Assembly (NCBI GenBank): GCA_021081985.1
Contig: GCA_021081985.1_3639.1
Origin: a phage
Reading direction: 5' to 3' (one strand)
Length of the DNA: 64,000 nt
Below the pieces are notes generated by a model, which did not search any database, was not told the DNA's origin, and saw nothing but the letters and a program-made list of their open reading frames with translations. Positions 1 to 64,000 of this stretch are shown here, piece by piece. A program made the position numbers and the translations under genes. How positions within the stretch are numbered: position 1 is the stretch's first letter; every line of letters starts with the position of its first letter.

Positions 1-528
1 GTTAATGGGCTTATCAAATAATCTAAATCATGTATATGACCATACCCATTTGTATGCCATTCAGCTAATTCTTTTGGTAGAATTTGAGTTAGTGAGACGT
101 GCTTACTAAGGATACCAGCGAGAAGATCACGATGGCTACTAACCACTCCACTTGGTTTATTAGCGTTTTCTTTAGTAAACTCATCGGCAGTTTGTTCTAA
201 GAATCCCGTAATATCTGCAAACAGCTTCCCTTTACCTTCCCTAACGTTATCACGAGTTTTACGATATTCAATATAAGCCCGTGCAGCATTCTTGAGGTCA
301 AGATCCATTAGTGAATCTTCCACAATGCGGTGAATATCACAAACAGCCACTTTCTCTTGTGGTGGTTCTGATTTTTCCAGAGTTCCATAGACTTGCTCGC
401 CAACTGCACACGCCAGAGGATATGATTTCTCACCATAACCAGCAGCAATCAGAGCAGCTTCTGCCGCTCTAATAACTTTCACACCATCATAATCTTCTTC
501 ACGTCCATCACGTTTAACAACTTTCATT
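1..528 (-). CDS. nrdD: anaerobic ribonucleoside-triphosphate reductase NrdD, N-terminal part (gene runs off window start)
   Basis: Minus-strand translation from ATG at 528-526 reads MKVVKRDGREEDYDG...ARAYIEYRKTRD...ENANKPSG...HRDLLAGI...HDLDY with no stop before position 1; matches the class III RNR N-terminus pattern from memory. Not in ORF track because truncated. Confidence 0.8.
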
Positions 529-832
529 GTTTATTCCCCAGTTCAGTATTAATAAACGCAATAAATTCATCTGCCGTACCAACATACACAGTATCGACAC
601 CGCACTCATAGAAAATCCGTGGGACTGTTTTTGGGATAACAGGGGAGCATTTTAAGACCAATTCCTCTTTGGTGAAGTCTTCTCCTAATTTCTTATAGAT
701 AAAGTTAAGTCCTTTTTGTTTTGCAAACTCTTTTGCTCTTACACAATGAGGGCAATTATCTTTTCCATAAATTAAAAACGTGCATTCTTTAAAGTTCATC
801 TTAAAAATCCCAGATTTCTTCTTCTGCATCAT
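524..832 (-). CDS. glutaredoxin/NrdH-like redoxin
   Basis: 102 aa with CPHC active-site motif (GKDNCPHCVRAKEF); sits between nrdD and nrdB. True start may be the internal Met at 799 (MNFKECTF), 2 nt after the nrdB stop. Confidence 0.65.
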   Translation of the reverse strand: MMQKKKSGIFKMNFKECTFLIYGKDNCPHCVRAKEFAKQKGLNFIYKKLGEDFTKEELVLKCSPVIPKTVPRIFYECGVDTVYVGTADEFIAFINTELGNKQ

Positions 833-1889
833 TCACTGTGGTGTTAACACGATAATCTGTGTTAGACATTTCTTGGTTAGCCGTCTGCTGTAGCGCAGGA
901 TTCATCCATACTTGCATAAACGGCAAAGGGTCTTTGGAAGGAGGGTTGAAGTCTCTATCAAATCCAAAATGATCATAGATAGGAGAACAATTATAGTCAA
1001 CCCACTCTTTCAGCAATGGTTCGTTAAGGCCAATGATTGCTCTACCATCACTGAAGATATAGTGACTCCAACTATACTCTTTTAATCTAACTTCGTCAAG
1101 AATTTCTTTCAATTCATGTTTGATGGCATTAAAGCTGTTCAACCATACAGGGTCTTCTAACAGAATTTCAATAATTGCCAAGTCGTTCTTTGTGTGGAGA
1201 ATCTCATCAAGCATTATTTTTTGCACAAGTTGTGCCACTTGAACAAAGATCCCTTGTTCAGCCAGGGCAAATGTGCACGCAAAACTGGATATGAACTCTA
1301 TAGCTTCTAGGCCAAGCAGAGCAAACATAGCTCTCAGAATGCCTCTACGGGCTTCTTCTTTATCTATAGAAGCAGGATCCAGTCTGTATTTAGCACCAAG
1401 AACTTCTAGTTCACGCATATATTTGACAATGACACCAGATCTGTTTAAAACTTCTTGGTTGTTTTGTACTTCTTCAATAATTTCTCGTGCATTTGGCAAA
1501 CACTGTCTGACAATTTCTGAGTATGTCAAAGCATGAAGCACTTCGATTTCTGCCTGTTTCATCATCAAAGCGTATAATTCACTGTTTGTGATGAATGGGG
1601 CAAATAAACAGATAATTGATTGCGCTGCAACACTATCAGCTTCCCATTGCCACATCAAAGTTTGCACCATAACATCATAGGTTGATTTACTGCATGTGGC
1701 AAAATCTGAAATTGATTGTACTAAATCAACTTCGTCTTCTGACCAGTCTTGCTCTTTTTGTTTTTTATACAAATCGAAAAGTTTTGGGTATTTTTTATTA
1801 ATGGAGTCATACATCCCCATCTGCTGACCAAGAAACAGAGGGTAATCCCCAGTTTTATGTGCTGTGTTTTCTGTATTGAATAATGCCAT
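801..1889 (-). CDS. nrdB: ribonucleotide reductase small subunit NrdB (class Ia)
   Basis: 362 aa; di-iron/tyrosyl-radical R2 pattern; adjacent to nrdA; GAGG RBS upstream. Confidence 0.85.
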   Translation of the reverse strand: MALFNTENTAHKTGDYPLFLGQQMGMYDSINKKYPKLFDLYKKQKEQDWSEDEVDLVQSISDFATCSKSTYDVMVQTLMWQWEADSVAAQSIICLFAPFITNSELYALMMKQAEIEVLHALTYSEIVRQCLPNAREIIEEVQNNQEVLNRSGVIVKYMRELEVLGAKYRLDPASIDKEEARRGILRAMFALLGLEAIEFISSFACTFALAEQGIFVQVAQLVQKIMLDEILHTKNDLAIIEILLEDPVWLNSFNAIKHELKEILDEVRLKEYSWSHYIFSDGRAIIGLNEPLLKEWVDYNCSPIYDHFGFDRDFNPPSKDPLPFMQVWMNPALQQTANQEMSNTDYRVNTTVNDAEEEIWDF

Positions 1890-1902
1890 TTAAACCTCGA
1901 TG

Positions 1903-1921
1903 AAAAAGGGGCGAAAGCCCC
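1903..1921 (-). terminator. intrinsic terminator-like hairpin between nrdA and nrdB
   Basis: Plus strand aaaaaGGGGCgaaaGCCCC; on the minus strand this is a GC hairpin followed by a T-run. Confidence 0.45.
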
Positions 1922-1929
1922 TTAATAAA

Positions 1930-4653
1930 TTACAATGCACAACTCTCGCAGTACGGATCTTCAACTGAACTATCTGCAATCAAAGGATAGTTCTTTTTAG
2001 TTTCTTCCTCAGCTTGTTTCTTCGCGTGAAGTTCCGCTGTCAAGGAATCACCAGCACCAACCTTAGAATTTAGATAGTACCACGTTTTCATACCCACTTT
2101 TGTTGCTTTGATAAGATATCCTAACTGCTCTTTCATAGAAATCTTACCATCTTTTTGTTTGGTGTAATCAAGGTAGAGATCTGCACTGATCGCCTGCCCA
2201 GTAAATTTCTGGAACAGGGCATAAATATCTATCAGATCATTTGTTGGTGTATCCCAAGCAGATGTGTAGTAATCTTTTAATTTTTCATAATCAGGAACGA
2301 TAAAAAGAACCTGACCTTGAGGTGATTTTTTAAAGATTACATGATCACGAACAGGGTATATACCGTTTGTTGTGTTTGTTGCCAAAGACGAACTTTCGTT
2401 CGGCATGTAGGCTTCCAACACACTGTTTCTGATCCCGCCAAAATCAACAATCTCCTTGCGTAAGGACTCCCAATCCTGTTTGAGTGTAGGATCCTTCACC
2501 ACACTATCAATCGTTTTGTTGTAAGTATCAATCGGTAGCCAGCCAGATGGGTATTTTGTTTTACCAATCCACTCACAAACACCACGTTCTTTAGCTAACC
2601 GTAGACTTGCCTTATGAAGGCTGTAGCTGTGCAATTCAGCTAAATCATGTACCAACTGTTTGCTCTCAGGAGAACCATAAGGAACTCTATGTGTCGCAAT
2701 ATAATGCGCCACGTTTGTGATGCCAACACCAATAGACCTACGTTTTTTAACTGTACTCTCCATATTTTCATACGGATAGGTCATGATATCCATCACGTTG
2801 TCAATCATGAGTACGGTATAGTATGCCACATCTTCATACTCTTCTTGTTTAACTCTGCCAGCAACCAACGATGCTAGGAAGCATAAAGCAACTTCACCAT
2901 CTTCAGCATCATGCTCGAAAATGTTACGCATGTCTGAATAGCCTTTTGTTGGAAGAGATATTTCTTGGCACTGCCCAGTTAGCAAGCCATTAAACACTCC
3001 CATATGGCGTTTTGGCTCAGAAAAACAGTAGGTGTCGTCAATACGCCCATGGTCTCTGATCTCAACAACAACTTCTTTTTGTCTGGCTACCGTGTTTTGG
3101 TCTGGCAAGTTTAATTCAATAAGCTGATCCCCAACTTTTAAATCACAAGCCATTTTCTCCAACGGGTTATCTTGTAAATAAAACCTGTGATAGGGGGTAC
3201 AAGTAAGCTCTTTACCTGTACTCGTCACTACAGTAATGAGTTTCCTATTACTACCTGTTTTTCTGACAATAACCTCTGACCACTCTTCTCCATTCCACAC
3301 CTCAACAATACGATCTTTAAGGTCGGAAATGGTTTGATACCCATCCTTAGTGAGAATTTTCGTTTCTGGCGCAACACACAAATTGCTTGAATAAATAATT
3401 TCCTTAAATGGGGTGTGTCTATTCATCTCGTCAGTCCAGTAAACATAAAGTCTACCAGTTTCTGTACGCTGGGTAATTATCTCCATTGCCAAATCTCTTG
3501 CCTTAATCCAAGTTTTTGGAATAGAAGCATCCTTGGCAATCTTATCAACTTCAGAGTCAAACTCCTCCATTGTCATAGTGAACATCCCATCATGGAGTTG
3601 TGGGGCATCTTTATAAGATACCAGCATCCAATCTAGGTTTTTCGCAACACGATTGACAAAAGATTTGTTAATACCAACGGAATAATCCATTGTGTTAATT
3701 CGCTTAGATGTCACAGTCATAGGGTTACGTAAGCGAATTAATTCATCAATTTGTGGATCAAGAGCTAAGAAAGAAACTGTTGCTGAACCACCTCTGGACT
3801 GTTGCCTATTTTCTTTTACCCCAGCATCAATACCACGATAATAAGGTAGTTTACCCATATGCTTGATTGTGTTTCCTCTAACACCATCACCAATAGAGCG
3901 AGATGCTAGATAATAACCGATACCAGCTTGATTAACAGTCATCGTATATGCAACTTCTCGTGCAACACCGATGGACTTAGCTGTATCGTCTGCCTTAATT
4001 ACACAACACGAAGCATATCCTGTTTTCCCGGTACGAAGCCCGTTAAGGTATGGTGTCGGGGCGTTGATCTTAAGATCAGACAAATATGTGTACAATTTTG
4101 TCACATCTTTAATACGACGAGCCTTGGGCATATTCTTCATAACTGCCATTGCCATCCCCATAAACATCATCTGCGGGGATTCAAAAAGGATGTCATTAAC
4201 AGCGTCCTTAATACCGTACTTATCACGGAACTGTTTCAATACAGCATACCCATAAGACAGATCTTTACTATGGTCGATAACAGCTTCTAATGCTGTTAAC
4301 TCCAAGCCTGTGTATTTCATATCTTCCCAATAGCCTGAATCAACCATACGGTGATAGAAATTTGGCAAACTTGGGATTTTTGTGAACCCACCAAAGGCTT
4401 CTTTATAAATCTGCCCGACTAAAACTCTACCAGCCATCCGTGCATGTGCTTCATCTTTACGGCTAATACATGCATCTATAATAGCTTGGTTCACTTCTTT
4501 GGTTGTGCAACCATCATATAGTCTTTTATATGCGTCAAGAGCAATGTGTGACCAGTTGCCGTTGCCATCATCACCAAAAATGGCAGCTTTGTTAAGGCGT
4601 TCAGGGTCGAATACTACCTCTGACCCATCGCTTTTAATAACTTTAGTAATCAA
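1930..4653 (-). CDS. nrdA: ribonucleotide reductase large subunit NrdA, interrupted by a mini-intein
   Basis: 907 aa; active-site SSNL-C..QEISLPTK matches the E. coli SNLCLEIALPT region once residues 426-561 are removed; remaining extein about 770 aa. Confidence 0.85.
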   Translation of the reverse strand: MITKVIKSDGSEVVFDPERLNKAAIFGDDGNGNWSHIALDAYKRLYDGCTTKEVNQAIIDACISRKDEAHARMAGRVLVGQIYKEAFGGFTKIPSLPNFYHRMVDSGYWEDMKYTGLELTALEAVIDHSKDLSYGYAVLKQFRDKYGIKDAVNDILFESPQMMFMGMAMAVMKNMPKARRIKDVTKLYTYLSDLKINAPTPYLNGLRTGKTGYASCCVIKADDTAKSIGVAREVAYTMTVNQAGIGYYLASRSIGDGVRGNTIKHMGKLPYYRGIDAGVKENRQQSRGGSATVSFLALDPQIDELIRLRNPMTVTSKRINTMDYSVGINKSFVNRVAKNLDWMLVSYKDAPQLHDGMFTMTMEEFDSEVDKIAKDASIPKTWIKARDLAMEIITQRTETGRLYVYWTDEMNRHTPFKEIIYSSNLCVAPETKILTKDGYQTISDLKDRIVEVWNGEEWSEVIVRKTGSNRKLITVVTSTGKELTCTPYHRFYLQDNPLEKMACDLKVGDQLIELNLPDQNTVARQKEVVVEIRDHGRIDDTYCFSEPKRHMGVFNGLLTGQCQEISLPTKGYSDMRNIFEHDAEDGEVALCFLASLVAGRVKQEEYEDVAYYTVLMIDNVMDIMTYPYENMESTVKKRRSIGVGITNVAHYIATHRVPYGSPESKQLVHDLAELHSYSLHKASLRLAKERGVCEWIGKTKYPSGWLPIDTYNKTIDSVVKDPTLKQDWESLRKEIVDFGGIRNSVLEAYMPNESSSLATNTTNGIYPVRDHVIFKKSPQGQVLFIVPDYEKLKDYYTSAWDTPTNDLIDIYALFQKFTGQAISADLYLDYTKQKDGKISMKEQLGYLIKATKVGMKTWYYLNSKVGAGDSLTAELHAKKQAEEETKKNYPLIADSSVEDPYCESCAL
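2971..3378 (-). mobile_element. mini-intein in nrdA (about 136 aa, no endonuclease domain, C-terminal Gln)
   Basis: Insert starts CVAPETKILT (block A-like), has LTCTPYHRF (TxxH block B-like) and DTYCFSEPKRHMGVFNGLLTGQ followed by +1 Cys; Cys codon at 3378-3376 checked. Confidence 0.6.
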
Positions 4654-4928
4654 ACATTCTCCTTCTCTTCTACATCATATTTAGCCAAAAATAAAGCAGC
4701 TTCATCATTAAGATCCTCTTTTAAAGAGTCTCTATCATCTGCAAGGATATTAATTACTTTTCCTGTGTATGCGTCATAATAAACATCATCATACATCTTA
4801 CTATCATCTGTAAGATCATTAAAATATAACCACCCAGCATAATGATATTTATCATCAAAACCGCGATCTTTCCATTTGGTCTTTTCTCGCGCCATTATGC
4901 CCCCAGACCAAACATATCGCCAAGCCAT
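4650..4928 (-). CDS. hypothetical protein
   Basis: 92-aa ORF co-oriented with neighbours. Confidence 0.3.
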   Translation of the reverse strand: MAWRYVWSGGIMAREKTKWKDRGFDDKYHYAGWLYFNDLTDDSKMYDDVYYDAYTGKVINILADDRDSLKEDLNDEAALFLAKYDVEEKENV

Positions 4929-5371
4929 GATTCATCTTTAGAATCAAAGTTAATATCTAAACTTTGCTTTCTTTCTCCACGCTTTGTGTATTTTCTGACA
5001 TTGACTTTTTCTGCCACAGGAAGATCGTATGGAAGATCAATAACAAATTCCATATCCTTTTCTGAATACATCTCTACATCAAGAATATCTATACCATTAT
5101 AAATTCCTGCGTATGGATAATCATTCCGCATATCACCTACAAAAATTGTTGTTTTTCTATAGGTTGATGGGAAATTGGCACAACGAACATTCTTGTTGTG
5201 TAGCATTGTAATATGCTTAGGAAGTCCATCAGCATCACTGACTTGGAATCCAATAGCATACAACGCAGCACGAAGTTGATTTTCTTCTTTAATATTAAAA
5301 CCGGGGATTGTGCGAAGAAAGTCCAGCGTCACAGAAATATGCTGTGTAGGTTTACGTTTTGTTTTTTTCAT
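4895..5371 (-). CDS. hypothetical protein
   Basis: 158-aa ORF directly downstream of a strong minus-strand promoter-like element. Confidence 0.4.
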   Translation of the reverse strand: MKKTKRKPTQHISVTLDFLRTIPGFNIKEENQLRAALYAIGFQVSDADGLPKHITMLHNKNVRCANFPSTYRKTTIFVGDMRNDYPYAGIYNGIDILDVEMYSEKDMEFVIDLPYDLPVAEKVNVRKYTKRGERKQSLDINFDSKDESWLGDMFGLGA

Positions 5372-5430
5372 ATATTCTCCACCACATTTGCAAACTAGGG
5401 GACAAATAGCCCCCTATACATCATGCAAAC

Positions 5431-5459
5431 ATAATATGTATTTTTATTAAATTTGTCAA
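5431..5459 (-). promoter_or_regulatory. sigma70-like promoter (TTGACA-17-TATTAT) on minus strand
   Basis: Minus-strand reading TTGACAaatttaataaaaatacaTATTAT; -35 overlaps the stop of the upstream gene. Confidence 0.45.
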
Positions 5460-7342
5460 CCTGCCACAACATTGTTGGGAACTAGTTGGCGGTATTGTAC
5501 CCACCCACGTAGATTTCCTGACCACATATTTCCTTTTCTATCCATATGCGTCACACCGTCACTTGCCTGTCCATCCCACCACAATGAAGCCTCATTCTCC
5601 AACATAGGTGTTGCAACATGCTCAAAAGGAGATGCGTGTACCTTATCACCACTTGTTAGCTTTTTATAGATATCAAGGGCTTTATCCTTAGTGTTGTTAA
5701 GCACGCGATACGAGACTTGTGCACAACAAGACACAGAAATAGCAATTGCCTCATCAACACGTAGCATCACAGGCTCGTTGTTCTCATCTAAAACACAATA
5801 CCCATGAAATTCTCCAACATCCTCACCAACATCAACTGTGTAGAGGTGCTCTACATATGGGGTGTGCCACTGACCAGGTTCTAATAGCTCAGGTACAGAC
5901 TCATCCACAGCTTGTTTCATGAGAGATGCTAGTTTATGGATCGTCGGGTCTGCATCTCCATCTGCACGAAGATGGAAAAAATTATTCCAATCCGTAGCAG
6001 TAACAACAGTTTTCATCCTCTGGAACGGTTCCAGTAAGCGATTTGCCACCTGCTTGTGATAGCCAGCTTGTGAGTATGCTTCGGCAAAACGTGATGCACT
6101 TAAAGCCGCCAATTGCCACCAATCCTCTGGGGAATATCCAGCATCTATTTCAGCATTGTGATTACCATCATCTTGCATACCAGGTTTATTCTTACCAAAT
6201 TGAACAGGCATGGCAGGATTTTTTCGTACTTGCTCAATCATCTTAGAGATTGGAATTGCTCTGCTGCTCATAGCATTCCTGCTAAACAGTCTATGCGTCA
6301 TAAGTTCACAGTTCCCACTGATAAATACGACACCTTCCCTTCGAACAACCACGTAGGAGGTGTCTACACTTACACAATACACCTTCCCTACATAGTCCTC
6401 ATACTCGAAGATATCTTTATCCTGCCTTAGACTAATGTAGTTCGTAACTTTAAATGAGCATTTATACAGAGAGCCATACTTACGAATATTCACAGAGTCA
6501 CCATTCAGGTGAGCTAACACCTGAATTTGGTTAATCAGTGTTTTGGATGTGGTGTTATACTCCATGTTGTCAATATTGCCGTCTGAGAGTAGCAATGCTC
6601 TCTTAAATAAGCGGTACTGCTCCTTATTTAACCCTCTGATATATTTTGGTAATTTTTTCTCCCCTTCTCCAGTGTAACATGCTTCTGTTAATGGGTTTTT
6701 ATTAAAACTGATAACTATATCGTCCCCATATATAGAGGTGCTATATTCGTATCCACACTCTTCAAGGATACGTGTAACTTCCTGTACCTTCCGAGACTTT
6801 TTAAAATGGAAGTTTGCCTTATTCCCCTTTTCTGGGGTATGTCCATCAGCAGCAAACCAAACACAAAATTCAATCTCCGCATCAGAAAGGTCACACTTTG
6901 CATTCATTACCCCAGACTGCTCGATACGTAATGTTCCATAGTCTCCTACAAGTTCCTCAGCAAGAATCGTCTTACTTACAAATTTACCCCCAGTAGTCCT
7001 TTTTTTCGTAAGGACTCGATGCTTGTCTGTAACAAGCATGGGGAACTTCTTCTTGTTCAGAGATACCATCCGATGACGACCTTCGTTCTCTATGTGTGCG
7101 GATGGGGTTACAAAGCTAATAGCTCCTGTTGTATCATCATACTGTGCTACCTTAGCATTGAGTGCAAATACTTCCCTGAAAGATCTGAACTCTGGCAATT
7201 CCGAGTTAATCTGACTGAGTATTTCTGTCTTCTCGTCAAAGCAGTGAATAATGCGGGGGTATTCCAACTCAAAAGTGGTAATTCTGATACCTTGTGGGGA
7301 AATACTGTCAGCTACGATATGTACAGAGATCTGATTATTCAT
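5456..7342 (-). CDS. thyX: ThyX-like flavin-dependent thymidylate synthase interrupted by a LAGLIDADG-type intein
   Basis: Extein junction TTFELEYPRIIH/CELMTHRLFSRNAMSSRA resembles the ThyX motif region; ANRLLEPF..TVVTATDWNNFFHLRAD resembles the ThyX R..LP..T..N.R..HF.LRAD segment. N-extein is only 33 aa and there is a long C-terminal extension. Confidence 0.55.
   Translation of the reverse strand: MNNQISVHIVADSISPQGIRITTFELEYPRIIHCFDEKTEILSQINSELPEFRSFREVFALNAKVAQYDDTTGAISFVTPSAHIENEGRHRMVSLNKKKFPMLVTDKHRVLTKKRTTGGKFVSKTILAEELVGDYGTLRIEQSGVMNAKCDLSDAEIEFCVWFAADGHTPEKGNKANFHFKKSRKVQEVTRILEECGYEYSTSIYGDDIVISFNKNPLTEACYTGEGEKKLPKYIRGLNKEQYRLFKRALLLSDGNIDNMEYNTTSKTLINQIQVLAHLNGDSVNIRKYGSLYKCSFKVTNYISLRQDKDIFEYEDYVGKVYCVSVDTSYVVVRREGVVFISGNCELMTHRLFSRNAMSSRAIPISKMIEQVRKNPAMPVQFGKNKPGMQDDGNHNAEIDAGYSPEDWWQLAALSASRFAEAYSQAGYHKQVANRLLEPFQRMKTVVTATDWNNFFHLRADGDADPTIHKLASLMKQAVDESVPELLEPGQWHTPYVEHLYTVDVGEDVGEFHGYCVLDENNEPVMLRVDEAIAISVSCCAQVSYRVLNNTKDKALDIYKKLTSGDKVHASPFEHVATPMLENEASLWWDGQASDGVTHMDRKGNMWSGNLRGWVQYRQLVPNNVVAG
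6311..7243 (-). mobile_element. intein with LAGLIDADG-like endonuclease domain in the thyX-like gene (about 311 aa)
   Basis: Starts CFDEKTEILSQ, ends VYCVSVDTSYVVVRREGVVFISGN followed by +1 Cys; internal VWFAADGH and LLLSDGNID motifs; boundary codons checked at 7243-7241 and 6313-6311. Confidence 0.55.
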
Positions 7343-7662
7343 TATAAAGCCCCTTCCAGTTTCTTTAGAAAGTCATCTTTAAAACTATCTACCAGTTTCA
7401 TATATTCTTCTGCAATCATATCCTCAATAATCCCACGGCGTTCAGAATACTTTTTATCGAAGGAGATCATTTCTTCGATTTCTTCTGCGGTGAAGATTTT
7501 TAAGTGCATATCATTAATAATTTTAGTAACAAATTCCTCTGTGATACCCAGATCTTCAATTGTGATCCCTGTTCCTTCAAGGCCAAGGATAGGGATGATT
7601 TTCCCTGCACGAGCAATCATTTCATTCTTAAGGTATTCAAAAGATTCTTTTTTCAACATCAT
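7342..7662 (-). CDS. hypothetical protein
   Basis: 106-aa ORF; ATGA overlap with downstream gene. Confidence 0.35.
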   Translation of the reverse strand: MMLKKESFEYLKNEMIARAGKIIPILGLEGTGITIEDLGITEEFVTKIINDMHLKIFTAEEIEEMISFDKKYSERRGIIEDMIAEEYMKLVDSFKDDFLKKLEGAL

Positions 7663-7856
7663 CTTCCTCTCTTTTTTATCTTAAACTTTGTTTGCGGATC
7701 CACACCCGCTTTAAAAACAAGATATCTTGTAAGAATATCATTACACATATCACTGGTAGCTTTAAAAGAGATTAAGAAGTCCCCATCCTCTGTGAAAACT
7801 TCCACCCAATCTCCATATTTTACTACAAAATCACCTTTTGTGCATCGTCTAATCAT
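7659..7856 (-). CDS. hypothetical protein
   Basis: 65-aa ORF in operon context. Confidence 0.3.
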   Translation of the reverse strand: MIRRCTKGDFVVKYGDWVEVFTEDGDFLISFKATSDMCNDILTRYLVFKAGVDPQTKFKIKKRGR

Positions 7857-8458
7857 GCTATGTCTAAAACAAAATCACGTATTGTATACCAATCATCTGT
7901 TTCAAGGTCTAGGGATGTTTTTAATTCTTCAGACTGATCATAAGGTGTTTTAAATTTAATTTTAATAACCTCTGGACCAAACTGATTAAGGAACTCATTC
8001 CTATCATCAATAATAACATCAACATCTACCCCAGCTTTATGCTTTGTTGCATAGAAAGCATGACCGGAACCAGGCTCTAAGCTGAAAAACTCTTCTGTTT
8101 CTCTTTTTAGAAAGCGCACTTTAGATGAAAAATGACCTTTCATACAATAAGAAACAAAATGATTAAAATGACCAGCTTTAGCCCATGCAGCTACTGCTTC
8201 CACTGCACCGGGGAGAGGCTTCAACTTATCGTAAAGATAAGGATCCTCCCAAAACTCATAAGGACTAAGCTGATGCACCTTCGCAGGTGGAAAATACTTA
8301 GAAACATTGTAATACAGCATACCTTGCGGGTTTGGTGGTGGTAATGATAAATCCATTTTAACACCATAAACCTTTTCCAACCACTCAATCCAAGGTGTCC
8401 CAGAGTCAACAAATGTCAAATCTACATCGATTCCGATCTTAAGCCTGCTCATCCTCAC
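7853..8458 (-). CDS. HAD-superfamily 5'(3')-deoxyribonucleotidase-like protein
   Basis: N-terminal IGIDVDLTF (DxDxT motif) and later GVDVDVIIDDR aspartate motif. Confidence 0.55.
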   Translation of the reverse strand: MRMSRLKIGIDVDLTFVDSGTPWIEWLEKVYGVKMDLSLPPPNPQGMLYYNVSKYFPPAKVHQLSPYEFWEDPYLYDKLKPLPGAVEAVAAWAKAGHFNHFVSYCMKGHFSSKVRFLKRETEEFFSLEPGSGHAFYATKHKAGVDVDVIIDDRNEFLNQFGPEVIKIKFKTPYDQSEELKTSLDLETDDWYTIRDFVLDIA

Positions 8459-9063
8459 TTCACCTCACCAAGACCAGCTACTGAAAAAATAAACCACTTA
8501 TGGATTGACTTGGCACAGTCTTCCATTTTACCATCAATATTCTCGAAATCTTTTTCGTACCCTCGGATCCCATCTAAATAGAGCCAATTACGACTATCAT
8601 TGCCCCAGTCACAACCTTCTCTGTGAATACGTGCCAAGAAGAATTTACCACCAGTTTCATAGGCATAGTTGGAAAGCTCAAGAATCTCTTCCTTAAAACC
8701 ACCATCTGAAAAAACAACCAACCATGCCTCTTGATGGTTTTTCTTTAAATTCTCTACAGCAGCTTTGCCAAAAGCATTCTGTCCGAAAATTGGTTTGATC
8801 ACATTCTCCGAACAATGAATCATCCATTTTCGTGGGGAAACCTGTATTCCATCAATTTGCAGGTAAGGGCAAGGTTTTTCTTTGTATCTACGGTCATAAA
8901 GACTGTTCCACAAATCTTTTGAGACTCCAGCAGATCTGGTAGCAACTTCAAAAAGTAGTTTCTTCACTTCTTCATGAAACACACCAGAGATATTCTCACT
9001 CAAATAAGAACAAATAGCGTCTTTTCCAGCACCTGGTGGTGCATTTAAAACAAGAATATGCAT
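8455..9063 (-). CDS. P-loop nucleotide kinase (dNMP kinase-like)
   Basis: Walker A LNAPPGAGKD at N-terminus; nucleotide-metabolism context. Confidence 0.45.
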   Translation of the reverse strand: MHILVLNAPPGAGKDAICSYLSENISGVFHEEVKKLLFEVATRSAGVSKDLWNSLYDRRYKEKPCPYLQIDGIQVSPRKWMIHCSENVIKPIFGQNAFGKAAVENLKKNHQEAWLVVFSDGGFKEEILELSNYAYETGGKFFLARIHREGCDWGNDSRNWLYLDGIRGYEKDFENIDGKMEDCAKSIHKWFIFSVAGLGEVK

Positions 9064-9077
9064 TCAATCTCCCACAA

Positions 9078-10052
9078 TCAGATGATATTAACAAGGGTAT
9101 TAGCCATCTCTTCTTTGGTGCGGATATTACGTCTGTCACGCATAACAGATCCACAACATTCGCAACGGTAAGCCTGAAATTTTGATAGATATGTTGTTCC
9201 TACCTTACCATCCATAACTGACAAATTATCAGAATTGCATCTTACACAACGAAGTTCAACATTATCATCCGGCTCATTAAAAAGTGTAACGTTAGGATGT
9301 TTTTTCATGAAAGGTCTTACTTTAAGATAAATACCTTCCAGTGTTGGAATATCACCAATGTTATAATATTCCATTTCCTCAAATGCCTTAACATCTCCGT
9401 GGCAGCATCGTTTCCACAAAGAGATTCCTTCGTGGTGTCTTTTACGAGCCTCTAGTTGAAAGTAGTTACACGCAGCTTCTAAGGAGTTAGAAGGTAATGA
9501 AAAAGCATTCTTTAACTCTGCAAGAGTATCAATAACAATATATGGCGATGGGGGGTTCATACCATGAAAAGCAAATCTTTGGTTTGCCCATCCTTTATCA
9601 AATTTAGCATTGTGTGCAATGAAAATATCACACTCATCCAAAATGTGCCACAAATCTTCCACAAGCTCTCTGTCATCATGGATATCTGTTTTAAATGTTT
9701 CGTAGTCAGGTAATTTACTACTTAATATTGCTGGATTGTCTAACCACTTCCCTGCCCATGTCAACATATATGGCTCGCTCTCTACGTGAGACGGAGAGAT
9801 GTTTTCTTTAATTCTTCTAAATACCCAAGCCAACGTTGGTGCTACTTCCACATCACCCAGAAAAATCTTTGCCCCTGGCTTTTTAGTGAGGGTCTCCACA
9901 ATCTGTTTTGATGCCTCTGTATTCTGAGCGTGAGCTTTAAGAACTAACCTGATATGTGACTCTTTACTTTCTTTTCCCAGATACCGACGAGCTATTTCTC
10001 TGTTGCTCAAACCTTTAGACTTTAACTCTAGAATTTCTTCTGCACTAAGCAT
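9078..10052 (-). CDS. DEDDh (DnaQ-like) 3'-5' exonuclease with N-terminal HTH and C-terminal Zn-ribbon
   Basis: LSNREIARRY HTH-like; DVEVAP, IAHNAKFD and YNIGD exonuclease motifs; CVRCN..CECCGS at C-terminus. Confidence 0.5.
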   Translation of the reverse strand: MLSAEEILELKSKGLSNREIARRYLGKESKESHIRLVLKAHAQNTEASKQIVETLTKKPGAKIFLGDVEVAPTLAWVFRRIKENISPSHVESEPYMLTWAGKWLDNPAILSSKLPDYETFKTDIHDDRELVEDLWHILDECDIFIAHNAKFDKGWANQRFAFHGMNPPSPYIVIDTLAELKNAFSLPSNSLEAACNYFQLEARKRHHEGISLWKRCCHGDVKAFEEMEYYNIGDIPTLEGIYLKVRPFMKKHPNVTLFNEPDDNVELRCVRCNSDNLSVMDGKVGTTYLSKFQAYRCECCGSVMRDRRNIRTKEEMANTLVNII

Positions 10053-10264
10053 TACACCTCTCTAACAAACTCGATGATATCGTTAACAGCAAAATCACGG
10101 ACATCACCCTTGTCGATATCGTATGCCCTCATTAGCCATTGAGGTTTTTTGTGATAAGGGGTCGTTCCAAACCACATTTTTGGGTCTAAAACATTTCTGT
10201 AGCCACACTTACCTTTCCAGTTTTTATAATAAAAACGTAGAGGGTTATTCAAATCTCCAGCCAA
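10052..10264 (-). CDS. hypothetical protein
   Basis: 70-aa ORF. Confidence 0.3.
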   Translation of the reverse strand: MAGDLNNPLRFYYKNWKGKCGYRNVLDPKMWFGTTPYHKKPQWLMRAYDIDKGDVRDFAVNDIIEFVREV

Positions 10265-10544
10265 AATTATCCTCCGTCTGCCTCACAAATTCCTTCAAAT
10301 ACAAGATAATACTATCCTGTTTCTTAGTTGTTGAAGGAATGTCTAATCCAAGGTCTTGTTTTGCTCTTTCGATGATCTTTTCATTAGAGCATCTTCTTAA
10401 GAACTTTAGCATGTCATCCTTATATGAGGGATGTAAAGGGTAACTGCTAAAATCCCTCTCAAGATAATCTGCAAGGTTTCTTAATGCTGTAGACAAAGAT
10501 GTTTCTGTGTGAAGTGACACATACTTCATCCAAGCCTTCAACAC
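10245..10544 (-). CDS. hypothetical protein
   Basis: 99-aa ORF. Confidence 0.3.
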   Translation of the reverse strand: MLKAWMKYVSLHTETSLSTALRNLADYLERDFSSYPLHPSYKDDMLKFLRRCSNEKIIERAKQDLGLDIPSTTKKQDSIILYLKEFVRQTEDNFGWRFE

Positions 10545-10768
10545 GTACCCTTCGAAAGTGTTAACACACTGACTAAGGACTCCACGGCATTTCCCTTCAA
10601 AATGGTCATGATCAAGACAAGGGTTGCGAAGTGGCTCACCTAAAACAGGATCAAGACCATTCTGGTCTAAGATTAGATATTCTCTAAACTCAGCTATTTG
10701 CTTAGGATTTTTTAACCAGAGACTATCGTTGAGAGGGACGCTTACTGCTTTCTTCCTTGGCTTACGTT

Positions 10769-11398
10769 TTACTTTCTGTTGTTTTTGTCTCTTTCTTGGG
10801 ATAATTCCTCCAAGAATTTTTTACCTATTAAGTAAGCATCAGCATAATCTGATTTACCAGCAGCCAATGTAATACCATCTAACCAACCAGGACAAACACA
10901 ATCAACAGCCCGTATCATGTGTGATTTTTCCATCTTTACTTTACGAGATGAGTATACCTTTTTCCCAGTCTTTTTGTCAAGTCTTTCTTTAACTATTTCT
11001 CTATCTTTTTCTGGGAGTAAGTTTCTGGCAAAAGACTTTAGAGAAGTTGGTGGTATTTTATGTATATTATCAAGCCACTCAGGTGATTTATCACATAAGG
11101 CATAGACAATGCAATGGAACAAACCTGCCAAATCACGCGTCGCATTCCCTACAGATCCGAAACTCAAATCCTCCATCACATACTTATCTATCTTGTACTT
11201 ATCAACTAATTCCAAGATCTTTTGAACTATGTGTCTGATTTGTTCGTAGACTGTATCGTAATAAACAACATCTTTATTTTTCTTAGACCTGCTGGAGTTA
11301 GATCCTGTTCTAATCATCTCTCTATATATGGGAACACCATGCTCCCATATAACAACAGCGCAGTGGGAGATTGACTGGTCAACCGACATCAGTCGCAT
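10769..11398 (-). CDS. RuvC-like Holliday junction resolvase
   Basis: N-terminal MSVD, VMEDLSFG and SDYADAYLIG resemble RuvC catalytic D/E/D-x-x-D motifs. Confidence 0.5.
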   Translation of the reverse strand: MRLMSVDQSISHCAVVIWEHGVPIYREMIRTGSNSSRSKKNKDVVYYDTVYEQIRHIVQKILELVDKYKIDKYVMEDLSFGSVGNATRDLAGLFHCIVYALCDKSPEWLDNIHKIPPTSLKSFARNLLPEKDREIVKERLDKKTGKKVYSSRKVKMEKSHMIRAVDCVCPGWLDGITLAAGKSDYADAYLIGKKFLEELSQERDKNNRK

Positions 11399-11708
11399 CT
11401 AAACCCCCATCAAAACTTTCAACAGCCTGATCTTTAAATAAAACTAAACCACATTCTAAATCACCATGCAACACACTTGTCAGAAGAACTAGTCTTTCTC
11501 CTTCTACCAACTCACAATCTTCTAAAATCTGTGCAGCAAATATTTTATCCTTGTTTATAAAATCATCCTTAAAAAGGATATGATCACCATTCTCATCTTC
11601 TACTAATTTCCACTGCCCTGTACCAACCAAGAACTTCGGTTTCAAAGACGATACAGAAAGTGCTTGGGTGTCCCTCATCACAGCTTCTATAATCATCACA
11701 TCTATCAT
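11379..11708 (-). CDS. hypothetical protein
   Basis: 109-aa ORF. Confidence 0.3.
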   Translation of the reverse strand: MIDVMIIEAVMRDTQALSVSSLKPKFLVGTGQWKLVEDENGDHILFKDDFINKDKIFAAQILEDCELVEGERLVLLTSVLHGDLECGLVLFKDQAVESFDGGLDATDVG

Positions 11709-12838
11709 AGTACCCCTACCCTTTTCAATTCTGTTGCTAGTGTTGTTTTATCATTGGGGTGTCTTTTCATGTAAACCATCTGGAAAATTACAGATGCCCA
11801 TTGACCAGCACTCATCTTTTTAAGGCTTCCATCCCAAGATGTAAATTCAACCCCGTTTGGAAACCATGCCTTATACTGGTCAACAATTGCTTCCCACATC
11901 TCTTTTTCTGTTCCAAGATGCCCGATCAAATTGAATGCCGCAGTATCCCCAAATCTTCCGTTTATATCAAAACACTGGTATGGTTTAATATTGTCAGAAA
12001 TATCACCACAAAGCATCTGATAACCGAAGAACTTTTTGCCCCAGCCTTTAACCTTATTACCTTCCATCCATATTTCACCCATTGAGTCATCAATCAGCAT
12101 TGGGGTTGGATGTTTCCACTGCTTCTCTCCGTTATCGCGCATCGTATCAAATAGCAGACCTGGTGTTCCTTTCTGATCCTTATCGAAGGATGCTATCAGG
12201 AAATTAAACTTACCTGTCTTCTTATAATTTTCCCACCCTGTGTACATTAGTACGGATAAGTAATCATCTGCTTCAACACCATTGATGACTTTTGCATTGT
12301 ACTTCTTCTTAACGTAATCTCGCGTTTCCTGTAAAAGCAACGGCCTGAGTAGATCTTCCCTATTACCTTTATATCTTTCTGGGGCAGGAAGCATAAGACG
12401 GAAATTATTCTCGCCACCAAGAACACCAACACCTTGCTTGCTACTAATTTCAAGATGATCAAAAATAGCATTGATCTTCATTTTGAGAAGATGAAGGCAA
12501 TTCTCAACAGGCTCCGGTGTTTGGATATCCTCAACAAGGAAGTCTTCCCTCGTCCAAGGTGTAAATGATTTTCCTGCGGCCTTTGCTTTCATTTCCATAT
12601 TGGCATTTTGGTCTTTTAGCCAACCGCCTACAACTTTTTTGGTTGATCCCCAAAACTCTGTGCGATTACGAAACTCTTTAGATTTCCCAGATTTAATATG
12701 CGTCGCTCGGATGGTTCTTTTTTCAGAACCAGCAGCCGATACGTAACATGTTTGATCTAAATCTAAGACAATTACACAATCATTTGTGATTTTATCTTTC
12801 CAGTTTTTATCGTATGGATACCCCACAACACCTCTCAA
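11705..12838 (-). CDS. flap endonuclease / 5'-3' exonuclease (RNase H-like)
   Basis: GVEADDYLS and LCGDISDNIKPY motifs typical of phage FEN/RNase H enzymes. Confidence 0.65.
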   Translation of the reverse strand: MRGVVGYPYDKNWKDKITNDCVIVLDLDQTCYVSAAGSEKRTIRATHIKSGKSKEFRNRTEFWGSTKKVVGGWLKDQNANMEMKAKAAGKSFTPWTREDFLVEDIQTPEPVENCLHLLKMKINAIFDHLEISSKQGVGVLGGENNFRLMLPAPERYKGNREDLLRPLLLQETRDYVKKKYNAKVINGVEADDYLSVLMYTGWENYKKTGKFNFLIASFDKDQKGTPGLLFDTMRDNGEKQWKHPTPMLIDDSMGEIWMEGNKVKGWGKKFFGYQMLCGDISDNIKPYQCFDINGRFGDTAAFNLIGHLGTEKEMWEAIVDQYKAWFPNGVEFTSWDGSLKKMSAGQWASVIFQMVYMKRHPNDKTTLATELKRVGVL

Positions 12839-13272
12839 GTATTACCTAAATAATCTTTCAAATAGCTAACGTCAAGTTCCCATTCCTGACGCTTACTTCT
12901 CTCACGATACAGAGCAAACGCCTCTTCAACATATTTTTCGGCTACATGTTGAGGGATGTTGTTAACTTTCATGAAATGCTTCAAAGCTATATGCCCTCTA
13001 CCTCGTAAACTAGCCAAACCAATATGTTTAACTTCGTGACACGATGGGCATAGTGCAATAAGACCTTTCAGGGTGATCTTACCATCTTCAAAATCCCATA
13101 CCTCGTGGCATTCAACAGGGTGTTTATGTCCTTTGCCACCGCAGATTTCACATTTATAACCTGCTTCTGCATAACATTTCTTTCTTACCTTGTCCCATTC
13201 TGATTTTGATAAGTAAGAACGTAAATTGTTGAACCATGCCGTTTTAGGTACTAGTTCAATAGTTAATCTCAT
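12835..13272 (-). CDS. HNH-like zinc-binding nuclease family protein (putative)
   Basis: CEICGG...HPVECHEVW...CPSCHEVKH Cys/His pattern. Confidence 0.35.
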   Translation of the reverse strand: MRLTIELVPKTAWFNNLRSYLSKSEWDKVRKKCYAEAGYKCEICGGKGHKHPVECHEVWDFEDGKITLKGLIALCPSCHEVKHIGLASLRGRGHIALKHFMKVNNIPQHVAEKYVEEAFALYRERSKRQEWELDVSYLKDYLGNT

Positions 13273-13450
13273 TCCGATTTCTCCCGAAGTACATATGCAA
13301 AATTCTCATCCAACTGGGCATTGGTAAAAGAGCCAGCAGAGAACATATCATTAGTGCCTTCAAATCATAATCTTGACAAACAAGCCATCCAATGCTTACC
13401 AAACATAAAGACAGGATAAAACTTAACAACACTATTAGCATATTTTTCAT
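13256..13450 (-). CDS. small hydrophobic membrane protein
   Basis: 64 aa, two hydrophobic segments. Confidence 0.25.
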   Translation of the reverse strand: MKNMLIVLLSFILSLCLVSIGWLVCQDYDLKALMICSLLALLPMPSWMRILHMYFGRNRNEINY

Positions 13451-13470
13451 AACAATCTATGTTCTATGTT

Positions 13471-13704
13471 TTAATGAAATATTCTTTTTGATGGGCAGCT
13501 TCCAGCACCTTCTTTAACCACTGTTTCTGTCCTATGCCCATCGCTATAAATACAGACTTTGGAATCACCATCACGATATTCTGCCTCAAGGCTCAAGGTG
13601 TTTGTGGTAGAAATTGCTAGAGGACTAAACAGAAGTGAGGACAGGAGGATAATGTTTTTAAATTTCATTTTTACCACCTTTGAAAAAGCCCGATGAAAGC
13701 TCAT
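13471..13704 (-). CDS. small secreted protein (signal peptide; probable start at internal Met near 13668)
   Basis: MKFKNIILLSSLLFSPLAIST signal-peptide-like N-terminus. Confidence 0.3.
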   Translation of the reverse strand: MSFHRAFSKVVKMKFKNIILLSSLLFSPLAISTTNTLSLEAEYRDGDSKVCIYSDGHRTETVVKEGAGSCPSKRIFH

Positions 13705-13709
13705 CGGGC
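13683..13709 (-). terminator. intrinsic terminator (minus strand)
   Basis: Plus strand aaaaaGCCCGATGAaagcTCATCGGGC; on the minus strand a 9-bp GC stem followed by a T-run. Confidence 0.5.
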
Positions 13710-13719
13710 ATACGGTATA

Positions 13720-14610
13720 TTATTTACCTGTAGGTAATGTTACAAACGGGGCTTGTGCTCCACTAGTCATATACACAGGTGTTACACCATTCCATTTATT
13801 AATTGCTTCAAGCTGCATAATCTCTGGATTTTTACGCAGGGCAGCACCACGTAGTTCAATAGACTCTGCATCACCTTTGGCAATCAAGATTTTAGCATCT
13901 GCTTCGCCTTGTGCCTGTAGGCGTTTAGACTCAGCCTCACCACGAGCAGCCTCGATACGTTTCTGAGCTTCAGCTTTCACTTGCTGAATTTCGTTTTCAC
14001 GAAGCAGTGCTTTTTGTGTTGCTTCGATCTTAGCATTGATGGAAGCCGTTACCTGTGGAGGATACACCAGATCGTCAGTATAAGACAGCTTCACAAGCAC
14101 GATACCAACAGGATCAAGTTTTTGTTTCAGATGCTTGGTTACACGCTCAAGCAGTTGTGTTTTTCCATCACCAGCCAGTGTACCGATATCCATTGAACCA
14201 GCTTCTTTGATCAAAGCATCAGAGATATTCTGGCGAATGTTTACCTCTGTAATTTCTTGCACACCTTTACGGTACGTCTGGAAAATAGTCGTTACTTTAG
14301 AACGATCAACATAATACTCAACACCAATTTTCGCAGAAACTGTCATAGAGTCTTTTGTCTGGAAATTGAATGGTTGGTCATAGTTATGCAACTGGTTAAA
14401 AGTCGGGAACTGATAAATCTCTTCGTTCCAAGTCAGCCAGTACTTACCTACCCCAACCTCTTGTTGTTGGACACCTTTTTCATCACCGTACAGATCAACT
14501 TTAACGCCAACGTAACCTGCTGGGACTGTTGCACGTTCACAACCTGTCAGGCCAATTGCGGAGACAGCAAGAATACCTGCAAAAATAACTCGTTTAATAG
14601 ATTTAAACAT
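13720..14610 (-). CDS. SPFH/band-7 (prohibitin/HflK-like) lipoprotein
   Basis: Lipobox LTGC after a hydrophobic N-terminus; band-7-like core; C-terminal coiled coil AEAQKRIEAARGEAESKRLQAQGEADAK. Confidence 0.6.
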   Translation of the reverse strand: MFKSIKRVIFAGILAVSAIGLTGCERATVPAGYVGVKVDLYGDEKGVQQQEVGVGKYWLTWNEEIYQFPTFNQLHNYDQPFNFQTKDSMTVSAKIGVEYYVDRSKVTTIFQTYRKGVQEITEVNIRQNISDALIKEAGSMDIGTLAGDGKTQLLERVTKHLKQKLDPVGIVLVKLSYTDDLVYPPQVTASINAKIEATQKALLRENEIQQVKAEAQKRIEAARGEAESKRLQAQGEADAKILIAKGDAESIELRGAALRKNPEIMQLEAINKWNGVTPVYMTSGAQAPFVTLPTGK

Positions 14611-14623
14611 TAAAACAATCTCC

Positions 14624-14836
14624 TTACTTTTTAAGTTTCCCAGTCTTCTTCTTAGAAGACTGTCCTAAGAACACCTTACGCCCCCAGACAAAAACAATCA
14701 TCGGAGACACAAACACCATTGCAAAACCACACATTACCATCAGTGTGTCTTTTGCAGACAGCATTGTTGGTACTACAAATCCAATGATGACACAGATAAA
14801 AACAAGAATACCAACGCAATTTAAATACGTCTTCAC
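14624..14836 (-). CDS. small two-TM membrane protein with basic C-terminus (holin-like candidate)
   Basis: 70 aa, two hydrophobic helices, C-terminal KKKTGKLKK. Confidence 0.3.
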   Translation of the reverse strand: MKTYLNCVGILVFICVIIGFVVPTMLSAKDTLMVMCGFAMVFVSPMIVFVWGRKVFLGQSSKKKTGKLKK

Positions 14837-14838
14837 AA

Positions 14839-15156
14839 TTATCCCTCACGACCAAACAGAATATCCACCTCAGCCATTTGCTCAACCTTTTCCTCAAGGT
14901 CTTTTCGCTTCTTACCCGCTTGGTATTGTCGGTCAAATTCTGCATTTATCATTGCATTGATAAATTTAGGGTCGTATCCGTGGCTTTCTTTTTCTACGGA
15001 TACAATATCTTTAAGCATGTCACTTGCGTCTTTTTTCATGATGCGAGCTTCAACACCTTCCAAGATGACTTTTTTCAGTCGATCGCGCTCAACAGGATCA
15101 GAAGGTAAAGTATTTTTCAGTTCAATTTTTGTTTTAGGCATACGTGGCATTTTCAT
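14839..15156 (-). CDS. hypothetical protein
   Basis: 105-aa ORF downstream of a promoter-like element. Confidence 0.3.
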   Translation of the reverse strand: MKMPRMPKTKIELKNTLPSDPVERDRLKKVILEGVEARIMKKDASDMLKDIVSVEKESHGYDPKFINAMINAEFDRQYQAGKKRKDLEEKVEQMAEVDILFGREG

Positions 15157-15180
15157 CTCCTCTGTCTACGTATAAATTTA

Positions 15181-15208
15181 ATTATAAAAATTTTATATGG
15201 TTTGTCAA
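15181..15208 (-). promoter_or_regulatory. sigma70-like promoter (TTGACA-16-TATAAT) on minus strand
   Basis: Minus-strand reading TTGACAaaccatataaaattttTATAAT upstream of the gene starting at 15156. Confidence 0.4.
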
Positions 15209-15214
15209 GGGGTA

Positions 15215-15421
15215 TTAAATAAAATCTACACCAATTAAATCACCATCACAACGAGCAATATTATCTGCCACACTGCTAAGTTCATAGACATAGCAAGTAT
15301 GAGCATATTTCTTAGCGCCACCCCAACGGCGCTTTACAACAAAGCGTACAACACACTTCTGAAACAGTGTTTCTGTACCACCGCGTTGTTCGATCTTCTT
15401 GATAAGGTCTTCGATATTCAC
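15215..15421 (-). CDS. hypothetical protein
   Basis: 68-aa ORF. Confidence 0.3.
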   Translation of the reverse strand: MNIEDLIKKIEQRGGTETLFQKCVVRFVVKRRWGGAKKYAHTCYVYELSSVADNIARCDGDLIGVDFI

Positions 15422-15433
15422 TTTTTACCACAC

Positions 15434-15461
15434 TTCCAAAACAAGCCCCTTATAAGGGGCT
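15434..15461 (-). terminator. palindromic hairpin, terminator-like (minus strand)
   Basis: AGCCCCTtataAGGGGCT with T-rich tract on the minus strand. Confidence 0.4.
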
Positions 15462-15482
15462 ATTGTTATATATATATATTGA

Positions 15483-16172
15483 TTACACTTTAATAATCGG
15501 TTCAACAAAGGTAATTGGTTTCATAATTTTACCATTACCATCCATAAAGGCAACACGTTCACCGACCTGAACATGGATTACAGAATTATAACGTCCTTTT
15601 GAACGGCGTTCAATCTCTTTGCATTCAAACTCCAACATTTCTAGTTCTTTATCCTTGTAGTCAGGATATTTAACAAGCAGTTGTGTAATTGTTGGGAACT
15701 TAGAGTCGTTAGAATTAAGAACCTCTTCCATATTATACCCAAGATTGATATCCAATTTATAGCATAAAGCCACAACTTGTTTCAAAATCTCAGCATAATC
15801 AGAGATTTTCAACTTATCTTTATGTACCAAGTCAAGCAAACTACCGATTTGCAACTCAACCGTGTCTGAGGGAACCATGCATGACTCCCATTTTTCAGTG
15901 TCCCATTGCACCAAACGCAAAGCGTAAGAGCTTACGACAAAAAGATCACAGGCTGCATCAATAACCGCTGCCTTGTCGGATGATGATAAGGCTTCAATAA
16001 GCTCAGAAAGCTCCTCTTTAATAAGATTTGTTTGTAGTTTAATATCTGTTGACATTCCTCCACGACCAATCCTTGCTACCTCATTCCATTGGGCAACACG
16101 ATGACCATATGCAATCATGTTATCAGGCTTACTCATGGTTTCAAGTGTGGAATACATATTTTTTAAATTCAT
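15483..16172 (-). CDS. MazG-like nucleotide pyrophosphohydrolase (putative)
   Basis: IKEELSELIEALSSSDKAAVIDAACDL resembles the EExxE...D all-alpha NTP-PPase motif. Confidence 0.35.
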   Translation of the reverse strand: MNLKNMYSTLETMSKPDNMIAYGHRVAQWNEVARIGRGGMSTDIKLQTNLIKEELSELIEALSSSDKAAVIDAACDLFVVSSYALRLVQWDTEKWESCMVPSDTVELQIGSLLDLVHKDKLKISDYAEILKQVVALCYKLDINLGYNMEEVLNSNDSKFPTITQLLVKYPDYKDKELEMLEFECKEIERRSKGRYNSVIHVQVGERVAFMDGNGKIMKPITFVEPIIKV

Positions 16173-16181
16173 CTCTTCTCC

Positions 16182-16553
16182 TTAATTTACTGCATCTGGT
16201 ATATGATCACCATCTGGTTGATCACGAATTATTCTTAGAGGTAACAAAGCACCATTTTTTCCTGTGAACAGACATTTATCTGCATAGCTACCATTCTTGT
16301 ACCAAGAGTATGATGTATTAACTTTATAAGTCATACCATCAAACTGGCAAGCAACAGTGTTAATTATTGGCCTAATAAGACAAAATGTAAGGATACCAAT
16401 AACAACAAACCATGCGATAATAATCTTGCGAATATTTGGTTTTACCCAATCAATAAAATCATCTAATTTATCCCGTCTGAACCTATATGCCAGATACACA
16501 CATACAGAGAACAGTACAGTAGTCAGTAGAACGAACACCCAATACCAAATCAT
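16182..16553 (-). CDS. membrane protein
   Basis: 123 aa with two hydrophobic helices. Confidence 0.3.
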   Translation of the reverse strand: MIWYWVFVLLTTVLFSVCVYLAYRFRRDKLDDFIDWVKPNIRKIIIAWFVVIGILTFCLIRPIINTVACQFDGMTYKVNTSYSWYKNGSYADKCLFTGKNGALLPLRIIRDQPDGDHIPDAVN

Positions 16554-16565
16554 AATTATTAACCT

Positions 16566-17891
16566 TTAATATATAGGATCCCACGTCAAAGAATCTACCT
16601 CACGAACACATTTGCCAACAGGAAATTGCGGAACACCGTCATCGGTCCTTGCTTGGTATGTAAAAGTTATATACTTGCCGATAAGTTTTTTCATATTCTC
16701 TTGTGAGCGTTCTTCGTGTGTGCCTCTCATCTTACAGTTAAATTGTGTACCATCCTTCTCAGCACACAACAGGACACCTTCTCCATTCTTATCCTCAAAG
16801 GAATCAAGAACTCTGGCCTCACCATCCTGAAACAATTTCCACTTTTGAAGATCAGACGATCTTTGTCCAAACTCATACTTTCCGTGAAAGTTCCTTATTA
16901 CAACACCCTCATAACCTGCTTCCATAAACTCCTTGATGAGCATTTTAACACGATCCTCATCAGACACTATTGCTCCGTGCACTACTTTAATCAGGTTATA
17001 AGGCCATGTATACTCAGAGACTTTCTGTAAATTATTAAACCTACACTTGTCTGTGTCAGAAGACATCCATGGTGTGTCATCTTCCGAAGGTATATCGAAA
17101 ATATGATATTCTAAGTCTAAACTTGAATAACCACAATACTTATTAATATTTTTCTCTGGTTTCTTTGTGATAGGATGTTCTAACCCTTCGGAGTCTTTCC
17201 AAAACTCATCACCATTGTTAATTGCTTTTTCAAATCGCTTTATGTCTGATTGATAGTCTTTTTCTATCTCACATTCTATCTCTTCTGGTGTTCTCCATTT
17301 CTTAGCCAAAGAGACTATTTTCTGGAGACTTAACCCATGAATATACAACTCTCCATCAAACATTTTCAATCCTGTCTTTTTGGCTAGTTTAGACATCTGA
17401 TCAAGCAATTGGCCTTGTACAGGATATGTTTTATTGCCACGACTATTAAACACAGGCACGCCATCATCACCAACCAGAACAAGTGCTCTAACACCATCAA
17501 GTTTTGGTTGAACATGCAAAGGATACACTAAAGAACTTTTCCTTTTGATGGCATCATGTGCCAGCATTGGTGAGAAATCTTGGGTTTTTGTAAGATCATC
17601 CTTAGATACGCGATACCCAAGGCGTACTTGTTTTTCCCACTTAGATTTTGCCTCCAAAACAGCTTGTTCTGTATCAGTTGTCTCATTTTTCTTACCGATG
17701 TTTTTGGCAAAGCATTTTGTGCGTTTATACTGCATTTTACCGTTTTCTTTACCAAACTCAACAACAGTTTCTGATCCATCTGCCCACACATTCCACACTT
17801 GATATGTACCATCCCTGTTTAGGGCGTATAGTGTTGGAAGGTTATTTTCAAGCATTAAATACCTCGCTTGTGACAACAGGTTTTCCTTCAA
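16566..17891 (-). CDS. ATP-dependent DNA ligase
   Basis: Nucleotidyltransferase motif I KLDGVRAL (KxDGxR); 441 aa. Confidence 0.7.
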   Translation of the reverse strand: MKENLLSQARYLMLENNLPTLYALNRDGTYQVWNVWADGSETVVEFGKENGKMQYKRTKCFAKNIGKKNETTDTEQAVLEAKSKWEKQVRLGYRVSKDDLTKTQDFSPMLAHDAIKRKSSLVYPLHVQPKLDGVRALVLVGDDGVPVFNSRGNKTYPVQGQLLDQMSKLAKKTGLKMFDGELYIHGLSLQKIVSLAKKWRTPEEIECEIEKDYQSDIKRFEKAINNGDEFWKDSEGLEHPITKKPEKNINKYCGYSSLDLEYHIFDIPSEDDTPWMSSDTDKCRFNNLQKVSEYTWPYNLIKVVHGAIVSDEDRVKMLIKEFMEAGYEGVVIRNFHGKYEFGQRSSDLQKWKLFQDGEARVLDSFEDKNGEGVLLCAEKDGTQFNCKMRGTHEERSQENMKKLIGKYITFTYQARTDDGVPQFPVGKCVREVDSLTWDPIY

Positions 17892-18633
17892 GGTGATTTT
17901 CTACCAACTCAATAAGTTTTTGGTTGCTGAATGCTTCAACTGCTCCACAGCGCATTTGGTACACACCATATTTATCATACTGCTCTTGTTCAAAGTAATT
18001 GATCGCTGGGTTTATTACAACCAGTTTAATACCTCGTTTTGCGATTGCATGCAGCAATTCCCAGTTAAAGTCGATAACCTGATTAGAGCAGCCAACCAGA
18101 AGTACAAGATCTTGAGTATTCAAGTCATCAAGCATGGTAAACATGTCCTGATAAAGTGGTGCATTCTCACCGAAAAATACCACATTTGGCTTGCACCACC
18201 AGTAATCATCAGGGTCAACAACCGCATATCCGACATCAATCACACGTTTAGGAAACTCTTCACCATTCTGTACAACAAGCTCTTTGAGAAAACCATGTAC
18301 ATGGAGAATATCCTTCTTTTCAATGCCAGCACGTTCAAGCAGATCGTCAACGTTTGTTGTAAGATTACGTACTTGTCCAGGATAACGGTTATACCATTCT
18401 GCTACACGAAGATGTGCCATGTTGGGGTGCACAGTCTTCAATTCTTCACGGCGTTTGTTATAAAATTCGTGTGTTTTGTGGTAAAAATTACCACGAAATG
18501 CATGAATATTACATACTTCTTCAAGATCATATTCATCCCAAAGAGCTTTACCTGACGAAGTATCTGTACGGAATGTGCGAATACCGCTTTCTGTTGACAT
18601 ACCTGCACCACTAATCACAAGTAATCGACGCAT
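17848..18633 (-). CDS. Sir2-family (sirtuin-like) NAD-dependent protein
   Basis: GAGMSTESGIRTFR, TTNVDDL, HVHG, VVFFGE motifs; no CxxC...CxxC Zn ribbon seen. Confidence 0.65.
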   Translation of the reverse strand: MRRLLVISGAGMSTESGIRTFRTDTSSGKALWDEYDLEEVCNIHAFRGNFYHKTHEFYNKRREELKTVHPNMAHLRVAEWYNRYPGQVRNLTTNVDDLLERAGIEKKDILHVHGFLKELVVQNGEEFPKRVIDVGYAVVDPDDYWWCKPNVVFFGENAPLYQDMFTMLDDLNTQDLVLLVGCSNQVIDFNWELLHAIAKRGIKLVVINPAINYFEQEQYDKYGVYQMRCGAVEAFSNQKLIELVENHLEGKPVVTSEVFNA

Positions 18634-18641
18634 ATAACCAC

Positions 18642-19049
18642 CTATTGTAATTTTAAAGAGTTACGTAAACGTGCTTCTTGACGGTCACGAATAAACTGCG
18701 GGACATCATGAATGCTTTCGTTACCATGATAATTTTCCACAACTACAGATGTTACATCATAGCAGTAGTTTTCTGCTAAGTCAAGATAAGGTTTCAACTC
18801 TTTCGCAGAAGTTGTTGTGTTTGAAACAATAATCTTTTCAACTTCATTCTGCATGTGGAGTTCTACTTTGTCACGACACCATTGATGAGCTTTGTGGATA
18901 TTTTCTTCTTTCCACTCATACACACCGTCTTCGGTGTAATGAAATTGGTCAGCTTCACACACAGGCCAACGACCATCATCAGACAACTCTTTAGCAAGAG
19001 TTGATTTTCCTGACCCAGAGACACCACGTAAAATAAATAACTTTTTCAT
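18642..19049 (-). CDS. P-loop polynucleotide-kinase-like protein
   Basis: MKKLFILRGVSGSGKSTLA Walker A; 135 aa. Confidence 0.5.
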   Translation of the reverse strand: MKKLFILRGVSGSGKSTLAKELSDDGRWPVCEADQFHYTEDGVYEWKEENIHKAHQWCRDKVELHMQNEVEKIIVSNTTTSAKELKPYLDLAENYCYDVTSVVVENYHGNESIHDVPQFIRDRQEARLRNSLKLQ

Positions 19050-19059
19050 TAGTTTTCCT

Positions 19060-19392
19060 TTAGTATTGGTGACGATAAAACTTTATACCTAAAGTGTTTT
19101 CGAAATATTCTCTCGCCAACATAAACTTGTTCACGGCAGATGGGTTAGAGCTATGTACGTGAATCTCTTTAAGATTCGTAAACTTACCATCATGAAGCTC
19201 ACGTTCAATATAGATGAAAGCATCGTAACCTTCCTCATCACCACCCAAATCATTATCAAAATGGATGGAATCAATGTCGCTATCACTCATAAATTTTAGT
19301 AATGAGTAGAAGCTAGAGAGATTCTTACACCATAAGGCATTAGGGTATCCATAATCTACTGGATTTCGCAGATCATCCAACCACAGTTTCAA
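19060..19392 (-). CDS. conserved hypothetical protein (MKLWLDDLRNP...FDNDLGG motif)
   Basis: 110-aa ORF between the kinase-like and ligase-like genes; family not assigned. Confidence 0.3.
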   Translation of the reverse strand: MKLWLDDLRNPVDYGYPNALWCKNLSSFYSLLKFMSDSDIDSIHFDNDLGGDEEGYDAFIYIERELHDGKFTNLKEIHVHSSNPSAVNKFMLAREYFENTLGIKFYRHQY

Positions 19393-20321
19393 ATTGTACC
19401 TCCGAAAAAATCCTCAATAATTTCACGACGGAATTGTTCATGCAAACATTCCCAATGTTCTTTAGAATAGTTATCACGCAAATAGTTTAAAAGGTTATAA
19501 TACTCTTCGTCAACTTTCTTCTTAGCTTCTTCTGGGTTTCCCCAAATCATATCCCACTTGTTCTTACCGCCACGCATCAAAAATTTCTTCGCCAAATAGT
19601 GTGGTGATTTTATCTTCAAGAGAAGATCTTGCTGTCCTGTAGCAGCACGTACAACAAACCCTTCATGTTTGCATTCTTTAGACATTTTCAGGATGTCTGA
19701 AAAGTGCATATTTATGTAAGTCTCTGGTCGTTTAAAACCGAACTCTTTTGCGATAAGATCCAGAGCTTTTTCACTAAGCATAGAAGTTAATTTGTCTTTA
19801 TGAAATCGAACACCAATCAAATACACACCTGCCTTTTCTGGTACAATGTGTGGGTCTGAAGGAGCGCAAATCTCAAAGATAAATGTTGTCTTTGGTTCTT
19901 CCACACATGATAACAACATTGGCAAATTAGTACATTCTTCCATGATCATACCTTTTGCAAGTTTTGCAAAATCGGAATCTAGAGTTCCTGTTGTTGAAAC
20001 AATTAGCTCACCATTGTATGAGCTTACTGCTGCCATGAAGCCATTAACTTTACGTGCTGCATTCACAACCATATCTTTTGGAAGATCAGTACCGTTCTCT
20101 AAATGATTGAAAATCTTGGTAAAAGGCCACACAACGATGTTGTCATCACTGTCCACAACCATACCACGGCAATCAAGTAAGCGACTGTCTTGATCCCACA
20201 AGTTTTCCCAAAAAACTTTGTTACTGTATTTCAAAACAGACAAACCTTTAAACTCACCACTGGTATAAGTCTTCTTTTTGACAAGGCCTTTTGATACTAA
20301 ATCTTCAACATTGAATTTCAT
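19389..20321 (-). CDS. RNA ligase-like nucleotidyltransferase (putative)
   Basis: KVNGFM motif I-like lysine nucleotidyltransferase signature; 310 aa. Confidence 0.45.
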   Translation of the reverse strand: MKFNVEDLVSKGLVKKKTYTSGEFKGLSVLKYSNKVFWENLWDQDSRLLDCRGMVVDSDDNIVVWPFTKIFNHLENGTDLPKDMVVNAARKVNGFMAAVSSYNGELIVSTTGTLDSDFAKLAKGMIMEECTNLPMLLSCVEEPKTTFIFEICAPSDPHIVPEKAGVYLIGVRFHKDKLTSMLSEKALDLIAKEFGFKRPETYINMHFSDILKMSKECKHEGFVVRAATGQQDLLLKIKSPHYLAKKFLMRGGKNKWDMIWGNPEEAKKKVDEEYYNLLNYLRDNYSKEHWECLHEQFRREIIEDFFGGTI

Positions 20322-20518
20322 TTGTCTTCACCGTCACTATTGTATGATTGTTTATTAAATGACTCAATTATACATGTTGATCGTCTTGCGTCAACAGATT
20401 GGCTTGTTAAATCTTTAGCAACAACTAGTTTTTCCACATCATCTTTTTTGATGGATCCGTAAGCACCAGAATCCATCATGAAGAATATTTTATCTTCTGT
20501 TATCTTGTGTATTTTCAT
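20318..20518 (-). CDS. hypothetical protein
   Basis: 66-aa ORF. Confidence 0.25.
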   Translation of the reverse strand: MKIHKITEDKIFFMMDSGAYGSIKKDDVEKLVVAKDLTSQSVDARRSTCIIESFNKQSYNSDGEDK

Positions 20519-20539
20519 TCATAAAATCTCAATAATTAT

Positions 20540-21118
20540 TCAATGGCCATCAGCAGTGAAAACGTCTTTTTCCATACACATTTGGTATGCTTCTGGCAGA
20601 CCCAAAATTCTCCCATGTACATCCCAACCAACATCAAGAATCCGTCCTTTCGCACTGTAAGATCCGTGACTGTGCCCATGCAAGAACACAGACCCATAGT
20701 GAGATTTATTCCACGCGGCAAACGGGTAATGACTCATACAAATTTTTTGTTCATAATCGTTAAATTCGTAATAATCGCACACATCATGACCACGTTTTTT
20801 GAATGTTTTAATCGCATCAAAATTGTCATGATTACCTTTGACAAGGACGATATGCCCAACAAGTTCATCAAGAATTTCTTCAAGTCTTTTAATAACTTGC
20901 TTGCCACGACCAAAACAAAAATCACCAAGCACAAAAGTCACAGTATCGGCATCTGCGCCGTGGTTAAATTTCACTGTGAGGTCTTGGTTCATTTGTTCAA
21001 CGGTTTTGTACAAATCACCACGAAAACGTTTTGAACTCTCAAAGTTCAGGATGTTTTTATGCCAGTAATGTAAATCAGATGTTACACGGTATTTGGTTCC
21101 CATTTCTCTCTCCCTCAC
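20540..21118 (-). CDS. calcineurin-like metallophosphoesterase
   Basis: DLH, GDF, GNHD and GHSH metal-binding motifs in order. Confidence 0.7.
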   Translation of the reverse strand: MREREMGTKYRVTSDLHYWHKNILNFESSKRFRGDLYKTVEQMNQDLTVKFNHGADADTVTFVLGDFCFGRGKQVIKRLEEILDELVGHIVLVKGNHDNFDAIKTFKKRGHDVCDYYEFNDYEQKICMSHYPFAAWNKSHYGSVFLHGHSHGSYSAKGRILDVGWDVHGRILGLPEAYQMCMEKDVFTADGH

Positions 21119-21128
21119 ACAACAAAAA

Positions 21129-21566
21129 TCACTGTCGCTCTAACAAATCTTCTGCTGGATAAGCATACAGCATGTATTCCCAACCACGATGGTAATGTCT
21201 GTGTTGCCAGTTGATTAATTTTAGACACACAATGTTCACCACGTTCCTGTCCCCATGGATAAAAACACAAGTCTCAAGGATTGACTTTCCAAACTCAACA
21301 TGACTGTCAAGATACAGTTTTGTGTTGTATCTTTTTTCAGCATCCAGCATGATCTGTTTCAAGGCCAGAAATGCCTCGCAACACACAGATTTTTCATCAG
21401 AAATCATTTTGATATTCAAGCATTCACCCCCACACAGGCAACCACGCAAATCGTGTCTGATCACCACAACACAATCGGTTTGAAACAAACCTGTTTGACA
21501 CACAACAGGCATCGTCGTAGTGTCATGCCTAAACACAGACAGATATGATACGACGAAGATCCCCAC
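21129..21566 (-). CDS. Cys/His-rich hypothetical protein (first gene of the minus-strand block)
   Basis: 145-aa ORF; several Cys and an HRHYH stretch. Confidence 0.3.
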   Translation of the reverse strand: MGIFVVSYLSVFRHDTTTMPVVCQTGLFQTDCVVVIRHDLRGCLCGGECLNIKMISDEKSVCCEAFLALKQIMLDAEKRYNTKLYLDSHVEFGKSILETCVFIHGDRNVVNIVCLKLINWQHRHYHRGWEYMLYAYPAEDLLERQ

Positions 21567-22122
21567 ACAGAGTCACATAGTGACTTGTGACAACCCGAAT
21601 CCATGATTGAGATAAACACACAGAGACAAACCTGTAGGGTTTGTTGATGTGGGTTTATCTCAGAATGGCTCATGAGGGTTAGATGATCACAAGCTATCAG
21701 CGCAGTGAGCATCTTACACACTCACGTATTGCCTGAAGAGTCTCATCGACTCATGCTTTCAGGCAAAACACTATGAACTCTATGATTCGAAATCATCGAA
21801 CCATACGATTCGACTCAATCGAATCATATCAACAAAAATATTTAAAATCAAGTCTTGACATTCTTCAAGACTTAATGTATTTTAAATAAATTTTATATAA
21901 TATATTATTATATATAATACGTAGTATTATATTATATTAAATTATATTATATAATTTATATTATATTAGATCATATTAAATAGATCATAGTATTATAATA
22001 CGTAGTATTATATTTAATAGATCTTATAAGTTAGTTTAATTTGATCAGTTAGTATTGTGTCCCCAAAACGGGGACATACCCATGTCCCTGAAATGGGGAC
22101 ATATGGGAGGGGTTGACATTGT
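21567..22122. promoter_or_regulatory. divergent intergenic control region (AT-rich repeats, palindromes, promoter-like boxes)
   Basis: 556 bp non-coding between opposed gene blocks; IR gagataaac..gtttatctc (about 21610-21662), IR tgcctgaa..ttcaggca (about 21731-21766), gattcga/cgaatcat repeats, IR aagtcttga..tcaagactt with TTGACA (21850-21873), AT-rich attatat repeats (21880-22050), paired GTCCC..GGGAC hairpins (22058-22102), TTGACA at 22113-22118. Confidence 0.45.
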
Positions 22123-22548
22123 GTGGGGTTATGGGTAGCATTCTCGGTGTTGGATTACACACCGGAGTTTGCCTTGAAATCTAATGTTGGGGGTTTCCAT
22201 GTAAATCCGAAAGCTGGGTCATACATCGCTGTCCCGACAGAGTGGGTTTTTGATGAACGGTTATCACCAAGCGATCTGCAAAGATTGATACGCTTGTTGT
22301 GGAGATACGAGTATTTCAAGAATCTGAACCCTCTGGGTGGGGAACTGGTATTCTTTCCGTCACAACAATCCTTGTGTGGCCTGTTGGGGTGGAATGAAAA
22401 CTCACGAACCAAAGTGTCTGAATTTCTGTCTCGGATGGAGAGCTTTGGTTATATCAGGCGTGTTAGATCAGGATTTCAGGATTCTGATGGTAACGTGAAA
22501 CCAAGAAATTATATTATCGTCAATCGTATCAGAGGGGATAAATCATGA
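22123..22548 (+). CDS. putative winged-helix DNA-binding protein (start uncertain)
   Basis: 141-aa ORF from GTG; LIRLLWRYEYF...GYIRRVR helix-rich segment; track start lies inside promoter-like sequence so a downstream TTG near 22174 may be the real start. Confidence 0.3.
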   Translation: MGLWVAFSVLDYTPEFALKSNVGGFHVNPKAGSYIAVPTEWVFDERLSPSDLQRLIRLLWRYEYFKNLNPLGGELVFFPSQQSLCGLLGWNENSRTKVSEFLSRMESFGYIRRVRSGFQDSDGNVKPRNYIIVNRIRGDKS

Positions 22549-23354
22549 ATATTCGTTTGAGTTTGAACAAGCTACATGTGCCAGTTGACCATTTCACATT
22601 TAGTGGTGGTGAGGAGCAGATTAAGATCGATATGCGTCATGTTCCGCATGGTTCGATAGGTTTTGTTGATATCTTCGCTAGACTCAAGAACTCACAGGAT
22701 GTGATGTGTTTGGCACTGCTTGTTGATGCAGTTAATCGTCTTGGCAATTTGGATGTTGGTGTGGAAAAGGTTTTACACCTGCCGTACATTCCGTATGCTC
22801 GACAAGACCGAGTTATGAACCCTGGAGAATCTCTGTCGGTGAAAGTCTTTGCCACAATGATTAACTCGCTTGGTTTCCACAAAGTCATCGTCGATGATCC
22901 ACACAGTGACGTATCCGCAGCACTGATTGATAACGTGAAAATTCGTTCTCAGACTGATTTGTTCTTGAACATGAATTTTGATTTTGATCTGCTTACGGAC
23001 GAATCGCTTGTGTTGGTTGCTCCAGATGCAGGTGCACGCAAGAAGACCCAGAAGGTTGCTGATACCTTGGAACTATCTGTGGTTGAAGCAGGTAAAATCC
23101 GTGATGTGGGAACAGGGGCAATCACAGGCACAACAGTGTTTGGTGATGTTGGTGGGAAGACATGCCTGATTGTCGATGATATCTGCGATGGTGGGTTTAC
23201 GTTTACAAACTTAGCTCAAGCCTTGAAAGCTGCTGGTGCAAAACGTGTTATTTTGTATGTTACGCATGGAATTTTCTCTCGTGGGAAAGAATTTATTCTC
23301 GACGGTGGTGTTGACGAAATTTATGCATACTACGACTGGACAGAAAATTTTTAA
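22545..23354 (+). CDS. ribose-phosphate pyrophosphokinase (PRPP synthetase) family protein
   Basis: LPYIPYARQDR, VLVAPDAGA and LIVDDICDGGFT motifs. Confidence 0.8.
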   Translation: MNIRLSLNKLHVPVDHFTFSGGEEQIKIDMRHVPHGSIGFVDIFARLKNSQDVMCLALLVDAVNRLGNLDVGVEKVLHLPYIPYARQDRVMNPGESLSVKVFATMINSLGFHKVIVDDPHSDVSAALIDNVKIRSQTDLFLNMNFDFDLLTDESLVLVAPDAGARKKTQKVADTLELSVVEAGKIRDVGTGAITGTTVFGDVGGKTCLIVDDICDGGFTFTNLAQALKAAGAKRVILYVTHGIFSRGKEFILDGGVDEIYAYYDWTENF

Positions 23355-23418
23355 GTTGGTATTGACAAAGATACGTTTTAGTGAAAAAATACGTTTTTAG
23401 GATTGGAGGGTTGAGATC

Positions 23419-25134
23419 ATGCTTCACAAAGAAAGTCCATTGCTGTTTGCAGATTTTTATAAACCAAGTCACATCTCGATGTACGACAAACGTTCACAGT
23501 TTGTTCAAGACAACATGACACCACGCAATGCGAAACACTTTGTACACTTTGCAGATGATGACCATCGTGTAATGTTTGCTGGTCTTCAGGGATTTATCAA
23601 GTGGTTCCTGATTGACATGTTTAATAATAATTTCTTTGCTTTACCGAAAGAAAAGGCGATTCAGGATTACAAAGAGATTTGTGATTTGAGCATTGGGAAG
23701 GATGCTGTTGAAACTTGGGGTTTTGAGAGATTGCATGATCTTGGATATCTCCCAATTGAAATTAGAGCTTTGCCTGAAGGAACTCTTGTTCCTGTTCAGG
23801 TTCCTATGTTCACGATTCAGAACACGCACCCTGATTTTTACTGGCTGCCAAACTTCCTTGAGAGCGTGATCTCCTCGGAGACTTGGAAGACAATTACCAC
23901 GGCAACGACTTTCTGGCAATATCGTAAACTATCAGAACTGTGGGCAAAGAAAACATGTGATAACAACGATCACGTTCCTTTCCAGAACCATTGTTTTGCA
24001 TACCGTGGTGAAGCTGGAACACATGACGCAGCACAGAGCGAATTTGGGCAACTGATTAGCTCAATGGGCACAGATACAATTCCAGCGATTGTTTACGCAA
24101 ATCGCTATTACAACATGAAAGGTCGCTTTGTTGCTGGGTCTATTCCCGCATCTGAGCATAGCGTAGCGACAACGAACATTGGTTTTATTGTTGAGCGTAT
24201 CCAGCAGGAAAATCCTGACATGTCGCTTGCTGAAGCACGTTTTCGTGCTGAAGTTGAGTTCTTAAAGCGTTATGCAACAGAGATTTTTCCGTCAGGCTAT
24301 GCTTCATACGTCGCAGACAGCTATGATTTTTGGGCAATCATTACACAAGCAGCCAAAATCCTGAAAGATGAGATTATGTCTCGTGATGGCAAGCTGGTCT
24401 TCCGACCGGACAGTGGGATCCCAGAGCACATCATTGCTGGCTATCGTGTGTGCTCTCAGGAAGAATGGGCAACGGGACAGTGCTGTGATATGGATGCTGT
24501 GCTGTTTAAAAATGGCAAATATGTCACTCTGTACGAGATGTCCAGAGACACTTCTTGGATGCGAGATTCGGAAGGCAACCTCGTAGATTGGAAATCTTTG
24601 ACAGGTGATGAATTTACAAATTATCTTACCAAAGAGGAGGTTAAGGGTGCTGTACAATGCTTGTGGGAAATCTTTGGTGGTAGTGTAAACTCTTTGGGTT
24701 ACAAAGTTCTTGATAGCCATGTTGGTTTAATCTACGGAGACTCTATCACAATCTCTCGTGCTAAAGAGATCTTTGAGCGCCTTGAAGAACGAGGCTTTGC
24801 TTCCAGCAACATTGTGTTTGGTGTAGGATCTTATACAACGCAATATACAACCCGTGATTCTCTTGGGATGGCTGTAAAAGCTACTGGTGCTGTGATTGAT
24901 GGCAGACAAGTAATGGTTGTAAAAGAGCCTAAGACTGATCTTGGGAAGAAATCTGCGAAAGGTTTTGTTAAAGTTATTCGTGGTGATGATGGTGAGTTGA
25001 AGCTGGTAGATAATCTTGGTATTAATCAGGTATCTGACCCTGACAACGAGCTTAGAACAGTTTTTGTTAATGGTAAGCTGCTTGTGGATGAGGATCTTGA
25101 AGAAATTCGTCAAAGAGCTTTGTCACAGCTTTAG
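23419..25134 (+). CDS. nicotinamide phosphoribosyltransferase (NAMPT/NadV) family protein
   Basis: 571 aa; N-terminal LLFADFYKPSHISMY and overall NAMPT-like pattern; GGAGGG RBS. Confidence 0.8.
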   Translation: MLHKESPLLFADFYKPSHISMYDKRSQFVQDNMTPRNAKHFVHFADDDHRVMFAGLQGFIKWFLIDMFNNNFFALPKEKAIQDYKEICDLSIGKDAVETWGFERLHDLGYLPIEIRALPEGTLVPVQVPMFTIQNTHPDFYWLPNFLESVISSETWKTITTATTFWQYRKLSELWAKKTCDNNDHVPFQNHCFAYRGEAGTHDAAQSEFGQLISSMGTDTIPAIVYANRYYNMKGRFVAGSIPASEHSVATTNIGFIVERIQQENPDMSLAEARFRAEVEFLKRYATEIFPSGYASYVADSYDFWAIITQAAKILKDEIMSRDGKLVFRPDSGIPEHIIAGYRVCSQEEWATGQCCDMDAVLFKNGKYVTLYEMSRDTSWMRDSEGNLVDWKSLTGDEFTNYLTKEEVKGAVQCLWEIFGGSVNSLGYKVLDSHVGLIYGDSITISRAKEIFERLEERGFASSNIVFGVGSYTTQYTTRDSLGMAVKATGAVIDGRQVMVVKEPKTDLGKKSAKGFVKVIRGDDGELKLVDNLGINQVSDPDNELRTVFVNGKLLVDEDLEEIRQRALSQL

Positions 25135-25146
25135 CAGCATAATCAT

Positions 25147-25172
25147 TCCCCTCCGCACGGAGGGGTTTTTCA
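25147..25172 (+). terminator. intrinsic terminator after the NAMPT-like gene
   Basis: CCCCTCCGcacGGAGGGG followed by TTTTT. Confidence 0.55.
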
Positions 25173-25188
25173 TTCCTAGGAGAGCGTT

Positions 25189-25395
25189 TTGAGAAATTTC
25201 GTAGTCAAGCACGACAGAAACCGTGCATCAGTCCACACAGACATGAAAAAAGCGTGGGAGCCAGATATCCTTGACGGACTAGAAGAACATTACATCGAAG
25301 TCGGTCTTTGCAAGGATGCCTCATGTGACCTTTCCCCTCATGAGATTGCAGTAGCAGAATACGAACGTGGTGTCAAGGCTTCTGGAATAGTTTAA
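25189..25395 (+). CDS. hypothetical protein
   Basis: 68-aa ORF. Confidence 0.3.
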   Translation: MRNFVVKHDRNRASVHTDMKKAWEPDILDGLEEHYIEVGLCKDASCDLSPHEIAVAEYERGVKASGIV

Positions 25396-25463
25396 TTGAC
25401 AAAAATAAACACCACTGATAAGATCTAATAACAAGATAAAAATAAAGTTAGTGGTGATTTGTT

Positions 25464-25712
25464 ATGTTTAAATTAAAAATGGTTCTTAAGTCTGATAACG
25501 GGGAGTACGTAGAACATGAGTCTTTTCATAAAACACATGATGATGCGCTTGAAGAAGCGGATGATGTCGCTTTTTCTACAACTGGTTTTGGAATTGAATC
25601 CTGGAAATATATTGCATCGTTCGGTGAAGAAGGCGGGTTATATTATTTCTACCCCATCGAAGGGATTAGTACAACAAAGTACGTTATCAGGATCCTTAGA
25701 ACAACCGTATAA
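25464..25712 (+). CDS. hypothetical protein
   Basis: 82-aa ORF; promoter-like TTGACA-17-TAAGAT at 25396-25424 upstream. Confidence 0.3.
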   Translation: MFKLKMVLKSDNGEYVEHESFHKTHDDALEEADDVAFSTTGFGIESWKYIASFGEEGGLYYFYPIEGISTTKYVIRILRTTV

Positions 25713-25995
25713 AAATCGTAAACAAAGACGTGCAGAAGCTGCAATGAAAAGATCACGGAGAAAAGTAAGATGACCAAAACGTATACTGAAGAGACGCATA
25801 AACAAGTTGAGTTGTTGCTTTGTAGGTTACAACAGTGTATTGACAGAGTTCGTATTTTACGTTTTGAGTTTGAAAATAATATCTCTTAATGTGAGGAATG
25901 TATGAGAAAAGGTATTGATTTTGAAAAAGAAGTTGGTTTCGGGGAAGGGTGTCATCAAGAAGAAAATTGGGATGTTTAAAATTTTAAAATATCTC

Positions 25996-26024
25996 TTGAC
26001 AATGTAGATCATACAGGATAACAT
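25996..26024 (+). promoter_or_regulatory. sigma70-like promoter (TTGACA-17-TAACAT) upstream of first tRNA
   Basis: cTTGACAatgtagatcatacaggaTAACAT about 22 nt before the tRNA 5' end. Confidence 0.4.
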
Positions 26025-26045
26025 CATCTCATACCAAAGAGATAC

Positions 26046-26121
26046 GGCCCCTTAGCTCAGTGGTTAGAGCAGGTGACTCATAATCGCTTGGTCGCTGGTT
26101 AAAGTCCAGCAGGGGCCACCA
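26046..26121 (+). tRNA. tRNA-Met (anticodon CAT; could also be Ile2 or initiator)
   Basis: Manual cloverleaf: acceptor GGCCCCT/AGGGGCC, D-arm GCTC..GAGC, anticodon loop cTCATaa, T-arm GCTGG..CCAGC, encoded CCA. Confidence 0.75.
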
Positions 26122-26173
26122 AATGTGGCACACGAAATAAACTAGGTTTATTGTTTTCGGAGGAGAAAACTTA

Positions 26174-26497
26174 ATGGCTAAGAAACAGTCTGCTAAAAAG
26201 GTATCAGCTATCGAGGCGATCAAGCAACCTTTTCAGTTTGAATCAAAATCCACGCAGACACATTCTGCACCGCACGATGTGCGTCTTGGTGGCAAAACGC
26301 AAACTGTAGCAGTTCTGAAAAAACGCAAAGATGAAGACGGTAATACTGAAATGTATTATGAATCTGTGTCTCGTGTCATTGGTGGTGAAGTGATTTCTGC
26401 TTCCTATCGTATCCGTACTGGGAAAACAAAGCGTGAACGAGAAGTGAAACAGAAAACAAGCACTCCTGTAGGAAACGTTAAGAAAACTAAAAAATAA
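26174..26497 (+). CDS. hypothetical basic protein
   Basis: 107 aa, Lys-rich; GGAGGAG RBS. Confidence 0.35.
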   Translation: MAKKQSAKKVSAIEAIKQPFQFESKSTQTHSAPHDVRLGGKTQTVAVLKKRKDEDGNTEMYYESVSRVIGGEVISASYRIRTGKTKREREVKQKTSTPVGNVKKTKK

Positions 26498-26573
26498 TTT
26501 ACTGACGAGAGTGCCACCGTGAGCCAGCGTCATTAAACAAAGGGAATCACGGACATTCAGGAGGGTTGAGATT

Positions 26574-26765
26574 ATGATAGGATCTTTGCTTAAGATTGCA
26601 AGCGATGTAACAACAACGGCTGTTGAAGTGACTGCTGCGGTAACAACTCCGTTTGTTGATTTAGCATCAGATGCTATAGCAGCAGCAGACGAGATGATTT
26701 TGTCACCGACATCTGATCTTGTCCAAGATCTTTGTGATTCTATAAAAGATGCTGTAAAAGATTAA
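26574..26765 (+). CDS. hypothetical small acidic protein
   Basis: 63 aa; AGGAGGG RBS. Confidence 0.3.
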   Translation: MIGSLLKIASDVTTTAVEVTAAVTTPFVDLASDAIAAADEMILSPTSDLVQDLCDSIKDAVKD

Positions 26766-26773
26766 AATTTTTC

Positions 26774-26802
26774 TTGACATAGTTTTTGTTTTTCTGTATA
26801 GT
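26774..26802 (+). promoter_or_regulatory. sigma70-like promoter (TTGACA-17-TATAGT)
   Basis: TTGACAtagtttttgtttttctgTATAGT upstream of the ORF at 26839. Confidence 0.5.
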
Positions 26803-26838
26803 TACTTTATCAAAGCTAATTTACATAGGAGAGATTGA

Positions 26839-27486
26839 ATGTCTACTAAGATTTCCGTAACTCGTGCACTTGCTTCTATCTCTAAGATTGAAGATAAGAT
26901 CAATAAGCGCATTTATAACCTTGAATGTATTAAGATTGCAAAAGGAACTGAGAATAATTGTAAGATTCCTGGTTATATCGGCTCTGTTGATGATTTTAAG
27001 AAATCTGCGATCAACGACTATCAAAGTCTGCAAGACCTCTTGGCAGTTCGCGATGAACTGAAGGCAAAAATTGTCAAGTCTAATGCTGAGACAATTGTCA
27101 AAATTGGTAAGGTGTCTATGACAGTTGCTGAGGCAATCGAACGCAAACGGACGATTTGCTTTAAACAAGAGTTGTTAAACAAACTTTGTGCACAGCGTGC
27201 TTCTGCACAGCTTCTTCTGGCAAAAGAAGAAAAATCTCTGGAAGATAAACTTGAAAATGCCAGAGCGCCATATATCCAACGTGATAAAGCGCCAGATGCA
27301 GAGCAGATTAAGACTGTGGAAGCTCCCATTCGAATGATGAACACACCATCGGTTGTGGATCCTCTTGAACTGGCTTCTAAGATTCGTTCTCTTGAAGAAG
27401 AGATTGAAGATTTCTTGTCTAACGTTGATTTTGCGTTGTCTGAGTCAAACGCTAAGACAGAAATTGAGATTGAGCACTCTCTCTAA
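26839..27486 (+). CDS. hypothetical coiled-coil protein
   Basis: 215 aa; heptad-like charged stretches; AGGAGAG RBS. Confidence 0.4.
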   Translation: MSTKISVTRALASISKIEDKINKRIYNLECIKIAKGTENNCKIPGYIGSVDDFKKSAINDYQSLQDLLAVRDELKAKIVKSNAETIVKIGKVSMTVAEAIERKRTICFKQELLNKLCAQRASAQLLLAKEEKSLEDKLENARAPYIQRDKAPDAEQIKTVEAPIRMMNTPSVVDPLELASKIRSLEEEIEDFLSNVDFALSESNAKTEIEIEHSL

Positions 27487-27520
27487 AAGGCTCTGATAAT
27501 ATCATTATCGTTCCTTTGTT

Positions 27521-27733
27521 TTGAAATTTAAAACATTGCTTTTGATTAACGAAGTTTACATCATCTTGCCTCCTGGGGATTGGAGGTTAAATATTCCCCA
27601 CCATGTATCGTATATGTATGAGGATAATACAGAACATAGATGCAGCGAGGCACACGAAGATGCTTTGTTGTTTCCACTAAGTAAAAGTTCATACAATAAA
27701 GGTCAATGGTTAAATGTGAAAGATGAAACTTGA
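27521..27733 (+). CDS. hypothetical protein
   Basis: 70-aa ORF. Confidence 0.25.
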   Translation: MKFKTLLLINEVYIILPPGDWRLNIPHHVSYMYEDNTEHRCSEAHEDALLFPLSKSSYNKGQWLNVKDET

Positions 27734-27851
27734 AAGTTGACTCTTGAAAGATAAAATTTCGTTTATCATCTGAAATCCTTGACACAGGTTATGGCTCACA
27801 AGATATGGTCTGTAAAGCCTCAAGGCTGTTAATCGGAAGCAATGTCTTATT

Positions 27852-27926
27852 GCTCGTATAGCTCAACGGTAGAGCACCTGCCTTGTAAGCAGGGGGTTGC
27901 AGGTTCGAAACCTGCTGCGAGCACCA
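27852..27926 (+). tRNA. tRNA-Thr (anticodon TGT)
   Basis: Acceptor GCTCGTA/TGCGAGC, D-arm GCTC..GAGC, loop cTTGTaa, T-arm GCAGG-TTCGAAA-CCTGC, CCA encoded. Confidence 0.75.
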
Positions 27927-27928
27927 AT

Positions 27929-28025
27929 GCTGGGTAAGCCCTTTGGCAAGGGCGAGGATTTATAATCCTGAAAATAGACGGGCTAGCCGTTGAATACATA
28001 GGTGGTTCGATTCCATCACCCAGCC
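27929..28025 (+). ncRNA. atypical tRNA-like element (97 nt; intact acceptor, D- and T-arms, aberrant anticodon region)
   Basis: Acceptor GCTGGGT/ACCCAGC, D-arm GCCC..GGGC, T-arm GGTGG-TTCGATT-CCATC, but about 46 nt between D- and T-arms with two hairpins and no encoded CCA. Confidence 0.3.
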
Positions 28026-28226
28026 ACAAGTTTGTTTTATAGTGTATTAGCTTATATTATTCGATATAAATGCCTGATCAGCATTTGTTGTGAATGAGGC
28101 ATACAATGCGTGAGAAAGCTATCGGTGCGCAACGTTGATTTCAAACGTAGTCATGCTCGTAGAGCACCAACTGTGGAAGTTGGAGGGTGGTTGAGTAACC
28201 ATACACTATAAAGCATTCTTTAAAAT

Positions 28227-28311
28227 GGGCGGTGTCCCCACACAAGTCTTCTAAACTTGTACTTAAAAAGTGGGAAGGAAGTGAGAGGTTCGATTCCTCC
28301 ACCGTCTACCA
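28227..28311 (+). ncRNA. atypical tRNA-like element (T-arm, acceptor and CTTCTAA anticodon-like hairpin but no D-arm)
   Basis: GGTTCGATTCC T-loop, acceptor GGGCGGT/ACCGTCT plus ACCA, hairpin CAAGT-cttctaa-ACTTG; does not fold as a canonical cloverleaf by hand. Confidence 0.3.
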
Positions 28312-28387
28312 GATTAACCCCAACTTGAGAATCGTCAGCGCGGCTCGTAAGACCCACTCTATAGGTTCTCTACCTGGGGTGCTTATT

Positions 28388-28464
28388 GCACGGTTGCCGG
28401 AATTTGGTTACGGGTCTGTCTGCAAAACGGATATATGTCGGTTCAAGTCCGACACCGTGCTCCA
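28388..28464 (+). tRNA. tRNA-Cys (anticodon GCA)
   Basis: Acceptor GCACGGT/ACCGTGC, loop cTGCAaa, T-arm GTCGG-TTCAAGT-CCGAC, CCA encoded. Confidence 0.7.
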
Positions 28465-28501
28465 AACTTTCAATTTCTTGGCAAATATGTTAAAATACCA
28501 C

Positions 28502-28530
28502 TTGACAGATATGTTTTTATTTGATAATAT
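28502..28530 (+). promoter_or_regulatory. sigma70-like promoter (TTGACA-17-TAATAT)
   Basis: TTGACAgatatgtttttatttgaTAATAT upstream of ATG 28551. Confidence 0.45.
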
Positions 28531-28550
28531 CATTAAGTGGGGTTTTTAAA

Positions 28551-28898
28551 ATGGCTACTAAGCAGCTTACAAAACGTAGAAGAGGAAAAGGTCGTCCTCT
28601 GAAAGAGGAATCTAATGCAATTCAGTTAGAGAAAAATATCCTAGATTTGAAAACGAATCTGATTGCAATGATTCCTGAAGCTCATCAGGTTCTTAGGGAT
28701 TTGATGAAGAATGTGAATACAAAAGACAATATCAGAGAAAATATCGCTCGTTATGTTATTGAGAAAGGTGAGCAGATGCTTTCTGATTACTTTGATGAGG
28801 AAAACGAAGAGTTACTCGAAAAAGATAACTCAGAAAAAGCGCCTATTAAGGCAGCCAAACCATTCTCGACGGATATTGTTCAATTCAAACAAGGTTAA
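28551..28898 (+). CDS. hypothetical protein (start at internal ATG of track ORF 28521..28898)
   Basis: MATKQLTKRRRGKGRP...; promoter-like element immediately upstream. Confidence 0.35.
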   Translation: MATKQLTKRRRGKGRPLKEESNAIQLEKNILDLKTNLIAMIPEAHQVLRDLMKNVNTKDNIRENIARYVIEKGEQMLSDYFDEENEELLEKDNSEKAPIKAAKPFSTDIVQFKQG

Positions 28899-28899
28899 T

Positions 28900-28989
28900 G
28901 TGTCGTTAGACCGTAGGGGTAGCGGGGGAGACTGTAAATCTCCTGTCTCGAAAGGGACTCGGGTAGTTCGACTCTATCACGGCACACCA
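28900..28989 (+). tRNA. tRNA-Tyr (anticodon GTA), long variable arm
   Basis: Acceptor GTGTCGT/ACGGCAC, loop cTGTAaa, variable-arm hairpin GTCTC-gaaa-GGGAC, T-arm GGTAG-TTCGACT-CTATC, CCA encoded. Confidence 0.7.
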
Positions 28990-29057
28990 ACTAAATCTGT
29001 ACTGGCTTTGATGTGTGACGATACCCTCCAATCGTGGTTGTTGGGTCAGTACAGTTT

Positions 29058-29133
29058 GGGAGTGTAGATCAGTTAGTAGATCGCTCGACCGATAATCGAG
29101 AGGACGTAGGGGCAGAGCCTACCACTCCCACCA
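29058..29133 (+). tRNA. tRNA-Ile-like (anticodon GAT) with non-canonical T-loop and C33; possibly degenerate
   Basis: Acceptor GGGAGTG/CACTCCC, D-arm GATC..GATC, loop ccGATaa, T-arm GTAGG-GGCAGAG-CCTAC. Confidence 0.4.
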
Positions 29134-29138
29134 AATAT

Positions 29139-29213
29139 GCATCCATAGTTTAATTGGGAAAACTACAGCCTTCCAAGCTGAAGTCGAGGGTTCGATGCCC
29201 TCTGGATGCTCCA
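29139..29213 (+). tRNA. tRNA-Gly (anticodon TCC)
   Basis: Acceptor GCATCCA/TGGATGC, D-arm GTTT..AAAC, loop cTTCCaa, T-arm GAGGG-TTCGATG-CCCTC, CCA encoded. Confidence 0.65.
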
Positions 29214-29338
29214 GTTAAAAGATGTCAATGAAATCCGCTTGGGTCAACTGAAGACCGTAACAAATTCCATGGGGTTGTGTTTGCGGTCCAACCCTAGACA
29301 TCTTCTATCTTTAGTAGAAGGCTTTAATACGGACGAGT

Positions 29339-29569
29339 ATGATGGTTTCTAAATTAATCATAACAAGGCATCATAATGCTAAAGAAATAGAGATTGTGAA
29401 TGCTGCTGGCACTCTTGTGCTAAAAGTTGGTAAAGACTGTCCTTTTGAATTGTGCCAGAAGGAACTTTTAAGTTTGTGCGGTTTCAGGTTTAAACAGATT
29501 ATCTTTGAAAATGCTTTTCAATATTCAGACTTAAACCAGTACATTATATCTAGGCTTGATCCTGCATGA
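29339..29569 (+). CDS. hypothetical protein embedded in tRNA array
   Basis: 76-aa ORF. Confidence 0.3.
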   Translation: MMVSKLIITRHHNAKEIEIVNAAGTLVLKVGKDCPFELCQKELLSLCGFRFKQIIFENAFQYSDLNQYIISRLDPA

Positions 29570-30123
29570 GATACTTGAAATATTTATCTTGGATCCTGTT
29601 AGCACCTCTTGATCCAATTATGTCGGCTCTCTGTGTTATTCTGGCTCCTTTTGTTGTTCCGTTCTATAATGAGAAGACAGGGCATCTACCCTATATTTTC
29701 AGGTGGATGGAAACATATGATAATCCTATAGACGGTGACAGAGGACACATAGAGAGATGGGAAGAAGTCCGTAAAATAGGAAGTTTTGGTGTTTACCTAC
29801 AACGAGTTGCTTGGTTGTGGAGAAATAAAGCCTACAATTTTTCCTATCACGTACTTGGACGTGAAATCGCATCTGTGACAAAGTGGAAAGGAAACATCCA
29901 TGTAAGCTCTGATGTGGAGGATAATCAACAAGGCTATTTGTTGATGTGGAATGACAATGCGTGGGGTGTATTCGCGTTTGTCCCGTCTTTTAGATTGTTT
30001 GGAAAACAATTTTACTGGCGAATTTATGTCGGTTGGAAACTGAAGAGTGTGGTTCCTGAAGACAGAGCTTTTTCAAGAGAGAGGGTGATGTTGGCATTTT
30101 TCATAAGTCCTTTCCGAAAATAG
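29566..30123 (+). CDS. hypothetical protein (hydrophobic N-terminus, Trp-rich) embedded in tRNA array
   Basis: 185-aa ORF, ATGA overlap with upstream ORF. Confidence 0.4.
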   Translation: MRYLKYLSWILLAPLDPIMSALCVILAPFVVPFYNEKTGHLPYIFRWMETYDNPIDGDRGHIERWEEVRKIGSFGVYLQRVAWLWRNKAYNFSYHVLGREIASVTKWKGNIHVSSDVEDNQQGYLLMWNDNAWGVFAFVPSFRLFGKQFYWRIYVGWKLKSVVPEDRAFSRERVMLAFFISPFRK

Positions 30124-30129
30124 TTTTTA

Positions 30130-30211
30130 ATGAGAGTAGCGTAACTTCACTGGGTGAAGGCTGGCCTCCAAAACCAGTGACTAAGAGGTTCGATTCCTCA
30201 CTCTCGTGCCA
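30130..30211 (+). tRNA. tRNA-like gene, possible tRNA-Trp (anticodon CCA), irregular D-region
   Basis: Acceptor ATGAGAG/CTCTCGT, loop cTCCAaa, T-loop TTCGATT, CCA encoded; D-region forms a tight 6-bp hairpin instead of a normal D-arm. Confidence 0.35.
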
Positions 30212-30212
30212 A

Positions 30213-30288
30213 AGGGGATTAGCATAGTGGCCTAATGCAACGGGCTTTGACCCCGTGATCGGTTGTTCGAATCAACCATCCCCTGCCA
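30213..30288 (+). tRNA. tRNA-Gln (anticodon TTG)
   Basis: Acceptor AGGGGAT/ATCCCCT, D-arm GCAT..ATGC, loop cTTTGac, T-arm GGTTG-TTCGAAT-CAACC, CCA. Confidence 0.75.
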
Positions 30289-30297
30289 AGTTAAAAC

Positions 30298-30387
30298 GGA
30301 GAAGCAAATCGATTGGCGACGAAACCACATTGGAAATGTGCTGACTGGTAAAACGGCTTGAGAGTTCGATTCTCTCCTTCTCCACCA
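30298..30387 (+). tRNA. tRNA-Ser (anticodon GGA), type II
   Basis: Acceptor GGAGAAG/CTTCTCC, loop tTGGAaa, T-arm GAGAG-TTCGATT-CTCTC, CCA; variable arm pairs weakly. Confidence 0.5.
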
Positions 30388-30401
30388 GTTTTTAAGGATT
30401 T

Positions 30402-31145
30402 ATGTATGCACTCTCCCCAAGAAAAAAAAATGGAAAACAGATATTTAATTTGTTGAAAAGCGGAAAAGGCTTCTCAAACCCGCTTCAATCAGGTCTTTCT
30501 CTGGTTGGTGGTAAAGTAAGTAGTCTATCTTCTTTATCTTCCTCTATTTCTTCGGTAACTAACCCAGCTATAAAGGCTCAATTAGCTGCCGCAGGTTTGA
30601 CAACTGGCGTTTTATCAAATTTTACTTCGTCTCTTGGTTCTGTTACAAGCACGACAAAAACGCTTGTTGATTATGGTCAGAAATCTGTTGAAGAGTTCTC
30701 CCAAAGAATGCACGCAGCGAGTAATTATATGAGTACTCTGAGCAGAATGGGAGAAAAGACAAGTTGTTCAATATTTAGTGACGTTATGTCTGTAGCCACT
30801 GATTTAGGTAAGAAAGCTATGGATGCCGTTAATTCCGCGATGGATGCGGTGAACGATGTTATGTCTCAATTGCAAGATGCAATAAATAAGGGTTTGAATA
30901 CAATATCTAGTTTGGCGAGTAAAGCTGTCTCAGCGATAAACAAAGGGATCCAGAAAATGTCTGAGTATGCTAGCCAAGTGACAAAGATGATTGAAGATGA
31001 AGCAAAGAAGTTGGCAGACTACTTAAAGACAAGTGCTGAAGGATTTCTCGCAGATATCCTACCTGATTGGTTTAACGATTCTTGTAAATCTGGTATAGTT
31101 GACCAGATTGCTACACCAGAGATGAAAGAAGTTCTTAAAAAGTAA
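30402..31145 (+). CDS. hypothetical Ser/Thr-rich helical protein embedded in tRNA array
   Basis: 247-aa ORF between tRNA genes; start may be internal. Confidence 0.4.
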   Translation: MYALSPRKKNGKQIFNLLKSGKGFSNPLQSGLSLVGGKVSSLSSLSSSISSVTNPAIKAQLAAAGLTTGVLSNFTSSLGSVTSTTKTLVDYGQKSVEEFSQRMHAASNYMSTLSRMGEKTSCSIFSDVMSVATDLGKKAMDAVNSAMDAVNDVMSQLQDAINKGLNTISSLASKAVSAINKGIQKMSEYASQVTKMIEDEAKKLADYLKTSAEGFLADILPDWFNDSCKSGIVDQIATPEMKEVLKK

Positions 31146-31147
31146 TT

Positions 31148-31241
31148 GGAAGATTAACCCTAATTTGGTAAGGGGTCTCCCTGCTAAGGAGATAGTAACC
31201 CAGAAATGGGTGTGCCAGTTCAAGTCTGGCATCTTCCTCCA
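31148..31241 (+). tRNA. tRNA-Ser (anticodon GCT), type II
   Basis: Acceptor GGAAGAT/ATCTTCC, loop cTGCTaa, variable-arm hairpin ACCCA-gaaa-TGGGT, T-arm GCCAG-TTCAAGT-CTGGC, CCA. Confidence 0.65.
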
Positions 31242-31320
31242 CTGTATGTCAAGGCTCAGATTTCTTCGGACCTGGGCGTTCGCCTTTGTTGGGTGTATAT
31301 TCTCGGCAGAGGCTATCTTT

Positions 31321-31409
31321 GGAGGCTGGGGTGCATGGTGCACAAGCTGGTTTGAACCCAGTCCCGCTGTAGAGATATGGTGACAGTTCGATTCTGTCAG
31401 CCTCCTCCA
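31321..31409 (+). tRNA. tRNA-Ser (anticodon TGA), type II
   Basis: Acceptor GGAGGCT/AGCCTCC, loop tTTGAac, T-arm GACAG-TTCGATT-CTGTC, CCA. Confidence 0.6.
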
Positions 31410-31632
31410 AGTTATCTTTAATGTAGCTTGTTTAGTTGCTTGGTGTGATTTTTCGGTGGATGGCTGCAACCATCTTATCGATACCCCAGAGCAGTCCGCT
31501 CTTTACTGGCGTAAGCCAAACACTTATGATGGTCATGTAATCGTAATCTATCATTAGTGTGCTCTCCCTGGAGAGCTGTTGCGTATAGCTAATTATTGTG
31601 TGAGTAATTAGCTATTTTAAAGATAATTTGAC

Positions 31633-31709
31633 GGATCTGTAGCCAAATGGTTTAAGGCACTCGACTTTTAATCGAGAGATTGTTGGTTCGAATCCAACCA
31701 GATCCACCA
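31633..31709 (+). tRNA. tRNA-Lys (anticodon TTT)
   Basis: Acceptor GGATCTG/CAGATCC, D-arm GCC..GGC, loop cTTTTaa, T-arm GTTGG-TTCGAAT-CCAAC, CCA. Confidence 0.8.
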
Positions 31710-31718
31710 AAATATTCA

Positions 31719-31809
31719 GGTTCTTTGACCGAGTGGTCGATGGTGACGGCCTGTTAAGCCGTTGGGAGGAATCTCCCCACCGAAGGTTCGAATCCTTCAG
31801 GAACCGCCA
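31719..31809 (+). tRNA. tRNA with anticodon GTT (Asn codons) but type-II body and G73 discriminator
   Basis: Acceptor GGTTCTT/AGGAACC, D-arm ACCG..TGGT, anticodon stem ACGGC/GCCGT with loop cTGTTaa, variable-arm hairpin GGGAG-gaat-CTCCC, T-arm GAAGG-TTCGAAT-CCTTC, disc G, CCA. Confidence 0.5.
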
Positions 31810-31893
31810 ATTCTTGACTTAATCAAGTCACAGATATCACCTAGCCAGCGATACCAGTTAGTAGATTCTGGGACAATTAAAATCTACATTTCT

Positions 31894-31971
31894 CTGTCCG
31901 TAGCGCAGCTTGGGTAGCGCGGGTCACTTGGGATGATCAGGTCGTTGGTTCAAATCCAACCGGACAGACCA
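31894..31971 (+). tRNA. tRNA-Pro (anticodon TGG)
   Basis: Acceptor CTGTCCG/CGGACAG, D-arm GCGC..GCGC, loop cTTGGga, T-arm GTTGG-TTCAAAT-CCAAC, CCA. Confidence 0.75.
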
Positions 31972-32013
31972 ATAAACATATACATATCAAAGCAGAAATG
32001 TACAGAGGATACC

Positions 32014-32205
32014 ATGTTAACAGTTAAAGTCGTATCTCCAAATGATGAACAAATTTTTTGTGGGAAAATTGTTGGGTATTGTGCTCATCAAAAGTCTATA
32101 GCTATTTCAGGTATTGACCAAAAAGTGTTTTTGTCTGAGGATCAGACCGCTTATGTGATCAATGCCAATGGAAAAACTATTTCTGTGTATCGTGGAAAAC
32201 CGTAA
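32014..32205 (+). CDS. hypothetical small protein (internal ATG of track ORF 31933..32205, which overlaps tRNA-Pro)
   Basis: MLTVKVVSPNDEQ...; AGGA RBS 5 nt upstream. Confidence 0.3.
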   Translation: MLTVKVVSPNDEQIFCGKIVGYCAHQKSIAISGIDQKVFLSEDQTAYVINANGKTISVYRGKP

Positions 32206-32219
32206 CTCTTAATATAAAT

Positions 32220-32296
32220 GGGCGATTGATGGAATTGGTATACATGTCAGGCTTAGAACCTGAATTTTGGGGGTTCGAGTCCCTCATCGCCTACCA
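32220..32296 (+). tRNA. tRNA with anticodon TAG (Leu codon CUA) but short variable arm (type-I body)
   Basis: Acceptor GGGCGAT/ATCGCCT, anticodon stem TCAGG/CCTGA with loop cTTAGaa, 5-nt variable loop, T-arm GGGGG-TTCGAGT-CCCTC, A73, CCA. Confidence 0.5.
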
Positions 32297-32301
32297 ATTA
32301 T

Positions 32302-32377
32302 GTGACGGTAACTCAGTTGGTAGAGTGCCTTGCTGAAGACTAGGTGGTCACAGGTTCGAATCCTGTCCGTCACACCA
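32302..32377 (+). tRNA. tRNA-Phe (anticodon GAA)
   Basis: Acceptor GTGACGG/CCGTCAC, D-arm ACTC..GAGT, loop cTGAAga, T-arm ACAGG-TTCGAAT-CCTGT, CCA. Confidence 0.7.
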
Positions 32378-32392
32378 AACAGGAAATAGATT

Positions 32393-32623
32393 ATGCGAAG
32401 AAAATTGAAGAGTGCATATATCCAAAAAATAGAGACAGTTAGAAAATTTTGTGCTGGGTGGCCTCTTATTCTACTTATTGCCGATTCTAGGTATACTACT
32501 CAAGATGTGAAGAACTACAAGAAAGTAGATAAGTATTGTCGGACAAAGAAAGGAAGACTTGATGGTACTTATGAGATCCATTTTGGTCATCCACCTAGAA
32601 GGATTTCTCTTGGTAATAAATGA
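32393..32623 (+). CDS. hypothetical basic protein
   Basis: 76-aa ORF between tRNA genes; AGGA RBS. Confidence 0.35.
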   Translation: MRRKLKSAYIQKIETVRKFCAGWPLILLIADSRYTTQDVKNYKKVDKYCRTKKGRLDGTYEIHFGHPPRRISLGNK

Positions 32624-32627
32624 ACAT

Positions 32628-32703
32628 TGCGAGTTTGAAGTCTGGTGACTTCGCTGGTCTCATAAGCCAGTCCAGATTGGTTCGATCCCAATACTCGCAA
32701 CCA
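32628..32703 (+). tRNA. tRNA-Met/Ile2 (anticodon CAT), second CAT tRNA
   Basis: Acceptor TGCGAGT/ACTCGCA, D-arm GAAG..CTTC, loop cTCATaa, T-arm ATTGG-TTCGATC-CCAAT, CCA. Confidence 0.65.
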
Positions 32704-32834
32704 GAATTAAAGTGGACACTAAGGAAGGTCGTGGCTGAGTAAACGGTAAGACACTCTCGACATGTAAAGGTTCCTTCGCCACTTTTCTCAAATAACTATA
32801 ATAATAATCCAATCAATCTCCTCTCCTATGCCTA

Positions 32835-32860
32835 ACCCCGCCTCTTGCGGGGTTTTTCTT
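32835..32860 (+). terminator. intrinsic terminator closing the tRNA array
   Basis: AACCCCGCctcttGCGGGGTT followed by TTTTTCTTT. Confidence 0.6.
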
Positions 32861-32906
32861 TATGTGCTAGTCTTTACGCATCTTGTTTTGTACTTAAGGA
32901 TAGCTA

Positions 32907-34267
32907 AGATGTTGCATGTTTTCAAAAAAGAAGATTTTCAAAGAGAGTATGACATTTTGTGCTCTTTTATACCAAAAGGTGTTTATGATTTATTGTCAAA
33001 GCTGGATGTTAAGATAGCTGGCGGTGCAATAACCTCTTTGTTCTCTAATAGTAAAGTCAACGATCTTGATTTGTATTTCCCATCTTGGGAAAGCCTTGAG
33101 ATATTCATTGCGTACATGATGGATAAAAGACTCTTGTCAGGGAAATATGATTTGTCTAAGAAAACAAATGGCTGGGCGTCAGATCAAAAAATAGCATTTA
33201 GGCATTTCTATAAACTTGATCACGGTGATCCAGCATTTTCAAATTTTACAGATCCTCTTTCTATAGGTAGAGAATATGACAATGAATACGATTATTTATG
33301 TGATGAAGATGATAATTTGCCAACCATGAAAAAGGTTGGTGTGACAGATAAGAGTGTGATGTTTTACTTTGGACAAGAGCCTGTCTTTCAATGTGTGGCT
33401 GTGGATGTGTTCAAAACAACAGAAGACATCTTTAGCAAATTTGATTTTACAATAAATATGGGTGCTTTTAACTTCAAAGATGGTGTGTGGGAATTTAATA
33501 GCAATTTCTTAAAACATATTGCTCAAAGAGTTTTGGTTGTAAATCATAAAACTGAATACCCGATTATGTCACTTTTGAGATCTGAAAAATACAAATCTCG
33601 TGGCTATACAATTTCGAAAAAAGAGACAATGAAACTGGCTATGACCATTGCTAACCTTCAGATAGAAGGTTGGGAATCGGCAAAGTCACATCTTAGCGGG
33701 ATGTACGGAATGAAACTGTCAGATATTTTTGATGAGACAAAACAGTTTTCACTTGATTCTTTGGTTGAGTGCCTAGACAGATTAGAATCTTGTTGCCAGC
33801 AGGTAGACAAAAATGTTACCCCTGTGCAACCGTTGCCGTTTAATGATGTATCTAAAGTTAATATGTTTAATATTTTTCAAAGATTAAGAAAAGCAACAGG
33901 CAGGAAATACTTTACAAAACTATATGGGGTTTGTCCTGCTGAAGTTTTCTATCTTATGATGCCAACAAAAGATACACATTATGTTGGGCTTTACAAAGAA
34001 GATATAGCAAATAATTTTCCCACTCTCAGACTTTATGTTGATGAGAAGAAGGCAAGAGAATATTACGAATACCTGTGTGAGTGTGGTAAGACAGATGGTT
34101 ATGGATGCCTAATGTATAAACCTGGGGCAGTTCTCTTAGATGTCTCAATAAGTGATCCATCTAAGATGCAATACGATATCATAACTGATGAGATTAATAT
34201 TTATGAAAACAGAAAAACAACATTGAAAATTGAAAACATTATTGTGTGTGATGGGGATATATCATGA
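32907..34267 (+). CDS. class II nucleotidyltransferase, CCA-adding enzyme / poly(A) polymerase-like (start at internal ATG; track ORF 32828 spans the terminator)
   Basis: KIAGGAITSLFSNSKVNDLDLYF (GG..x10..DxD pol-beta NTase motif) and FDFTINMGA (DxTIN-like motif) resemble tRNA nucleotidyltransferase head-domain motifs; follows the tRNA array. Confidence 0.5.
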
Positions 34268-34665
34268 TATGGTTTAAAACGCTGTTAACTTTCTTTTCTA
34301 GGAACATAAAACAGATAGGTGTTGTTTTGTGTTGTGTGGTTCTCGTCTGTGGTATCTTGGGGATAAAACATTGGTATAATGACCAGTTAACATCGTCCTA
34401 CAACGCAGGTGTCAGCGACACGGATCTTAAATGGGAGAGGATTAACCAGCAAGTTAGAGATCACAACAACGCTTTTAAAAAACAACAGCAGGATAAGATC
34501 GATGAGTTGTCAACCATGTTGGTGAAAGAGAGAGAAATTAATAACCAACTGAAAGAAGACCTTGATAAAAAGGTTAAAAGTTATAGCAAAACACAAGCAG
34601 GAAAACAGGTTTGCCTCGATAACCAGTTTGTTGATATCTATAACGACAGTTTGGGGTCTAAATGA
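34264..34665 (+). CDS. i-spanin (Rz-like inner-membrane spanin)
   Basis: N-terminal TM helix (IGVVLCCVVLVCGILGI) then charged coiled-coil; ATGA-coupled to downstream lipoprotein. Confidence 0.55.
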   Translation: MIWFKTLLTFFSRNIKQIGVVLCCVVLVCGILGIKHWYNDQLTSSYNAGVSDTDLKWERINQQVRDHNNAFKKQQQDKIDELSTMLVKEREINNQLKEDLDKKVKSYSKTQAGKQVCLDNQFVDIYNDSLGSK

Positions 34666-34955
34666 AAAAGTATGTTATCATGGTTCCTTTTCTATTGTTT
34701 ATGTTAACAGGGTGCACTTCACCACCTGAGAGAGTTGTTCCTGTTGCAAAAGAGATCATAATAAGCGATATCCTAGCAAGACCACCCGCTGAAGCTATGA
34801 TACCACCGAAAGAACCTGAAAAATTGCCAGGTGGTCTTAGTAATGCAGATGCTATCGAGGTGATTAAGAAAAACAACATTAAGGCTGCTGAAGATCGTAT
34901 GAAATTAAGAACGTTACAGCAGTATGTAAAGACAATATTTTCTTCAGACAAATAG
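34662..34955 (+). CDS. o-spanin (Rz1-like outer-membrane lipoprotein)
   Basis: Signal peptide with lipobox LTGC, Pro-rich mature part, 97 aa. Confidence 0.6.
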   Translation: MKKYVIMVPFLLFMLTGCTSPPERVVPVAKEIIISDILARPPAEAMIPPKEPEKLPGGLSNADAIEVIKKNNIKAAEDRMKLRTLQQYVKTIFSSDK

Positions 34956-34963
34956 TTGACAAT

Positions 34964-34995
34964 GCCCTTATTTAATGATAAGGGCTTTATTTTTA
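34964..34995 (+). terminator. intrinsic terminator after spanin genes
   Basis: GCCCTTAtttaatgaTAAGGGC followed by TTTATTTTTAT. Confidence 0.55.
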
Positions 34996-35050
34996 TCGTG
35001 ATTCGTGGTAAACTACCTCCTATGGTAGGAATAGAAAATATGGAGGTCTT

Positions 35051-36397
35051 TTGAGTAAAGTATTTGGACCTGCCAGTCCTAAACAAAAAATGATTTTGGA
35101 GAGTAAAGCCCAAATTCTAATAATTGGCGGGGCCGCCGGGTGTTTGTCTAAAGACCACGAGGTGTTGACACCATCTGGCTGGATTAAGATATCAGAATGG
35201 TCAGGACAGGACATTCTGCAATATGATAAAGCCACTGGGGAGGCTAAATTTATCCCTCCTTTAGAGTTTGTTAAACTCCCTTGTGAAAAACTTACAAGAA
35301 TAGAAGGTAATGGTATTTGTCAAGAGCTATCTGACGAACATACTGTGATTTATAAACCAGACTATAAATCACAGCCAAGAACACTTTCTTTTTCTGAAGT
35401 GGCAGAAAGACATAACAACTCTGTTAAAAAAGGTTGGACAGGTAAGTTCATAACTACATTTAACTATGATGGGCCTGGGATAGACATGACAGAAGGGGAA
35501 TTAAGGCTTCAGGTTGCTGTCATGGCTGATGGGAGAGTTGTTAAAGAAGGGAAAGATAATTATACACAGATGCGCTTTGCTAAAAAGCGTAAATATGACC
35601 GCTTAATCGAACTTTGTAAAAAGTTTGGATTAAGATATGAAGATAGAGGATCAAAACCCAGTGAAAGATATACCACTGGGGAACAGTACGAGGTCATTGT
35701 ATGGCCTAAATATCCTGATAAAAAATTTACAGAGAAATACTATCAGTGTTCAAATGAACAACTGGAGATAATACTTGATGAGATTTTTCATTGGGATGGT
35801 TCTTTTTGTAAGCCATATGGCGGTAAAACACATAATAGCTTTACAGGTAGATATTTTACTGCTCATAAGACGAACGCTGATTTTGTTCAGTTTATAGGAT
35901 CTTCTCTTGGTTATAATACCACCATAAGCCATGATACAAGAAGTGGAAAGGACAGTTATACTGTTAATATTATGGCTAGAGGAAAAGGATTAAGGTCACT
36001 GGCTAATAAAGACAGAAAAGCTGAGTTTAAAGAGTTTATACCTACGGATGGGTTTAAATACTGCTTTGTAACACAAACAGGTTTCTTTGTTACCAGACTA
36101 GAAGATTGTGTGGTTGTCACTGGGAATAGTGGAAAATCATATCTCCTACAATTGATGCCGCTTGCTTATGTCGATGACCCGCAGACAGCATGTATAATGT
36201 TTCGTAGGACAACACCTCAATTGACAGGTGCAGGTGGACTTTTTGATACAGCGAAAAGTATTTATTTGCAACTCGATAAGGAATGGAAGCCGAAGTTCAG
36301 GGAGAAAGCTCTGGAAGCAATTTTCCCATCTGGGGCAAAGGTGTTGTGGAGACACATGGAGTATGAGAATAACAAATTAGATCATCAGGGTGAATAG
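35051..36397 (+). CDS. terL: terminase large subunit, 5' exon (ATPase N-terminal part) containing an intein in the Walker A loop
   Basis: TTG start with GGAGG RBS; IIGGAAG/[intein]/SGKSYLLQ reconstitutes a GxxGSGKS P-loop; ORF reaches a stop at 36395-36397, probably intron-derived. Confidence 0.65.
   Translation: MSKVFGPASPKQKMILESKAQILIIGGAAGCLSKDHEVLTPSGWIKISEWSGQDILQYDKATGEAKFIPPLEFVKLPCEKLTRIEGNGICQELSDEHTVIYKPDYKSQPRTLSFSEVAERHNNSVKKGWTGKFITTFNYDGPGIDMTEGELRLQVAVMADGRVVKEGKDNYTQMRFAKKRKYDRLIELCKKFGLRYEDRGSKPSERYTTGEQYEVIVWPKYPDKKFTEKYYQCSNEQLEIILDEIFHWDGSFCKPYGGKTHNSFTGRYFTAHKTNADFVQFIGSSLGYNTTISHDTRSGKDSYTVNIMARGKGLRSLANKDRKAEFKEFIPTDGFKYCFVTQTGFFVTRLEDCVVVTGNSGKSYLLQLMPLAYVDDPQTACIMFRRTTPQLTGAGGLFDTAKSIYLQLDKEWKPKFREKALEAIFPSGAKVLWRHMEYENNKLDHQGE
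35141..36127 (+). mobile_element. intein with LAGLIDADG-like endonuclease domain in terL P-loop (about 329 aa)
   Basis: Starts CLSKDHEVLT (block A-like), ends CVVVTGN followed by +1 Ser; internal LQVAVMADGRVV and ILDEIFHWDGS motifs; boundary codons TGT 35141 and AAT 36125 checked. Confidence 0.6.
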
Positions 36398-37659
36398 CTT
36401 GCCCTTCGTGCCTATAACGGTGGAACTCCCTATGGGAAAATACCGTGCCACAGAATATGGAAATATAAAATCTGGGTGTAACGACTATCTCCGATGAGTG
36501 TAGGAGAGTAGAATCACAAGCGATTGGTGATCCAAACGGCACGCCAAGGATGGAAGATATAGTCTGTTCCACATGGAAACATGTGGCGGGTGTTTTAGCA
36601 CACCGCCTCAGTGTAGCGAACTGAGGGGACAATAAGTTGCAGTATACCTTTATAGGTTTTGATGAGGGTTGGTATTAGCTCTCTTTAAACCTCCCTAATT
36701 GTCGGGGAAACCTTTATTGTTTACATAACCAAGCAAATGTGGTAACATGTTTGTGGCCTACACTAACTATGTAGGGTATGGTAATATCATGTAAAATTAG
36801 GTAATCCGCAGCGAAGCATCCCTATGGGATGAACGTTCAACGACTATCGCTTACGGGCGTTAGGGCCAAGCGGTGAGGGAAACCTCCAGTCTTTCAGACT
36901 GCCGAAATGGGAGGATATTTGCGTAATAATATTAAAAAATGTGTTGACTGCCATAGAGAACTTCCTCTTGATAAATTTTTTCTTTCATCAAAAAGTAGTG
37001 ATGGATATTCTGGAGCTTGTAAAGAATGCTACATGTATTATAGACTTAACAACTCCAGAAAGAATAAGGATATGATTAAGAAAGAGGATGCTGCCATGTT
37101 TATACAAGATTTGGTATCATCTGGTGAACTTTTCGAATGCAAAACTTGCCGTAAGAAGTTTTTAGCTGATAATTTTTATACTAAGAGAGATTATGGTAAA
37201 GTGTATCTTGCAACAAATAGATGTAAAAGATGTGAAAAGTTTTACCAAATAGAGAGAAAGTTTGGCATCTCTGAGGAATATTACTTTTCAATGTTGGAAA
37301 GGCAGGGGTTTAAGTGCGAGATATGTAAAATACCTTTGGAAGATTATAAAAATCAAGGGTATAGAGATTTTTTCTCCGTAGATCATGACCATAAGACAGG
37401 GAAGATTAGAGGTTTGTTATGCGATAAGTGTAACAGGGCTTTGGGATTTTTCGGAGAAAATGAGGAAACACTTTTAAATGCCGCAGAATATATACGCAAA
37501 TATAAGATATAGTCTGGTCTGCATGGTGACATGCAGCAGCACGTAGTGGTGCGGGATAAGAGTAGCGATCTTATCTGAACAAAAACGACACAATTCACAT
37601 GGTCACAGATAGATTATCTGATATCTCGTCTACGTTCAAACTCTAAATATCCGAGCAGG
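36398..37659 (+). mobile_element. putative group I intron in terL carrying an HNH homing-endonuclease ORF (boundaries approximate)
   Basis: 1.26-kb interruption between two terL reading frames; contains aattgtcggggaaacc (P-like, 36667-36682), gggtatggtaata (36774-36786), aatccgcagcg (Q-like, 36803-36813), gttcaacgactat (R-like, 36835-36847) resembling conserved group I core elements recalled from the Tetrahymena and T4 introns. Confidence 0.55.
36907..37512 (+). CDS. HNH (His-Me finger, Endo VII-like) homing endonuclease encoded within the terL intron
   Basis: 201 aa; several CxxC pairs and VDHDHKTGKIRGLLCDKCNRALGFF matching the DHDH...RGLLC..CN motif of T4 endonuclease VII-type nucleases. 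Confidence 0.65.
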   Translation: MGGYLRNNIKKCVDCHRELPLDKFFLSSKSSDGYSGACKECYMYYRLNNSRKNKDMIKKEDAAMFIQDLVSSGELFECKTCRKKFLADNFYTKRDYGKVYLATNRCKRCEKFYQIERKFGISEEYYFSMLERQGFKCEICKIPLEDYKNQGYRDFFSVDHDHKTGKIRGLLCDKCNRALGFFGENEETLLNAAEYIRKYKI

Positions 37660-38700
37660 ATGGTTATCTCTTGTAACCCTGATCCAGATCATAAGATTAA
37701 AGAGTTGATTTCTTGGTATTTAGACGATGAGGGGTATCCTATACCTGAACGTGACGGGGTGATTAGATGGTTTATAAGACGTGACGGGGAGTTTATCTGG
37801 GGTGAATCAGAGCAAGAATTAATTGAAAAGTATTGGGATGGCAAGGATGAGAAAAGAAAGCCTAAACCACTTTCATTTTCCTTCATTTCCGCAACAATAT
37901 TCGATAATCCTCCCATGCTGGAGAATAACCCAGATTATCTAGCATTCCTTGAAGGTCTTCCAGAGGTAGAAAAAGCCCAGTTATTGCATGGAAACTGGAA
38001 CGCAAGACCTGAAGGGGCAAACTATTTCCAGAGATCTTATTTAAAAGAGGTTCCCTGCTTACCTCTCGGTGTTGTATCTGTTCGTCCGTATGATAAAGCA
38101 GGTACAGAAAGAACATCTGGAAACAGATATCCTGACTTTACAGCATCTGTTAAGGTAAGTAAAGACAATGATGGTTTTTACTACTTGTCTGGTGATTATT
38201 GTCCTGAATTTTTTGATGATGGTAGATATTCGACTCAAACGCAGGGAAGATTCTGTAAAAAAGCTGGGGAACGTGATGTTATCATTAAGAAACAGGCTTA
38301 TTTTGATGGTGATGATGTCACCATAATTTTCAGTGTTGACCCAGGACAAGCAGGAATAAGTGAATTTTTAACAAGCTCCCGTGAACTAATAGCGGAAGGG
38401 TTTACAGTAGAAAAAGATCCTACACCAAGCAATAAATCAAAATTAACACGATTCACACCGTTTGCAAAACTTGCTCAAGCAGGTATGGTGAGAATAGTTC
38501 GTGATAGTTTTGATCCTAAAACTTATGAAGCCCTTATGACAGAGCTTGAAAAGTTCAATGGGGAAAGGAGTACTACGACAAGAAAAGACGATTGGGTCGA
38601 CGCCATTTCTTCTGGGATAAATTATCTTGAAAAAGAAGAAATAGTCAAACCTGTTGTTATTCCAAAAATTGTAGCTCCTACCTTGTATAAAAGAATATAA
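37660..38700 (+). CDS. terL: terminase large subunit, 3' exon (Walker B and nuclease domain); true exon start may lie slightly upstream
   Basis: ELISWYLDDEG Walker-B-like (hhhhDDE) soon after start; acidic residues consistent with RNase H-like nuclease domain; track coordinates used. Confidence 0.65.
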   Translation: MVISCNPDPDHKIKELISWYLDDEGYPIPERDGVIRWFIRRDGEFIWGESEQELIEKYWDGKDEKRKPKPLSFSFISATIFDNPPMLENNPDYLAFLEGLPEVEKAQLLHGNWNARPEGANYFQRSYLKEVPCLPLGVVSVRPYDKAGTERTSGNRYPDFTASVKVSKDNDGFYYLSGDYCPEFFDDGRYSTQTQGRFCKKAGERDVIIKKQAYFDGDDVTIIFSVDPGQAGISEFLTSSRELIAEGFTVEKDPTPSNKSKLTRFTPFAKLAQAGMVRIVRDSFDPKTYEALMTELEKFNGERSTTTRKDDWVDAISSGINYLEKEEIVKPVVIPKIVAPTLYKRI

Positions 38701-38715
38701 CAGAGGGGATAATTC

Positions 38716-40257
38716 GTGTCAACAAGATTTGCACAACAAGAAGAGATTTCTAAAGCAGGTAATGAGAGACTTGCTGTTAGTCGTCTTCGCACCGGAGAGT
38801 TAGGCTCTGGTGCTCTTTCTCAACTTAGGGCTGAATCAGAAATTATGAAAGTTAAGGAGTTGAGATGGCCTAATTTCATCGCCACTGTTGAAGCCATGAA
38901 GCAAGACCATACAGTTTCCACAGCCCTTGATACAAAGTATGTCTTTGTAACCAAAGCATTCAATGACTTTAAAATCTTGTACAACAGAGATAGCAGAAAA
39001 TCTAAGAAAGCTGCTGAGTTTGTGGAGTATGCACTGAAGAATCTTGCTAATCAACAAACTCTGCGTGATATAGCCCGAAGCGCAGCAACGTTCAATGAGT
39101 ATGGGTTTTCGATATTTGAAAAAGTTTATCGTACTGAGCCAGAGACTTCAAGGTATGCTGGGTATATTACGATTGATAAAATTGCATTCAGGCCACAGTG
39201 CAGTCTTTCTAGATCAAAGCCTTGGGTATTTGATGCCGATGGCAAGACGCTGAAGGGCATTAACCAAAGCAGTTTGGCTTTCTCTAATTTACAAAACGGA
39301 ATGCTAGGTGACACTTTAAGCATTATACGTAAATTAACTAATGGTGATGATGTTTTTATTCCAGTTAATAAGTTGATGATAATGAGTTTGGGAGGTACAG
39401 AATCAAACCCGGCTGGGGTATCACCATTAGTGGGTTGTTATAGGGCATTCCGAGAGAAGATCCTTATAGAAAATTTGGAGACTATTGGGGCATCTAAAGA
39501 CCTTGGTGGTATCATAGAACTTAAAATACCTTCCCAGATCCTTAATAAAGCAGCAATAGACCCAACATCACCAGAAGCTGCTATGGTGCAAGGATTAATG
39601 GCAGATGCTGCTAACGCACATGCTGGAGAACAAGCCTACTTTATTTTACCATCTGATCTCAATAACCAAGGTGGTAAACAATATGAAATGTCTCTCAAAG
39701 GGATAGATGGGGCAGGTAAACAATACAGCACTCAAGAGCTTGTTAATTCTCGCAAGAAGGCCATTCTTGATCGCTTTGGTGCTGGGTTTATTAACTTAGG
39801 TAACGACGGGCAGGGATCTTATAATCTTTCAGAATCAAAACAGACTATTCATGGTCATTTTGTCCAGAGAGATATTGATATTATTACCGAGGCGTTCAAT
39901 AAGAACTTAATACCCCAACTTCTTGCTTTGAATGATATAAGATTATCTGACGAAGATATGCCTAGATTAAAACCTGGACTTATTCAAGAAGTTGATATGG
40001 AAGGGTTCTCTAAATTTGTTCAGCGTATTGGTGCTGTTGGGTACTTGCCTAAGACACCTACAGTTATTAATAAAATTCTTGAGGTTGGTGGTTTTGACGA
40101 AGAAATCCCAGAAGATATGGACCTTGAAGAGTTGTTGCAAATTCTTGGTCAGGATGTAAGTCGTTCTGGTGATGGGATGACTCCAGGGTCAACAGGTAAC
40201 GGAACATCAAAAATATCAACAGTGAGGGATAATTCTGTTTCTAATTTAGAGAATTAA
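38716..40257 (+). CDS. portal protein
   Basis: 513 aa immediately after terL; size and position typical of portal; GTG start with GAGGGG RBS. Confidence 0.55.
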   Translation: MSTRFAQQEEISKAGNERLAVSRLRTGELGSGALSQLRAESEIMKVKELRWPNFIATVEAMKQDHTVSTALDTKYVFVTKAFNDFKILYNRDSRKSKKAAEFVEYALKNLANQQTLRDIARSAATFNEYGFSIFEKVYRTEPETSRYAGYITIDKIAFRPQCSLSRSKPWVFDADGKTLKGINQSSLAFSNLQNGMLGDTLSIIRKLTNGDDVFIPVNKLMIMSLGGTESNPAGVSPLVGCYRAFREKILIENLETIGASKDLGGIIELKIPSQILNKAAIDPTSPEAAMVQGLMADAANAHAGEQAYFILPSDLNNQGGKQYEMSLKGIDGAGKQYSTQELVNSRKKAILDRFGAGFINLGNDGQGSYNLSESKQTIHGHFVQRDIDIITEAFNKNLIPQLLALNDIRLSDEDMPRLKPGLIQEVDMEGFSKFVQRIGAVGYLPKTPTVINKILEVGGFDEEIPEDMDLEELLQILGQDVSRSGDGMTPGSTGNGTSKISTVRDNSVSNLEN

Positions 40258-40278
40258 CACCCAACCTTCTGAAATAAC

Positions 40279-40968
40279 TTGCAAAAGAAAAAGAACGATG
40301 TTAAAATAACTGTTAATGGGGAAATAATGAAATTTAAAAGCATTAAAGACCTTCCTTCATCAGTATCTGATCTGTCTCTTGTTCAAAAGAGCAAGATACT
40401 GAATATCGCTAATGGCCTGATTGCTTCAGGCCATTCTCCAGAAATTTCTGTAGAAAAGGCTTCCGAGAGAGTTTTATCTCTAAATCTTAAAAAGAGTCTT
40501 AATAAAGAAACATCTGTAGTTAATATTCAAAAAGATGCGGAACAAATGATCTCTTATGAGGTTATTTATGAGCCAAACACTAAGGATGCCCATGGAGAGT
40601 GGATGTCTCCTGAAACGATAGTAAAGGCAAAAGAATCCTACGATAAGGCACTCGCTGCTGGTTTGGTGAAAGAAAATTTATTCCATCTTAGTGAGACTGA
40701 TGCATTCACTATTGAAAAAACTTGGATTCAAGAAGAACTGGATGTTGTGGTCATTGGGACGGAACAGATAATTAAAGCAGGAACATGGGTAGCCAAGGTT
40801 AAGTATAATGATCCTGATTTGTGGAATTTGAAAAAAGCAAATGTTGTTGGTGGTTTAAGCATCCAGTGCTCTGGGCGTGTGGACACAGCAACAGGAGAAA
40901 TAACAGATGTTGATTTCGGTATCGAATGTCTGGGTTATCTAGATGAAACAGAGGAAGAGGACGAATGA
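40279..40968 (+). CDS. head morphogenesis protein (possible prohead protease); start probably internal ATG near 40327
   Basis: Position between portal and scaffold-like gene; acidic C-terminus. Confidence 0.3.
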   Translation: MQKKKNDVKITVNGEIMKFKSIKDLPSSVSDLSLVQKSKILNIANGLIASGHSPEISVEKASERVLSLNLKKSLNKETSVVNIQKDAEQMISYEVIYEPNTKDAHGEWMSPETIVKAKESYDKALAAGLVKENLFHLSETDAFTIEKTWIQEELDVVVIGTEQIIKAGTWVAKVKYNDPDLWNLKKANVVGGLSIQCSGRVDTATGEITDVDFGIECLGYLDETEEEDE

Positions 40969-41966
40969 CAATTGTAAAGGCCAAAGCCATTAAGGAGAAG
41001 GGTATTGCACTGTGTCATGAGCTTCAAGGGTATTCTGCTAATTTAAGACCAGTATCACTTCTTATGAAGTCTGATCTTAAACCCGAGCAGCTTACTAAAG
41101 ACGTTATCAAAGCCCTCCAGCAAGTAACTGTTACAATGAGCTTTGAAGAATTTCTGCGTAGATTCTTCTACATGTGGCATGATGATGCAGAACTGCTGGC
41201 AAAACTTCTTGGTTTTGAAACTGAACTTGAATACGATGCGGCGCAAAACCCTGATGATGAATTTATTGTGGCGTGGAATGCACAACATCAAGAATTTCTT
41301 GAAGAACGCGTGCAAGCAATAACAATTGCTAAAGCTGCTCACGAAGGTAAAGAATTAGATCTCACTAAACAATATGAGTTGTTAAAATTACAACAATTGT
41401 TTGAAAAAGGTGTTGCAGAATTAGGAGTCACTTTCGTAGAGGGTGATGATAAAGATCTCCAGGTGACTGGGGTCGTCAAAGAAGCAGGTTCAAATCCTGT
41501 AGTTGATAAATCCAAGAAAAAAGAGGAGACCTCAGTGTCTAATAATGTTGATGTTACCAAATCTCAGGAATATCTGGATCTGGTTAAAAAATTAGAAGAA
41601 GCTGAAGCCAAAGCTGCTAAAGCTGATGAAATTATCAAAGCTGCTGTTGAAGTGGAAAAGAAAGAAGCTCTGAATAAAGCAAAAACTTTCACTTTCGCTG
41701 CTGACTCTGATCATGAAGCACTGGCTAACTTTATTATCGAGAAAGCTAATGCTCCTGTGGTGGCTATTCTGGAAAAAGCACAGGCTCGTATTCAGGAGCT
41801 TGAAGAAGAAGTTAAGACTGTGAAAAAAGAATTTGCTACCGCTGAACATGGCTCCGGTGCTGAAGCTACTACAGACGACATTAATAAGTCTGCTGAAGAT
41901 ATTCTGAAAGCCAACGTAGAAAAAGCTCGCGCCCGTGCACGCGAAGCGGCTGCAATGAACGCGTAA
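40965..41966 (+). CDS. scaffolding-like coiled-coil protein
   Basis: 333 aa, Ala/Glu/Lys-rich helices (EEAEAKAAKADEIIKAAVEVEKKE...), upstream of decoration and capsid genes. Confidence 0.4.
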   Translation: MTIVKAKAIKEKGIALCHELQGYSANLRPVSLLMKSDLKPEQLTKDVIKALQQVTVTMSFEEFLRRFFYMWHDDAELLAKLLGFETELEYDAAQNPDDEFIVAWNAQHQEFLEERVQAITIAKAAHEGKELDLTKQYELLKLQQLFEKGVAELGVTFVEGDDKDLQVTGVVKEAGSNPVVDKSKKKEETSVSNNVDVTKSQEYLDLVKKLEEAEAKAAKADEIIKAAVEVEKKEALNKAKTFTFAADSDHEALANFIIEKANAPVVAILEKAQARIQELEEEVKTVKKEFATAEHGSGAEATTDDINKSAEDILKANVEKARARAREAAAMNA

Positions 41967-41984
41967 TTCGAGGAGATTAAATAA

Positions 41985-42407
41985 ATGGCTAATCCAATTC
42001 AAGGTTTCTACTCTGACATTGTACTGGGTAAAGTTGATTCTTCTGACCAAGGCTATAGCTTCAAGGAAATGGAGATTCAGTACGCAGCAGGTATGAAAGC
42101 AGGTATGATCGTTAAAGAAGACGGTACTCTGGTCGCTTCTGGAAGTGGTACAGATGCTTATGGTGTTCTTGTTGACCATGATCTTGTGCCTGCTTACGAG
42201 CCAGTTACCCCGTACAAAGTAGGAACCAAATATAATTTTGTTGTTGCTGTTCGTGGCGTTACTCTGAATAAGTCCAAGATTGTGTTCTCCGACGGTTCCA
42301 CTGGAATTGACGAGACTGCTATTAAAGCTCTTGAGGCAAGAGGTCTGAAAATCACCGATAAATATTACGATGGTTCTGAAGATATTAAAGTAACGGCTAT
42401 CAGCTAA
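41985..42407 (+). CDS. head decoration protein (lambda gpD-like position)
   Basis: 140 aa directly upstream of the major capsid gene; GAGGAG RBS. Confidence 0.4.
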   Translation: MANPIQGFYSDIVLGKVDSSDQGYSFKEMEIQYAAGMKAGMIVKEDGTLVASGSGTDAYGVLVDHDLVPAYEPVTPYKVGTKYNFVVAVRGVTLNKSKIVFSDGSTGIDETAIKALEARGLKITDKYYDGSEDIKVTAIS

Positions 42408-42430
42408 TTTGCATCAAGGAGAATTTATAA

Positions 42431-43444
42431 ATGGCAGCAGTACAGACTAACGACTTTCAAATCGTAAACCTTGGCGCAGCACTGGAACTTGTTCCACGTC
42501 AGTATCGCCTGATTACCAACATGGATCTGTTCACCGCTTACCATGGTGAAACCACAATTGCTCGTGTTGAGCGTGTTGACGAAATTGTTGCGGATATTCC
42601 TGCACGTCGTCGTGGTGGAGAACGTAACTATGTGGGTAGTGAAAAAGCTCAAATCAAGAACTTCAACATTCCGTTCTTCCCTCTGGATCGTCAGATCACT
42701 GCGGCAGATGTTCAGAACTTCCGTAAATATTTCACTACGGACGCTCCGAGAACTGTTGAAGACGTAGTTGCTCGCGTAGTTAAGCGTATTCGCGTTTCTC
42801 ATGAACAACTGAAAGAAAAAGCAATGGTTCAGGCAATCATGGGTAAATCATGGTCTCCACAAGATCCGACCGCACAGTACAACTACTTTACCGAGTGGGG
42901 AGTTACCCAGCATACTGCCAATATCGACTTCACAGATGTCGCTGTTGACCCGTCTGATCTGATTGAAAAAGACGCTCGTGCATACATCATCGACAATGCA
43001 GGTGATAACGGCAATAACTACAATATCATTGTTCTGGCTTCTCGTAAATGGTTCTCTGCTCTGATCGCCCATCCGCTGATCATGAATGCATACCAGTATT
43101 ATTCTTCTACCCAAGAGCCGCTGCGTCGTCGTCTGGGTATGGGTTCTGAGAATGCCAACAACCGTATGTTTGTTCATAAGAACGTAACCTACATTGAAGA
43201 CATCTCTGGATATATCCCAGATGGTGAAGCATACATCCTGCCGCAAGGTATTGATGATATGTTCCAGATCCACTATGCTCCGGCAGATGATGTTCGTGAA
43301 GCAAACACTGTAGCTGAAGAACTGTATCTGTGGTACAAATCTTCTGCATATCTGCGTGAAGAGAAAGTTGAATCTGAAACTTCCTTCTTGACGGTTAACA
43401 CCCGTCCTGAACTGGTTGTGCGTTCTACTGGTACTTTCGCATAA
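42431..43444 (+). CDS. major capsid protein (lambda gpE-like)
   Basis: 337 aa, strong RBS AAGGAGA, codon usage biased toward highly-expressed codons (CGT, CTG, GGT), followed by strong terminator. Confidence 0.7.
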   Translation: MAAVQTNDFQIVNLGAALELVPRQYRLITNMDLFTAYHGETTIARVERVDEIVADIPARRRGGERNYVGSEKAQIKNFNIPFFPLDRQITAADVQNFRKYFTTDAPRTVEDVVARVVKRIRVSHEQLKEKAMVQAIMGKSWSPQDPTAQYNYFTEWGVTQHTANIDFTDVAVDPSDLIEKDARAYIIDNAGDNGNNYNIIVLASRKWFSALIAHPLIMNAYQYYSSTQEPLRRRLGMGSENANNRMFVHKNVTYIEDISGYIPDGEAYILPQGIDDMFQIHYAPADDVREANTVAEELYLWYKSSAYLREEKVESETSFLTVNTRPELVVRSTGTFA

Positions 43445-43470
43445 GATAGCTTAAATGCTACCTCTAATGA

Positions 43471-43500
43471 GGGGAGGTGAATTATCACCTCCCCTTTTTT
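43471..43500 (+). terminator. intrinsic terminator after major capsid gene
   Basis: GGGGAGGTGaattaTCACCTCCCC followed by TTTTTT. Confidence 0.6.
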
Positions 43501-43575
43501 CACATTCTGACCTTAATAATAGCCACTTATCCTGTGTTGTCAAGTGGTTTTTACTAAGGAATAAAAGGAGATTTT

Positions 43576-44085
43576 ATGGCAAATCAAAATTATCGTATTT
43601 TCCCTAATAAAGTGGAACTGTTTAAGTTTTTCGGAGCATATGCACCACAATTGAATGCAGCGGTATCTGCAAGACTGCCTTTGAATGGTTTATGTGTGGG
43701 AACACAACACAAAGCATTCAGAAACACTGTTGAGTTTTTCACTGCTCTTGCTGAGATGTCTGGTCTTGATGTTGATGCACAGCACTCTACTATTCGTATG
43801 GGATCTTATATCGTGTTCTTCAACAAAGATATCCCTAGCCCAAATAGTATGGGTAAGGTAGTTGATGCCAAGATTGTAGAAGTGCAAGATAAAAAGGATG
43901 ATAAAGAAAATCTATCTATTGACCTGATTTTAGAGGAAGCAATGTCTCTGAATGATGAAGCTGATAAAAAAGGTAGTAAAGATAGATTAGTTGAGTTTGC
44001 ACTTTCTAAAGGTGTTACACTGACTAAGAACAAATCCTTTGAAAAGATGATTGCTGATCTTAAATCTGAATTAGAAGCATTTTAA
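43576..44085 (+). CDS. hypothetical structural protein
   Basis: 169-aa ORF with AAGGAG RBS. Confidence 0.3.
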   Translation: MANQNYRIFPNKVELFKFFGAYAPQLNAAVSARLPLNGLCVGTQHKAFRNTVEFFTALAEMSGLDVDAQHSTIRMGSYIVFFNKDIPSPNSMGKVVDAKIVEVQDKKDDKENLSIDLILEEAMSLNDEADKKGSKDRLVEFALSKGVTLTKNKSFEKMIADLKSELEAF

Positions 44086-44112
44086 AATGTTTTTTTTTCA
44101 AGGAGTTAAGCA

Positions 44113-45366
44113 ATGACAGCAACAACAGGTGTTGGTGGTTTAATTTATGGTCGTGCATTGGTTGACCAGAAGACAGGAAAGAAAATAAATTTTGATGAAC
44201 TGGGTGGCGGGAATATTCCAGAAGATATAACAGATCTTATTGCATCTAAAGCCCCAATAGAAAGCCCTTCATTTACAGGGAACCCTCAAGCACCAACACC
44301 GTTGGATGATGCTATTGGAAAGGAAATAGCTAATGTAGAATATGTGAGGGGTTTAATTGCAAAATTGGCTGACTCAGCGCCTGAAACATTGGATACTCTC
44401 AATGAATTAGCGAAGGCATTAGGTGATGACCCTAACTTTGCGACAACCATAACTAACGCTCTTGCTGGTAAACAACCATTGAGTGAAATACTGACATCTT
44501 TGTCAGGATTGATTACTGCTGGAAATAAACTAGCTTATTTCAGTGATAAAAACGTAATGGCTTTGGCAAATCTCTCCGCTGTTGGTCGAGTTATCATAGG
44601 GCAAGACTCAAAAACTGGTGTTCTCGATTATCTGGGGATAAAAACCGCTGCCGCAAAAGATGTACAAAGGGATATCTACGATACCACAGAAGGGGTGGTA
44701 TCTTTACCAGGGGCATTTGGTTTTGGTGCGTTTTTTCCTACGGAGAAAGAAGTTGTTTTTCAAGAGAAGAATGGGCCAGAGGAATGGGTTTCTTGGTTGA
44801 GAAGTGCACAACCTGGTCGCTACCTTGTTCGCCAAGATTTACCTTCAGGTGGCACACCTATTATTAAAGGGATTACTGCTTTCAAAGGTATGGTTGAGGT
44901 ATTGTCACCATATCCAGCAGAGAATGCAGAGCAGGCAGCAAAAAATAGTAAACATGCCTATTTTTATGGCATAAATGGGGAGTTGTACCATTATCGCTTA
45001 CTGACTATTTTTGCCAATGGTGACTGGGTGAATATAAAAGGGCAATTCTCTTCTTTGCAGTCTACGGTAGGCAATTCTTGGGGGAGTCCTGATGTTGGAG
45101 GAATAATGTTAGGAGTGTATCTTGGCGCTTCAGACACTGATTCAAACAGAAAACTTGTTCGTGGTCAGACTATCCCAGGATCCCGCATAGGGTGTATAAC
45201 TCTTTACAGCAAAGTTTCCGCAACAGGTGCATATCAAAGTACACCAGTTTCTGTTACACACAGTACTGAAACACAGAGAGGTACGTTTATAGCCTTATCC
45301 GGTTCACCAAGCAATAGTAATGGTACTGATACAGGTTATATTGGCCTTTTTATGAGGATTGCATGA
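44113..45366 (+). CDS. tail fibre protein
   Basis: N-terminal ESPSFTGNPQAPTP motif typical of phage tail-fibre N-termini; contains one copy of the PGAFG..PGRY repeat domain. Confidence 0.55.
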   Translation: MTATTGVGGLIYGRALVDQKTGKKINFDELGGGNIPEDITDLIASKAPIESPSFTGNPQAPTPLDDAIGKEIANVEYVRGLIAKLADSAPETLDTLNELAKALGDDPNFATTITNALAGKQPLSEILTSLSGLITAGNKLAYFSDKNVMALANLSAVGRVIIGQDSKTGVLDYLGIKTAAAKDVQRDIYDTTEGVVSLPGAFGFGAFFPTEKEVVFQEKNGPEEWVSWLRSAQPGRYLVRQDLPSGGTPIIKGITAFKGMVEVLSPYPAENAEQAAKNSKHAYFYGINGELYHYRLLTIFANGDWVNIKGQFSSLQSTVGNSWGSPDVGGIMLGVYLGASDTDSNRKLVRGQTIPGSRIGCITLYSKVSATGAYQSTPVSVTHSTETQRGTFIALSGSPSNSNGTDTGYIGLFMRIA

Positions 45367-45935
45367 TGCTAGATATTAAAGATATCAAGTCTCCACAGTA
45401 TCTTCTTAATGGCGACGTTGATTGTCTGGTACTTTTTGATGGTTTTTCTGATTATCTTCCATACACCGCTTCCAGCAACGACTATAGTGAAACTGGGAAA
45501 GCAGTTTGGGATTCCTTACAGTCTGGTAATTTTGGGGAGATTGCCCCGTATGTAGTAAACCCTCAATTTATCGAGGCATTAAAGCAACAGATGTTATCAG
45601 AAATAAAAGAGTGGAGAAAACTGGAAGAAAGCTCTACAGCTATTGTTTCTTATAATGGTGCAAGGTATGATGTCAATAATGCAACCCTTGGTCGTATTTA
45701 TCCAGTATTATTAGCACAAAAAGCATCCTCGGCTAGACAAGCTGTGGTTTGGAGAGATGTTGATAACAAACCTGTAGAGATGAGTAGCTCTGAATTTGAA
45801 AATCTTGTTGTAGCTATGTCTTCCGAGTTGGCAACTAAGAATGATTCAATATACATCAAGCAACGAGAAATGAAAGATCAAGTGCTTTCAGCCTCTACGG
45901 TTGAGGAATTACAAAGGATAAAAATTGGGTGGTAG
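45363..45935 (+). CDS. tail fibre assembly protein (putative)
   Basis: 190 aa, ATGA-coupled directly after a tail fibre gene. Confidence 0.4.
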   Translation: MMLDIKDIKSPQYLLNGDVDCLVLFDGFSDYLPYTASSNDYSETGKAVWDSLQSGNFGEIAPYVVNPQFIEALKQQMLSEIKEWRKLEESSTAIVSYNGARYDVNNATLGRIYPVLLAQKASSARQAVVWRDVDNKPVEMSSSEFENLVVAMSSELATKNDSIYIKQREMKDQVLSASTVEELQRIKIGW

Positions 45936-47716
45936 CTATGGATTATAAGGATAAAGTTGTCAATGCTGAAGTCATACTTCCAGATGGGCATAGTATTGGA
46001 GGATCAGGACTCCCAAGCCAATCTTTTAAATTATACACAGAAGACACCGCGACCATAAAACTTTCAGGTAATGGTGAAAAAGCAACACCACTTAAAGGTG
46101 TTGTTGTGGTGGCAGAAGATGAAAATAATGCTCTCCAAGCTGGAGATAATGGGTTAGCTGTTAAGGTTAGCCCTGCTGCAAATAACCTGTTGGAGTTGAA
46201 ACAAGGGGCATTATATGTAACAGCGCCCGAAATAAATATCCCTATATCTCCTAAAGAAGGAAATGCTTTAACAAATCTGACTTCTGAAGGTGAAGAGGGG
46301 TTGTATGTTGCACCTACCAAAGTACAAGGATGGCTTTATGATCCTGCGCCTGGTGTTGCAGCTTTGCCTGGAGCTTTCGGCTACGGAATGACAAATCCTG
46401 GAGCAATTTCACTTATTGCTTACAGTCTTGGCGATGTTGCACGTTCTGCCCATAACCTACACCCAGGTAGGTATTATACTTTCACCACACGATCTGAGGA
46501 AATGACCGGAATAACAGAAATTATCTGGCTGGATAATGGCTGGGGCGACAAAACCAGCCAGACAGCAACAAAGCTGGTTCTGTTTTTTGGAAAAGACGGT
46601 CGTATGAAGTATACAATCCGTGGCGACAATCCAAGGGAGCCAGCAGTGTGGTATGATTTGTTAACTGCCAAACAAGCGAATATTCATGATCGCACGGCTG
46701 GTGTTGCAGCCATACCGGGAAGTTTTGGGTACGGTATGGCAGCGAGCGATGGTGTCACCTTATCGTTGCTAAACATTGATGAGATCGCTTCTCTTGCTAA
46801 TCAGACCATGCCGGGGAGGTATTATGCCCATATACAATTCCCAGCAAACTCTGGCGTATTTGAAATAATATGGCTAGATAATTGGCAAAATGATAAAACT
46901 TCAGCAACGGCAAGTAAATTGATCTTGTTTTATGGCGCGGATGGTAGTGTTAAGTATACAATTAGAGGCTCAGACCCTAGTACCCCTGTTTCCTGGGTAG
47001 ACCTTGGAGGAAGTTCTGCCACCTATTCACTATCTATCGGCACAGTTTCCTCTTTGGAAAGTGGGCAACAGGCAACCGCATCAATAACTGGTGATTCTCC
47101 TTCACAAGTTCTTAACTTAGGTATCCCTAAGGGTGCTGATGGACAAACAATAAAATCTGTTAATGCTGTTGTTAAAGAAATAGACAGTGCACAACAGGTA
47201 ACACTGACTTTTACAATGACAGATGATTTAAGTCAACAGGCGAGCTTTAATATCCCATTTTCTCCTCAGCCGACTATGAAGTTGTCAGCAACATCTGGGA
47301 ATTTCTCTTTCAATTATAGCGATACACCTTCAGCGAAAAAAGCAGCGGGGAGATCTGGGTCTTCTATATATTTGAAAACAACAGTTGATCTGAACAGATC
47401 AACTGCTGGCAGTACAGATGTTATGGTGGATGTTCGTTTGACAGAGATACCTTGTACGGAAGACGGTACGTATCTTGATTATGATATCTATGCAGAATAC
47501 CCAAGTGTTGTCGGGTCAGGGCAACCCACAGTGGCTGTATGGCTTATTCTACCAACAGTTCCCACGCATACCATTGATCCCAAGACGAAGACAATAACTA
47601 AACTTCTTCGTGGTGATGGTTTATCAGGACTTAATGGAATCATTCCTATTGCAGGTGCAGACGAACAAGTCCACGAATTTAAATATTTCTTGCAATATTC
47701 TTATCTGAACAACTAA
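45929..47716 (+). CDS. tail fibre / receptor-binding protein with tandem internal domain duplication
   Basis: Two about 110-aa repeats (ALPGAFGYGM..PGRYYTFT..EIIWLDNGWGDKTSQTATKLVLFFGKDGRMKYTIRGDNP and AIPGSFGYGM..PGRYYAHI..EIIWLDNWQNDKTSATASKLILFYGADGSVKYTIRGSDP). Confidence 0.55.
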   Translation: MVAMDYKDKVVNAEVILPDGHSIGGSGLPSQSFKLYTEDTATIKLSGNGEKATPLKGVVVVAEDENNALQAGDNGLAVKVSPAANNLLELKQGALYVTAPEINIPISPKEGNALTNLTSEGEEGLYVAPTKVQGWLYDPAPGVAALPGAFGYGMTNPGAISLIAYSLGDVARSAHNLHPGRYYTFTTRSEEMTGITEIIWLDNGWGDKTSQTATKLVLFFGKDGRMKYTIRGDNPREPAVWYDLLTAKQANIHDRTAGVAAIPGSFGYGMAASDGVTLSLLNIDEIASLANQTMPGRYYAHIQFPANSGVFEIIWLDNWQNDKTSATASKLILFYGADGSVKYTIRGSDPSTPVSWVDLGGSSATYSLSIGTVSSLESGQQATASITGDSPSQVLNLGIPKGADGQTIKSVNAVVKEIDSAQQVTLTFTMTDDLSQQASFNIPFSPQPTMKLSATSGNFSFNYSDTPSAKKAAGRSGSSIYLKTTVDLNRSTAGSTDVMVDVRLTEIPCTEDGTYLDYDIYAEYPSVVGSGQPTVAVWLILPTVPTHTIDPKTKTITKLLRGDGLSGLNGIIPIAGADEQVHEFKYFLQYSYLNN

Positions 47717-47726
47717 GGGGATAATT

Positions 47727-47984
47727 ATGGCAACAACAGGTGTGGCTGGTAAAGTATATGCATCAAGCCTTGTTGATATAAAAACTGGAAAATCTGTGAA
47801 AATCGAAGATATTATTGCTGGAGGCTCAGATAGCTATGTTCTTCCAGCGGCTACGGAATCAGTATTAGGAGGTGTTAAGAAAGCACAAACACAAGCAGAT
47901 TCTGTGGCTTCAGATGTCTCTACGTTGGTCAACGATTTTAATGCTTTGCTTGCCAAGTTGAAAGCCGCTGGTATTATGTCGTGA
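47727..47984 (+). CDS. short paralogue of tail-fibre N-terminal domain
   Basis: MATTGVAGKVYASSLVDIKTGKSVKIEDIIAGG parallels MTATTGVGGLIYGRALVDQKTGKKINFDELGGG of the fibre at 44113. Confidence 0.35.
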   Translation: MATTGVAGKVYASSLVDIKTGKSVKIEDIIAGGSDSYVLPAATESVLGGVKKAQTQADSVASDVSTLVNDFNALLAKLKAAGIMS

Positions 47985-48015
47985 TAAAAAAGACCCTTCG
48001 GGGTCTTTTTATTTT
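47985..48015. terminator. bidirectional intrinsic terminator
   Basis: aaaaaAGACCCttcgGGGTCTttttatttt; A-run on one side and T-run on the other; convergent genes on both sides. Confidence 0.6.
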
Positions 48016-48413
48016 AGGAGTTCCTGTACTCCTTTATTCAAATTTGCATTAATATACGGTTCACGCCCATTCTTATAGAAAGTACAGATGTATTTCCCAG
48101 TGTAAGATTTTTTTCCTGAGATAATTGCGACATCATCAAAATATTGATATGCTTCTGCTTGCTCTGCAATTCTGCCTTCAAAGCCTGATGACACAACAAT
48201 CACGTCTGGTTTAAATGCTTCTCTGAATCTCTTATCGCAAGATAATTGTACAATACGGCTAATTGCCTCATCTTTTTCTTCTGGTGACAACCAACTTGCC
48301 TCGACAGATTTATAATCATTAATGTCTGGGTTATTTTTCACATATTGGAGAGTCCCCGCTGCAATAACAGCACAGACGCACAGACCAATTGTAATTTTTA
48401 AAATATTTTTCAT
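48009..48413 (-). CDS. reverse-oriented secreted/lipoprotein-like protein (moron candidate)
   Basis: 134 aa on minus strand inside plus-strand structural module; N-terminal KITIGLCVCAVIAAG signal/lipobox-like sequence. Confidence 0.45.
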   Translation of the reverse strand: MKNILKITIGLCVCAVIAAGTLQYVKNNPDINDYKSVEASWLSPEEKDEAISRIVQLSCDKRFREAFKPDVIVVSSGFEGRIAEQAEAYQYFDDVAIISGKKSYTGKYICTFYKNGREPYINANLNKGVQELLK

Positions 48414-48477
48414 AAATCCTCCATAGCAGTTGTTGTGTTTATCTTACCTACGGAATTTTTCGTGTCAAGCGTTTTTA

Positions 48478-48506
48478 ATGACAAAAATTGTATTTTGTGA
48501 TAATAT
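48478..48506 (+). promoter_or_regulatory. sigma70-like promoter (ATGACA-17-TAATAT, with upstream TG)
   Basis: ATGACAaaaattgtattttgtgaTAATAT upstream of the ORF at 48541. Confidence 0.45.
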
Positions 48507-48540
48507 AGTTACTAACAAGTAACATAAAATGGAGAGTTAG

Positions 48541-49059
48541 ATGACAGACCAAGAAATTGTTGATTACATCAGGCTCCTGCTTGGGTCAATATCCCCAGAG
48601 GCACTACCTGATGAAGTTATCATGGCATTCCTTGAGATGGAGAAAAAAAGAGCAAACTGGCCTAACCCATCATCCACGCCTTGCGACATGTGGAGAGTGG
48701 TCTATAACACAATGGTGGCTGTATTAAGATGGTTAATTCTTCAAGAGATAAATTCTGGCGAGGCATCCATCACAGAAAGATTGGAAAAGATAGGTGATGA
48801 GACAATACAGGTGAAAGGCGGATCGTCATACCAGAACTGGAAAGATTTTCTGGACTGGCTACTGCAAAACCCTGATTACGTCAATAGCTGCCTGAATGGT
48901 GTCTCTGGTTTGGTTATTGTGGGCGGTGTGCGACAGGATGAGTTTTGGCGTGTTAAGAGTAATCCTAACTCAAGAAGCCCGTTTGATGTTTCCGGTATAG
49001 TTCCTCAAACAGGAGTTCCCGGTATTCCTCGGAGATACCCAAAACACAGGTATTATTGA
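48541..49059 (+). CDS. hypothetical head-tail joining region protein
   Basis: 172-aa ORF, GGAGAG RBS. Confidence 0.3.
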   Translation: MTDQEIVDYIRLLLGSISPEALPDEVIMAFLEMEKKRANWPNPSSTPCDMWRVVYNTMVAVLRWLILQEINSGEASITERLEKIGDETIQVKGGSSYQNWKDFLDWLLQNPDYVNSCLNGVSGLVIVGGVRQDEFWRVKSNPNSRSPFDVSGIVPQTGVPGIPRRYPKHRYY

Positions 49060-49124
49060 CAATCGTATTCCTAATTATTGATTTTGCTTGGATAATGTGG
49101 TAAAATACCTTAACGGGAGTTCTT

Positions 49125-49601
49125 ATGAGAACAAAATTTAAATCTCATCAAGATTTAAGTGCTTTGGAGAATTTTTATAACTCTGTACAGCAACTTGATA
49201 AAAAACAAGTCTCCTATGGTTATTATGATGACCCACACTATTCAGGACTAAATACTGCAACTCTGGCAGCTATCCATGAACAAGGCTGGAATAATCTTCC
49301 AGCCCGTACATTCATAACTAGCGCGGCTGTGTCCTTTCAAAAGGATTTGGAGAAATTACAGAAGGAGTTATTCGGCACGTTAGCATCTGGAAGTAATAAT
49401 CCAACCCCAATGCTGAAAAAAATTGGTAAAGCAGGTGCTGAAAAAATTAAGTTTGTAATAGACTCTGGGCTTTTCCCTCATAATACTGTATCAGATGCAT
49501 GGGCAGATGTCAAAGGTTTTAGTGCAGCTATGTATCATTATGGGGATTTAAGAGATTCCACAACTTATAAGATTTCGAACAGAAGAGGTTCAGGGGCGTA
49601 A
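49125..49601 (+). CDS. hypothetical structural protein
   Basis: 158-aa ORF; promoter-like TTGATT-17-TAAAAT upstream. Confidence 0.3.
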   Translation: MRTKFKSHQDLSALENFYNSVQQLDKKQVSYGYYDDPHYSGLNTATLAAIHEQGWNNLPARTFITSAAVSFQKDLEKLQKELFGTLASGSNNPTPMLKKIGKAGAEKIKFVIDSGLFPHNTVSDAWADVKGFSAAMYHYGDLRDSTTYKISNRRGSGA

Positions 49602-49604
49602 ATT

Positions 49605-50039
49605 ATGGCGGGATACAAACTTATAGGCAAGAACAAATTGATACCCAGAGTTACCATGAAAGGTAGACACAGGCAGTTCAAAAAGACAGACTTAGATAAT
49701 CCATTTGAAAATGGTGGGTTGGATATTGAGTATGTTGAATTTGATGTACCTGAATGTGTCGTTCAACCTATTAGTGGTAAAGCAGCTAGGGATTACACGT
49801 CCCAATTAGTTCCTGAAGGTGGTAGGCAGTATGATTCCTTTACTGTGTATTCATCTGTGATGTTAAAAGGCCCAGTTGAAGGATCTGATAACATGGCTGA
49901 TCAGATTCTATTAATGAACTCTCGTGGTGAGATGGAGTGGTTCACAGTTATTAAATCTGATTTGTATCAGACCACAGGTGTCTCTAGGTTCAGAGCTTAT
50001 GTGGTGGCAATACCAGAAGGGACAAACGGAGGTATTTAA
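49605..50039 (+). CDS. hypothetical structural protein
   Basis: 144-aa ORF tightly packed. Confidence 0.3.
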   Translation: MAGYKLIGKNKLIPRVTMKGRHRQFKKTDLDNPFENGGLDIEYVEFDVPECVVQPISGKAARDYTSQLVPEGGRQYDSFTVYSSVMLKGPVEGSDNMADQILLMNSRGEMEWFTVIKSDLYQTTGVSRFRAYVVAIPEGTNGGI

Positions 50040-50569
50040 TGACTGATTTTATCAGTGCAGATGAAATCTTCGATGCTTTGACGAAAACAATAGGTTCTTT
50101 TTGTAAAGAAGTTACTGGTAGGAAAGTCGTGCTGGCAGGGGAAGATGAAATACCTAAAGTTGATGGTGAGTTTATTCTAGTGGATCTTACTGCTGTAGAT
50201 CAGCTTGACTGGCAATCAGACGATGGATTTACTGATGATGGTCGAGCGATGACAGTCCATAACTATGAAATTGTATATACATTGACTGCTTATCGTGGTA
50301 AAGCACCAAATGCCCTAAGTCGTATTTTACAAGCTATGAACTTACCTTTTATATACGATAAGTATTTCCCAACTAATTCACCTTTTGCATATTCCTCCTC
50401 TTCAACAATATCTCGGTTGAGAGTTCCTTTGAATGTCCAAAAATATGAAACTCGGGCTGTAGTGCTGATAACTTTTAATGTTTGCTTTGCAGAAACAGAC
50501 ACTGGAGTTTTCGAAGATTTGGAAACCCTCAATGCGCAACTTTCATATCATTTTCCGAAAGAGGATTAA
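50039..50569 (+). CDS. hypothetical structural protein
   Basis: 176-aa ORF, ATGA-coupled. Confidence 0.3.
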   Translation: MTDFISADEIFDALTKTIGSFCKEVTGRKVVLAGEDEIPKVDGEFILVDLTAVDQLDWQSDDGFTDDGRAMTVHNYEIVYTLTAYRGKAPNALSRILQAMNLPFIYDKYFPTNSPFAYSSSSTISRLRVPLNVQKYETRAVVLITFNVCFAETDTGVFEDLETLNAQLSYHFPKED

Positions 50570-50695
50570 AAGAAATATTTTGGTTATTGATAAGCACTGG
50601 CTTATTGGTGATCACGATGTGGAGAAATAACCCACAACACAGCACAAATAAGTGCTGGTCAATAACTGTACGTACAGAAATAAAAGAGGAAATCG

Positions 50696-52108
50696 ATGGC
50701 TTATAATGACAAGGTGGTTGATGTAACAGTCACACTTGGTACTCAACCAATCGACACAAAAGGGTTTGAAACCCCACTGTTCCTTGCGATCCATAATGTC
50801 TTCCCAGAAAGAGTTCGTGCTTATACCGAACTTAGTCAATTAGTTGATGATGGATTTGCTGTTGGAACACCTGCATATAATTATGCATCTAAGGCATTTT
50901 CTGGAACATTCCGTCCACAATATCTGATGATTGGTCGCCAAGGCTTCACCAATACGGTTGTGGATTTTACAGACCAGACAAACACAGACCCAGAAACACC
51001 TGTAGCTCTAAACTTTGTGACAGGGGCTTATCAAAAGAGCATACTTGTCAATGTAAATGCATCTTCAGAGCCTTCTACAATTGCTACATCTCTGGCTGAC
51101 GCTATTAATGCGGATACAACGCTGAAGACTGTACTTACGGCAACAGCAAGCGAGGCTAAAGTAACAATTGCCCCAAAAGATAGTGGCAAGTTTAGTGTTG
51201 GTAAAGACAGCGGAAATATGGTCATCACCAATACCTCCGATGAGACAGTTTCTTCTGTTCTTCCGCAGGTTATGACCGCAAATGAGAACTGGTATTTTGT
51301 CAGCACTGAGTCACACACAAAAACATCTATCTTAAGTGCCGCCGCATTCGCCGCTGCAAATTACAAGATGCATGTCTACTCAACTGCGGATGAAAAATCT
51401 AAAACTGCTGATAGTGATTCCATCGCAGATGAACTGAAAGCTCTGCAATACGACACCTCTATTGGTATGTACGATCCGCTGGCAGACAGTGCCTATCCAG
51501 AAGGAGGAATTATCGGGGCGATGGCCTCAAATGATCCTTCCTATGGGGATTCTATCCACCTGAAGACTATGGACGGGGTTGTTGCTCCAACCTTGAGTGC
51601 AACGGAACGTATGACTATCTGGGGTAAGAATCTGAACTTCTACCGCATGATTAATGGTGTAGGATCCTTCTATGAAGGCAAATGCGCTTCCGGCAATTAT
51701 GTAGATGTTGTGAGATTTGGTCACTGGCTTAAGTTCCGCACCGAAGAAAGTGTTTTCGGATATATGTCCCGCAGATCCAACATGGGCCTGTCTGTTAAAA
51801 TGAGTGATGATGACCTCCCTAACCTGAAGTCTGTCATCATGAATAACCCTATCAACGTAGGTATTTCTAACGGAGCTATTTTAACAGGTTATGATGAGGT
51901 TAACAAGGTCTTCTTCGACCCTGTAATCACAATCCCTCTGCGTGGAAGCATACCTACTAACGATCTGGCAGCACGTACACTTAACAACGTGAAAGTGGAA
52001 CTGGTATACAACACACCACTACATTTTGTCAAGATCCGTATGACTGTCATGCTGGACAAAACAGGTTCAAATTCTGGTAACGCACAGACAGTAACAGCAG
52101 GAGTGTAA
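50696..52108 (+). CDS. tail sheath protein (putative)
   Basis: 470 aa immediately upstream of a 157-aa tube-sized gene, chaperone pair and tape measure gene; canonical contractile-tail order. Confidence 0.5.
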   Translation: MAYNDKVVDVTVTLGTQPIDTKGFETPLFLAIHNVFPERVRAYTELSQLVDDGFAVGTPAYNYASKAFSGTFRPQYLMIGRQGFTNTVVDFTDQTNTDPETPVALNFVTGAYQKSILVNVNASSEPSTIATSLADAINADTTLKTVLTATASEAKVTIAPKDSGKFSVGKDSGNMVITNTSDETVSSVLPQVMTANENWYFVSTESHTKTSILSAAAFAAANYKMHVYSTADEKSKTADSDSIADELKALQYDTSIGMYDPLADSAYPEGGIIGAMASNDPSYGDSIHLKTMDGVVAPTLSATERMTIWGKNLNFYRMINGVGSFYEGKCASGNYVDVVRFGHWLKFRTEESVFGYMSRRSNMGLSVKMSDDDLPNLKSVIMNNPINVGISNGAILTGYDEVNKVFFDPVITIPLRGSIPTNDLAARTLNNVKVELVYNTPLHFVKIRMTVMLDKTGSNSGNAQTVTAGV

Positions 52109-52111
52109 TAA

Positions 52112-52585
52112 ATGAATACAGCTATTCTAACGCCGTATGCATATGACCCTAAAAAAGTAAAACTGTATCTGATGACTCAAAGAGTAACAGGATTCGCAGC
52201 GGACACGAAAATTGTTGTGTCCCGTAATGAAGACAATATCATCCCCCACATGGGGGTTGATGGTGAGCTATCTGCTGCACTGTCCCGTAACCAATCTGGT
52301 GTTATGACGGTTTCTCTTCAGAATACAGCATCATGGAATGGTAATTTAGCAAACTGGCAAAAACAAGCATCCGTAACTGGCCTTATTTTCTTCCCTGTTC
52401 TTCTGGAAGGTTCTCAAGGTATGGGCTTGAGTACAATTGGATGGATTCAGAAACAGCCTGACCTTACTTACGGAACGGAAGTTGGTCAGATGGACTGGGA
52501 AATTGGTATTCTGGATGCTTGGTTGAGTCCTGATACTCTGTCCTCTGTTGGCTTCGGCCTCGCTGGACTTTCCGGTATTATTTAA
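52112..52585 (+). CDS. tail tube protein (putative)
   Basis: 157 aa between sheath-like and chaperone genes. Confidence 0.5.
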   Translation: MNTAILTPYAYDPKKVKLYLMTQRVTGFAADTKIVVSRNEDNIIPHMGVDGELSAALSRNQSGVMTVSLQNTASWNGNLANWQKQASVTGLIFFPVLLEGSQGMGLSTIGWIQKQPDLTYGTEVGQMDWEIGILDAWLSPDTLSSVGFGLAGLSGII

Positions 52586-52660
52586 TAATTTCGTGTGCCA
52601 CATGGATGTGGCCTTTATACACGTAAGGATAGTTCAACTTCTAAAGACGCAGGAGCGTGC

Positions 52661-53128
52661 ATGAAAATCAGACAAACAACTGAAATTGACCTAGCGGGTC
52701 ACAACTTTGTTATTACACATTGGTCCCCAACAAAAGCATTTAAAAATATTCCTAAGATAGGACGTTATATTGCTGTTCCAATGGCATCCATTTCTGGAGC
52801 ACTTATGTCTGGTGGGCAGAATCTTTCTGATGCTATTCCAACAGCAGTATTATACCTATTTGACCAGATGGAGCAAGATAATATTGAAGAACTTTTTGCC
52901 TTAATTCTGGACGATGTATCTGTTGATGGTATGGCAGGTAAGGTAGACATTGATGATATTTTCCAAGGGAAGATGATGGACCTTATCAAACTCGTGGCGA
53001 AAGTGCTGGAGGTTAACTACGGCTGTTTTTTCACGAAAGACGGTTTCGCAAGCCTTCAGGATCTTCTGGGACGCCTGGGTCAGACCCATCAACTGAACAC
53101 GATGGATCAGGCAGAGGAAGCGGAGTAA
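52661..53128 (+). CDS. tail assembly chaperone (start at internal ATG with AGGAG RBS)
   Basis: Position upstream of tape measure gene; contains a slippery heptamer near its 3' end. Confidence 0.5.
   Translation: MKIRQTTEIDLAGHNFVITHWSPTKAFKNIPKIGRYIAVPMASISGALMSGGQNLSDAIPTAVLYLFDQMEQDNIEELFALILDDVSVDGMAGKVDIDDIFQGKMMDLIKLVAKVLEVNYGCFFTKDGFASLQDLLGRLGQTHQLNTMDQAEEAE
53026..53032 (+). other. candidate programmed -1 ribosomal frameshift site (T TTT TTC)
   Basis: Heptamer in zero frame tgT TTT TTC acg; the -1 frame is open from 53017 to 53406, giving a chaperone fusion product. Confidence 0.5.
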
Positions 53129-53163
53129 CACCGTCTAATATTTCGAAAGTTGTCCTGAGAGCT

Positions 53164-53406
53164 ATGAACTATGCAAGAAAAAATAGCTCATTGACTTGGT
53201 TCGATTATTTGTGGTGTCGTGCTCTGAAGAGTTTTAAAGGTGAGTCTTATTCCTCACTTGAGTCTGCTGACATGGCCTACCTGCTTAAACTGAACGAATA
53301 TCTTGATATCGAAGAGTTTATCCAAGACGTACAGGAGAGAGAGGAACAAAGTGCAGCCAATGCTGCCGCCGCTGCAAATAGGTCGCGCCGAGGTAGAAGA
53401 GGTTAA
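53164..53406 (+). CDS. tail assembly chaperone -1 frame extension (track ORF)
   Basis: Open in -1 frame relative to the upstream chaperone ORF; ends RSRRGRRG. Confidence 0.4.
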   Translation: MNYARKNSSLTWFDYLWCRALKSFKGESYSSLESADMAYLLKLNEYLDIEEFIQDVQEREEQSAANAAAAANRSRRGRRG

Positions 53407-53410
53407 TCTC

Positions 53411-53446
53411 AAGCCAGGTTCCTTCTCGGAACCTGGCTTTTTTATT
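53411..53446 (+). terminator. strong stem-loop, terminator-like, before tape measure gene
   Basis: AGCCAGGTTCCttctcGGAACCTGGCT followed by TTTTTTATT. Confidence 0.55.
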
Positions 53447-53457
53447 GAGGAAAATCT

Positions 53458-55830
53458 ATGGCGAATATCATAGTAACTAAAACCGTAAATGCTGTCGAGT
53501 GGTCTGTAGATCGCACCAGTTACGGTCGTGCAATGAAAGCTATAAAATCCCTGAAGAAGGAATGGGAAAAGACTAACAGAGCTTTCACTTCTAATAAAAG
53601 TAATCCGGCAGCAATTTATAAACGTTCTGCGCAAGAGGCTCGTCTTGTAGCTAAAAGATTACACCAAACTGAACGTGCAGAGCAAGCAAAATCTACGGCA
53701 CATGCTATTGCAATGGCAAAAAAGGAAGCTCGTGCTCGTGAACAAATAGCCAAAGTTGAGAGCGCGAGAAGAAAGCAAGCAGTAGCCAGACTAACAAACA
53801 GAAGAACACCTGAAGAACAAAAAGAATATAATGCATTAAAATCAAAGTTGAAGCAGATGGAAAAAACAGGTTCTGGATATGTAACAAATCCAGAAATATC
53901 TGCTGCCCGTCAAGCAAGATTGCAGCAAGAACTTGCAGCAAGAAAGTCTTCAGGGTCTGCCTCTGGTATTGTTGGGGATCCTAATAGTCGTCACGATCCA
54001 AGTCTTGTGGCTGCCCAGAACTCTGCTATGGAACGCTATCATAAATCTATTCCGAAAGAAAAAACAGCGGATGAGATTAAGGCAGAAAAAGATGCTAATA
54101 AGAAGAAAGAAAGAGAAGCGTTAAGAGCAGAAAGGATAAAGGCTGCAAAACAATCAACAATTGCTAATGCTGCTGTAAGACTTCGTGCTAAGTATGGTGA
54201 TGATTTCAGGTCTAAAATTAAAGGTTATGATGATCTGGAAAAGAGATTTATGCAAAGCCAGACTATGAGAGCTTCTAATTTCCGTGCTGAATTGGCAGCA
54301 ATGGAAACAGGACTCCGCAAAGCTAAGGCAAATACACTATCTCTTGATCAAGGATTGAAAAACCTTCGTAGCACATTAATTAGTGTTTCTGCTGCATACG
54401 GAGCTTTTAATGCTGCCGCAAGTGTTGTGAAAACAGGACAATTCTTTCAAGGCATGGAAGCTACCATGTTAATGGTTTCTGATGACTCAGAAGAAGCAGC
54501 GAAAAGAATACAGTTTGTTCGGGAGCAATCTTACAGATTGGGTTTGAATTTAAAAACCGCCGCCCAAGGTTATACCCAAATGTCCATATCTGCCAAAGGT
54601 GTTTTGAGCAAGGCGCAAAATGACGAACTGTTCAAAGGTTTCTCAGAATATGCTACTGCACTTCAGGTTGATCCTGTAAAATACCAGCGTGGTATTACCG
54701 CTATCCAACAAATGATGGGTAAAGGTCAGATCATGGCTGAAGAATTAAAACAGCAGTTAGCCGAGGGTATTCCTGGTTCTCTTGATGTATTCCTTAAAGC
54801 CACACAAGAAGCATTCAATGATTCATCTATAGACATTGCAAAATTAATGGATATGATGAAGAATGGAGAGCTAAAGGCTTCAAAAATTCTTCCTTTGGTC
54901 GCTAAGTATTATGCCGAGGCTGCAAGAAAAGGTGGTGCACTTACCAAGGCACAACAAAGCAACCGTGTTGCTATGCAGCGTTTACAACAAACATGGATGA
55001 ACTTTCAAAATAAGATATTTGAAAGTGGATTTGGGGATGAATTAACTAAAACGTTTAATGATTTGTCTCACATGTTGGATGCTAAAGGACCGTTAGCTGA
55101 GAAAGTTGGACAATTTACTTCTGGATTCATAAAGGGCTTTATGGATATCGCACATACGATATCTAATGTCTGCATTTTTATAAATGCAGAATTAAACATG
55201 TATATCCCACAATGGATAAAGAAAAGTGAGACATTCCAAAAAGCGACTAACTGGGTAGGTTGGGGTCTCGGTGCTCTATTCTTCGCGACTTCCTTGGTTA
55301 GAGTATTCAGAATCTTGGCTAAAATTGCTGGAATAACGGGAACATTGAAAGTATTGAAGGATATCTTTGGTGATGGTGACGATAAACCTAAAAATCCAAG
55401 AAAACCAAGAATACCAAAATTCCTGAGACGCGGTAAAGGTTGGCTCGGTTTAATAGCAACAGCCGCTATAGCAGCAACAGGTTTGGATGTTGATGACTCC
55501 GAAGAACCAAGTTCTGACCAAATACCTACAAAATCAATGCAGGAAGATTTTGTTAAGAACAGGAGTATTTCAGGCGGCCTTTCTCAATGGTGGGATAGTT
55601 TATGGGCTGGGCATATGCAGGATAAAGCCAACTATCTTCAATCCCATAATCTAATGCCTGGCGGATCTGCTACAGGTCAAACTGTAGCTCCTATGGTTAT
55701 TCCTACCGAGCCTGTCAGTGGTGAAATAACAATTAAAATAGATGCTGGAGAATTACGGAATATGATTGACCAGCAAATAGAGACAGCTAATATGGATAAC
55801 ATTAATCTTATTCTTGCTGTCCCTCAATAA
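53458..55830 (+). CDS. tail tape measure protein
   Basis: 790 aa, extended Ala/Lys/Glu-rich helical N-half and hydrophobic segment, located after the chaperone pair. Confidence 0.7.
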   Translation: MANIIVTKTVNAVEWSVDRTSYGRAMKAIKSLKKEWEKTNRAFTSNKSNPAAIYKRSAQEARLVAKRLHQTERAEQAKSTAHAIAMAKKEARAREQIAKVESARRKQAVARLTNRRTPEEQKEYNALKSKLKQMEKTGSGYVTNPEISAARQARLQQELAARKSSGSASGIVGDPNSRHDPSLVAAQNSAMERYHKSIPKEKTADEIKAEKDANKKKEREALRAERIKAAKQSTIANAAVRLRAKYGDDFRSKIKGYDDLEKRFMQSQTMRASNFRAELAAMETGLRKAKANTLSLDQGLKNLRSTLISVSAAYGAFNAAASVVKTGQFFQGMEATMLMVSDDSEEAAKRIQFVREQSYRLGLNLKTAAQGYTQMSISAKGVLSKAQNDELFKGFSEYATALQVDPVKYQRGITAIQQMMGKGQIMAEELKQQLAEGIPGSLDVFLKATQEAFNDSSIDIAKLMDMMKNGELKASKILPLVAKYYAEAARKGGALTKAQQSNRVAMQRLQQTWMNFQNKIFESGFGDELTKTFNDLSHMLDAKGPLAEKVGQFTSGFIKGFMDIAHTISNVCIFINAELNMYIPQWIKKSETFQKATNWVGWGLGALFFATSLVRVFRILAKIAGITGTLKVLKDIFGDGDDKPKNPRKPRIPKFLRRGKGWLGLIATAAIAATGLDVDDSEEPSSDQIPTKSMQEDFVKNRSISGGLSQWWDSLWAGHMQDKANYLQSHNLMPGGSATGQTVAPMVIPTEPVSGEITIKIDAGELRNMIDQQIETANMDNINLILAVPQ

Positions 55831-55834
55831 TTTG

Positions 55835-55862
55835 AAGGGGCTTTTGCCCCTTTTTGTTGTTT
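55835..55862 (+). terminator. intrinsic terminator after tape measure gene
   Basis: AGGGGCttttGCCCCT followed by TTTTGTTGTTTT. Confidence 0.55.
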
Positions 55863-55909
55863 TAATAAAAGATTTATGATAAAATCATACAATAACAAGT
55901 GAGGTTCTT

Positions 55910-56776
55910 ATGGCTTCAGTTTCCAATAACCAGTCAAAACCGCAGCAAGGTAAAGCTACAGCAAATGTCGAAAGAAAGGTAAGTAATGCACAAGAAACAA
56001 GCTCTGGTGTTAAGTATACACTTTTTGCCAGCGGTTTGAATTATGGTGGTCGTAATATTGAACTGAAAGATAAAAATTATACAGACGATTTAGCTATAAT
56101 TTTTGATGTTGTTGAAGAACACTCCTATACGAGAACTGTGGATAAGACTTCTTATGCAGTTGAAGATAGGGTTAAGTTTAGTGATCACGGTGTAATAGAA
56201 GATGGGAAATTCTCTTTTAGTGCAAGGGTTAGCTCATCACCACTTTCAATTATTCAGTTTAATTACATAGATAAAGATACCGATAATCAGAACCCCGCTG
56301 CTTCAAAAAGACCAGAAAAAGCTCTGGAAGTGCTTGAGCGCCTCATAGACCAAAGACAAATTGTAACTCTTGTGACAGAGGATAGAATCTTAGATAATTA
56401 TATCCTTACTTCAATGGAGGCATCTCGTAGCAATTCAGATGGTGCGGCATTAGTTTTTCAATTAGAGTTTACAGAGTTCCGTACATTCACATTAGGAAAG
56501 ACTGTTTTAGCCACCATCTACACAGATCCTAAGAAGTCAGGGAAAACAAAACAGAAAGGTTCTGTTCAATCATCCGCTACCCAACAAGAAGTTGATATTA
56601 TGGCTAGAAAAACATTATACTCTGGAGACCAAGCTGATTTCTGGAAAAACTGGTCAGAGAGCAGACACCATAATTTAGATGATGTTACTTCTCTACAGAA
56701 AGTTGGGTCATATACACTTACTCCGTCTGGGGAATTTAAAGATCTGGATGGGAACCCTATGAAGTTTGGTAAGTAA
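55910..56776 (+). CDS. hypothetical tail/baseplate protein
   Basis: 288-aa ORF in baseplate region. Confidence 0.3.
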   Translation: MASVSNNQSKPQQGKATANVERKVSNAQETSSGVKYTLFASGLNYGGRNIELKDKNYTDDLAIIFDVVEEHSYTRTVDKTSYAVEDRVKFSDHGVIEDGKFSFSARVSSSPLSIIQFNYIDKDTDNQNPAASKRPEKALEVLERLIDQRQIVTLVTEDRILDNYILTSMEASRSNSDGAALVFQLEFTEFRTFTLGKTVLATIYTDPKKSGKTKQKGSVQSSATQQEVDIMARKTLYSGDQADFWKNWSESRHHNLDDVTSLQKVGSYTLTPSGEFKDLDGNPMKFGK

Positions 56777-56786
56777 GGAACTATAG

Positions 56787-57137
56787 ATGTCTAAAATAAC
56801 TTTTGTCTGGGATATAGATGGGTTTGCTGATCAAACAATGAGAGTTGTCTTGGACAGTAAAACATACGAGATGAGATTTCAATGGAATGAAAGGGATGAA
56901 TCTTGGCTTGTGTATTTTGGGGATGTTGGCTCCACACCCACGATATCTTTTAAATTAACAACAATATTTGATATCTTTGAGCCGTTCAAATACCTTGAGA
57001 ATATACCATCTGGTCAATTGTCTGTTTTTTCTTTTAAACAGTCTACAAAACGTGTCGGAAGATACAATATCGGATTTCTTGCAGATCTCCAACTTCTTTA
57101 TTCATCTCCTGACGAGGAGTTAACAGGTGAGGAGTAA
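56787..57137 (+). CDS. hypothetical tail/baseplate protein
   Basis: 116-aa ORF. Confidence 0.3.
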   Translation: MSKITFVWDIDGFADQTMRVVLDSKTYEMRFQWNERDESWLVYFGDVGSTPTISFKLTTIFDIFEPFKYLENIPSGQLSVFSFKQSTKRVGRYNIGFLADLQLLYSSPDEELTGEE

Positions 57138-57142
57138 TAATT

Positions 57143-58141
57143 ATGCCATCTTACAGAACAAGAACATATAAACTAACAATAGGTAAACCAGTATACATTG
57201 GAGAGAAGCCAACGAATATTTCAGATTATACAAATCAGAATAATAAGGATGCTTATGTTGTAAGTAACGAGTACGGTTCTGCAAATATAGAATTTGAAGT
57301 TAAAAAAGACAACTCAAAAGACCCTAACAAAGGTTACGTAACAATTTACAATTTAAGTGATGAGACCGTTAGCTATCTAGATGCTAATCAGAGAGAATCT
57401 CTAGCCATAGTGTTGGAGGCTGGGTTTGATGGTGAAAACCAAATGTTATTCTCTGGGACAGTAGAGTTTGTTCAGGATAAATGGGATGGAAATACTCGCC
57501 AAACAAAAATGATCCTTGGTGATGCAACCACAAATATTATGACTGCTAAAACAGCAAGATCATATAAAAAAGGAACACCTTTAGATACTGTTCTTAATGA
57601 TTTAATTTCTGATTTAAAATTACCTATCGGAAAAGTTGTTAAATTCGGGAATAAGACTCTTCAACAATCAATGGCATTCACAGGGAATGCTGCTAATAAT
57701 CTTGAGAGGTTAGCTAGAAATACAGGTTCCACATTTAGTGTCCAAGACGGTGCTGTGTACTGGACAACCCAAGGTAAAAGATTTAAGAACGCTGTTTTTG
57801 AAATAAGCGCAGAATCTGGGATGCATGATTCTCCAACCCCACAGAATCCAGAACCTGCTAAAAGAAGACTTGAGAAAGAAAGCAAAAAGAAAAAAAGGAA
57901 ACCTAAACCCGGTACGGATACAAGACCAAGTAGAGCAAGAATAAAAGAAGACGCTGGGTTGGTTGTAACCACAGAGCTTAATGGGGCAATTATTCCTGAG
58001 AGCACAATTTATTTGAAGAGTCATAAATATACAGGTTTTTATAAAGTAGTATATTTGACACACAAAGGGCAACTTGAAGGTGGAGATTGGATTTCCGAAA
58101 TTGGCCTTGCTGAAGCCCGTGGTGGTGTTGTGGAGGAATAA
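57143..58141 (+). CDS. hypothetical tail/baseplate protein with Lys-rich linker
   Basis: 332-aa ORF; KRRLEKESKKKKRKPKP low-complexity segment. Confidence 0.3.
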   Translation: MPSYRTRTYKLTIGKPVYIGEKPTNISDYTNQNNKDAYVVSNEYGSANIEFEVKKDNSKDPNKGYVTIYNLSDETVSYLDANQRESLAIVLEAGFDGENQMLFSGTVEFVQDKWDGNTRQTKMILGDATTNIMTAKTARSYKKGTPLDTVLNDLISDLKLPIGKVVKFGNKTLQQSMAFTGNAANNLERLARNTGSTFSVQDGAVYWTTQGKRFKNAVFEISAESGMHDSPTPQNPEPAKRRLEKESKKKKRKPKPGTDTRPSRARIKEDAGLVVTTELNGAIIPESTIYLKSHKYTGFYKVVYLTHKGQLEGGDWISEIGLAEARGGVVEE

Positions 58142-58842
58142 TGGCAGCAATTCAAAGAATGGACGCAGCATTGAATCAGTGGTTTGCGAGACAAGCCAGA
58201 GACATCCATACAGGATTAAGGGCGAAGGTTGTTGAGGTTGATTATAGCATACCCTCAGCAACTGTACAACCTTTGGCATCCACCAATTTCGACGACGGAA
58301 CAGTAGATGCATATCCTGCTGTTTTCGACGTGCCACTTTCGATGCCAAGCGCAAACGGCGGTAAGGCAAGACTTACATTGCCTGTTAAACCAGGTGATAT
58401 TGTCGGGTTATCTTTTTCAGAGAGAAATGAGTCAGATGCTAATGACTTAACGACACACGGTTTATTTCCTGGGTGGTCAATCATTGGTGTTCACAGTGAT
58501 GGGAATGCAATGGTTATCGACCCAAACAATGTGGAATTATGGAACGACCAAGTTCATTTCTCTCTTGCCCCTGAAGGAGATTTTGTATTAAAAGGCCCAG
58601 TGGGAACATTTACTGTTGATAAAGATGGCAAAATGTCTTTTACCAACGGGTCTGCGACATTGACAGCGAAGCCTGATGGGAATATAGAGATGAATGGGGC
58701 GAAGGTGACACCAGATGGGAATATTGTGACAGCTAGAGGTGTAAGTCTAAATGATTTCTACGACTGGTTTACAAGACACACACATCACTATATTTGGACA
58801 GACCCATCTGGTGAAAGTGACACAAATGTCCCTAACAAATAA
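58141..58842 (+). CDS. baseplate spike / gpV-like protein (putative)
   Basis: 233 aa, Gly/Thr-rich beta-type C-terminus, position before wedge-like genes. Confidence 0.4.
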   Translation: MAAIQRMDAALNQWFARQARDIHTGLRAKVVEVDYSIPSATVQPLASTNFDDGTVDAYPAVFDVPLSMPSANGGKARLTLPVKPGDIVGLSFSERNESDANDLTTHGLFPGWSIIGVHSDGNAMVIDPNNVELWNDQVHFSLAPEGDFVLKGPVGTFTVDKDGKMSFTNGSATLTAKPDGNIEMNGAKVTPDGNIVTARGVSLNDFYDWFTRHTHHYIWTDPSGESDTNVPNK

Positions 58843-58851
58843 GGAGTGTAA

Positions 58852-59379
58852 ATGGCAACTCTCTATTCTGATTTATTAATGGATCCTGTTACTGGGGATC
58901 TCGATGTCTCAGAAGGTCTTAAACTGATAGAATCAAACCAAGTTAGTCTTCGTCAACGTTTGTGGCTAAGGTTTAATGTCTGGCAAGGAGACTGGTATTT
59001 CGATGAGACATTCGGATTTCCATATCGAACATATATTAGCAAGAAGGTTATGAAGACTGTACTTGATAATAAGATAAAAGAGGTAACAAGGCAGGAACCG
59101 GACGTTTTGGAAATAACTTATTTTCATTCCACAATGGATTCAGGGACAAGAAGCTATCAAGCATATTTTGAAGTGACAACCAAAGAACAAGAGGTTGTTA
59201 GGATTGCCTTTATAGGGCAGGATGAGTATTATTATCCAGAAGCTGATGCAGGGACAACAATCCTTTGCGATGATGATGGCTGGATACTTTGGGCTAACAA
59301 ACTCTATTACCTCATCAATTTCCGTTTACCTCGTACAGGTGACGCAACTTGGTGGAATAAGTGGGCAACTAATGAATAA
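58852..59379 (+). CDS. baseplate wedge protein (gp25/GPW-like, putative)
   Basis: 175 aa; N-terminal YSDLLMDPVTGDLDV resembles the GPW/gp25 family start. Confidence 0.4.
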   Translation: MATLYSDLLMDPVTGDLDVSEGLKLIESNQVSLRQRLWLRFNVWQGDWYFDETFGFPYRTYISKKVMKTVLDNKIKEVTRQEPDVLEITYFHSTMDSGTRSYQAYFEVTTKEQEVVRIAFIGQDEYYYPEADAGTTILCDDDGWILWANKLYYLINFRLPRTGDATWWNKWATNE

Positions 59380-59383
59380 TGGA

Positions 59384-59412
59384 AAGGGGCTTATGCCCCT
59401 TTATTTGTGTTT
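59384..59412 (+). terminator. intrinsic terminator
   Basis: AGGGGCttatGCCCCT followed by TTATTTGTGTTT. Confidence 0.55.
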
Positions 59413-59433
59413 ACTATTTATAATTAAGACATA

Positions 59434-59461
59434 TTGTGGTAAAATAACCACATCTTATAAT
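59434..59461 (+). promoter_or_regulatory. sigma70-like promoter (TTGTGG-16-TATAAT)
   Basis: Perfect TATAAT -10 at 59456-59461 downstream of terminator; inverted repeat GTGGTaaaataACCAC in spacer. Confidence 0.45.
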
Positions 59462-59484
59462 AATTTACAAGAGGAGGCATAATC

Positions 59485-60978
59485 GTGGCTGCTCAATTTG
59501 GATTAAATGACTACGGTTTTTCAATTCCGTCCCTTGATGACTTGATAACAGACACTAAGCAATCCCTTATTAGAGCTTTTGGTGAAAACTTTAACACCCA
59601 AACTAACTCTGTTGTTGATAAGATCACTACTATTTTCAACGAAAGGGAATATCAATTAATTCTTTTGGCTGCATCTATTTATGCAGCACAAACGCTAGCA
59701 GGGGCAGAAGGTATATATCTTGACGAGATTCTTGGTCGTCGTGGCATATTCCGTAGAGGAAAAACCAAAGGGTCCGGTACTGTTCAAATGGTAATTAATA
59801 ACACAGTGCCGTATAACATGATTTATGATGCCGCAACATACAGTATTGACGGTGGAAATTTTGTGTTAACAGAAGATACCGCCGTTGCTGGCAATATCAT
59901 AGCGCAGCAAATAACCAATCAAGATTGGGTTCTTGGTAACTACACCATCCAGATAGTTAACCAGAATGATGGGACAACAAAGACACTGAACCTATCTCTG
60001 AAAAACAAAACTCCAAACAGTACCGAATTAAACTCTTTTATGATGGCTATGAAAGAGTTTATAGTCGATAATACAACTTATCTGAATGAAGATAAGATCT
60101 TTATCGAATCTTCTTCAGGAAGTATGTTTATAGGTTATGATCAAAATAAGAAAATGATTGGTCTGAATGCCCCTGTGGACTTTAGAACATCACCCCTACT
60201 TGGTCAAAGAACAATAACCATGGATGTTATTGCTGTTGAAGCAGGAGAAATATCTAGAGAAGCAGAGACAGTTACTAACATAAGCCCAACACCAAGTGGT
60301 TTTGTTAGCTTGACGAACAGGGAAGCATTCAGTGATGGTACAGATGTCGAGACAGATACAGAATATAAGCTGAGAGCCTCAAATACAACATCCGCAGGTG
60401 CAGCCGCAACACGACCTGCTATTGTTTCTGCTGTTTTAAATGTGCCTGGTGTAAGTAAGGTTAAAATTTTCTCCAACAATACTGGTGTGACAAACGAGTA
60501 CGGTGTTCCAGCGTATAAGTTTGAGACAGTAGTCTATGGTGGGGCCACAGAAGATATCAGTAAGGCACTTTATAATACTATAGCACTCTCTAATGCTACT
60601 TATGGTGATGTATTCTATGATGTGACTACAGAAGATGACCAAGTAGAAAGAATTTATCATAGCAAGGCAAAAGTAAGGCAACTTGAAATTCGTGTCAGAT
60701 ATAAAGGTAAATTACTATCCCTTACAGAACAGAACACGATCAGGGATTCCCTTAAAGCTGTTGTTGATCCTCTTAACATTGCAGATACGTTGTACAATAT
60801 TCAACTTGTTTCTGCTGTGGGGTCATCCATCTCATCAGGCAGATTTACTCAACTTTTAGTAGATGTCAAAAACAAAGGTGAGCCAGACAGTACGTACACT
60901 AATGATGATATTGTTGCTACTATGACAGAAGTTTTCGCTGTAGAGTTAAATGACATAACTTTCCAGCAAGTTCTTTAA
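59485..60978 (+). CDS. baseplate J-like protein (putative)
   Basis: 497 aa, GTG start with GAGGAGG RBS, in baseplate gene order. Confidence 0.45.
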   Translation: MAAQFGLNDYGFSIPSLDDLITDTKQSLIRAFGENFNTQTNSVVDKITTIFNEREYQLILLAASIYAAQTLAGAEGIYLDEILGRRGIFRRGKTKGSGTVQMVINNTVPYNMIYDAATYSIDGGNFVLTEDTAVAGNIIAQQITNQDWVLGNYTIQIVNQNDGTTKTLNLSLKNKTPNSTELNSFMMAMKEFIVDNTTYLNEDKIFIESSSGSMFIGYDQNKKMIGLNAPVDFRTSPLLGQRTITMDVIAVEAGEISREAETVTNISPTPSGFVSLTNREAFSDGTDVETDTEYKLRASNTTSAGAAATRPAIVSAVLNVPGVSKVKIFSNNTGVTNEYGVPAYKFETVVYGGATEDISKALYNTIALSNATYGDVFYDVTTEDDQVERIYHSKAKVRQLEIRVRYKGKLLSLTEQNTIRDSLKAVVDPLNIADTLYNIQLVSAVGSSISSGRFTQLLVDVKNKGEPDSTYTNDDIVATMTEVFAVELNDITFQQVL

Positions 60979-60988
60979 GGATGTTATT

Positions 60989-61666
60989 ATGGCAGACTAT
61001 TTAAAAGATGTAAATCATATACACACACTGCCAGATTTCGTTGAGGGAGGTATTGATTATCTCCCTGGTGATTTTCTGAAAGAGAAAAAGAATCTTGTAA
61101 AATTTCTGACAATATACCTTGAAAGATTGAAAGCTATTGATGAGATGCTTGTAAAGCTATCAGAAGGTAGATTATTAAGGAATGCCGCAGGGCTGAATCT
61201 TGATGAGATAGGTAATCAGGTTGGTATTGAGAGGAACGGGCTTGATGATGCCACCTATAGGGCAATAATAATGATCTTGGCTGCTGGATCTGCAAGACAC
61301 GGTACAAGACCAGAGTTTATTGAAACATTAGATCAACTGTTTGGTGTTGGAAATTTTACAACTTACAAAGGGGATAATTACCGTTTTGACGTAAACGTAT
61401 CGAAAAGCTGTTTCGACTTAGCAGCAGCGATAGATGAGATACTTGACCTATTACCGTTACCAACTCACCTTAGACTAACAGAGTCTGTGGGTTTGGCGTT
61501 TGGCTTTAAGAATGACAAACATGCACTTGGATTCGGATCTGTGGCAGAGAAATCAAGAACTGGGGATGGCGGTTTAGCCCATCTAGTTTACGTACCGGAT
61601 CCACCAAGAACATCGGATGACATCCTTATTTATGTTGACAATATCTCTGTAGATGCAACAGAGTAG
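60989..61666 (+). CDS. baseplate/tail protein (putative)
   Basis: 225-aa ORF between J-like and fibre-like genes. Confidence 0.35.
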   Translation: MADYLKDVNHIHTLPDFVEGGIDYLPGDFLKEKKNLVKFLTIYLERLKAIDEMLVKLSEGRLLRNAAGLNLDEIGNQVGIERNGLDDATYRAIIMILAAGSARHGTRPEFIETLDQLFGVGNFTTYKGDNYRFDVNVSKSCFDLAAAIDEILDLLPLPTHLRLTESVGLAFGFKNDKHALGFGSVAEKSRTGDGGLAHLVYVPDPPRTSDDILIYVDNISVDATE

Positions 61667-61678
61667 AGGAGACCACAT

Positions 61679-63742
61679 ATGGCAGAGGCTATTTTCACAG
61701 CCAGAAGAGAAGATGACTCTGTAGCTGTCAGCTTTGACTATGAAACAATACCAAACACAGCTATTGCTGGAAGAGATTATACACCCAAGGTAGGTACGGC
61801 AACAATTCCTAAAGGGGAAAAGTCTGTACAGATACCTGTGGAGATAAAACAACATCCTAAAAACTCATTACCAAGAGAATTTACCTTAAAAATGAGTAAT
61901 CCGTCTTTTGGTGCAAGGCTAGACAGGCTGGCTTCCAGATGTGTTATTAGCACCAAGGAGGATATGTCTGAGTTGGGGTGGGGAACAAAAGAAGAGAAAA
62001 TGTTTCTACCTAAATATTGGACAATTGATTCTCAACCCACAGAAAGTTGCTCTATAATATCTAATGGTAATATACTTACAGCTTATATGACTAATAGAAC
62101 TGTAAGCGGTTTAGCAGGGGTTATTTGGAGCACAAAAGATAAGTATGATCATAAAGGGATCTCTTTTCAAGATCACACAGATCTTCGAAACGCTAAGCTG
62201 TGGTTCGATATAGAGTTGGGCGACGGAATGCCTGATTTCAATAATGAGAAATTGACCCCGACATTAACCCTTAAACTTTTAGATGGGGCGACCCATTATA
62301 TCCCTCTGTACGCTTATGCTGAAAATATCAGCGAGGATTATAAAAGAGCCACAATCAAACTTGATTTTTCAAATTTAAAATCTGGCCCTGATGTGAACGT
62401 GCCAGTGGATACCTCTCAAGTGGATCAGTTTTTCTTTTCTATGATATCTGAGAAGTATGCAGAAGGAGAAGATGTTGTCCCTAAAGAAAATCAGAACCTT
62501 ATGTTGAAAATAACTCTTAAAGAGCCTGATACAGGCTATACAATGATGAGAGTTAATAATTTGACAATTCCTGCACATGATGTGCGTATGTGTACATCCT
62601 ATGATGACATGTATAACCTGACACCTGAACGAGTGGTGGACAACTGCTTGAAACTTGGGTACAGGGATATGATAAACCACTATAATGGTATGTCGCATTA
62701 TTACGAGTTCTCTTGGGAAAGCTCCGCATGGAAACTGAACAAAGATGTCCCTGTCAATAATGCAACCCTACAATGGATGAATAACTATTTCGCACTGACA
62801 CGAGCAAATGGTTATAAGGTTATCAATTCTATTAGTTTTGAGTTGATGAGCACTGTATGTCCGGCAGAATGGGTGCAGCATGATTGGAATGATGCATTGG
62901 CTGAAACAGGCTATACACCTCCTAGTTGGGTATTATCACCTAATATTAATGAGGGTATGCAATATATCCAAAGTGTGATAAATAAAATAGCAGCTACGTG
63001 CGAACAAGTTAACCAAGTTGTTATCATTCAGATAGGAGAACCTTGGTGGTGGTATAATACAGCTACTAACTTACCTTGTGTCTATGATTATACTACAAAA
63101 GTTCGTTTTAATGAAGAGACTGGATTGTATGCTCAAGACATGGGAACAATTTATGACTTTAAGACCGGAACACCCTATGATGAGTATGTAGATTTTCTAA
63201 GACAGTGCTTAGGGGAGCGAGTGGTAAAATTCGGTGCTGATCTTAAAAAATCTTATCCTAATGCAAAAATAACACTTTTACCGTTTTTACCATCCATTAT
63301 TGGTAATGGTATTATGGAAAAGATAAATTTCCCTAGTGGTAGTTATACACCTGAGAATTTTGATTTCTATTGCTCCGAGTGCTATGACTGGTTACTTCAA
63401 GGAAAAATGGAAAAATCATTTCAGGCTATCACCATTCCGCGAGATGTCTTAAAATTTGAAGAAGATAAGATACATTATCTGGCAGGATTTGTTCCAGATG
63501 AAGGGCTAGCACCATTATACGGATTTGACCCTAATTCTAATTATAGAGAATATCTTTGGAAAATGATTATAGGGAACATCGTTCTTAATGAGTTTAAGTT
63601 TCCAGGTATTTATCAATACATATGGGCGTATCCACAAGTAATGCATGATTCTATAACAGTGCACAACTCTCAATCCGCAGTCTTTCATATGGGGCATACA
63701 GCATTGAAAGGGTATTTAAAAGATACCCCACCAGAAGTTTAA
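61679..63742 (+). CDS. tail fibre / receptor-binding protein with Calx-beta-like N-terminal segment (putative)
   Basis: 687 aa; AGRDYTPKVGTATIPKGEKSVQIPVEIKQ...EFTL resembles a Calx-beta-type motif; distal position in tail module. Confidence 0.4.
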   Translation: MAEAIFTARREDDSVAVSFDYETIPNTAIAGRDYTPKVGTATIPKGEKSVQIPVEIKQHPKNSLPREFTLKMSNPSFGARLDRLASRCVISTKEDMSELGWGTKEEKMFLPKYWTIDSQPTESCSIISNGNILTAYMTNRTVSGLAGVIWSTKDKYDHKGISFQDHTDLRNAKLWFDIELGDGMPDFNNEKLTPTLTLKLLDGATHYIPLYAYAENISEDYKRATIKLDFSNLKSGPDVNVPVDTSQVDQFFFSMISEKYAEGEDVVPKENQNLMLKITLKEPDTGYTMMRVNNLTIPAHDVRMCTSYDDMYNLTPERVVDNCLKLGYRDMINHYNGMSHYYEFSWESSAWKLNKDVPVNNATLQWMNNYFALTRANGYKVINSISFELMSTVCPAEWVQHDWNDALAETGYTPPSWVLSPNINEGMQYIQSVINKIAATCEQVNQVVIIQIGEPWWWYNTATNLPCVYDYTTKVRFNEETGLYAQDMGTIYDFKTGTPYDEYVDFLRQCLGERVVKFGADLKKSYPNAKITLLPFLPSIIGNGIMEKINFPSGSYTPENFDFYCSECYDWLLQGKMEKSFQAITIPRDVLKFEEDKIHYLAGFVPDEGLAPLYGFDPNSNYREYLWKMIIGNIVLNEFKFPGIYQYIWAYPQVMHDSITVHNSQSAVFHMGHTALKGYLKDTPPEV

Positions 63743-63757
63743 GAAGGAGATACTTTT

Positions 63758-64000
63758 ATGGCTACACCAAGTATACCAATCGAGATTTGGGCAGCGGGGG
63801 ATGTAATTCTCCCTAATACTCACGGGGAGAATAAAATAAGACCTATTGACGACCTTTGGTTAAAAGGTTGGGATATGGGAGAAAAACCAGCTTGTGAAGA
63901 ATTTAACTATGTTCTTCATATGATGACAAGTTGGATAAAATATGTTACAGGGGATCAAATTCCTGAATTAGATACAAGATTTTTAAGAAGAAGTGAAAAT
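63758..64000 (+). CDS. hypothetical tail protein, 5' part (runs off window end)
   Basis: ATG with AAGGAGA RBS; open to window end (MATPSIPIEIWAAGDVILPNTHGENK...). Confidence 0.3.
   Translation, partial: MATPSIPIEIWAAGDVILPNTHGENKIRPIDDLWLKGWDMGEKPACEEFNYVLHMMTSWIKYVTGDQIPELDTRFLRRSEN

Follow-up and report, generated by a model that had tools for sequence, protein, structure and literature searches.

The large terminase subunit gene (terL) of a Vequintavirinae (rV5-like) coliphage is, with a probability that we put at roughly 90%, interrupted by two tandem group I introns placed round a mini-exon and by an intein in the P-loop, so that three splicing steps would lead to active TerL. The window (the whole stretch of DNA analysed, 64,000 nucleotides) had been described in an initial annotation as containing a terL split by one group I intron, 36398..37659, that carries an Endo VII-type HNH nuclease gene. 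The claimed features (two terL ORFs, four RNA motifs, and the Endo VII-type ORF) lie at, or at most one base off, the positions given for them, and an intron of this kind does interrupt terL; its anatomy and its 3′ splice site had to be revised. The revised features are as follows.

join(35051..36391, 36637..36669, 37588..38700), + strand: corrected terL coding sequence, with the intein within it at 35141..36127
35051..35140, + strand: exon 1, N-extein part; TTG start; ends ...LIIGGAAG, the first half of Walker A
35141..36127, + strand: intein coding sequence; 329 aa; Cys1, block-B His67, ...VVVTGN, then Ser+1
36128..36391, + strand: exon 1, C-extein part; SGKSYLL...NNKLDHQG; last base U36391
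36392..36636, + strand: group I intron 1; 245 nt, no ORF, IA2-like with P7.1/P7.2, terminal G36636
36637..36669, + strand: mini-exon, 33 nt; LQYTFIGFDEG, Walker B (hhhhDE); last base U36669
36670..37587, + strand: group I intron 2; 918 nt, IA2-like, HNH ORF in the P8 loop, terminal G37587
36907..37512, + strand: Endo VII-type HNH (His-Me finger) nuclease ORF, inside the P8 loop of intron 2
37588..38700, + strand: exon 3; starts TQFTWSQIDYLISRLRS; remaining ATPase domain and RNase H-like nuclease domain
37898..37899, + strand: intron site 3, unoccupied here; occupied in TH18, rV5, and L135-L138, with or without an HNH_3 ORF
38592..38593, + strand: intron site 4, unoccupied here; 276-nt intron in L133-L136 and L138, 822-nt copy with a 190-aa ORF in L137

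Only once the intein and both introns are removed in silico do Walker A, Walker B, and the nuclease domain become colinear with the TerL family. The resulting protein is 499 aa long, the length of PVP-SE1 TerL, with which it aligns end to end with one internal gap-free block. Across ...HQG|LQYTFIGFDEG|TQFTW... the spliced, intein-less sequence is gap-free against the uninterrupted TerLs of PVP-SE1, EduardKellenberger, and Barba33A (the same proteins that, with the ORF list, define the N-extein part of exon 1), and identity is 81.6% over 223 residues round the junctions. In these alignments the 11 residues of the mini-exon are colinear in the uninterrupted proteins, and the mini-exon is bounded by empty-site junctions, that of Av-05 on one side and that of TH18/L137 on the other. 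The two terL ORFs from which the initial annotation started, 35051..36397 (448 aa) and 37660..38700 (346 aa), are both present, and the second matches Pfam Terminase_6N and Terminase_6C. The tail of the first had been taken as contiguous with the start of the second; instead, 35 residues intervene, LQYTFIGFDEG (encoded at 36637-36669) and TQFTWSQIDYLISRLRSNSKYPSR (37588-37659), both inside the supposed intron. Exon 3 begins at 37588, 72 nt upstream of ATG 37660, which is internal to it, and the final two codons of the first ORF, GAA TAG (36392-36397), already belong to intron 1. The same 448-aa ORF holds the 329-aa intein, which had been missed. 

Both inserts have a group I core (P4-P6 and P3-P8 domains and a P3/P7 pseudoknot), with covariation support, and both follow the splice-site rule (U36391.G36401 and terminal G36636 in intron 1; U36669.G36678 and terminal G37587 in intron 2). 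In-frame stops lie just inside each intron, precise removal restores the conserved reading frame, and intron-less alleles exist for both. Their IA2-like class follows the Michel–Westhof classification and PMC3984707. A scan of the whole window at Rfam gathering thresholds (50 bits for RF00028, Intron_gpI) returned tRNAs only and no group I intron; the Intron_gpI check suggested earlier gave matches below threshold, of 34.5, 40, and 29 bits against the gathering score of 50, and it is the empty-site alleles, the orthologues, and covariation that decide the anatomy. We found no convincing P10 candidate in either intron. The helices are:

Intron 1: P1 36387-93/36399-405 (U36391.G36401); P3 36407-12/36538-43; P4 36417-21/36442-46; P5 36427-30/36434-37; P6 36447-54/36471-77; P7 36483-88/36559-64; P7.1 36489-92/36503-06; P7.2 36513-17/36527-31; P8 36544-46/36551-53; P9 36569-75/36580-86; P9.2 36607-12/36620-25
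Intron 2: P1 36664-71/36676-83 (U36669.G36678); P3 36690-95/36909-14; P4 36701,36703-06/36805-09; P5 with a three-way extension 36711-36801; P6/P6a 36811-36; P7 36842-47/37509-14; P8 36915-23/37495-503; P9 37519-25/37530-36; P9.1 37539-42/37549-52; P9.2 37554-61/37569-76

The ends of intron 1 are fixed by the near-identical natural allele of Av-05, which lacks exactly its 245 nt (empty junction CAGGGT|TTGCAG). An end at G36627, which would give HQG-DNK-LQY, was rejected because Av-05 and all homologues read HQG|LQY; related introns, which finish ...ACAAxAAG, also argue against it. Every helix proved on checking to consist of canonical pairs, and the fold has a z-score of –3.17. A covariance model was needed to find further relatives because BLAST reached full-length relatives in four near-identical records only; the model built from intron 1 gave full-length matches in other phage group I introns. 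In the resulting alignment 95.5% of cells are paired, double-sided changes occur in 43 of 45 pairs (12-26 in slid controls), and the covariation score is 0.597 (at most 0.104 in controls); since intron 1 is essentially one sequence, these figures refer to an alignment that was fitted to its own model. An intron 1-like element in a distant TerL (L131) lies 1 nt away from the intron 1 site and is an independent occurrence.

It could be argued that intron 2 splices while intron 1 is decaying or cofactor-dependent and splices poorly by itself. The Rfam score of intron 1 (34.5 bits, E 1.1e-6) is under the gathering score in every copy, its P8 is minimal at 3 bp, it has no ORF, and some Bastillevirinae phage introns splice in vivo only (PMC11878797). 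We nevertheless think this reading of intron 1 unlikely: its core helices, P7 strands, P1 U.G pair, and terminal G are all intact, the relatives found with its model include introns at 72-96 Rfam bits, and it is conserved at 99% in four phages recorded as isolates, whose genomes are complete or nearly so, and in no fewer than 24 metagenome contigs; those phages need TerL.

Intron 2 is delimited in the same manner by TH18 and the metagenome contig L137, which have 99% identical flanks and lack exactly its 918 nt (empty junction GATGAGGGA|ACACAA, within an empty allele that reads ...TTCATCGGCTTTGATGAGGGAACACAATTC...). Its Rfam match in the window is split into halves of 40 and 29 bits. An ORF-less allele from the same phage population (L134/L135) scores 67.4 bits, above the threshold of 50, and the orthologues in rV5 and rV5_ev168 score 84.9 and 50.8 bits; thus the window copy falls short because of its 606-nt ORF and peripheral insertions. 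All helices proved canonical on checking, and 97.7% of aligned cells are paired, with double-sided changes in 19 pairs (1-3 in slid controls), a count that excludes P8 and P7.1/P7.2 because MAFFT failed to align them across homologues. The P7.1/P7.2 region has two alternative foldings. For P1 we prefer GAGGGU/GCUCUC, conserved in four of four aligned homologues, and rejected the Rfam-proposed pairing (ACCUUUAU/AUGAGGGU), which would put the splice site within Walker B. The 5′ splice site reads GAGGGT in all alleles that bear intron 2, and GGA, GGC, or GGG in empty ones. All four RNA motifs quoted in the initial annotation (36697-36712, 36774-36786, 36803-36813, and 36835-36847) are parts of this intron: J3/4-P4, the P5 extension, P4′-P6, and J6/7-P7, respectively.

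These data bear on two further readings of the locus. In one, terL is a fractured gene without RNA splicing, its pieces being translated separately and then assembling, as in Aeh1 NrdA/mobE. Such cases exist (cited in PMC7344957), and the second ORF has an ATG of its own (37660). The mini-exon, however, has neither a start codon nor a ribosome-binding site, and the protein would be left with no Walker B; conserved coding sequence extends for 24 residues ahead of ATG 37660; the group I folds of both inserts are kept under compensatory evolution; and the sequence of the exon ends changes with the presence of the intron, as P1 pairing would demand. We consider separate translation very improbable, and the earlier preference for splicing over a split protein was sound in idea, although the empty-site alleles and the gapless product alignment place the junctions elsewhere. 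To the other reading, a single group I intron (36398-37659) that joins ...DHQGE to MVISCNPDP..., we give virtually no credence: two long ORFs do end and start at those coordinates with group I core motifs and an HNH ORF between them, but such an intron would remove 35 residues that every uninterrupted homologue conserves, Walker B (FIGFDE) and the DYLISRLRS helix among them, Rfam shows two complete cores and not one, empty sites remove 36392-36636 and 36670-37587 independently, and positions 36397 and 37659 do not fit the requirement for U just before the intron and G at its end.

With two introns and an intein, expression of terL would proceed as follows. The primary transcript would carry two tandem IA2-like introns, each folding into a P1-P9 ribozyme whose guide pairs with the exon end AGGGU, and each would be excised by two guanosine-started transesterifications, which would bring together exon 1, ending at 36391, the mini-exon (36637-36669), and exon 3, starting at 37588. 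Translation would give an 828-aa protein, from whose P-loop the 329-aa intein would excise itself; the TerL that remains, 499 aa long, would have intact Walker A (GGAAG-SGKS) and Walker B (FIGFDE) motifs. The intein is an in-frame insert exactly between GGAAG and SGKS and is absent from the TerLs of PVP-SE1 and EduardKellenberger. Residues C1, H67, and N329 are invariant in eight homologues, with S or C at +1, and two LAGLIDADG-like motifs are present (LQVAVMADG and ILDEIFHWDGS). Homologous inserts occur in the P-loops of other TerLs, of a RecD/PIF1-like helicase, of DnaB/KaiC-like ATPases, and of a toprim protein. A Pfam scan of the insert gave no match to the intein models and a weak match to LAGLIDADG_3 (E 0.058); its profile matches the solved AceL NrdHF intein (6zgq) with E 3.4e-7, over the N-terminal 72 residues only.

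The ORF in the P8 loop of intron 2 is, as first annotated, of the Endo VII type (Pfam PF02945, Endonuclease_7, 71.7 bits where 23.6 is the cut-off, E 4.7e-20). It has two N-terminal CxxC...CxxC zinc-ribbon-like pairs and the order CxxC...DHDH...CxxCN; in KCEIC...VDHDH...RGLLCDKCN the catalytic and zinc residues align to those of T4 endonuclease VII and Hpy99I (matches with E 0.002 and 3.3e-6, respectively). It also matches PHROG "endonuclease VII" families (E 8e-33). Its ATG (36907) lies within the P3′ strand and its stop codon (TAG, 37510-12) within P7′, and an in-frame TTG at 36919, 4 nt past GGAGG (36910-14), is the start homologous to that of rV5_ev168. With ribosome-binding site and start in P3′ and stop in P7′, translation and ribozyme folding should exclude each other. 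Intron and ORF are polymorphic for presence or absence in genomes that are 97-99.7% identical, and synonymous changes are clustered in the mini-exons of empty alleles. The protein most likely acts as a homing endonuclease, which would cut intron-less terL alleles in co-infections, with repair copying the intron in.

Little distinguishes the 5′ splice site of intron 1 from that of intron 2 (AUCAGGGU| and AUGAGGGU|, 278 nt apart in the DNA), and computed duplexes allow both guides to pair with both exon ends (guide 1, –6.9 and –7.8 kcal/mol; guide 2, –4.0 and –7.5 kcal/mol). There is an outside chance that the intron 2 ribozyme sometimes uses the upstream site and skips the 33-nt exon, which would yield an in-frame TerL without Walker B; if so, this protein might time packaging, as an isoform that is regulated or dominant-negative. 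The splice-site match would also explain the colonisation of site 1, by guide-directed ectopic insertion, and the spread of the ORF-less intron 1, which would be co-converted when the nuclease of intron 2 makes its cut 33 bp away.

Four terL intron sites vary in occupancy among the sister contigs (the junction of site 4 has a one-T ambiguity in BLAST and was placed so that U precedes the intron and G ends it). Together with the window they form a natural series of one intein and four intron sites, each present or absent, with introns that do or do not carry a nuclease gene, in 97-99.7% identical genomes, which should be useful for studies of homing, co-conversion, and intron gain and loss. In GenBank, the relatives TH18, 18-1-2, and Av-05 are annotated with two or three separate "terminase large subunit" fragments; automatic gene callers, like the initial annotation, miss the Walker B exon. 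For the gene upstream of terL, a precomputed Gad2 Pfam label on a homologue was not reproduced by a fresh scan.

P-loop inteins of phage ATPases are known, as are genes with both introns and an intein, such as SPbeta bnrdE/F. The predicted terL intein is likewise of class 1 (Cys1 ... Asn|Ser), has a LAGLIDADG-like domain, sits in Walker A, and has relatives in the P-loops of unrelated ATPases; it is very divergent from known inteins and has Gly instead of the usual His as its penultimate residue. None of the element types in terL is new, and the splitting of rV5 terL by introns was published in 2013 (Kropinski et al., PMC3606486); the RefSeq CDS (NC_011041, rv5_gp065) is a three-part join. RT-PCR showed splicing of a related terL intron in CB7, another phage of the Vequintavirinae (PMC7344957). 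In rV5 and other Vequintavirus phages, intron 2 is at the identical codon position (FDEG|TQF), with the same P1 guide (GCUCUC), the same architecture, and about 69-77% nucleotide identity. Where these copies bear an ORF, the P8 loop again encodes an Endo VII orthologue (about 70% aa identity to the intron ORFs that 30 Vequintavirus records have at this terL site), annotated in rV5_ev168 as "putative recombination endonuclease VII." rV5 itself differs in that its intron 2 has no ORF, site 3 (empty here) holds a second intron, and both intron 1 and the intein are lacking; in the window intron 2, the P7.2 region is longer by a 27-nt insertion and the P5 extension has diverged. The IA2 introns of T-even phages (td, nrdB, and sunY) are likewise compact ribozymes in protein-coding genes, with P7.1/P7.2 between P7 and P3′ and an endonuclease ORF in a peripheral loop whose translation signals overlap core pairings. 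In contrast, the host gene differs, the nuclease here is an Endo VII-type His-Me finger protein and not of the GIY-YIG type (I-TevI and I-TevII), and the ORF occupies P8, not P6 or P9. Finally, exon skipping and tandem group I introns separated by short internal exons are described for Twort orf142, for SIOphi, and for the ribonucleotide reductase large subunit of phiNIT1, and TerL genes with two or three introns have been reported (PMC11878797). As in those genes, several group I introns here leave a small exon between them; in terL, this internal exon is only 33 nt long and encodes the catalytic Walker B, and the 5′ splice sites (AUCAGGGU and AUGAGGGU) are near-identical.

Two group I introns, rather than one, interrupt terL, the terminase large subunit gene. 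The initial annotation had placed a single intron at 36398-37659 between two terL ORFs, with an Endo VII-type nuclease gene inside it. Both ORFs are borne out (35051..36397, 448 aa; 37660..38700, 346 aa, the latter matching Terminase_6N and Terminase_6C), as is the nuclease ORF (36907..37512, Pfam Endonuclease_7, E 4.7e-20), and the four RNA strings quoted as core elements were located (36697-36712, 36774-36786, 36803-36813, 36835-36847). The group I assignment and the nuclease gene stand; the single element is replaced by two introns on the evidence of empty-site alleles. A whole-window Rfam scan at the gathering threshold returned tRNAs only and no Intron_gpI (threshold 50 bits). A permissive rescan restricted to 36200-37900 gave three Intron_gpI hits, none reaching 50 bits; they comprise one complete core and one core split by the ORF, the first sign of two introns. 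We then fixed the bounds of both introns and of the 33-nt exon between them by comparison with Av-05 (KM190144) and TH18, related phages without intron 1 and intron 2, respectively.

36336-36586: sub-threshold Intron_gpI match (34.5 bits, E 1.1e-6), a complete core alone
36642-36997: sub-threshold Intron_gpI match (40 bits, E 2.6e-8), 5' part of the second core
37326-37536: sub-threshold Intron_gpI match (29 bits), 3' part of the second core
36392-36636: intron 1, 245 nt, from the Av-05 empty site
36637-36669: mini-exon, 33 nt, LQYTFIGFDEG, bounded by the Av-05 and TH18 junctions
36670-37587: intron 2, 918 nt, from the TH18 empty site

The exons of this region are 98% identical to Escherichia phages 18-1-2, 19-1-2, 24-2-1, and vB_EcoM_TH18 (Vequintavirinae); Av-05 is also related. 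The Av-05 match stops at 36391 and picks up again at 36637 (junction GATCATCAGGGT|TTGCAGTATACC), and the TH18 match stops at 36668 and picks up again at 37588 (junction GATGAGGGA|ACACAATTC). U is the last base of both 5' exons and G the last base of both introns. Moving intron 2 by one base leaves the protein unchanged but breaks both end rules, and the Av-05 sequence permits no shift of the intron 1 bounds.

We joined 35051-36391, 36637-36669, and 37588-38700 in silico and aligned the translation with the uninterrupted TerLs of PVP-SE1 (499 aa), EduardKellenberger, and Rheinheimera phage Barba33A. With the corrected exon bounds, this alignment, a check proposed at the outset, is gap-free over both junctions (...HQG|LQYTF(I/V)GFDEG|TQF(T/E)W...). 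The mini-exon encodes Walker B (FIGFDE), and the 24 residues before ATG 37660 (TQFTWSQIDYLISRLRSNSKYPSR) are conserved coding sequence. The supposed contiguity of the ORF 1 tail with the ORF 2 start fails: a single intron would delete 35 conserved residues. The predicted sizes are 828 aa for the spliced precursor and 499 aa for mature TerL.

Compared with PVP-SE1 and EduardKellenberger, exon 1 contains a 329-aa in-frame insert (35141-36127) between GGAAG and SGKS, with ends Cys1 ... VVVTGN|Ser. Homologous inserts with the same ends lie in the P-loops of other TerLs, a RecD/PIF1-like helicase (GPAG|C...TGN|CGKT), DnaB/KaiC-like ATPases, and a toprim protein (primase); all eight insert homologues that were aligned keep C1, His67, and the final TGN. 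The insert profile matches the solved AceL NrdHF intein (6zgq, E 3.4e-7). The Pfam intein models do not match this very divergent sequence; LAGLIDADG_3 is the sole Pfam hit (E 0.058), and LAGLIDADG-like motifs are present. The insert is most likely an intein of known type in the TerL Walker A P-loop.

For intron 2, the ORF-less rV5 orthologue (319 nt) scores 84.9 bits against Rfam and the rV5_ev168 copy, with an Endo VII ORF, 50.8 bits. We aligned these two with the window copy (ORF interiors of the window and rV5_ev168 copies removed) and the ORF-less allele of metagenome contig L134 (n = 4) and counted 77 pairs in P1, P3, P4, P5 with its three-way extension, P6/P6a, P7 (pseudoknot), P9, P9.1, and P9.2. 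Pairing held in 97.7% of cells, with both-side changes in 19 pairs versus 1-3 when partners were slid; none of 500 shuffles reached these values. P8 (36915-23/37495-503) consists of nine perfect pairs enclosing the ORF, and rV5_ev168 has a compensated P8 at the same location (GAAUGUG/CACAUUC). The P7-P3' segment, a mark of IA2 introns (PMC3984707), has 27 extra nt in the window copy and two alternative foldings.

The nuclease resembles Hpy99I (E 3.3e-6) and T4 endonuclease VII (E 0.002), with CxxC, DHDH, and CxxCN in register, and matches PHROG 'endonuclease VII' families (E 8e-33). Its nearest relatives (~70% aa identity) are ORFs carried by introns at this terL site in 30 records of Vequintavirus. 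ATG 36907 lies within the P3' strand. An in-frame TTG (36919), spaced 4 nt from the GGAGG of that strand (36910-14), aligns with the rV5_ev168 start (GGGAGGGUGA-AUG); the stop codon falls in the J8/7-P7' segment. ORFs extending into core pairings have been described as tightly controlled (PMC3984707), and we infer that ribozyme folding and nuclease translation would be mutually exclusive.

For intron 1, P1 through P9.2 can all be written as canonical pairs, and the centroid fold recovers P1, P3, P4, P5, P6, P7.1, P9, P9.1, and P9.2 (z-score -3.17). BLAST found full-length copies in four marmot-phage records only, and the 3' half resembles the PhiPA3 and Kuravirus XT18 introns; the site 1 intron is annotated in none of the database records examined. 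A covariance model built from P3-P9 gave full-length matches to the XT18 intron (86 bits), introns at two further terL sites, 3 and 4 (70-85 bits), one from a distant terL of metagenomic origin (L131 3795-4110; 85 bits), and others. Pairing held in 95.5% of cells, with double-sided change in 43/45 pairs versus 12-26 in slid controls and a covariation score of 0.597 versus <=0.104; because the alignment was fitted to its own model, these values support a shared fold and are not independent proof. The distant intron lies 1 nt downstream of site 1 (CAA GGG U|...AAAAG|UA CAA UAU), in a gene without intron 2 whose intein is 56% identical.

The best explanation of these sequences is that the terL transcript would undergo two successive group I self-splicing events, that protein splicing of the intein would follow, and that intron 2 would be mobile via its His-Me finger nuclease. 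The 5' splice-site contexts at 36384-36391 (AUCAGGGU) and 36662-36669 (AUGAGGGU) are nearly identical, and each intron's guide can pair with either; thus, skipping of the 33-nt exon is conceivable, as is ectopic colonisation of site 1. Such skipping has been seen with the tandem group I introns of Twort orf142 and of SIOphi (PMC11878797). Decay of intron 1 is unlikely because its carriers were deposited as isolates and need TerL. A split protein, already disfavored in the initial annotation, fails because the mini-exon lacks a translation start and the protein would be left without Walker B.

The exact 448-aa ORF-1 product occurs on at least 24 metagenome contigs, of which we compared six (L133-L138, 97-99.7% identity) with the window and scanned them with Rfam.

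Occupancy of terL intron sites in six metagenome contigs
L133: intron 1 present; intron 2 with ORF; site 3 empty; site 4 intron
L134: intron 1 present; intron 2 ORF-less; site 3 empty; site 4 intron
L135: intron 1 present; intron 2 ORF-less; site 3 ORF-less intron; site 4 intron
L136: intron 1 present; intron 2 with ORF; site 3 intron with HNH_3 ORF; site 4 intron
L137: intron 1 present; intron 2 absent, empty site exactly as TH18; site 3 ORF-less intron; site 4 intron with 190-aa ORF
L138: intron 1 present; intron 2 ORF-less; site 3 intron with ORF; site 4 intron

Four terL group I intron sites are polymorphic in one phage population, with or without nuclease ORFs, and L136 combines an intein and four introns within one gene. 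Sites 3 (37898|37899) and 4 (38592|38593) are unoccupied in the window. ORF-less intron 2 (67.4 bits), site 3 (96 bits), and site 4 (72 bits) score above the Rfam threshold; every copy of intron 1 comes out at 34.5 bits. The 5' splice site of intron 2 reads GAGGGT in all intron-bearing alleles and GGA, GGC, or GGG in empty ones, and synonymous changes cluster inside the 33-nt exon in the empty TH18 and L137 alleles, a pattern that P1 constraints, together with co-conversion or target immunity, would be expected to produce.

The ORF-less intron 2 of L134 (7611-7973) is not a simple deletion derivative of the window copy: its 5' third (P1-P5) is only ~70% identical, with P3 and P5 helices compensated, while in the middle and towards the 3' end the two copies are almost the same. 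This mosaic suggests recombination between intron lineages. In the deposited Av-05 genome, a stretch that begins at the intron 2 3' end, spans exon 3a, and reaches the site 3 intron runs in the opposite orientation to the window, with one terL fragment annotated on the opposite strand, reflecting either misassembly or recombination between intron copies.

Upstream, a cluster of 14 tRNA genes (26046-32377) precedes the genes for lysis and packaging, an arrangement shared with rV5. After the cluster come two small ORFs that overlap each other (34264-34955) and are in synteny with the spanin pair of rV5; terL is directly followed by the portal gene (38716-40257). The homologue of ORF 32828-34267 in L133-L138 bears a precomputed Pfam label, PF26128 (Gad2, anti-Gabija protein); our hmmscan search matched the window ORF to no family.

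The terL finding holds up, with a corrected anatomy; comparable terL introns were already known. In rV5, terL lies in three segments split by introns, one with a homing endonuclease (Kropinski et al. 2013, PMC3606486), and its RefSeq CDS is a three-part join. Splicing has been demonstrated for a terL intron of CB7, a related phage (PMC7344957), and Bastillevirinae are known to include TerL genes interrupted by two or three introns (PMC11878797). Against the rV5 site-2 intron, intron 2 of the window is a divergent orthologue (~69% nucleotide identity).

Follow-up and report, generated by a model that had tools for sequence, protein, structure and literature searches.

The window analysed here, a stretch of 64,000 nucleotides, belongs to an Escherichia coli myophage of the Vequintavirinae that is Avunavirus-like and shares about 93% DNA identity with TH18 and Av-05. 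Positions 44113-47984 form a hypervariable fibre cassette of four co-transcribed genes, named A to D in the following, that is flanked by major capsid (MCP)/Inh-like genes on one side and by the head-to-tail adaptor and neck genes on the other side. This place in the genome, referred to below as the slot, is where the head-gene transcription unit ends on its 3' side. The reading frames of A, C and D drawn by the first-pass annotation, with their coordinates, were confirmed, and the locus comprises:

44113..45366, + strand: gene A, open reading frame of 417 aa matching the tail fibre family phrog_2636 (E=1.2e-84)
45363..45935, + strand: gene B, 190 aa, DUF4376, start probably at 45366
45929..47716, + strand: gene C, 595 aa from the GTG at 45929, large fibre of the slot
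47727..47984, + strand: gene D, 85 aa, small head-fibre-type protein and conserved core gene of the slot
47987..48015, no assigned strand: bidirectional intrinsic terminator-like hairpin read from the sequence (AAAAAGACCC-TTCG-GGGTCTTTTT, then TATTTT)

The hairpin ends the + strand unit after D as well as a converging - strand gene, and the terminator annotated after phiTE_217 in phage phiTE occupies the equivalent place.

The smallest of these genes, D, is made of two parts:

47727..47831, + strand: D residues 1-35, anchor peptide (HMM, shuffles, hhalign)
47835..47981, + strand: D residues 37-85, C-terminal motif similar to that of phi29 gp8.5 (LPAATESVLGGVKKA...LLAKLKAAGIMS; PDB sequence matches)

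D scores 64.2 bits against PF11133 Phage_head_fibr (gathering cutoff 24.6, E=1.7e-17), but covers only positions 210-277 of the 277 in the profile, which falls short of a full-length head-fibre architecture: in the Pfam search, neither the base by which this family binds the capsid at its N-terminus nor its helix-turn-helix shaft had a match in D. The PDB returned the phi29 capsid fibre (6qvk and 3qc7, E=5e-10 and 4e-9), the crAss001 head fibres (7qof, 5e-9) and the B2 protein Dec gp45 (9d82, 9e-9), and all matches of the D C-terminus are to capsid-attached proteins. It is the C-terminal ~50-60 residues of phi29 gp8.5, crAss001 gp21/gp29 and B2 gp45 that match residues 25-85 of D, whereas the N-terminal halves are unrelated in sequence and the first ~200 residues of phi29 gp8.5 have no equivalent in D. 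In size, D is similar to crAss001 gp21/29 (97 aa) and B2 gp45 (99 aa), the latter being a homotrimer located on the quasi-sixfold axes of a member of the Schitoviridae (PMC11654681). Full-length orthologues of D were found in 65 phage records; the gene is conserved in Avuna-, Seuna-, Mydo- and Henunavirus and has positional counterparts in Certre- and Septuagintavirus. D is the core gene that the slot has conserved across five genera or more, and it encodes a small head-fibre-type protein.

Both A and D begin at residue 1 with the motif M-A-T-x-G-V-x-G-x-(V/I)-Y-x-x-x-L-(V/I)-D-x-x-T-G-K, within an anchor of ~33 aa, and both genes map to the interval that separates the MCP/Inh genes from the adaptor gene. 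D had been described as a duplicate of the A N-terminus, which proved correct for the first ~33 residues (E~1e-6 by BLAST; local score of 81, where shuffled sequences average 20.4, giving z=14.2, equalled in 0 of 5000 shuffles) but not for the remainder of D (z=2.2). An HMM built solely from D orthologues of other phages retrieved A (E=7.4e-11) and no other open reading frame below E~4 among 2745 six-frame ORFs. The anchor of A shares 68% identity over 28 aa with the head fibre of the Erwinia phage Hena1, against 45-48% with the anchor of its own neighbour D. At least eight cargo types carry this peptide in public data, and a scan of 1.84 billion representatives found it at the N-terminal end of proteins that measure 62-587 aa and differ widely in cargo; in relatives it heads an EPS depolymerase, collagen fibres and the putative hexamer-centre capsid protein of phiTE. 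For the latter, hhalign aligned the D anchor with the phiTE_217-type N-terminus over a 30-column profile match (probability 88%, E=2.9e-6), and the sequence P0123 bridges the two types by joining a D-like anchor to a phiTE_217-type body.

The following parts were delineated in A:

44113..44220, + strand: A residues 1-36, N-terminal anchor peptide (MTATTGVGGLIYGRALVDQKTGKKINFDELGGG; D-orthologue HMM, shuffle test)
44227..45363, + strand: A residues 39-417, distal cassette made of a collar (SPSFTGNP..), a helical DTLNELAKALGDDPNFATT segment, a knob-like repeat and a C-terminal tip
44674..45042, + strand: A residues 188-310, third repeat copy, r2/r3 subtype (BLAST, HMM, identities)

A is 93.5-93.8% identical at the amino acid level to the 'tail fiber protein' of TH18 and Av-05. 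Its residues 42-416 are collinear with the C-terminal ~380 aa of prophage fibres, up to the fibre end (39-47% identity, E down to 1e-100). The distal shaft, knob repeat and tip of lambdoid Stf are homologous to parts of A and C, whereas its PF08400 N-terminus is absent here: the Pfam search of A and C gave no match, neither PF08400 nor PF03406 being present, while the prophage fibre scored PF08400 at E=4e-61. Instead of this baseplate/tail-attachment domain, A and C carry N-terminal modules specific to Vequintavirinae and, unlike prophage Stf, they are encoded by a lytic myophage, within its head module. A is a chimera, in which a D-type anchor of 33 aa is fused to the entire distal part, ~380 aa long, of tail fibres from enterobacterial prophages. 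Residues 55-148 of A also match gp4, the tail collar fibers of podophage B2 (PDB 9d93, E=2.5e-12), through a widespread DTLNELAAALGDDPNFATT fibre motif.

The start of B overlaps the stop of A (ATGA), placing it directly downstream of the fibre gene as in prophages. B scores 43.3 bits against PF14301 DUF4376 (gathering cutoff 25) and is 38-40% identical to the DUF4376 gene found directly 3' of prophage Stf-type fibres. Such pairs (e.g. WP_000117760.1 / WP_000701877.1, or tail3/tail4 of phage Rac-SA53) occur in the E. coli Rac-region and in other lambdoid or P2-like prophages. A comparable arrangement exists in Alteromonas phage V22, where a ~190-200-aa gene lies directly 3' of the fibre gene (gp26/gp27), as B after A. 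V22 gp27, an experimentally shown fibre chaperone, is required for a functional fibre, and the only homologues of gp27 carry DUF4376 (PMC7289586). The gp26 fibre differs from A. B is the DUF4376 partner typical of such prophage fibres and was acquired together with the distal cassette of A; with V22 gp27 as the sole precedent, it is a likely intermolecular chaperone of A, whose tip it would fold.

The large fibre C was divided as follows, the boundaries of its repeats being set by HMM:

45938..46318, + strand: C residues 4-130, conserved N-terminal (attachment) domain (matches to large fibres of the slot)
46334..46678, + strand: C residues 136-250, repeat copy 1, r1 subtype (prophage-fibre identity)
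46682..47023, + strand: C residues 252-365, repeat copy 2, diverged r1 subtype (identity to copy 1)
47024..47716, + strand: C residues 366-595, distal part and tip, with a small domain (..SLSIGTVSSLESG..LNLGIPKG..) followed by a C-terminal domain (..FKYFLQYSYLNN)

Homologues of C begin with MDYKDK, which corresponds to the ATG at 45938, the likely true start (592 aa); among them, the 593-aa protein of TH18 is 94% identical to C. The N-terminal domain is 52% identical to EspYZU12 ORF60 (C residues 5-127, E=1e-29) and 46% to GAP31_203 (residues 5-69, E=7e-12), with weaker matches to phiTE_215 (E=4e-9) and A5-4_224. By this conserved ~130-aa domain, C belongs with the large-fibre family of the slot (GAP31_203 / phiTE_215 / phrog_3904), whereas the collagen-like Gly-X-Y shaft that GAP31_203 possesses (PF01391) is absent from C in the Pfam search. 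The distal part and tip (366-595) had no Pfam and no PDB sequence match.

The two tandem domain copies reported in C by the first-pass annotation, and a third one in A, were upheld, all three standing far beyond chance in alignment statistics. Residues 142-244 and 258-359 of C share 50% identity (E=9e-32), residues 185-320 of A align with residues 249-371 of C (27% identity, E=5e-8), and an HMM made from the two C copies finds residues 188-290 of A (E=5.8e-6). The repeat in A is a real copy of a different subtype, being 21-28% identical to the C copies and 37-39% identical to repeats r2/r3 of prophage fibres. As for C, its copy 1 shares 67-68% amino acid identity with repeat 1 of the Rac-type prophage fibres, which hold three repeat copies of their own. 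At the DNA level, this copy is 78-81% identical to them across 241 nt, phage Rac-SA53 reaches 90% across 152 nt, and matches are present in 41 E. coli genomes; more broadly, residues 105-343 of C match the mid-part of a prophage fibre (48% identity, E=1e-65). The repeat domain, like the entire distal part of A, belongs to the enterobacterial prophage tail-fibre pool. It is predicted to fold as a compact beta-alpha-beta4 domain (pLDDT 60-80; ~80 with AF2 for C copy 2), and nearly all of its weak structural neighbours in Foldseek are fibre proteins of phages or pyocins (mostly phage tail-fibre proteins among the BFVD neighbours listed), headed by knob or shaft domains of Mu S (8ju3), R2 pyocin (6cl6/6cu2), T4 gp34 (5nxh) and the phi812/phi11 RBPs.

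Comparison with related phages revealed swapped distal parts. Av-05, the closest relative, differs in the block 46737-47083, where it has a second copy of the r2 type and a collar instead of C copy 2, and close relatives vary in the number and subtype of their repeats. Some metagenomic relatives are natural A×C recombinants with a crossover inside the shared PGAFGFG motif, B and the N-terminus of C being deleted; P0020, P0021 and P0135 carry a C-type tip on an A-type anchor, and in the P0020 and P0021 contigs the cassette is reduced to a single fibre and D. The shared repeat and collar motifs serve as recombination substrates, and the fibre block was built by domain swaps with E. coli prophage tail fibres. 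Of the recent recombination or domain shuffling previously suggested, the shuffling is borne out by the A×C recombinants, the Av-05 block and the prophage pool, but not a recent tandem duplication: the duplication in C is old, its copies sharing 46-50% amino acid identity and 67-76% DNA identity in short patches only.

The content of the slot varies among related phages. It has no fibre gene in rV5-type phages, D alone in Mydovirus, together with a converging membrane-protein gene common to Seuna-, Mydo- and Avunavirus, and D plus an 858-aa putative EPS depolymerase starting with the same anchor in Henunavirus. In Seunavirus the slot contains a large fibre of the C type, a 214-aa protein and D, and the same three-gene layout exists in phiTE and A5-4. 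The slot, the C-type N-terminal domain and the anchor of the last gene are shared by our phage with Seunavirus (GAP31_203-205, PVP-SE1, EspYZU12 ORF60-58) and Certre-/Septuagintavirus (phiTE_215-217, A5-4_224-226, W70_131-129). However, the cassettes of these three genera combine collagen-like large fibres with a 211-216-aa middle gene, while the present phage adds a further fibre, Stf-like and headed by the anchor (A), together with its DUF4376 gene, and in C prophage-type knob repeats take the place of collagen. Proteins of the slot are virion components in phage W70 (PMC11370258). In the Pectobacterium phage phiTE, pTE217 occupies the gene position of D, last before the terminator and the adaptor gene, and its ~30-residue N-terminus is homologous to D, whereas its C-terminal body (residues ~40-164) bears no relation to either D or A. 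This protein is the fifth most abundant of the virion and was putatively assigned to a hexamer-centred 'Pagoda' density, an assignment based on abundance, without a built model (PMC11972413).

Two kinds of conserved N-terminal attachment module carry interchangeable distal parts. The first is the ~33-residue anchor, of which D is the ancestral bearer; the second is the ~130-residue N-terminal domain of C, common to the large fibres of Seuna-, Certre- and Septuagintavirus, which in C bears two tandem knob-like repeats of the prophage family and an unrelated tip. We consider a modular hypervariable cassette to be the probable explanation overall. The 'tail' fibre label given earlier is not supported, gene position and anchor homology pointing at least equally to the head. 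The docking peptide of A is the same as in D, a small conserved head fibre, so A may sit on the capsid and not on the tail. Such a display is plausible, the chances being about even, since the anchor also heads the EPS depolymerase, the collagen fibres and the putative hexamer-centre capsid protein of phiTE. With similar balance, the anchor could dock trimers at the hexamer centres of the capsid, D being a head fibre and A an Stf-like adhesin exposed on the head, with its tip folded by B; A would then provide reversible, low-affinity binding to the host surface and help to set the host range. For D, a place on the capsid would have indirect support from pTE217 and B2 gp45. The homology of D to solved head fibres covers its distal half only, anchor excluded, and the link between phiTE-type and D-type anchors consists of the 30-column match (88%), synteny and one bridging sequence.

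One alternative is that all three are conventional tail fibres; phage tails are the classical carriers of cargo like an Stf-like tip or an EPS depolymerase. The anchor and the C-type N-terminal domain would then attach to the baseplate or to a different tail fibre, in a branched fibre network as in other Vequintavirinae, and the position in the head module would be incidental. Public annotations of A and C and the PHROG matches say tail fibre, the distal cassette of A and the repeat domain derive from true tail fibres, the anchor-bearing protein of Hena1 is a putative EPS depolymerase, one tip is found on both anchor types, and the baseplate of phiTE bears a third fibre, unmodelled and 'previously annotated in the genome'. 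Yet D, the oldest and most conserved anchor bearer, ends in a head-fibre domain, every solved relative of which is on a capsid, and Mydovirus carries D without any large fibre to branch from. Moreover, the phiTE counterpart is much more abundant than a baseplate protein could be and is assigned to hexamer centres, and the genes are co-transcribed with head genes, with a terminator before the neck genes. We regard this alternative as unlikely.

Returning to capsid attachment, we tentatively propose that the anchor serves non-rV5 Vequintavirinae generally as a peptide for docking at the hexamer centres of the capsid, possibly showing interchangeable host-recognition cargo on the head. These cargos would include the small tip of D, which resembles that of phi29, the complete Stf-type adhesin A, accompanied by B as its chaperone, the EPS depolymerase of Erwinia phage Hena1 and the collagen-like fibres of A5-4 and SSBI34-type phages. 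If true, these phages would possess a swappable head-borne receptor-binding layer that trades parts with the tail fibres of resident prophages.

Fibritin-like whiskers of the neck or collar, at the head-tail junction, would agree with a cassette directly 5' of the adaptor, neck and head-closure genes and with the match of A to the collar fibers of B2; they are nonetheless very improbable, as that match reflects just the widespread motif, the words collar and whisker are absent from the text of the phiTE structural paper, and the 6-12 sites of a neck are incompatible with the abundance of pTE217. Finally, the reading of D as a recent truncated N-terminal duplicate of A, with repeats recently duplicated within this genome, might account for the shared first ~33 residues and the adjacent copies in C, but is refuted by the cross-genus conservation of D, a full-length protein with its own head-fibre C-terminal Pfam domain, A being the derived chimera, and sits poorly with anchors only 45-48% identical, with an A anchor closer to that of an Erwinia phage, and with C copies of 46-50% amino acid identity that share little DNA identity.

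The region shares about 93% DNA identity with Escherichia phages vB_EcoM_TH18, 18-1-2, 19-1-2 and 24-2-1, and 92% over 81% of the query with Av-05 (Vequintavirinae, Avunavirus). The four genes of the fibre cassette, named here A to D, lie between head and tail genes in the following order:

38716, + strand: portal gene
between the portal and major capsid protein genes, + strand: protease/scaffold-type genes, then decoration protein gene
42431-43444, + strand: major capsid protein
43576-44085, + strand: Inh-like protein, 169 aa, directly before A, B, C and D
44113-45366, + strand: A, 417 aa
45363-45935, + strand: B, 190 aa
45929-47716, + strand: C, 595 aa
47727-47984, + strand: D, 85 aa
48009-48413, - strand: membrane-protein gene, 134 aa, converging on the cassette
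48541, + strand: adaptor gene, then neck, head-closure and tail-terminator genes
50696, + strand: sheath gene

The cassette is tightly spaced: the start of B overlaps the stop of A, the probable start of C is the ATG at 45938, 2 nt past the B stop, and 10 nt separate the C stop from the D start. A bidirectional hairpin terminator was read by eye downstream of D (47987-48015); a promoter and terminator scan returned no more sites than in shuffled sequence. The predicted membrane-protein gene on the - strand shares this terminator with the cassette and has its own promoter-like site (TTGACA-16-TAAGAT, 48468-48441). Seuna-, Mydo- and Avunavirus all keep it at this position (it belongs to phrog_11434, 'moron' category). 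No support was seen for its 'adenosine deaminase' label in TH18, as no Pfam family was matched.

The first-pass annotation had described D as a truncated paralogue duplicating the N-terminus of A. The similarity is confined to the first ~33 residues, hereafter the anchor, and does not extend to the remainder of D (shuffle z=14.2 over residues 1-36, z=2.2 beyond them). An HMM built solely from the D orthologues of other phages finds A at E=7.4e-11, everything else among 2745 six-frame ORFs scoring E~4 or worse. Truncation had to be abandoned, since full-length orthologues occur in 65 phage records, including Seunavirus PVP-SE1/SSE121 (66%), Mydovirus (53.5%), Henunavirus Hena1 (40%), 4MG and Raoultella Ro1; D is thus a conserved gene and not a fragment. 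The A anchor matches the Hena1 head fibre at 68% over 28 aa vs 45-48% for the neighbouring D, and is no fresh local duplicate of D. Residues 17-85 of D score 64.2 bits against Pfam Phage_head_fibr, at the C-terminal end of that profile (positions 210-277), and the PDB matches of D are capsid-attached proteins only: phi29 gp8.5, the crAss001 head fibres gp21 and gp29, and B2 gp45. The last is a 99-aa protein that decorates the capsid as a homotrimer at quasi-sixfold axes (PMC11654681).

When 1.84 billion representatives were scanned exhaustively with HMMER for the A/D anchor, 20 proteins of 62 to 587 aa were found at E<=1e-3, vs only 7 short ones by a word-indexed search with the anchor alignment. 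The match starts within the first six residues in most of the 20, three repetitive proteins having internal best matches, and the cargo behind it includes D-type tips, other Stf-type tips, and collagen with two additional types of tip. One metagenomic protein of 122 aa (P0137) combines an A-type anchor, a short piece similar to the N-terminal coiled-coil region of prophage Stf, and the last ~60 residues of a C-type tip; it represents either recombination with an extreme deletion or a chimera made in assembly.

The cassette's place between the major capsid protein/Inh-like genes and the adaptor gene is filled differently across the subfamily.

Content of this slot in other Vequintavirinae
rV5-type Vequintavirus: nothing, the Inh-like gene leading directly to the adaptor
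Mydo: D alone, with the converging membrane gene
Hena1: D and a putative EPS depolymerase of 858 aa beginning MATTGSGGVVYATKLVDLKTK..., the same anchor
GAP31, EspYZU12: large fibre with C-type N-terminal domain (46-52% identity) and collagen-like or other shaft; 214-aa protein; D
phiTE, A5-4: same three-gene layout, the last gene of A5-4 encoding a 527-aa collagen fibre with anchor-like N-terminus

The Hena1 depolymerase gene (L010, MN732867.1, 6333-8909) sits in the head-module slot with a head-fibre anchor at its start. In W70, all three slot proteins were found by mass spectrometry to be virion components (PMC11370258). The middle gene, flanked by the large-fibre and D-position genes, encodes a protein conserved at 211-216 aa in Seuna-, Certre- and Septuagintavirus (records L006, 5392-6036; L008, 5343-5987; L013, 7724-8374; L014, 6659-7294) that matches no Pfam family. 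W70 virions contain this protein (W70_130), whereas the window lacks it and has B before C instead; it may serve the large fibre as chaperone or adaptor.

In phiTE the position of D is taken by phiTE_217, whose N-terminus (MAAIGGTSLGLVTGYAIMDQETGQVKTISELFEGG) matches the D/A anchor profile with an hhalign probability of 88% (E=2.9e-6, 30 columns). It reached only E=0.017 in BLAST against A and escaped a narrow D-only HMM; the evidence for homology is the profile-profile match together with the bridging sequence P0123, in which a D-like anchor is joined to a phiTE_217-type body. In three other sequences (P0124-P0126) a phiTE-type anchor is joined to collagen. A hexamer-centred, unmodelled 'Pagoda' density in the phiTE cryo-EM map was putatively assigned to pTE217, and is without symmetry at its contact, as expected of a trimer on a sixfold site (PMC11972413). 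Anchor-bearing proteins could instead be borne on the tail, given that this capsid assignment is putative, that the tail is the classical carrier of Stf tips and depolymerases, and that the phiTE baseplate carries a fibre without an assigned gene. We favour docking on capsid hexamers because the phiTE_217 link, B2 gp45, the head-fibre C-terminus of D and the co-transcription with head genes all point there. Capsid hexamers are the probable docking site of D; for A, where the argument passes through anchor homology, the chances seem about even. The head fibres of phi29 and phiCbK mediate first host contact. Phage 7-7-1 provides a further precedent for head fibres in this role (PMC12796354). Should the anchor indeed attach to the capsid, adhesins and depolymerases would have a natural display site of high copy number, useful in host-range engineering or phage display; the Hena1 depolymerase would be head-borne, many 'tail fiber' annotations in Vequintavirinae would be wrong, and the reported broad host range of Av-05 would be easier to account for.

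Residues 42-416 of A align end to end with the C-terminal ~380 residues of prophage fibres (39-47% identity, E down to 1e-100), up to the last residue in both proteins, and a Pfam search of A found no trace of the PF08400 N-terminal domain of those fibres. B is a DUF4376 protein (43.3 bits vs a cutoff of 25), 38-40% identical to the DUF4376 gene product encoded directly 3' of the same prophage fibres; the experimentally demonstrated fibre chaperone V22 gp27 has DUF4376-bearing proteins as its only homologues (PMC7289586). Since both the distal part of A and B match this gene pair, they look like a single import, a distal fibre plus its chaperone, grafted onto a local N-terminus.

The repeats reported earlier are genuine. 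The tandem copies in C, at residues 136-250 and 252-365, align at 50% amino acid identity (E=9e-32), and the third, in A (residues 188-310), was recovered by BLAST (E=5e-8) and by an HMM of the C copies (E=5.8e-6); alignment, HMM and shuffle statistics exclude chance or low complexity as the source of these similarities and of that between A and D. The domain matches no Pfam family, and a PDB sequence search with C gave no match. It is abundant in enterobacterial prophage tail fibres: 406 database proteins match C and, among the 120 matches listed, most are ~1030-aa prophage tail fibers (named 'prophage tail fiber N-terminal domain-containing', i.e. PF08400 + PF03406), with a few P2-type tail-collar fibres besides. 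NCBI/nr gives the name 'shikimate transporter' to many side tail fibres of E. coli and Salmonella prophages (P0023, P0033, P0036, P0041 and others), evidently a propagated misannotation. AlphaFold2 modelled the two-repeat segment as one compact strand-helix-four-strand domain per repeat with moderate confidence (pLDDT 60-80, mean 64.2), full-length C with a 45-sequence alignment being unusable (mean 39.7). The structural neighbours of the repeat model are weak and nearly all fibres (Mu S, R2 pyocin fibre, T4 gp34, phi812/phi11 RBPs, many BFVD tail fibres), and we read the domain as a putative knob or bead in the shaft of a trimeric fibre, a resemblance rather than a membership.

Three copies each occur in the Rac-region prophage fibre WP_000117760.1 and in phage Rac-SA53 tail3, and the copies fall into subtypes (r1, r2, r3). 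Copy 1 of C is of r1 type (67-68% to prophage r1, 92% to Av-05 copy 1), copy 2 a diverged r1 (46% to copy 1, 42-43% to prophage r1, 31-32% to r2), the second copy of Av-05 is of r2 type, and the A copy is r2/r3-like (37-39% identity). The first-pass idea of a recent duplication is wrong: the DNA of the two C copies is 67-76% identical in short patches only, which excludes a recent event within this genome and indicates that the tandem pair is old. Copy 1 DNA is 78-81% identical to prophage fibres over 241 nt and 90% to Rac-SA53 over 152 nt, with matches in 41 complete E. coli genomes, and was exchanged with the prophage pool comparatively recently.

Domain shuffling, also proposed at first pass, is strongly supported, with breakpoints mapped. 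Metagenomic relatives of C retain its N-terminal domain and tip and vary in repeat content: one r2 (~530-547 aa), r1 + r2 + collar (~650 aa), or r1 + r1' as in the window. The sole cassette block diverged from Av-05 is 46737-47083, i.e. copy 2. P0021 (587 aa) corresponds to A through '..VVSLPGAFGFG' and then to a C protein of P0002 type (83% over 404 aa), the crossover falling within the PGAFGFG motif conserved in the shared repeat, while P0020 (464 aa) joins the A anchor and collar repeats to a C-type tip (95% to P0005). On both contigs the cassette is reduced to one fibre plus D, B and the C N-terminus being missing. Such recombinants, with a crossover in the shared motif, show that the repeats are real recombination substrates; the same tip works on either attachment module, and these natural A×C proteins mark exact points at which such fibres can be cut and rejoined. 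In the Av-05 record (L001, NC_025830.1, 8024-11814) the C gene appears as two ORFs, of 545 and 115 aa, owing to either a frameshift or a sequencing error. Synteny is lost there just upstream of A, where a DprA-like gene on the opposite strand replaces the capsid genes, and the 'circular' record measures 120.9 kb vs 133.9 kb for TH18; this may reflect misassembly or a true rearrangement.

Tail-fibre mosaicism at a receptor-binding locus is in itself ordinary. What appears new is a portable anchor common to a head-fibre gene and to tail-fibre-like or depolymerase cargo. Neither annotations nor the accessible literature describe a cassette uniting a 'head fiber' gene with two 'tail fiber' genes, its two portable attachment modules, the apparent sharing of one of them with a protein assigned to capsid hexamer centres, or the refilling of the cassette by lytic Vequintavirinae from the tail-fibre pool of host prophages.

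Two further features of the window were noted. The ORF at 37660-38700 encodes Terminase_6C and the end of Terminase_6N, the large terminase being apparently split (35051-38700), with an Endonuclease VII-type ORF of 201 aa (36907-37512) between it and the upstream ORF (35051-36397); rV5_ev168 is annotated with a two-piece joined terminase with an endonuclease VII gene inside, and the arrangement suggests an intron or homing-endonuclease insertion. Finally, the GC skew is negative over 1-22 kb and positive thereafter, the flip at ~22 kb being consistent with genes switching orientation from the early to the late part of the genome.

Follow-up and report, generated by a model that had tools for sequence, protein, structure and literature searches.

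Small early membrane proteins that face the periplasm are known from virulent myoviruses, and those of phage T4 (Imm, Sp and RI) affect either a superinfecting phage or the timing of lysis. Imm and Sp act at the inner membrane and in the periplasm, and the structures of Sp, RI and the holin T have been solved. Phage-encoded receptor blockers of the T5 Llp and Cor type are lipoproteins, and the morons of temperate phages, such as HK97 gp15, are cassettes of a promoter, an ORF and a terminator lying between conserved genes. Here we compare with these systems a 134-codon ORF found on the minus strand of a 64,000-nt stretch of DNA (the window), which is part of the genome of a virulent Vequintavirinae myovirus. 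The original prediction presented this ORF as a reverse-oriented, lipoprotein-like moron candidate, for example one for superinfection exclusion or envelope modification. The gene is already on record: its annotation goes back to the PVP-SE1 genome, where it is given as a membrane protein with a single transmembrane segment, and it belongs to an existing PHROG. What is added here is the rejection of the lipoprotein reading, a conserved back-to-back promoter pair, the anatomy of the insertion, the clade-restricted distribution and the fold. Taken jointly, these lines make it very probable that the ORF is a separately transcribed accessory gene of one phage clade, with a bitopic inner-membrane product that has a non-lipoprotein anchor and a periplasmic cystatin/NTF2-like domain.

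Over bases 47000-50000 the window is 95.9% identical to Escherichia phages 18-1-2, 19-1-2, 24-2-1 and vB_EcoM_TH18, and 92.8% identical to Av-05 of the genus Avunavirus. The virion genes are on the + strand, from about 32 kb to 64 kb, and comprise those for terminase, portal, decoration, major head, tail-fibre, head-fibre-like, adaptor, neck, tail-terminator, sheath, tube and tape-measure proteins. The ORF lies within this block much as originally described, with + strand fibre genes on one side and the + strand gene for the head-to-tail adaptor on the other (Table 1). The head-fibre-like gene is convergent with the ORF and closes the head/fibre transcription unit; the adaptor gene, found in 264 phage records and with orthologues that carry PF26075 (Phage_Adaptor_PhiTE), is the first in the neck/tail unit. 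Among the three minus-strand ORFs scanned in the structural block, family support was found only for that at 48009-48413. The two others, at 34658-35113 and 53254-53634, lack such support and are probably spurious.

Table 1. Features at the locus and in its surroundings (positions counted from the first base of the window)
Feature	Position	Strand	Remarks
Three tail-fibre genes	44113-47716	+	Upstream of the head-fibre-like gene
Head-fibre-like gene, 85 aa	47727-47984	+	C-terminal part of Pfam PF11133, E 1.7e-17; PHROG 14753
Bidirectional intrinsic-terminator-like hairpin	47986-48015	both	Stem 47992-47996/48001-48005, loop TTCG
ORF, 134 aa	48009-48413	-	ATG start, stop codon 48009-48011; PHROG 11434 'membrane protein'
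Predicted globular alpha+beta domain, codons 28-134	48012-48332	-	Helix 44-64 on a five-stranded antiparallel sheet
Basic N-terminus (MKNILK) and hydrophobic signal-anchor helix, codons 1-27	48333-48413	-	Predicted N-in, C-out
Shine-Dalgarno sequence	48417-48422	-	GGAGGA, 3 nt 5' of the ATG
Predicted sigma70-type promoter of the ORF	48441-48477	-	TTGACA-16-TAAGAT, 10/12 matches; -10 TAAGAT 48441-48446, -35 TTGACA 48463-48468, A-rich UP-like tract 48469-48477
Predicted divergent promoter of the adaptor gene	48478-48506	+	ATGACA-17-TAATAT; extended -10/late-type motif TGTGATAATAT at 48496-48506
Head-to-tail adaptor gene	48541-49059	+	rV5 gp057 homologue; PHROG 2663

That the 134-aa ORF is a real gene, as had been proposed, is supported by its full-length match to the PHROG 11434 HMM (E 2.5e-64, 216 bits; residues 1-134 on profile positions 1-134 of 134) and by the constant length of the family, 132-137 aa, with 23 invariant columns in the alignments. 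Far from being absent or non-conserved in close relatives, which had been named as grounds for giving up the prediction, the gene is kept in 66 phage records at 38-98% identity (tblastn). The closest relatives reach 98% identity and Av-05 85%; the values fall to about 50% for Seunavirus (PVP-SE1 gp66, GAP31, 4MG) and to 38% for the Mydovirus members (KB57, Mydo and many Klebsiella phages). The named members PVP-SE1 gp66 (YP_004893872), Av05_0081 (YP_009111155), KB57_068 and Mydo HWB97_gp241 share with the ORF not only the family but also the slot, orientation, promoter core and terminator; the window copy and that of Av-05 differ from other members by two extra cysteines in the anchor helix, and in nothing essential. 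The GenBank product names 'adenosine deaminase' and 'putative portal protein', given to some members of the family, are wrong. A search of the literature found no expression or functional data for any member of PHROG 11434.

Clustered at 90% identity, the family members in large protein sets fall into 16 groups, and at 50% into 4; a HMMER profile run against 1.8 billion cluster representatives returned only four true clusters, each of about 135 aa; long matches in multiple stretches, P0024 for example, were dismissed as repetitive junk. No homologue was found in 5,426 E. coli genomes or in 72,556 plasmids, and the 185,579 GTDB species genomes gave a single partial match of 17 residues and nothing else. 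The matches in IMG/VR were to the same phage genomes and brought no new contexts. Since profile, genome, plasmid and IMG/VR searches yielded nothing further, we consider the family narrow and limited to one phage clade.

The 24-nt gap that separates the two convergent stop codons is occupied by the hairpin GACCC-TTCG-GGGTC (47992-48005), which is flanked by an A-run and a T-run and abuts the stop codons of both the ORF and the head-fibre-like gene. Either strand can fold into it (-15.9 and -13.8 kcal/mol; z -2.5 and -3.1), and on the strand of the ORF, where the folding energy is -13.8 kcal/mol, six U come directly after it. All six relatives that were folded have this hairpin too, a compensatory change replacing A-U by G-C, and the PVP-SE1 record lists the corresponding hairpin as a terminator for each of the two strands. 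A rule-based terminator scan made no call at this hairpin, presumably because the maximal stem swallows the T-run. On the other side of the gene the 127-nt spacer (48414-48540) holds two divergent predicted promoters and the Shine-Dalgarno sequence, of which GGAG or GAGG is found at the same place in the aligned relatives. The core of the ORF promoter, TGTCATYAAAAASRCTTGACA, is invariant in seven phages though their ORF proteins are only 37-85% identical, and as judged from this alignment such invariance exceeds chance. In these phages the -35 element and the A-tract upstream of it do not vary and the -10 element reads TAnnnT throughout, while the remaining spacer and the coding sequence of the ORF have diverged. 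The start of the ORF transcript is predicted near 48434, about 7 nt past the -10 element. Thus both the bidirectional terminator and the promoter-bearing spacer foreseen for the locus were recovered, and the ORF, antisense in the late structural block and provided with its own conserved predicted promoter, ribosome-binding site and terminator, can be regarded as the separate transcription unit that it was proposed to be.

The adaptor promoter stands back to back with that of the ORF, its -35 element (ATGACA) being the left half of TGTCATYAAAAASRCTTGACA, and is kept in relatives, including CR3 and Hena1, which lack the ORF. Within the window, exact matches to the motif TGTGRTAAWAT are confined to positions 48496, 49096 and 59435, in all three cases before structural genes, and this motif equals the sequence TggTAaAAtA that has been described upstream of the late genes of rV5 (PMC3606486). 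The predicted promoter of the ORF is built as TTAAAA-N5-TTGACA, like the promoters of the tRNA and short-ORF region at 21855, 25996, 26774 and 28502; by its sequence, it is of the canonical host type and differs in class from the TGTGRTAAWAT type that precedes the neighbouring virion genes. Judged by this promoter type, the ORF would probably be read early or constitutively by unmodified host RNA polymerase, with the caveat as to early timing that sigma70-like promoters occur throughout the genomes of rV5-type phages (PMC3606486). A fair -35 element is present in the adaptor promoter too, an observation that weakens the promoter-class argument for the timing of the ORF.

The slot of the ORF, antisense between the head-fibre-like and adaptor genes, is constant in Av-05, PVP-SE1, GAP31, KB57 and Mydo, and even the most divergent metagenomic members have the identical slot and orientation. 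The gene is carried by Avuna-, Seuna- and Mydovirus, and no gene occupies its slot in rV5 (Vequintavirus), CR3 (Certrevirus) or Hena1 (Henunavirus), a distribution that agrees with the accessory status originally assigned to it. At this place rV5 has a spacer of 59 nt, and CR3 and Hena1 have the adaptor promoter immediately after the terminator hairpin. Beside the terminator of Hena1 there is a minus-strand TTGACA, which may be a remnant. Because the terminator and the adaptor promoter are neighbours in these two phages, the cassette of promoter and ORF would have been placed between elements that adjoin elsewhere. By this comparison the anatomy of the insertion is moron-like, with the terminator used in reverse; the latter appears to be a pre-existing terminator of the upstream operon that now serves both directions.

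The proposal that the ORF is a moron therefore holds in part. Like the morons of temperate phages, it forms a cassette between elements that are adjacent in relatives, and its product is a membrane protein. Unlike them, it resides in a virulent phage, has no prophage copies that we could find, has been inherited vertically at one fixed locus in three genera, and shares its terminator with the upstream operon; in place of sporadic or horizontal spread or prophage expression, we see one virulent clade and a constant slot. A clear compositional signature is also missing. The GC content of the ORF (0.358) is the lowest of 12 genes compared, the next being 0.359 and the window mean 0.396, and its GC3 (0.281) is inside the range of the neighbours (0.26-0.43), so that the base composition gives no clear foreign signal.

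The ORF protein is 85, 51, 51 and 37% identical to its counterparts in Av-05, PVP-SE1, GAP31 and KB57, respectively; the corresponding ranges for five neck and tail neighbours are 97-100, 78-84, 72-84 and 59-74%. Compared with Av-05, the ORF has 20 non-synonymous and 24 synonymous codon differences, four neck genes have 0-4 versus 10-22, and the sheath gene has 14 versus 99. The divergence from Av-05 is concentrated in the anchor helix, which is 52% identical, compared with 93% for the domain. Fast divergence fits a protein that is engaged with a changing partner; that of the anchor helix may simply reflect weak constraint.

These observations bear on two other explanations of the gene. A membrane-bound factor for the assembly of head, neck or tail would account for a position in the structural block, and the slot between the head-fibre and adaptor genes is indeed fixed in three genera and in metagenomic relatives. 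Such a morphogenetic helper is nevertheless highly improbable: the ORF has the opposite orientation and a predicted promoter of another class than the late genes, its globular domain is predicted to be in the periplasm, away from assembly, its evolution is much more rapid than that of the virion genes, and it is missing from rV5, CR3 and Hena1, whose virion genes are homologous. Alternatively, the protein could neutralise a membrane-associated abortive-infection or exclusion system of the host, for instance a prophage-encoded one, as lineage specificity, fast evolution and a host-type promoter of its own are typical traits of accessory genes involved in an arms race. We regard such a counter-defence role as quite improbable, in view of the absence of any match of the protein to a known family and of the fact that most known anti-defence proteins are cytoplasmic.

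The N-terminal part of the product is a strongly hydrophobic helix. In all members of the family the best 19-residue Kyte-Doolittle window scores 2.0-2.4, and the uncharged N-terminal run has 16-24 residues, at least 19 of them in 18 of the 19 members; the net charge is +1 to +2 on the N-terminal flank of the run and about -2 to +2 on the C-terminal one. Given the basic N-flank, the long uncharged run and the neutral or acidic C-flank, we take the helix for a signal anchor with its N-terminus inside and its C-terminus outside. The run is long for a cleavable signal, and the anchor looks uncleaved, as far as the sequence can tell. A note in the PVP-SE1 record of one transmembrane segment in the orthologue (TMHMM/Octopus) agrees with the reading as a single anchor.

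Of the signal- or lipobox-like N-terminus initially proposed, the hydrophobic signal-type helix was retained and the lipobox was not. The pattern [LVI][ASTVI][GAS]C matches 0 of 17 members, and a PROSITE PS51257-like pattern 0 of 19 (the window protein and 18 homologues). Cysteines 12 and 14 are present only in Avunavirus members, namely the window copy, its 99% twin and Av-05, and about 11 more hydrophobic residues lie C-terminal to them; one distant relative (P0018) has a single non-aligned Cys16, and the Seuna- and Mydovirus members have no cysteine at either position. With two lipobox patterns failing and the anchor cysteines not conserved, we rejected the lipoprotein reading of the product. 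In the annotation of Mydo, for which LipoP was used, the orthologue remained a hypothetical protein.

The same data decide on a horizontally acquired moron that encodes an outer-membrane or periplasmic lipoprotein and blocks a receptor in the manner of T5 Llp or Cor. The ORF product resembles these in being a phage-encoded envelope protein, and the hydrophobic N-terminus and two cysteines of the window protein, together with the promoter and terminator that flank the gene, had made such a reading attractive. It now appears exceedingly improbable: in contrast to Llp and Cor, the family has neither a lipobox nor a conserved cysteine at the end of the signal, the hydrophobic run continues well past the cysteines that do occur, the protein is predicted to be anchored in the inner membrane, GC3 is like that of the neighbours, and no copies were found outside the phage clade. 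Moreover, an inner-membrane anchor is out of reach of outer-membrane receptors, so that any exclusion by this protein would have to be post-adsorption.

The remainder of the protein was modelled with AlphaFold2 on an alignment of 17 sequences (pLDDT 87.9). The model has two helices, at residues 2-27 and 44-64, and five strands, and its domain is a cystatin/NTF2-like alpha+beta roll of about 105 residues, which in the model conforms to the cystatin fold. The invariant features of the domain in the alignment are the motif SWL(S)xEEK, Cys59 and Cys110. The two invariant cysteines would fit an oxidising compartment and a periplasmic disulfide, and the domain is probably stapled by a Cys59-Cys110 bond, to judge from their conservation. 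A Foldseek search of BFVD returned only the protein's own family, with a TM score of 0.83 to an independent model of a 37% homologue; with the ORF model, Foldseek found nothing in the PDB at E<=0.001. Likewise, the family profile matched nothing among all PDB chain sequences at E<=10, Pfam gave no match to the ORF protein below E=0.1, and there was none in NCBIfam or PADLOC.

Sequence identity to cystatin, latexin and NTF2-like proteins, including VirB8, TraE and DotI, is 4-11%, and the resemblance is at the level of the fold only. With VirB8, TraE and DotI of type IV secretion systems the ORF protein shares a predicted bitopic architecture, in which an anchor with the N-terminus inside carries a periplasmic NTF2-like domain; unlike them, it has neither a Pfam match nor a T4SS context, its neighbours being virion genes. 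The modelled fold is generic and informative on shape only, a similar one being found in many proteins that are not inhibitors (NTF2, VirB8, the CaMKII hub). This reduces the appeal of a host-directed function, in which the cystatin/latexin-like domain would bind or inhibit a host envelope enzyme (a periplasmic or outer-membrane protease, or a peptidoglycan hydrolase or synthase) or another envelope complex, and would thereby make the envelope of the infected cell more stable or remodel it (envelope modification or host takeover). The cystatin motifs QxVxG and PW are absent from the family alignment, Pfam gives no cystatin or latexin match, and the divergence of the domain is more rapid than a conserved host partner would lead one to expect. 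We consider a host-directed inhibitor rather unlikely.

Among described proteins, T4 Imm and Sp provide the closest functional analogy for the role that we propose. Like them, the ORF product is small and predicted to be located in the envelope, belongs to a virulent myovirus and is transcribed apart from the virion genes. The analogy is one of function: searches of PDB sequences with the family profile, of PDB structures with Foldseek, and of PADLOC, NCBIfam and Pfam revealed no kinship to characterised exclusion proteins by sequence or fold. In particular, the family profile matched no PDB chain at E<=10, those of Sp, RI and T included, and the ORF model does not resemble T4 Sp, Imm, RI or holin T in fold.

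The T4 comparison also raises the question of lysis timing, either as an antiholin-like or holin-accessory protein of the T4 RI type or as a small class III-like holin. An N-terminal membrane helix followed by a small periplasmic domain in a virulent myovirus is the overall build of RI and holin T, a Gly/Ala/Ser/Thr content of 32-53% in the anchor would be compatible with a releasable SAR-type helix, and there are cysteines in the periplasmic domain. Unlike RI, the protein has another fold and no identified holin T partner, and the gene adjoins no lysis gene. Its anchor, with the Kyte-Doolittle values given above, exceeds a typical releasable SAR helix in hydrophobicity; RI and T, both represented in the PDB, show no similarity to the protein; and sister genera without the ORF still lyse. 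The spanins of Av-05 and PVP-SE1 have been assigned elsewhere and group with those of rV5, which is without the ORF. A lysis-timing factor is, on this evidence, distinctly unlikely. With an i-spanin the ORF protein has in common an N-terminal transmembrane helix; however, its domain is a compact alpha+beta roll in place of an elongated coiled coil, and no gene for an o-spanin lipoprotein is embedded in it, overlaps it or adjoins it, the neighbours being virion genes and the only internal ORF (48038-48199, 53 aa) having no signal or lipobox. On fold, context and distribution, the spanin, antiholin and holin readings were all set aside as unlikely.

Post-adsorption superinfection exclusion is our first choice, because of the regulation of the ORF, the envelope location of its product, its accessory status and its rapid divergence. 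The ORF is very probably read leftwards from its own predicted sigma70-type promoter, with transcription stopping at the hairpin shared with the head-fibre gene. In the product, a basic N-terminus of five to six residues very probably remains in the cytoplasm, a single signal-anchor helix spans the inner membrane, and the domain of about 105 residues is exposed in the periplasm. Synthesis of the protein would probably begin early in infection, with unmodified host RNA polymerase providing the transcript, and the domain may then act in the periplasm as a binder or inhibitor. Its most likely target would be the machinery by which a second, related phage penetrates the cell or ejects its DNA, leading to superinfection exclusion or immunity. 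By analogy with T4 Imm and Sp, we put forward tentatively an early-made periplasmic binder or inhibitor that most likely acts in superinfection exclusion, a proposal that we hold with less than even confidence. It is a somewhat more doubtful possibility that PHROG 11434 represents an uncharacterised class, an early, tethered and disulfide-stapled cystatin-like blocker of the periplasmic part of an incoming Vequintavirinae-type virion; the part blocked might be, for example, the tail tip, the tape measure or a cell-wall-degrading module, and such a class would be unrelated to Imm, Sp, Sie, Llp and Cor.

Overall, the ORF is an ordinary but neat and easily testable accessory gene, and the result is mainly a clean-up that leaves a candidate and not a discovery. 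Phages of the Vequintavirinae, among them PVP-SE1, Av-05 and the Klebsiella phages of Mydovirus, find use, or have been suggested, in biocontrol and therapy, frequently as components of cocktails, and if the ORF product excludes related phages or alters the envelope, the design of such cocktails would be affected. If the exclusion role is true, a new fold would be added to the exclusion proteins known from virulent phages, which are few.

In GenBank, orthologues of the 134-aa minus-strand ORF (48009-48413) are labelled "adenosine deaminase" in Escherichia phages 18-1-2, 19-1-2, 24-2-1, and TH18 (OK136180, OK181858, OK181861, and ON075799) and "putative portal protein" in Salmonella phage 19 and GEC_vB_MG (KR296684 and MW006477); neither name is supported by the sequence or by the model. 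CR3 and Hena1 both lack this ORF, yet a minus-strand TTGACA is present in each, and it could be either a remnant of the lost cassette, that is, of the ORF with its own promoter, or a chance match.

The spacer that separates the major head gene from the plus-strand gene after it carries a second antisense sigma70-like site. No ORF follows this site, and thus, if functional at all, it would give rise to an antisense or small RNA.

Putative regulatory and other features of the window and of two related loci lacking the minus-strand ORF (each locus in its own coordinates)
Feature	Location	Strand	Remark
Repetitive, extremely AT-rich stretch (tatattatat...)	window 21880-22060		
13 clustered tRNA genes	window 26046-32374	+	short ORFs in between
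Terminator hairpin	window 43470-43500	+	antisense site just downstream
Sigma70-like site, TTGACA-16-TATTAT	window 43506-43543	-	A-rich tract upstream; spacer 43445-43575
TGTGRTAAWAT (extended -10, late-type)	window 48496, 49096, 59435	+	
TGTGRTAAWAT	window 36738, 36777, 55875		one mismatch
TTGACA	CR3 locus (L007) 3928-3945	-	directly beside terminator, upstream of adaptor promoter
TTGACA	Hena1 locus (L008) 3923-3935	-	directly beside terminator, upstream of adaptor promoter

The match of the ORF at 35051-36397 to the terminase large subunit is only partial, and the 509 nt after this ORF (36398-36906) are non-coding. Across 35051-36906, the terminase gene seems to be interrupted, perhaps by an intron or a homing-element-like insert; at gathering thresholds, Rfam gave no match for an intron there.

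The minus-strand gene block (1-21.6 kb) is separated from the plus-strand block by a 556-nt divergent region, and the AT-rich stretch that it holds may have a regulatory or origin-like role. In the tRNA/short-ORF part of the window, promoters built as TTAAAAT-N5-TTGACA-N17-TAnnAT lie at 21855, 25996, 26774, and 28502. Finally, spacers ahead of structural genes in the window are marked by TGTGRTAAWAT, which corresponds to the motif TggTAaAAtA described for the late genes of the Vequintavirus relative rV5 (PMC3606486).
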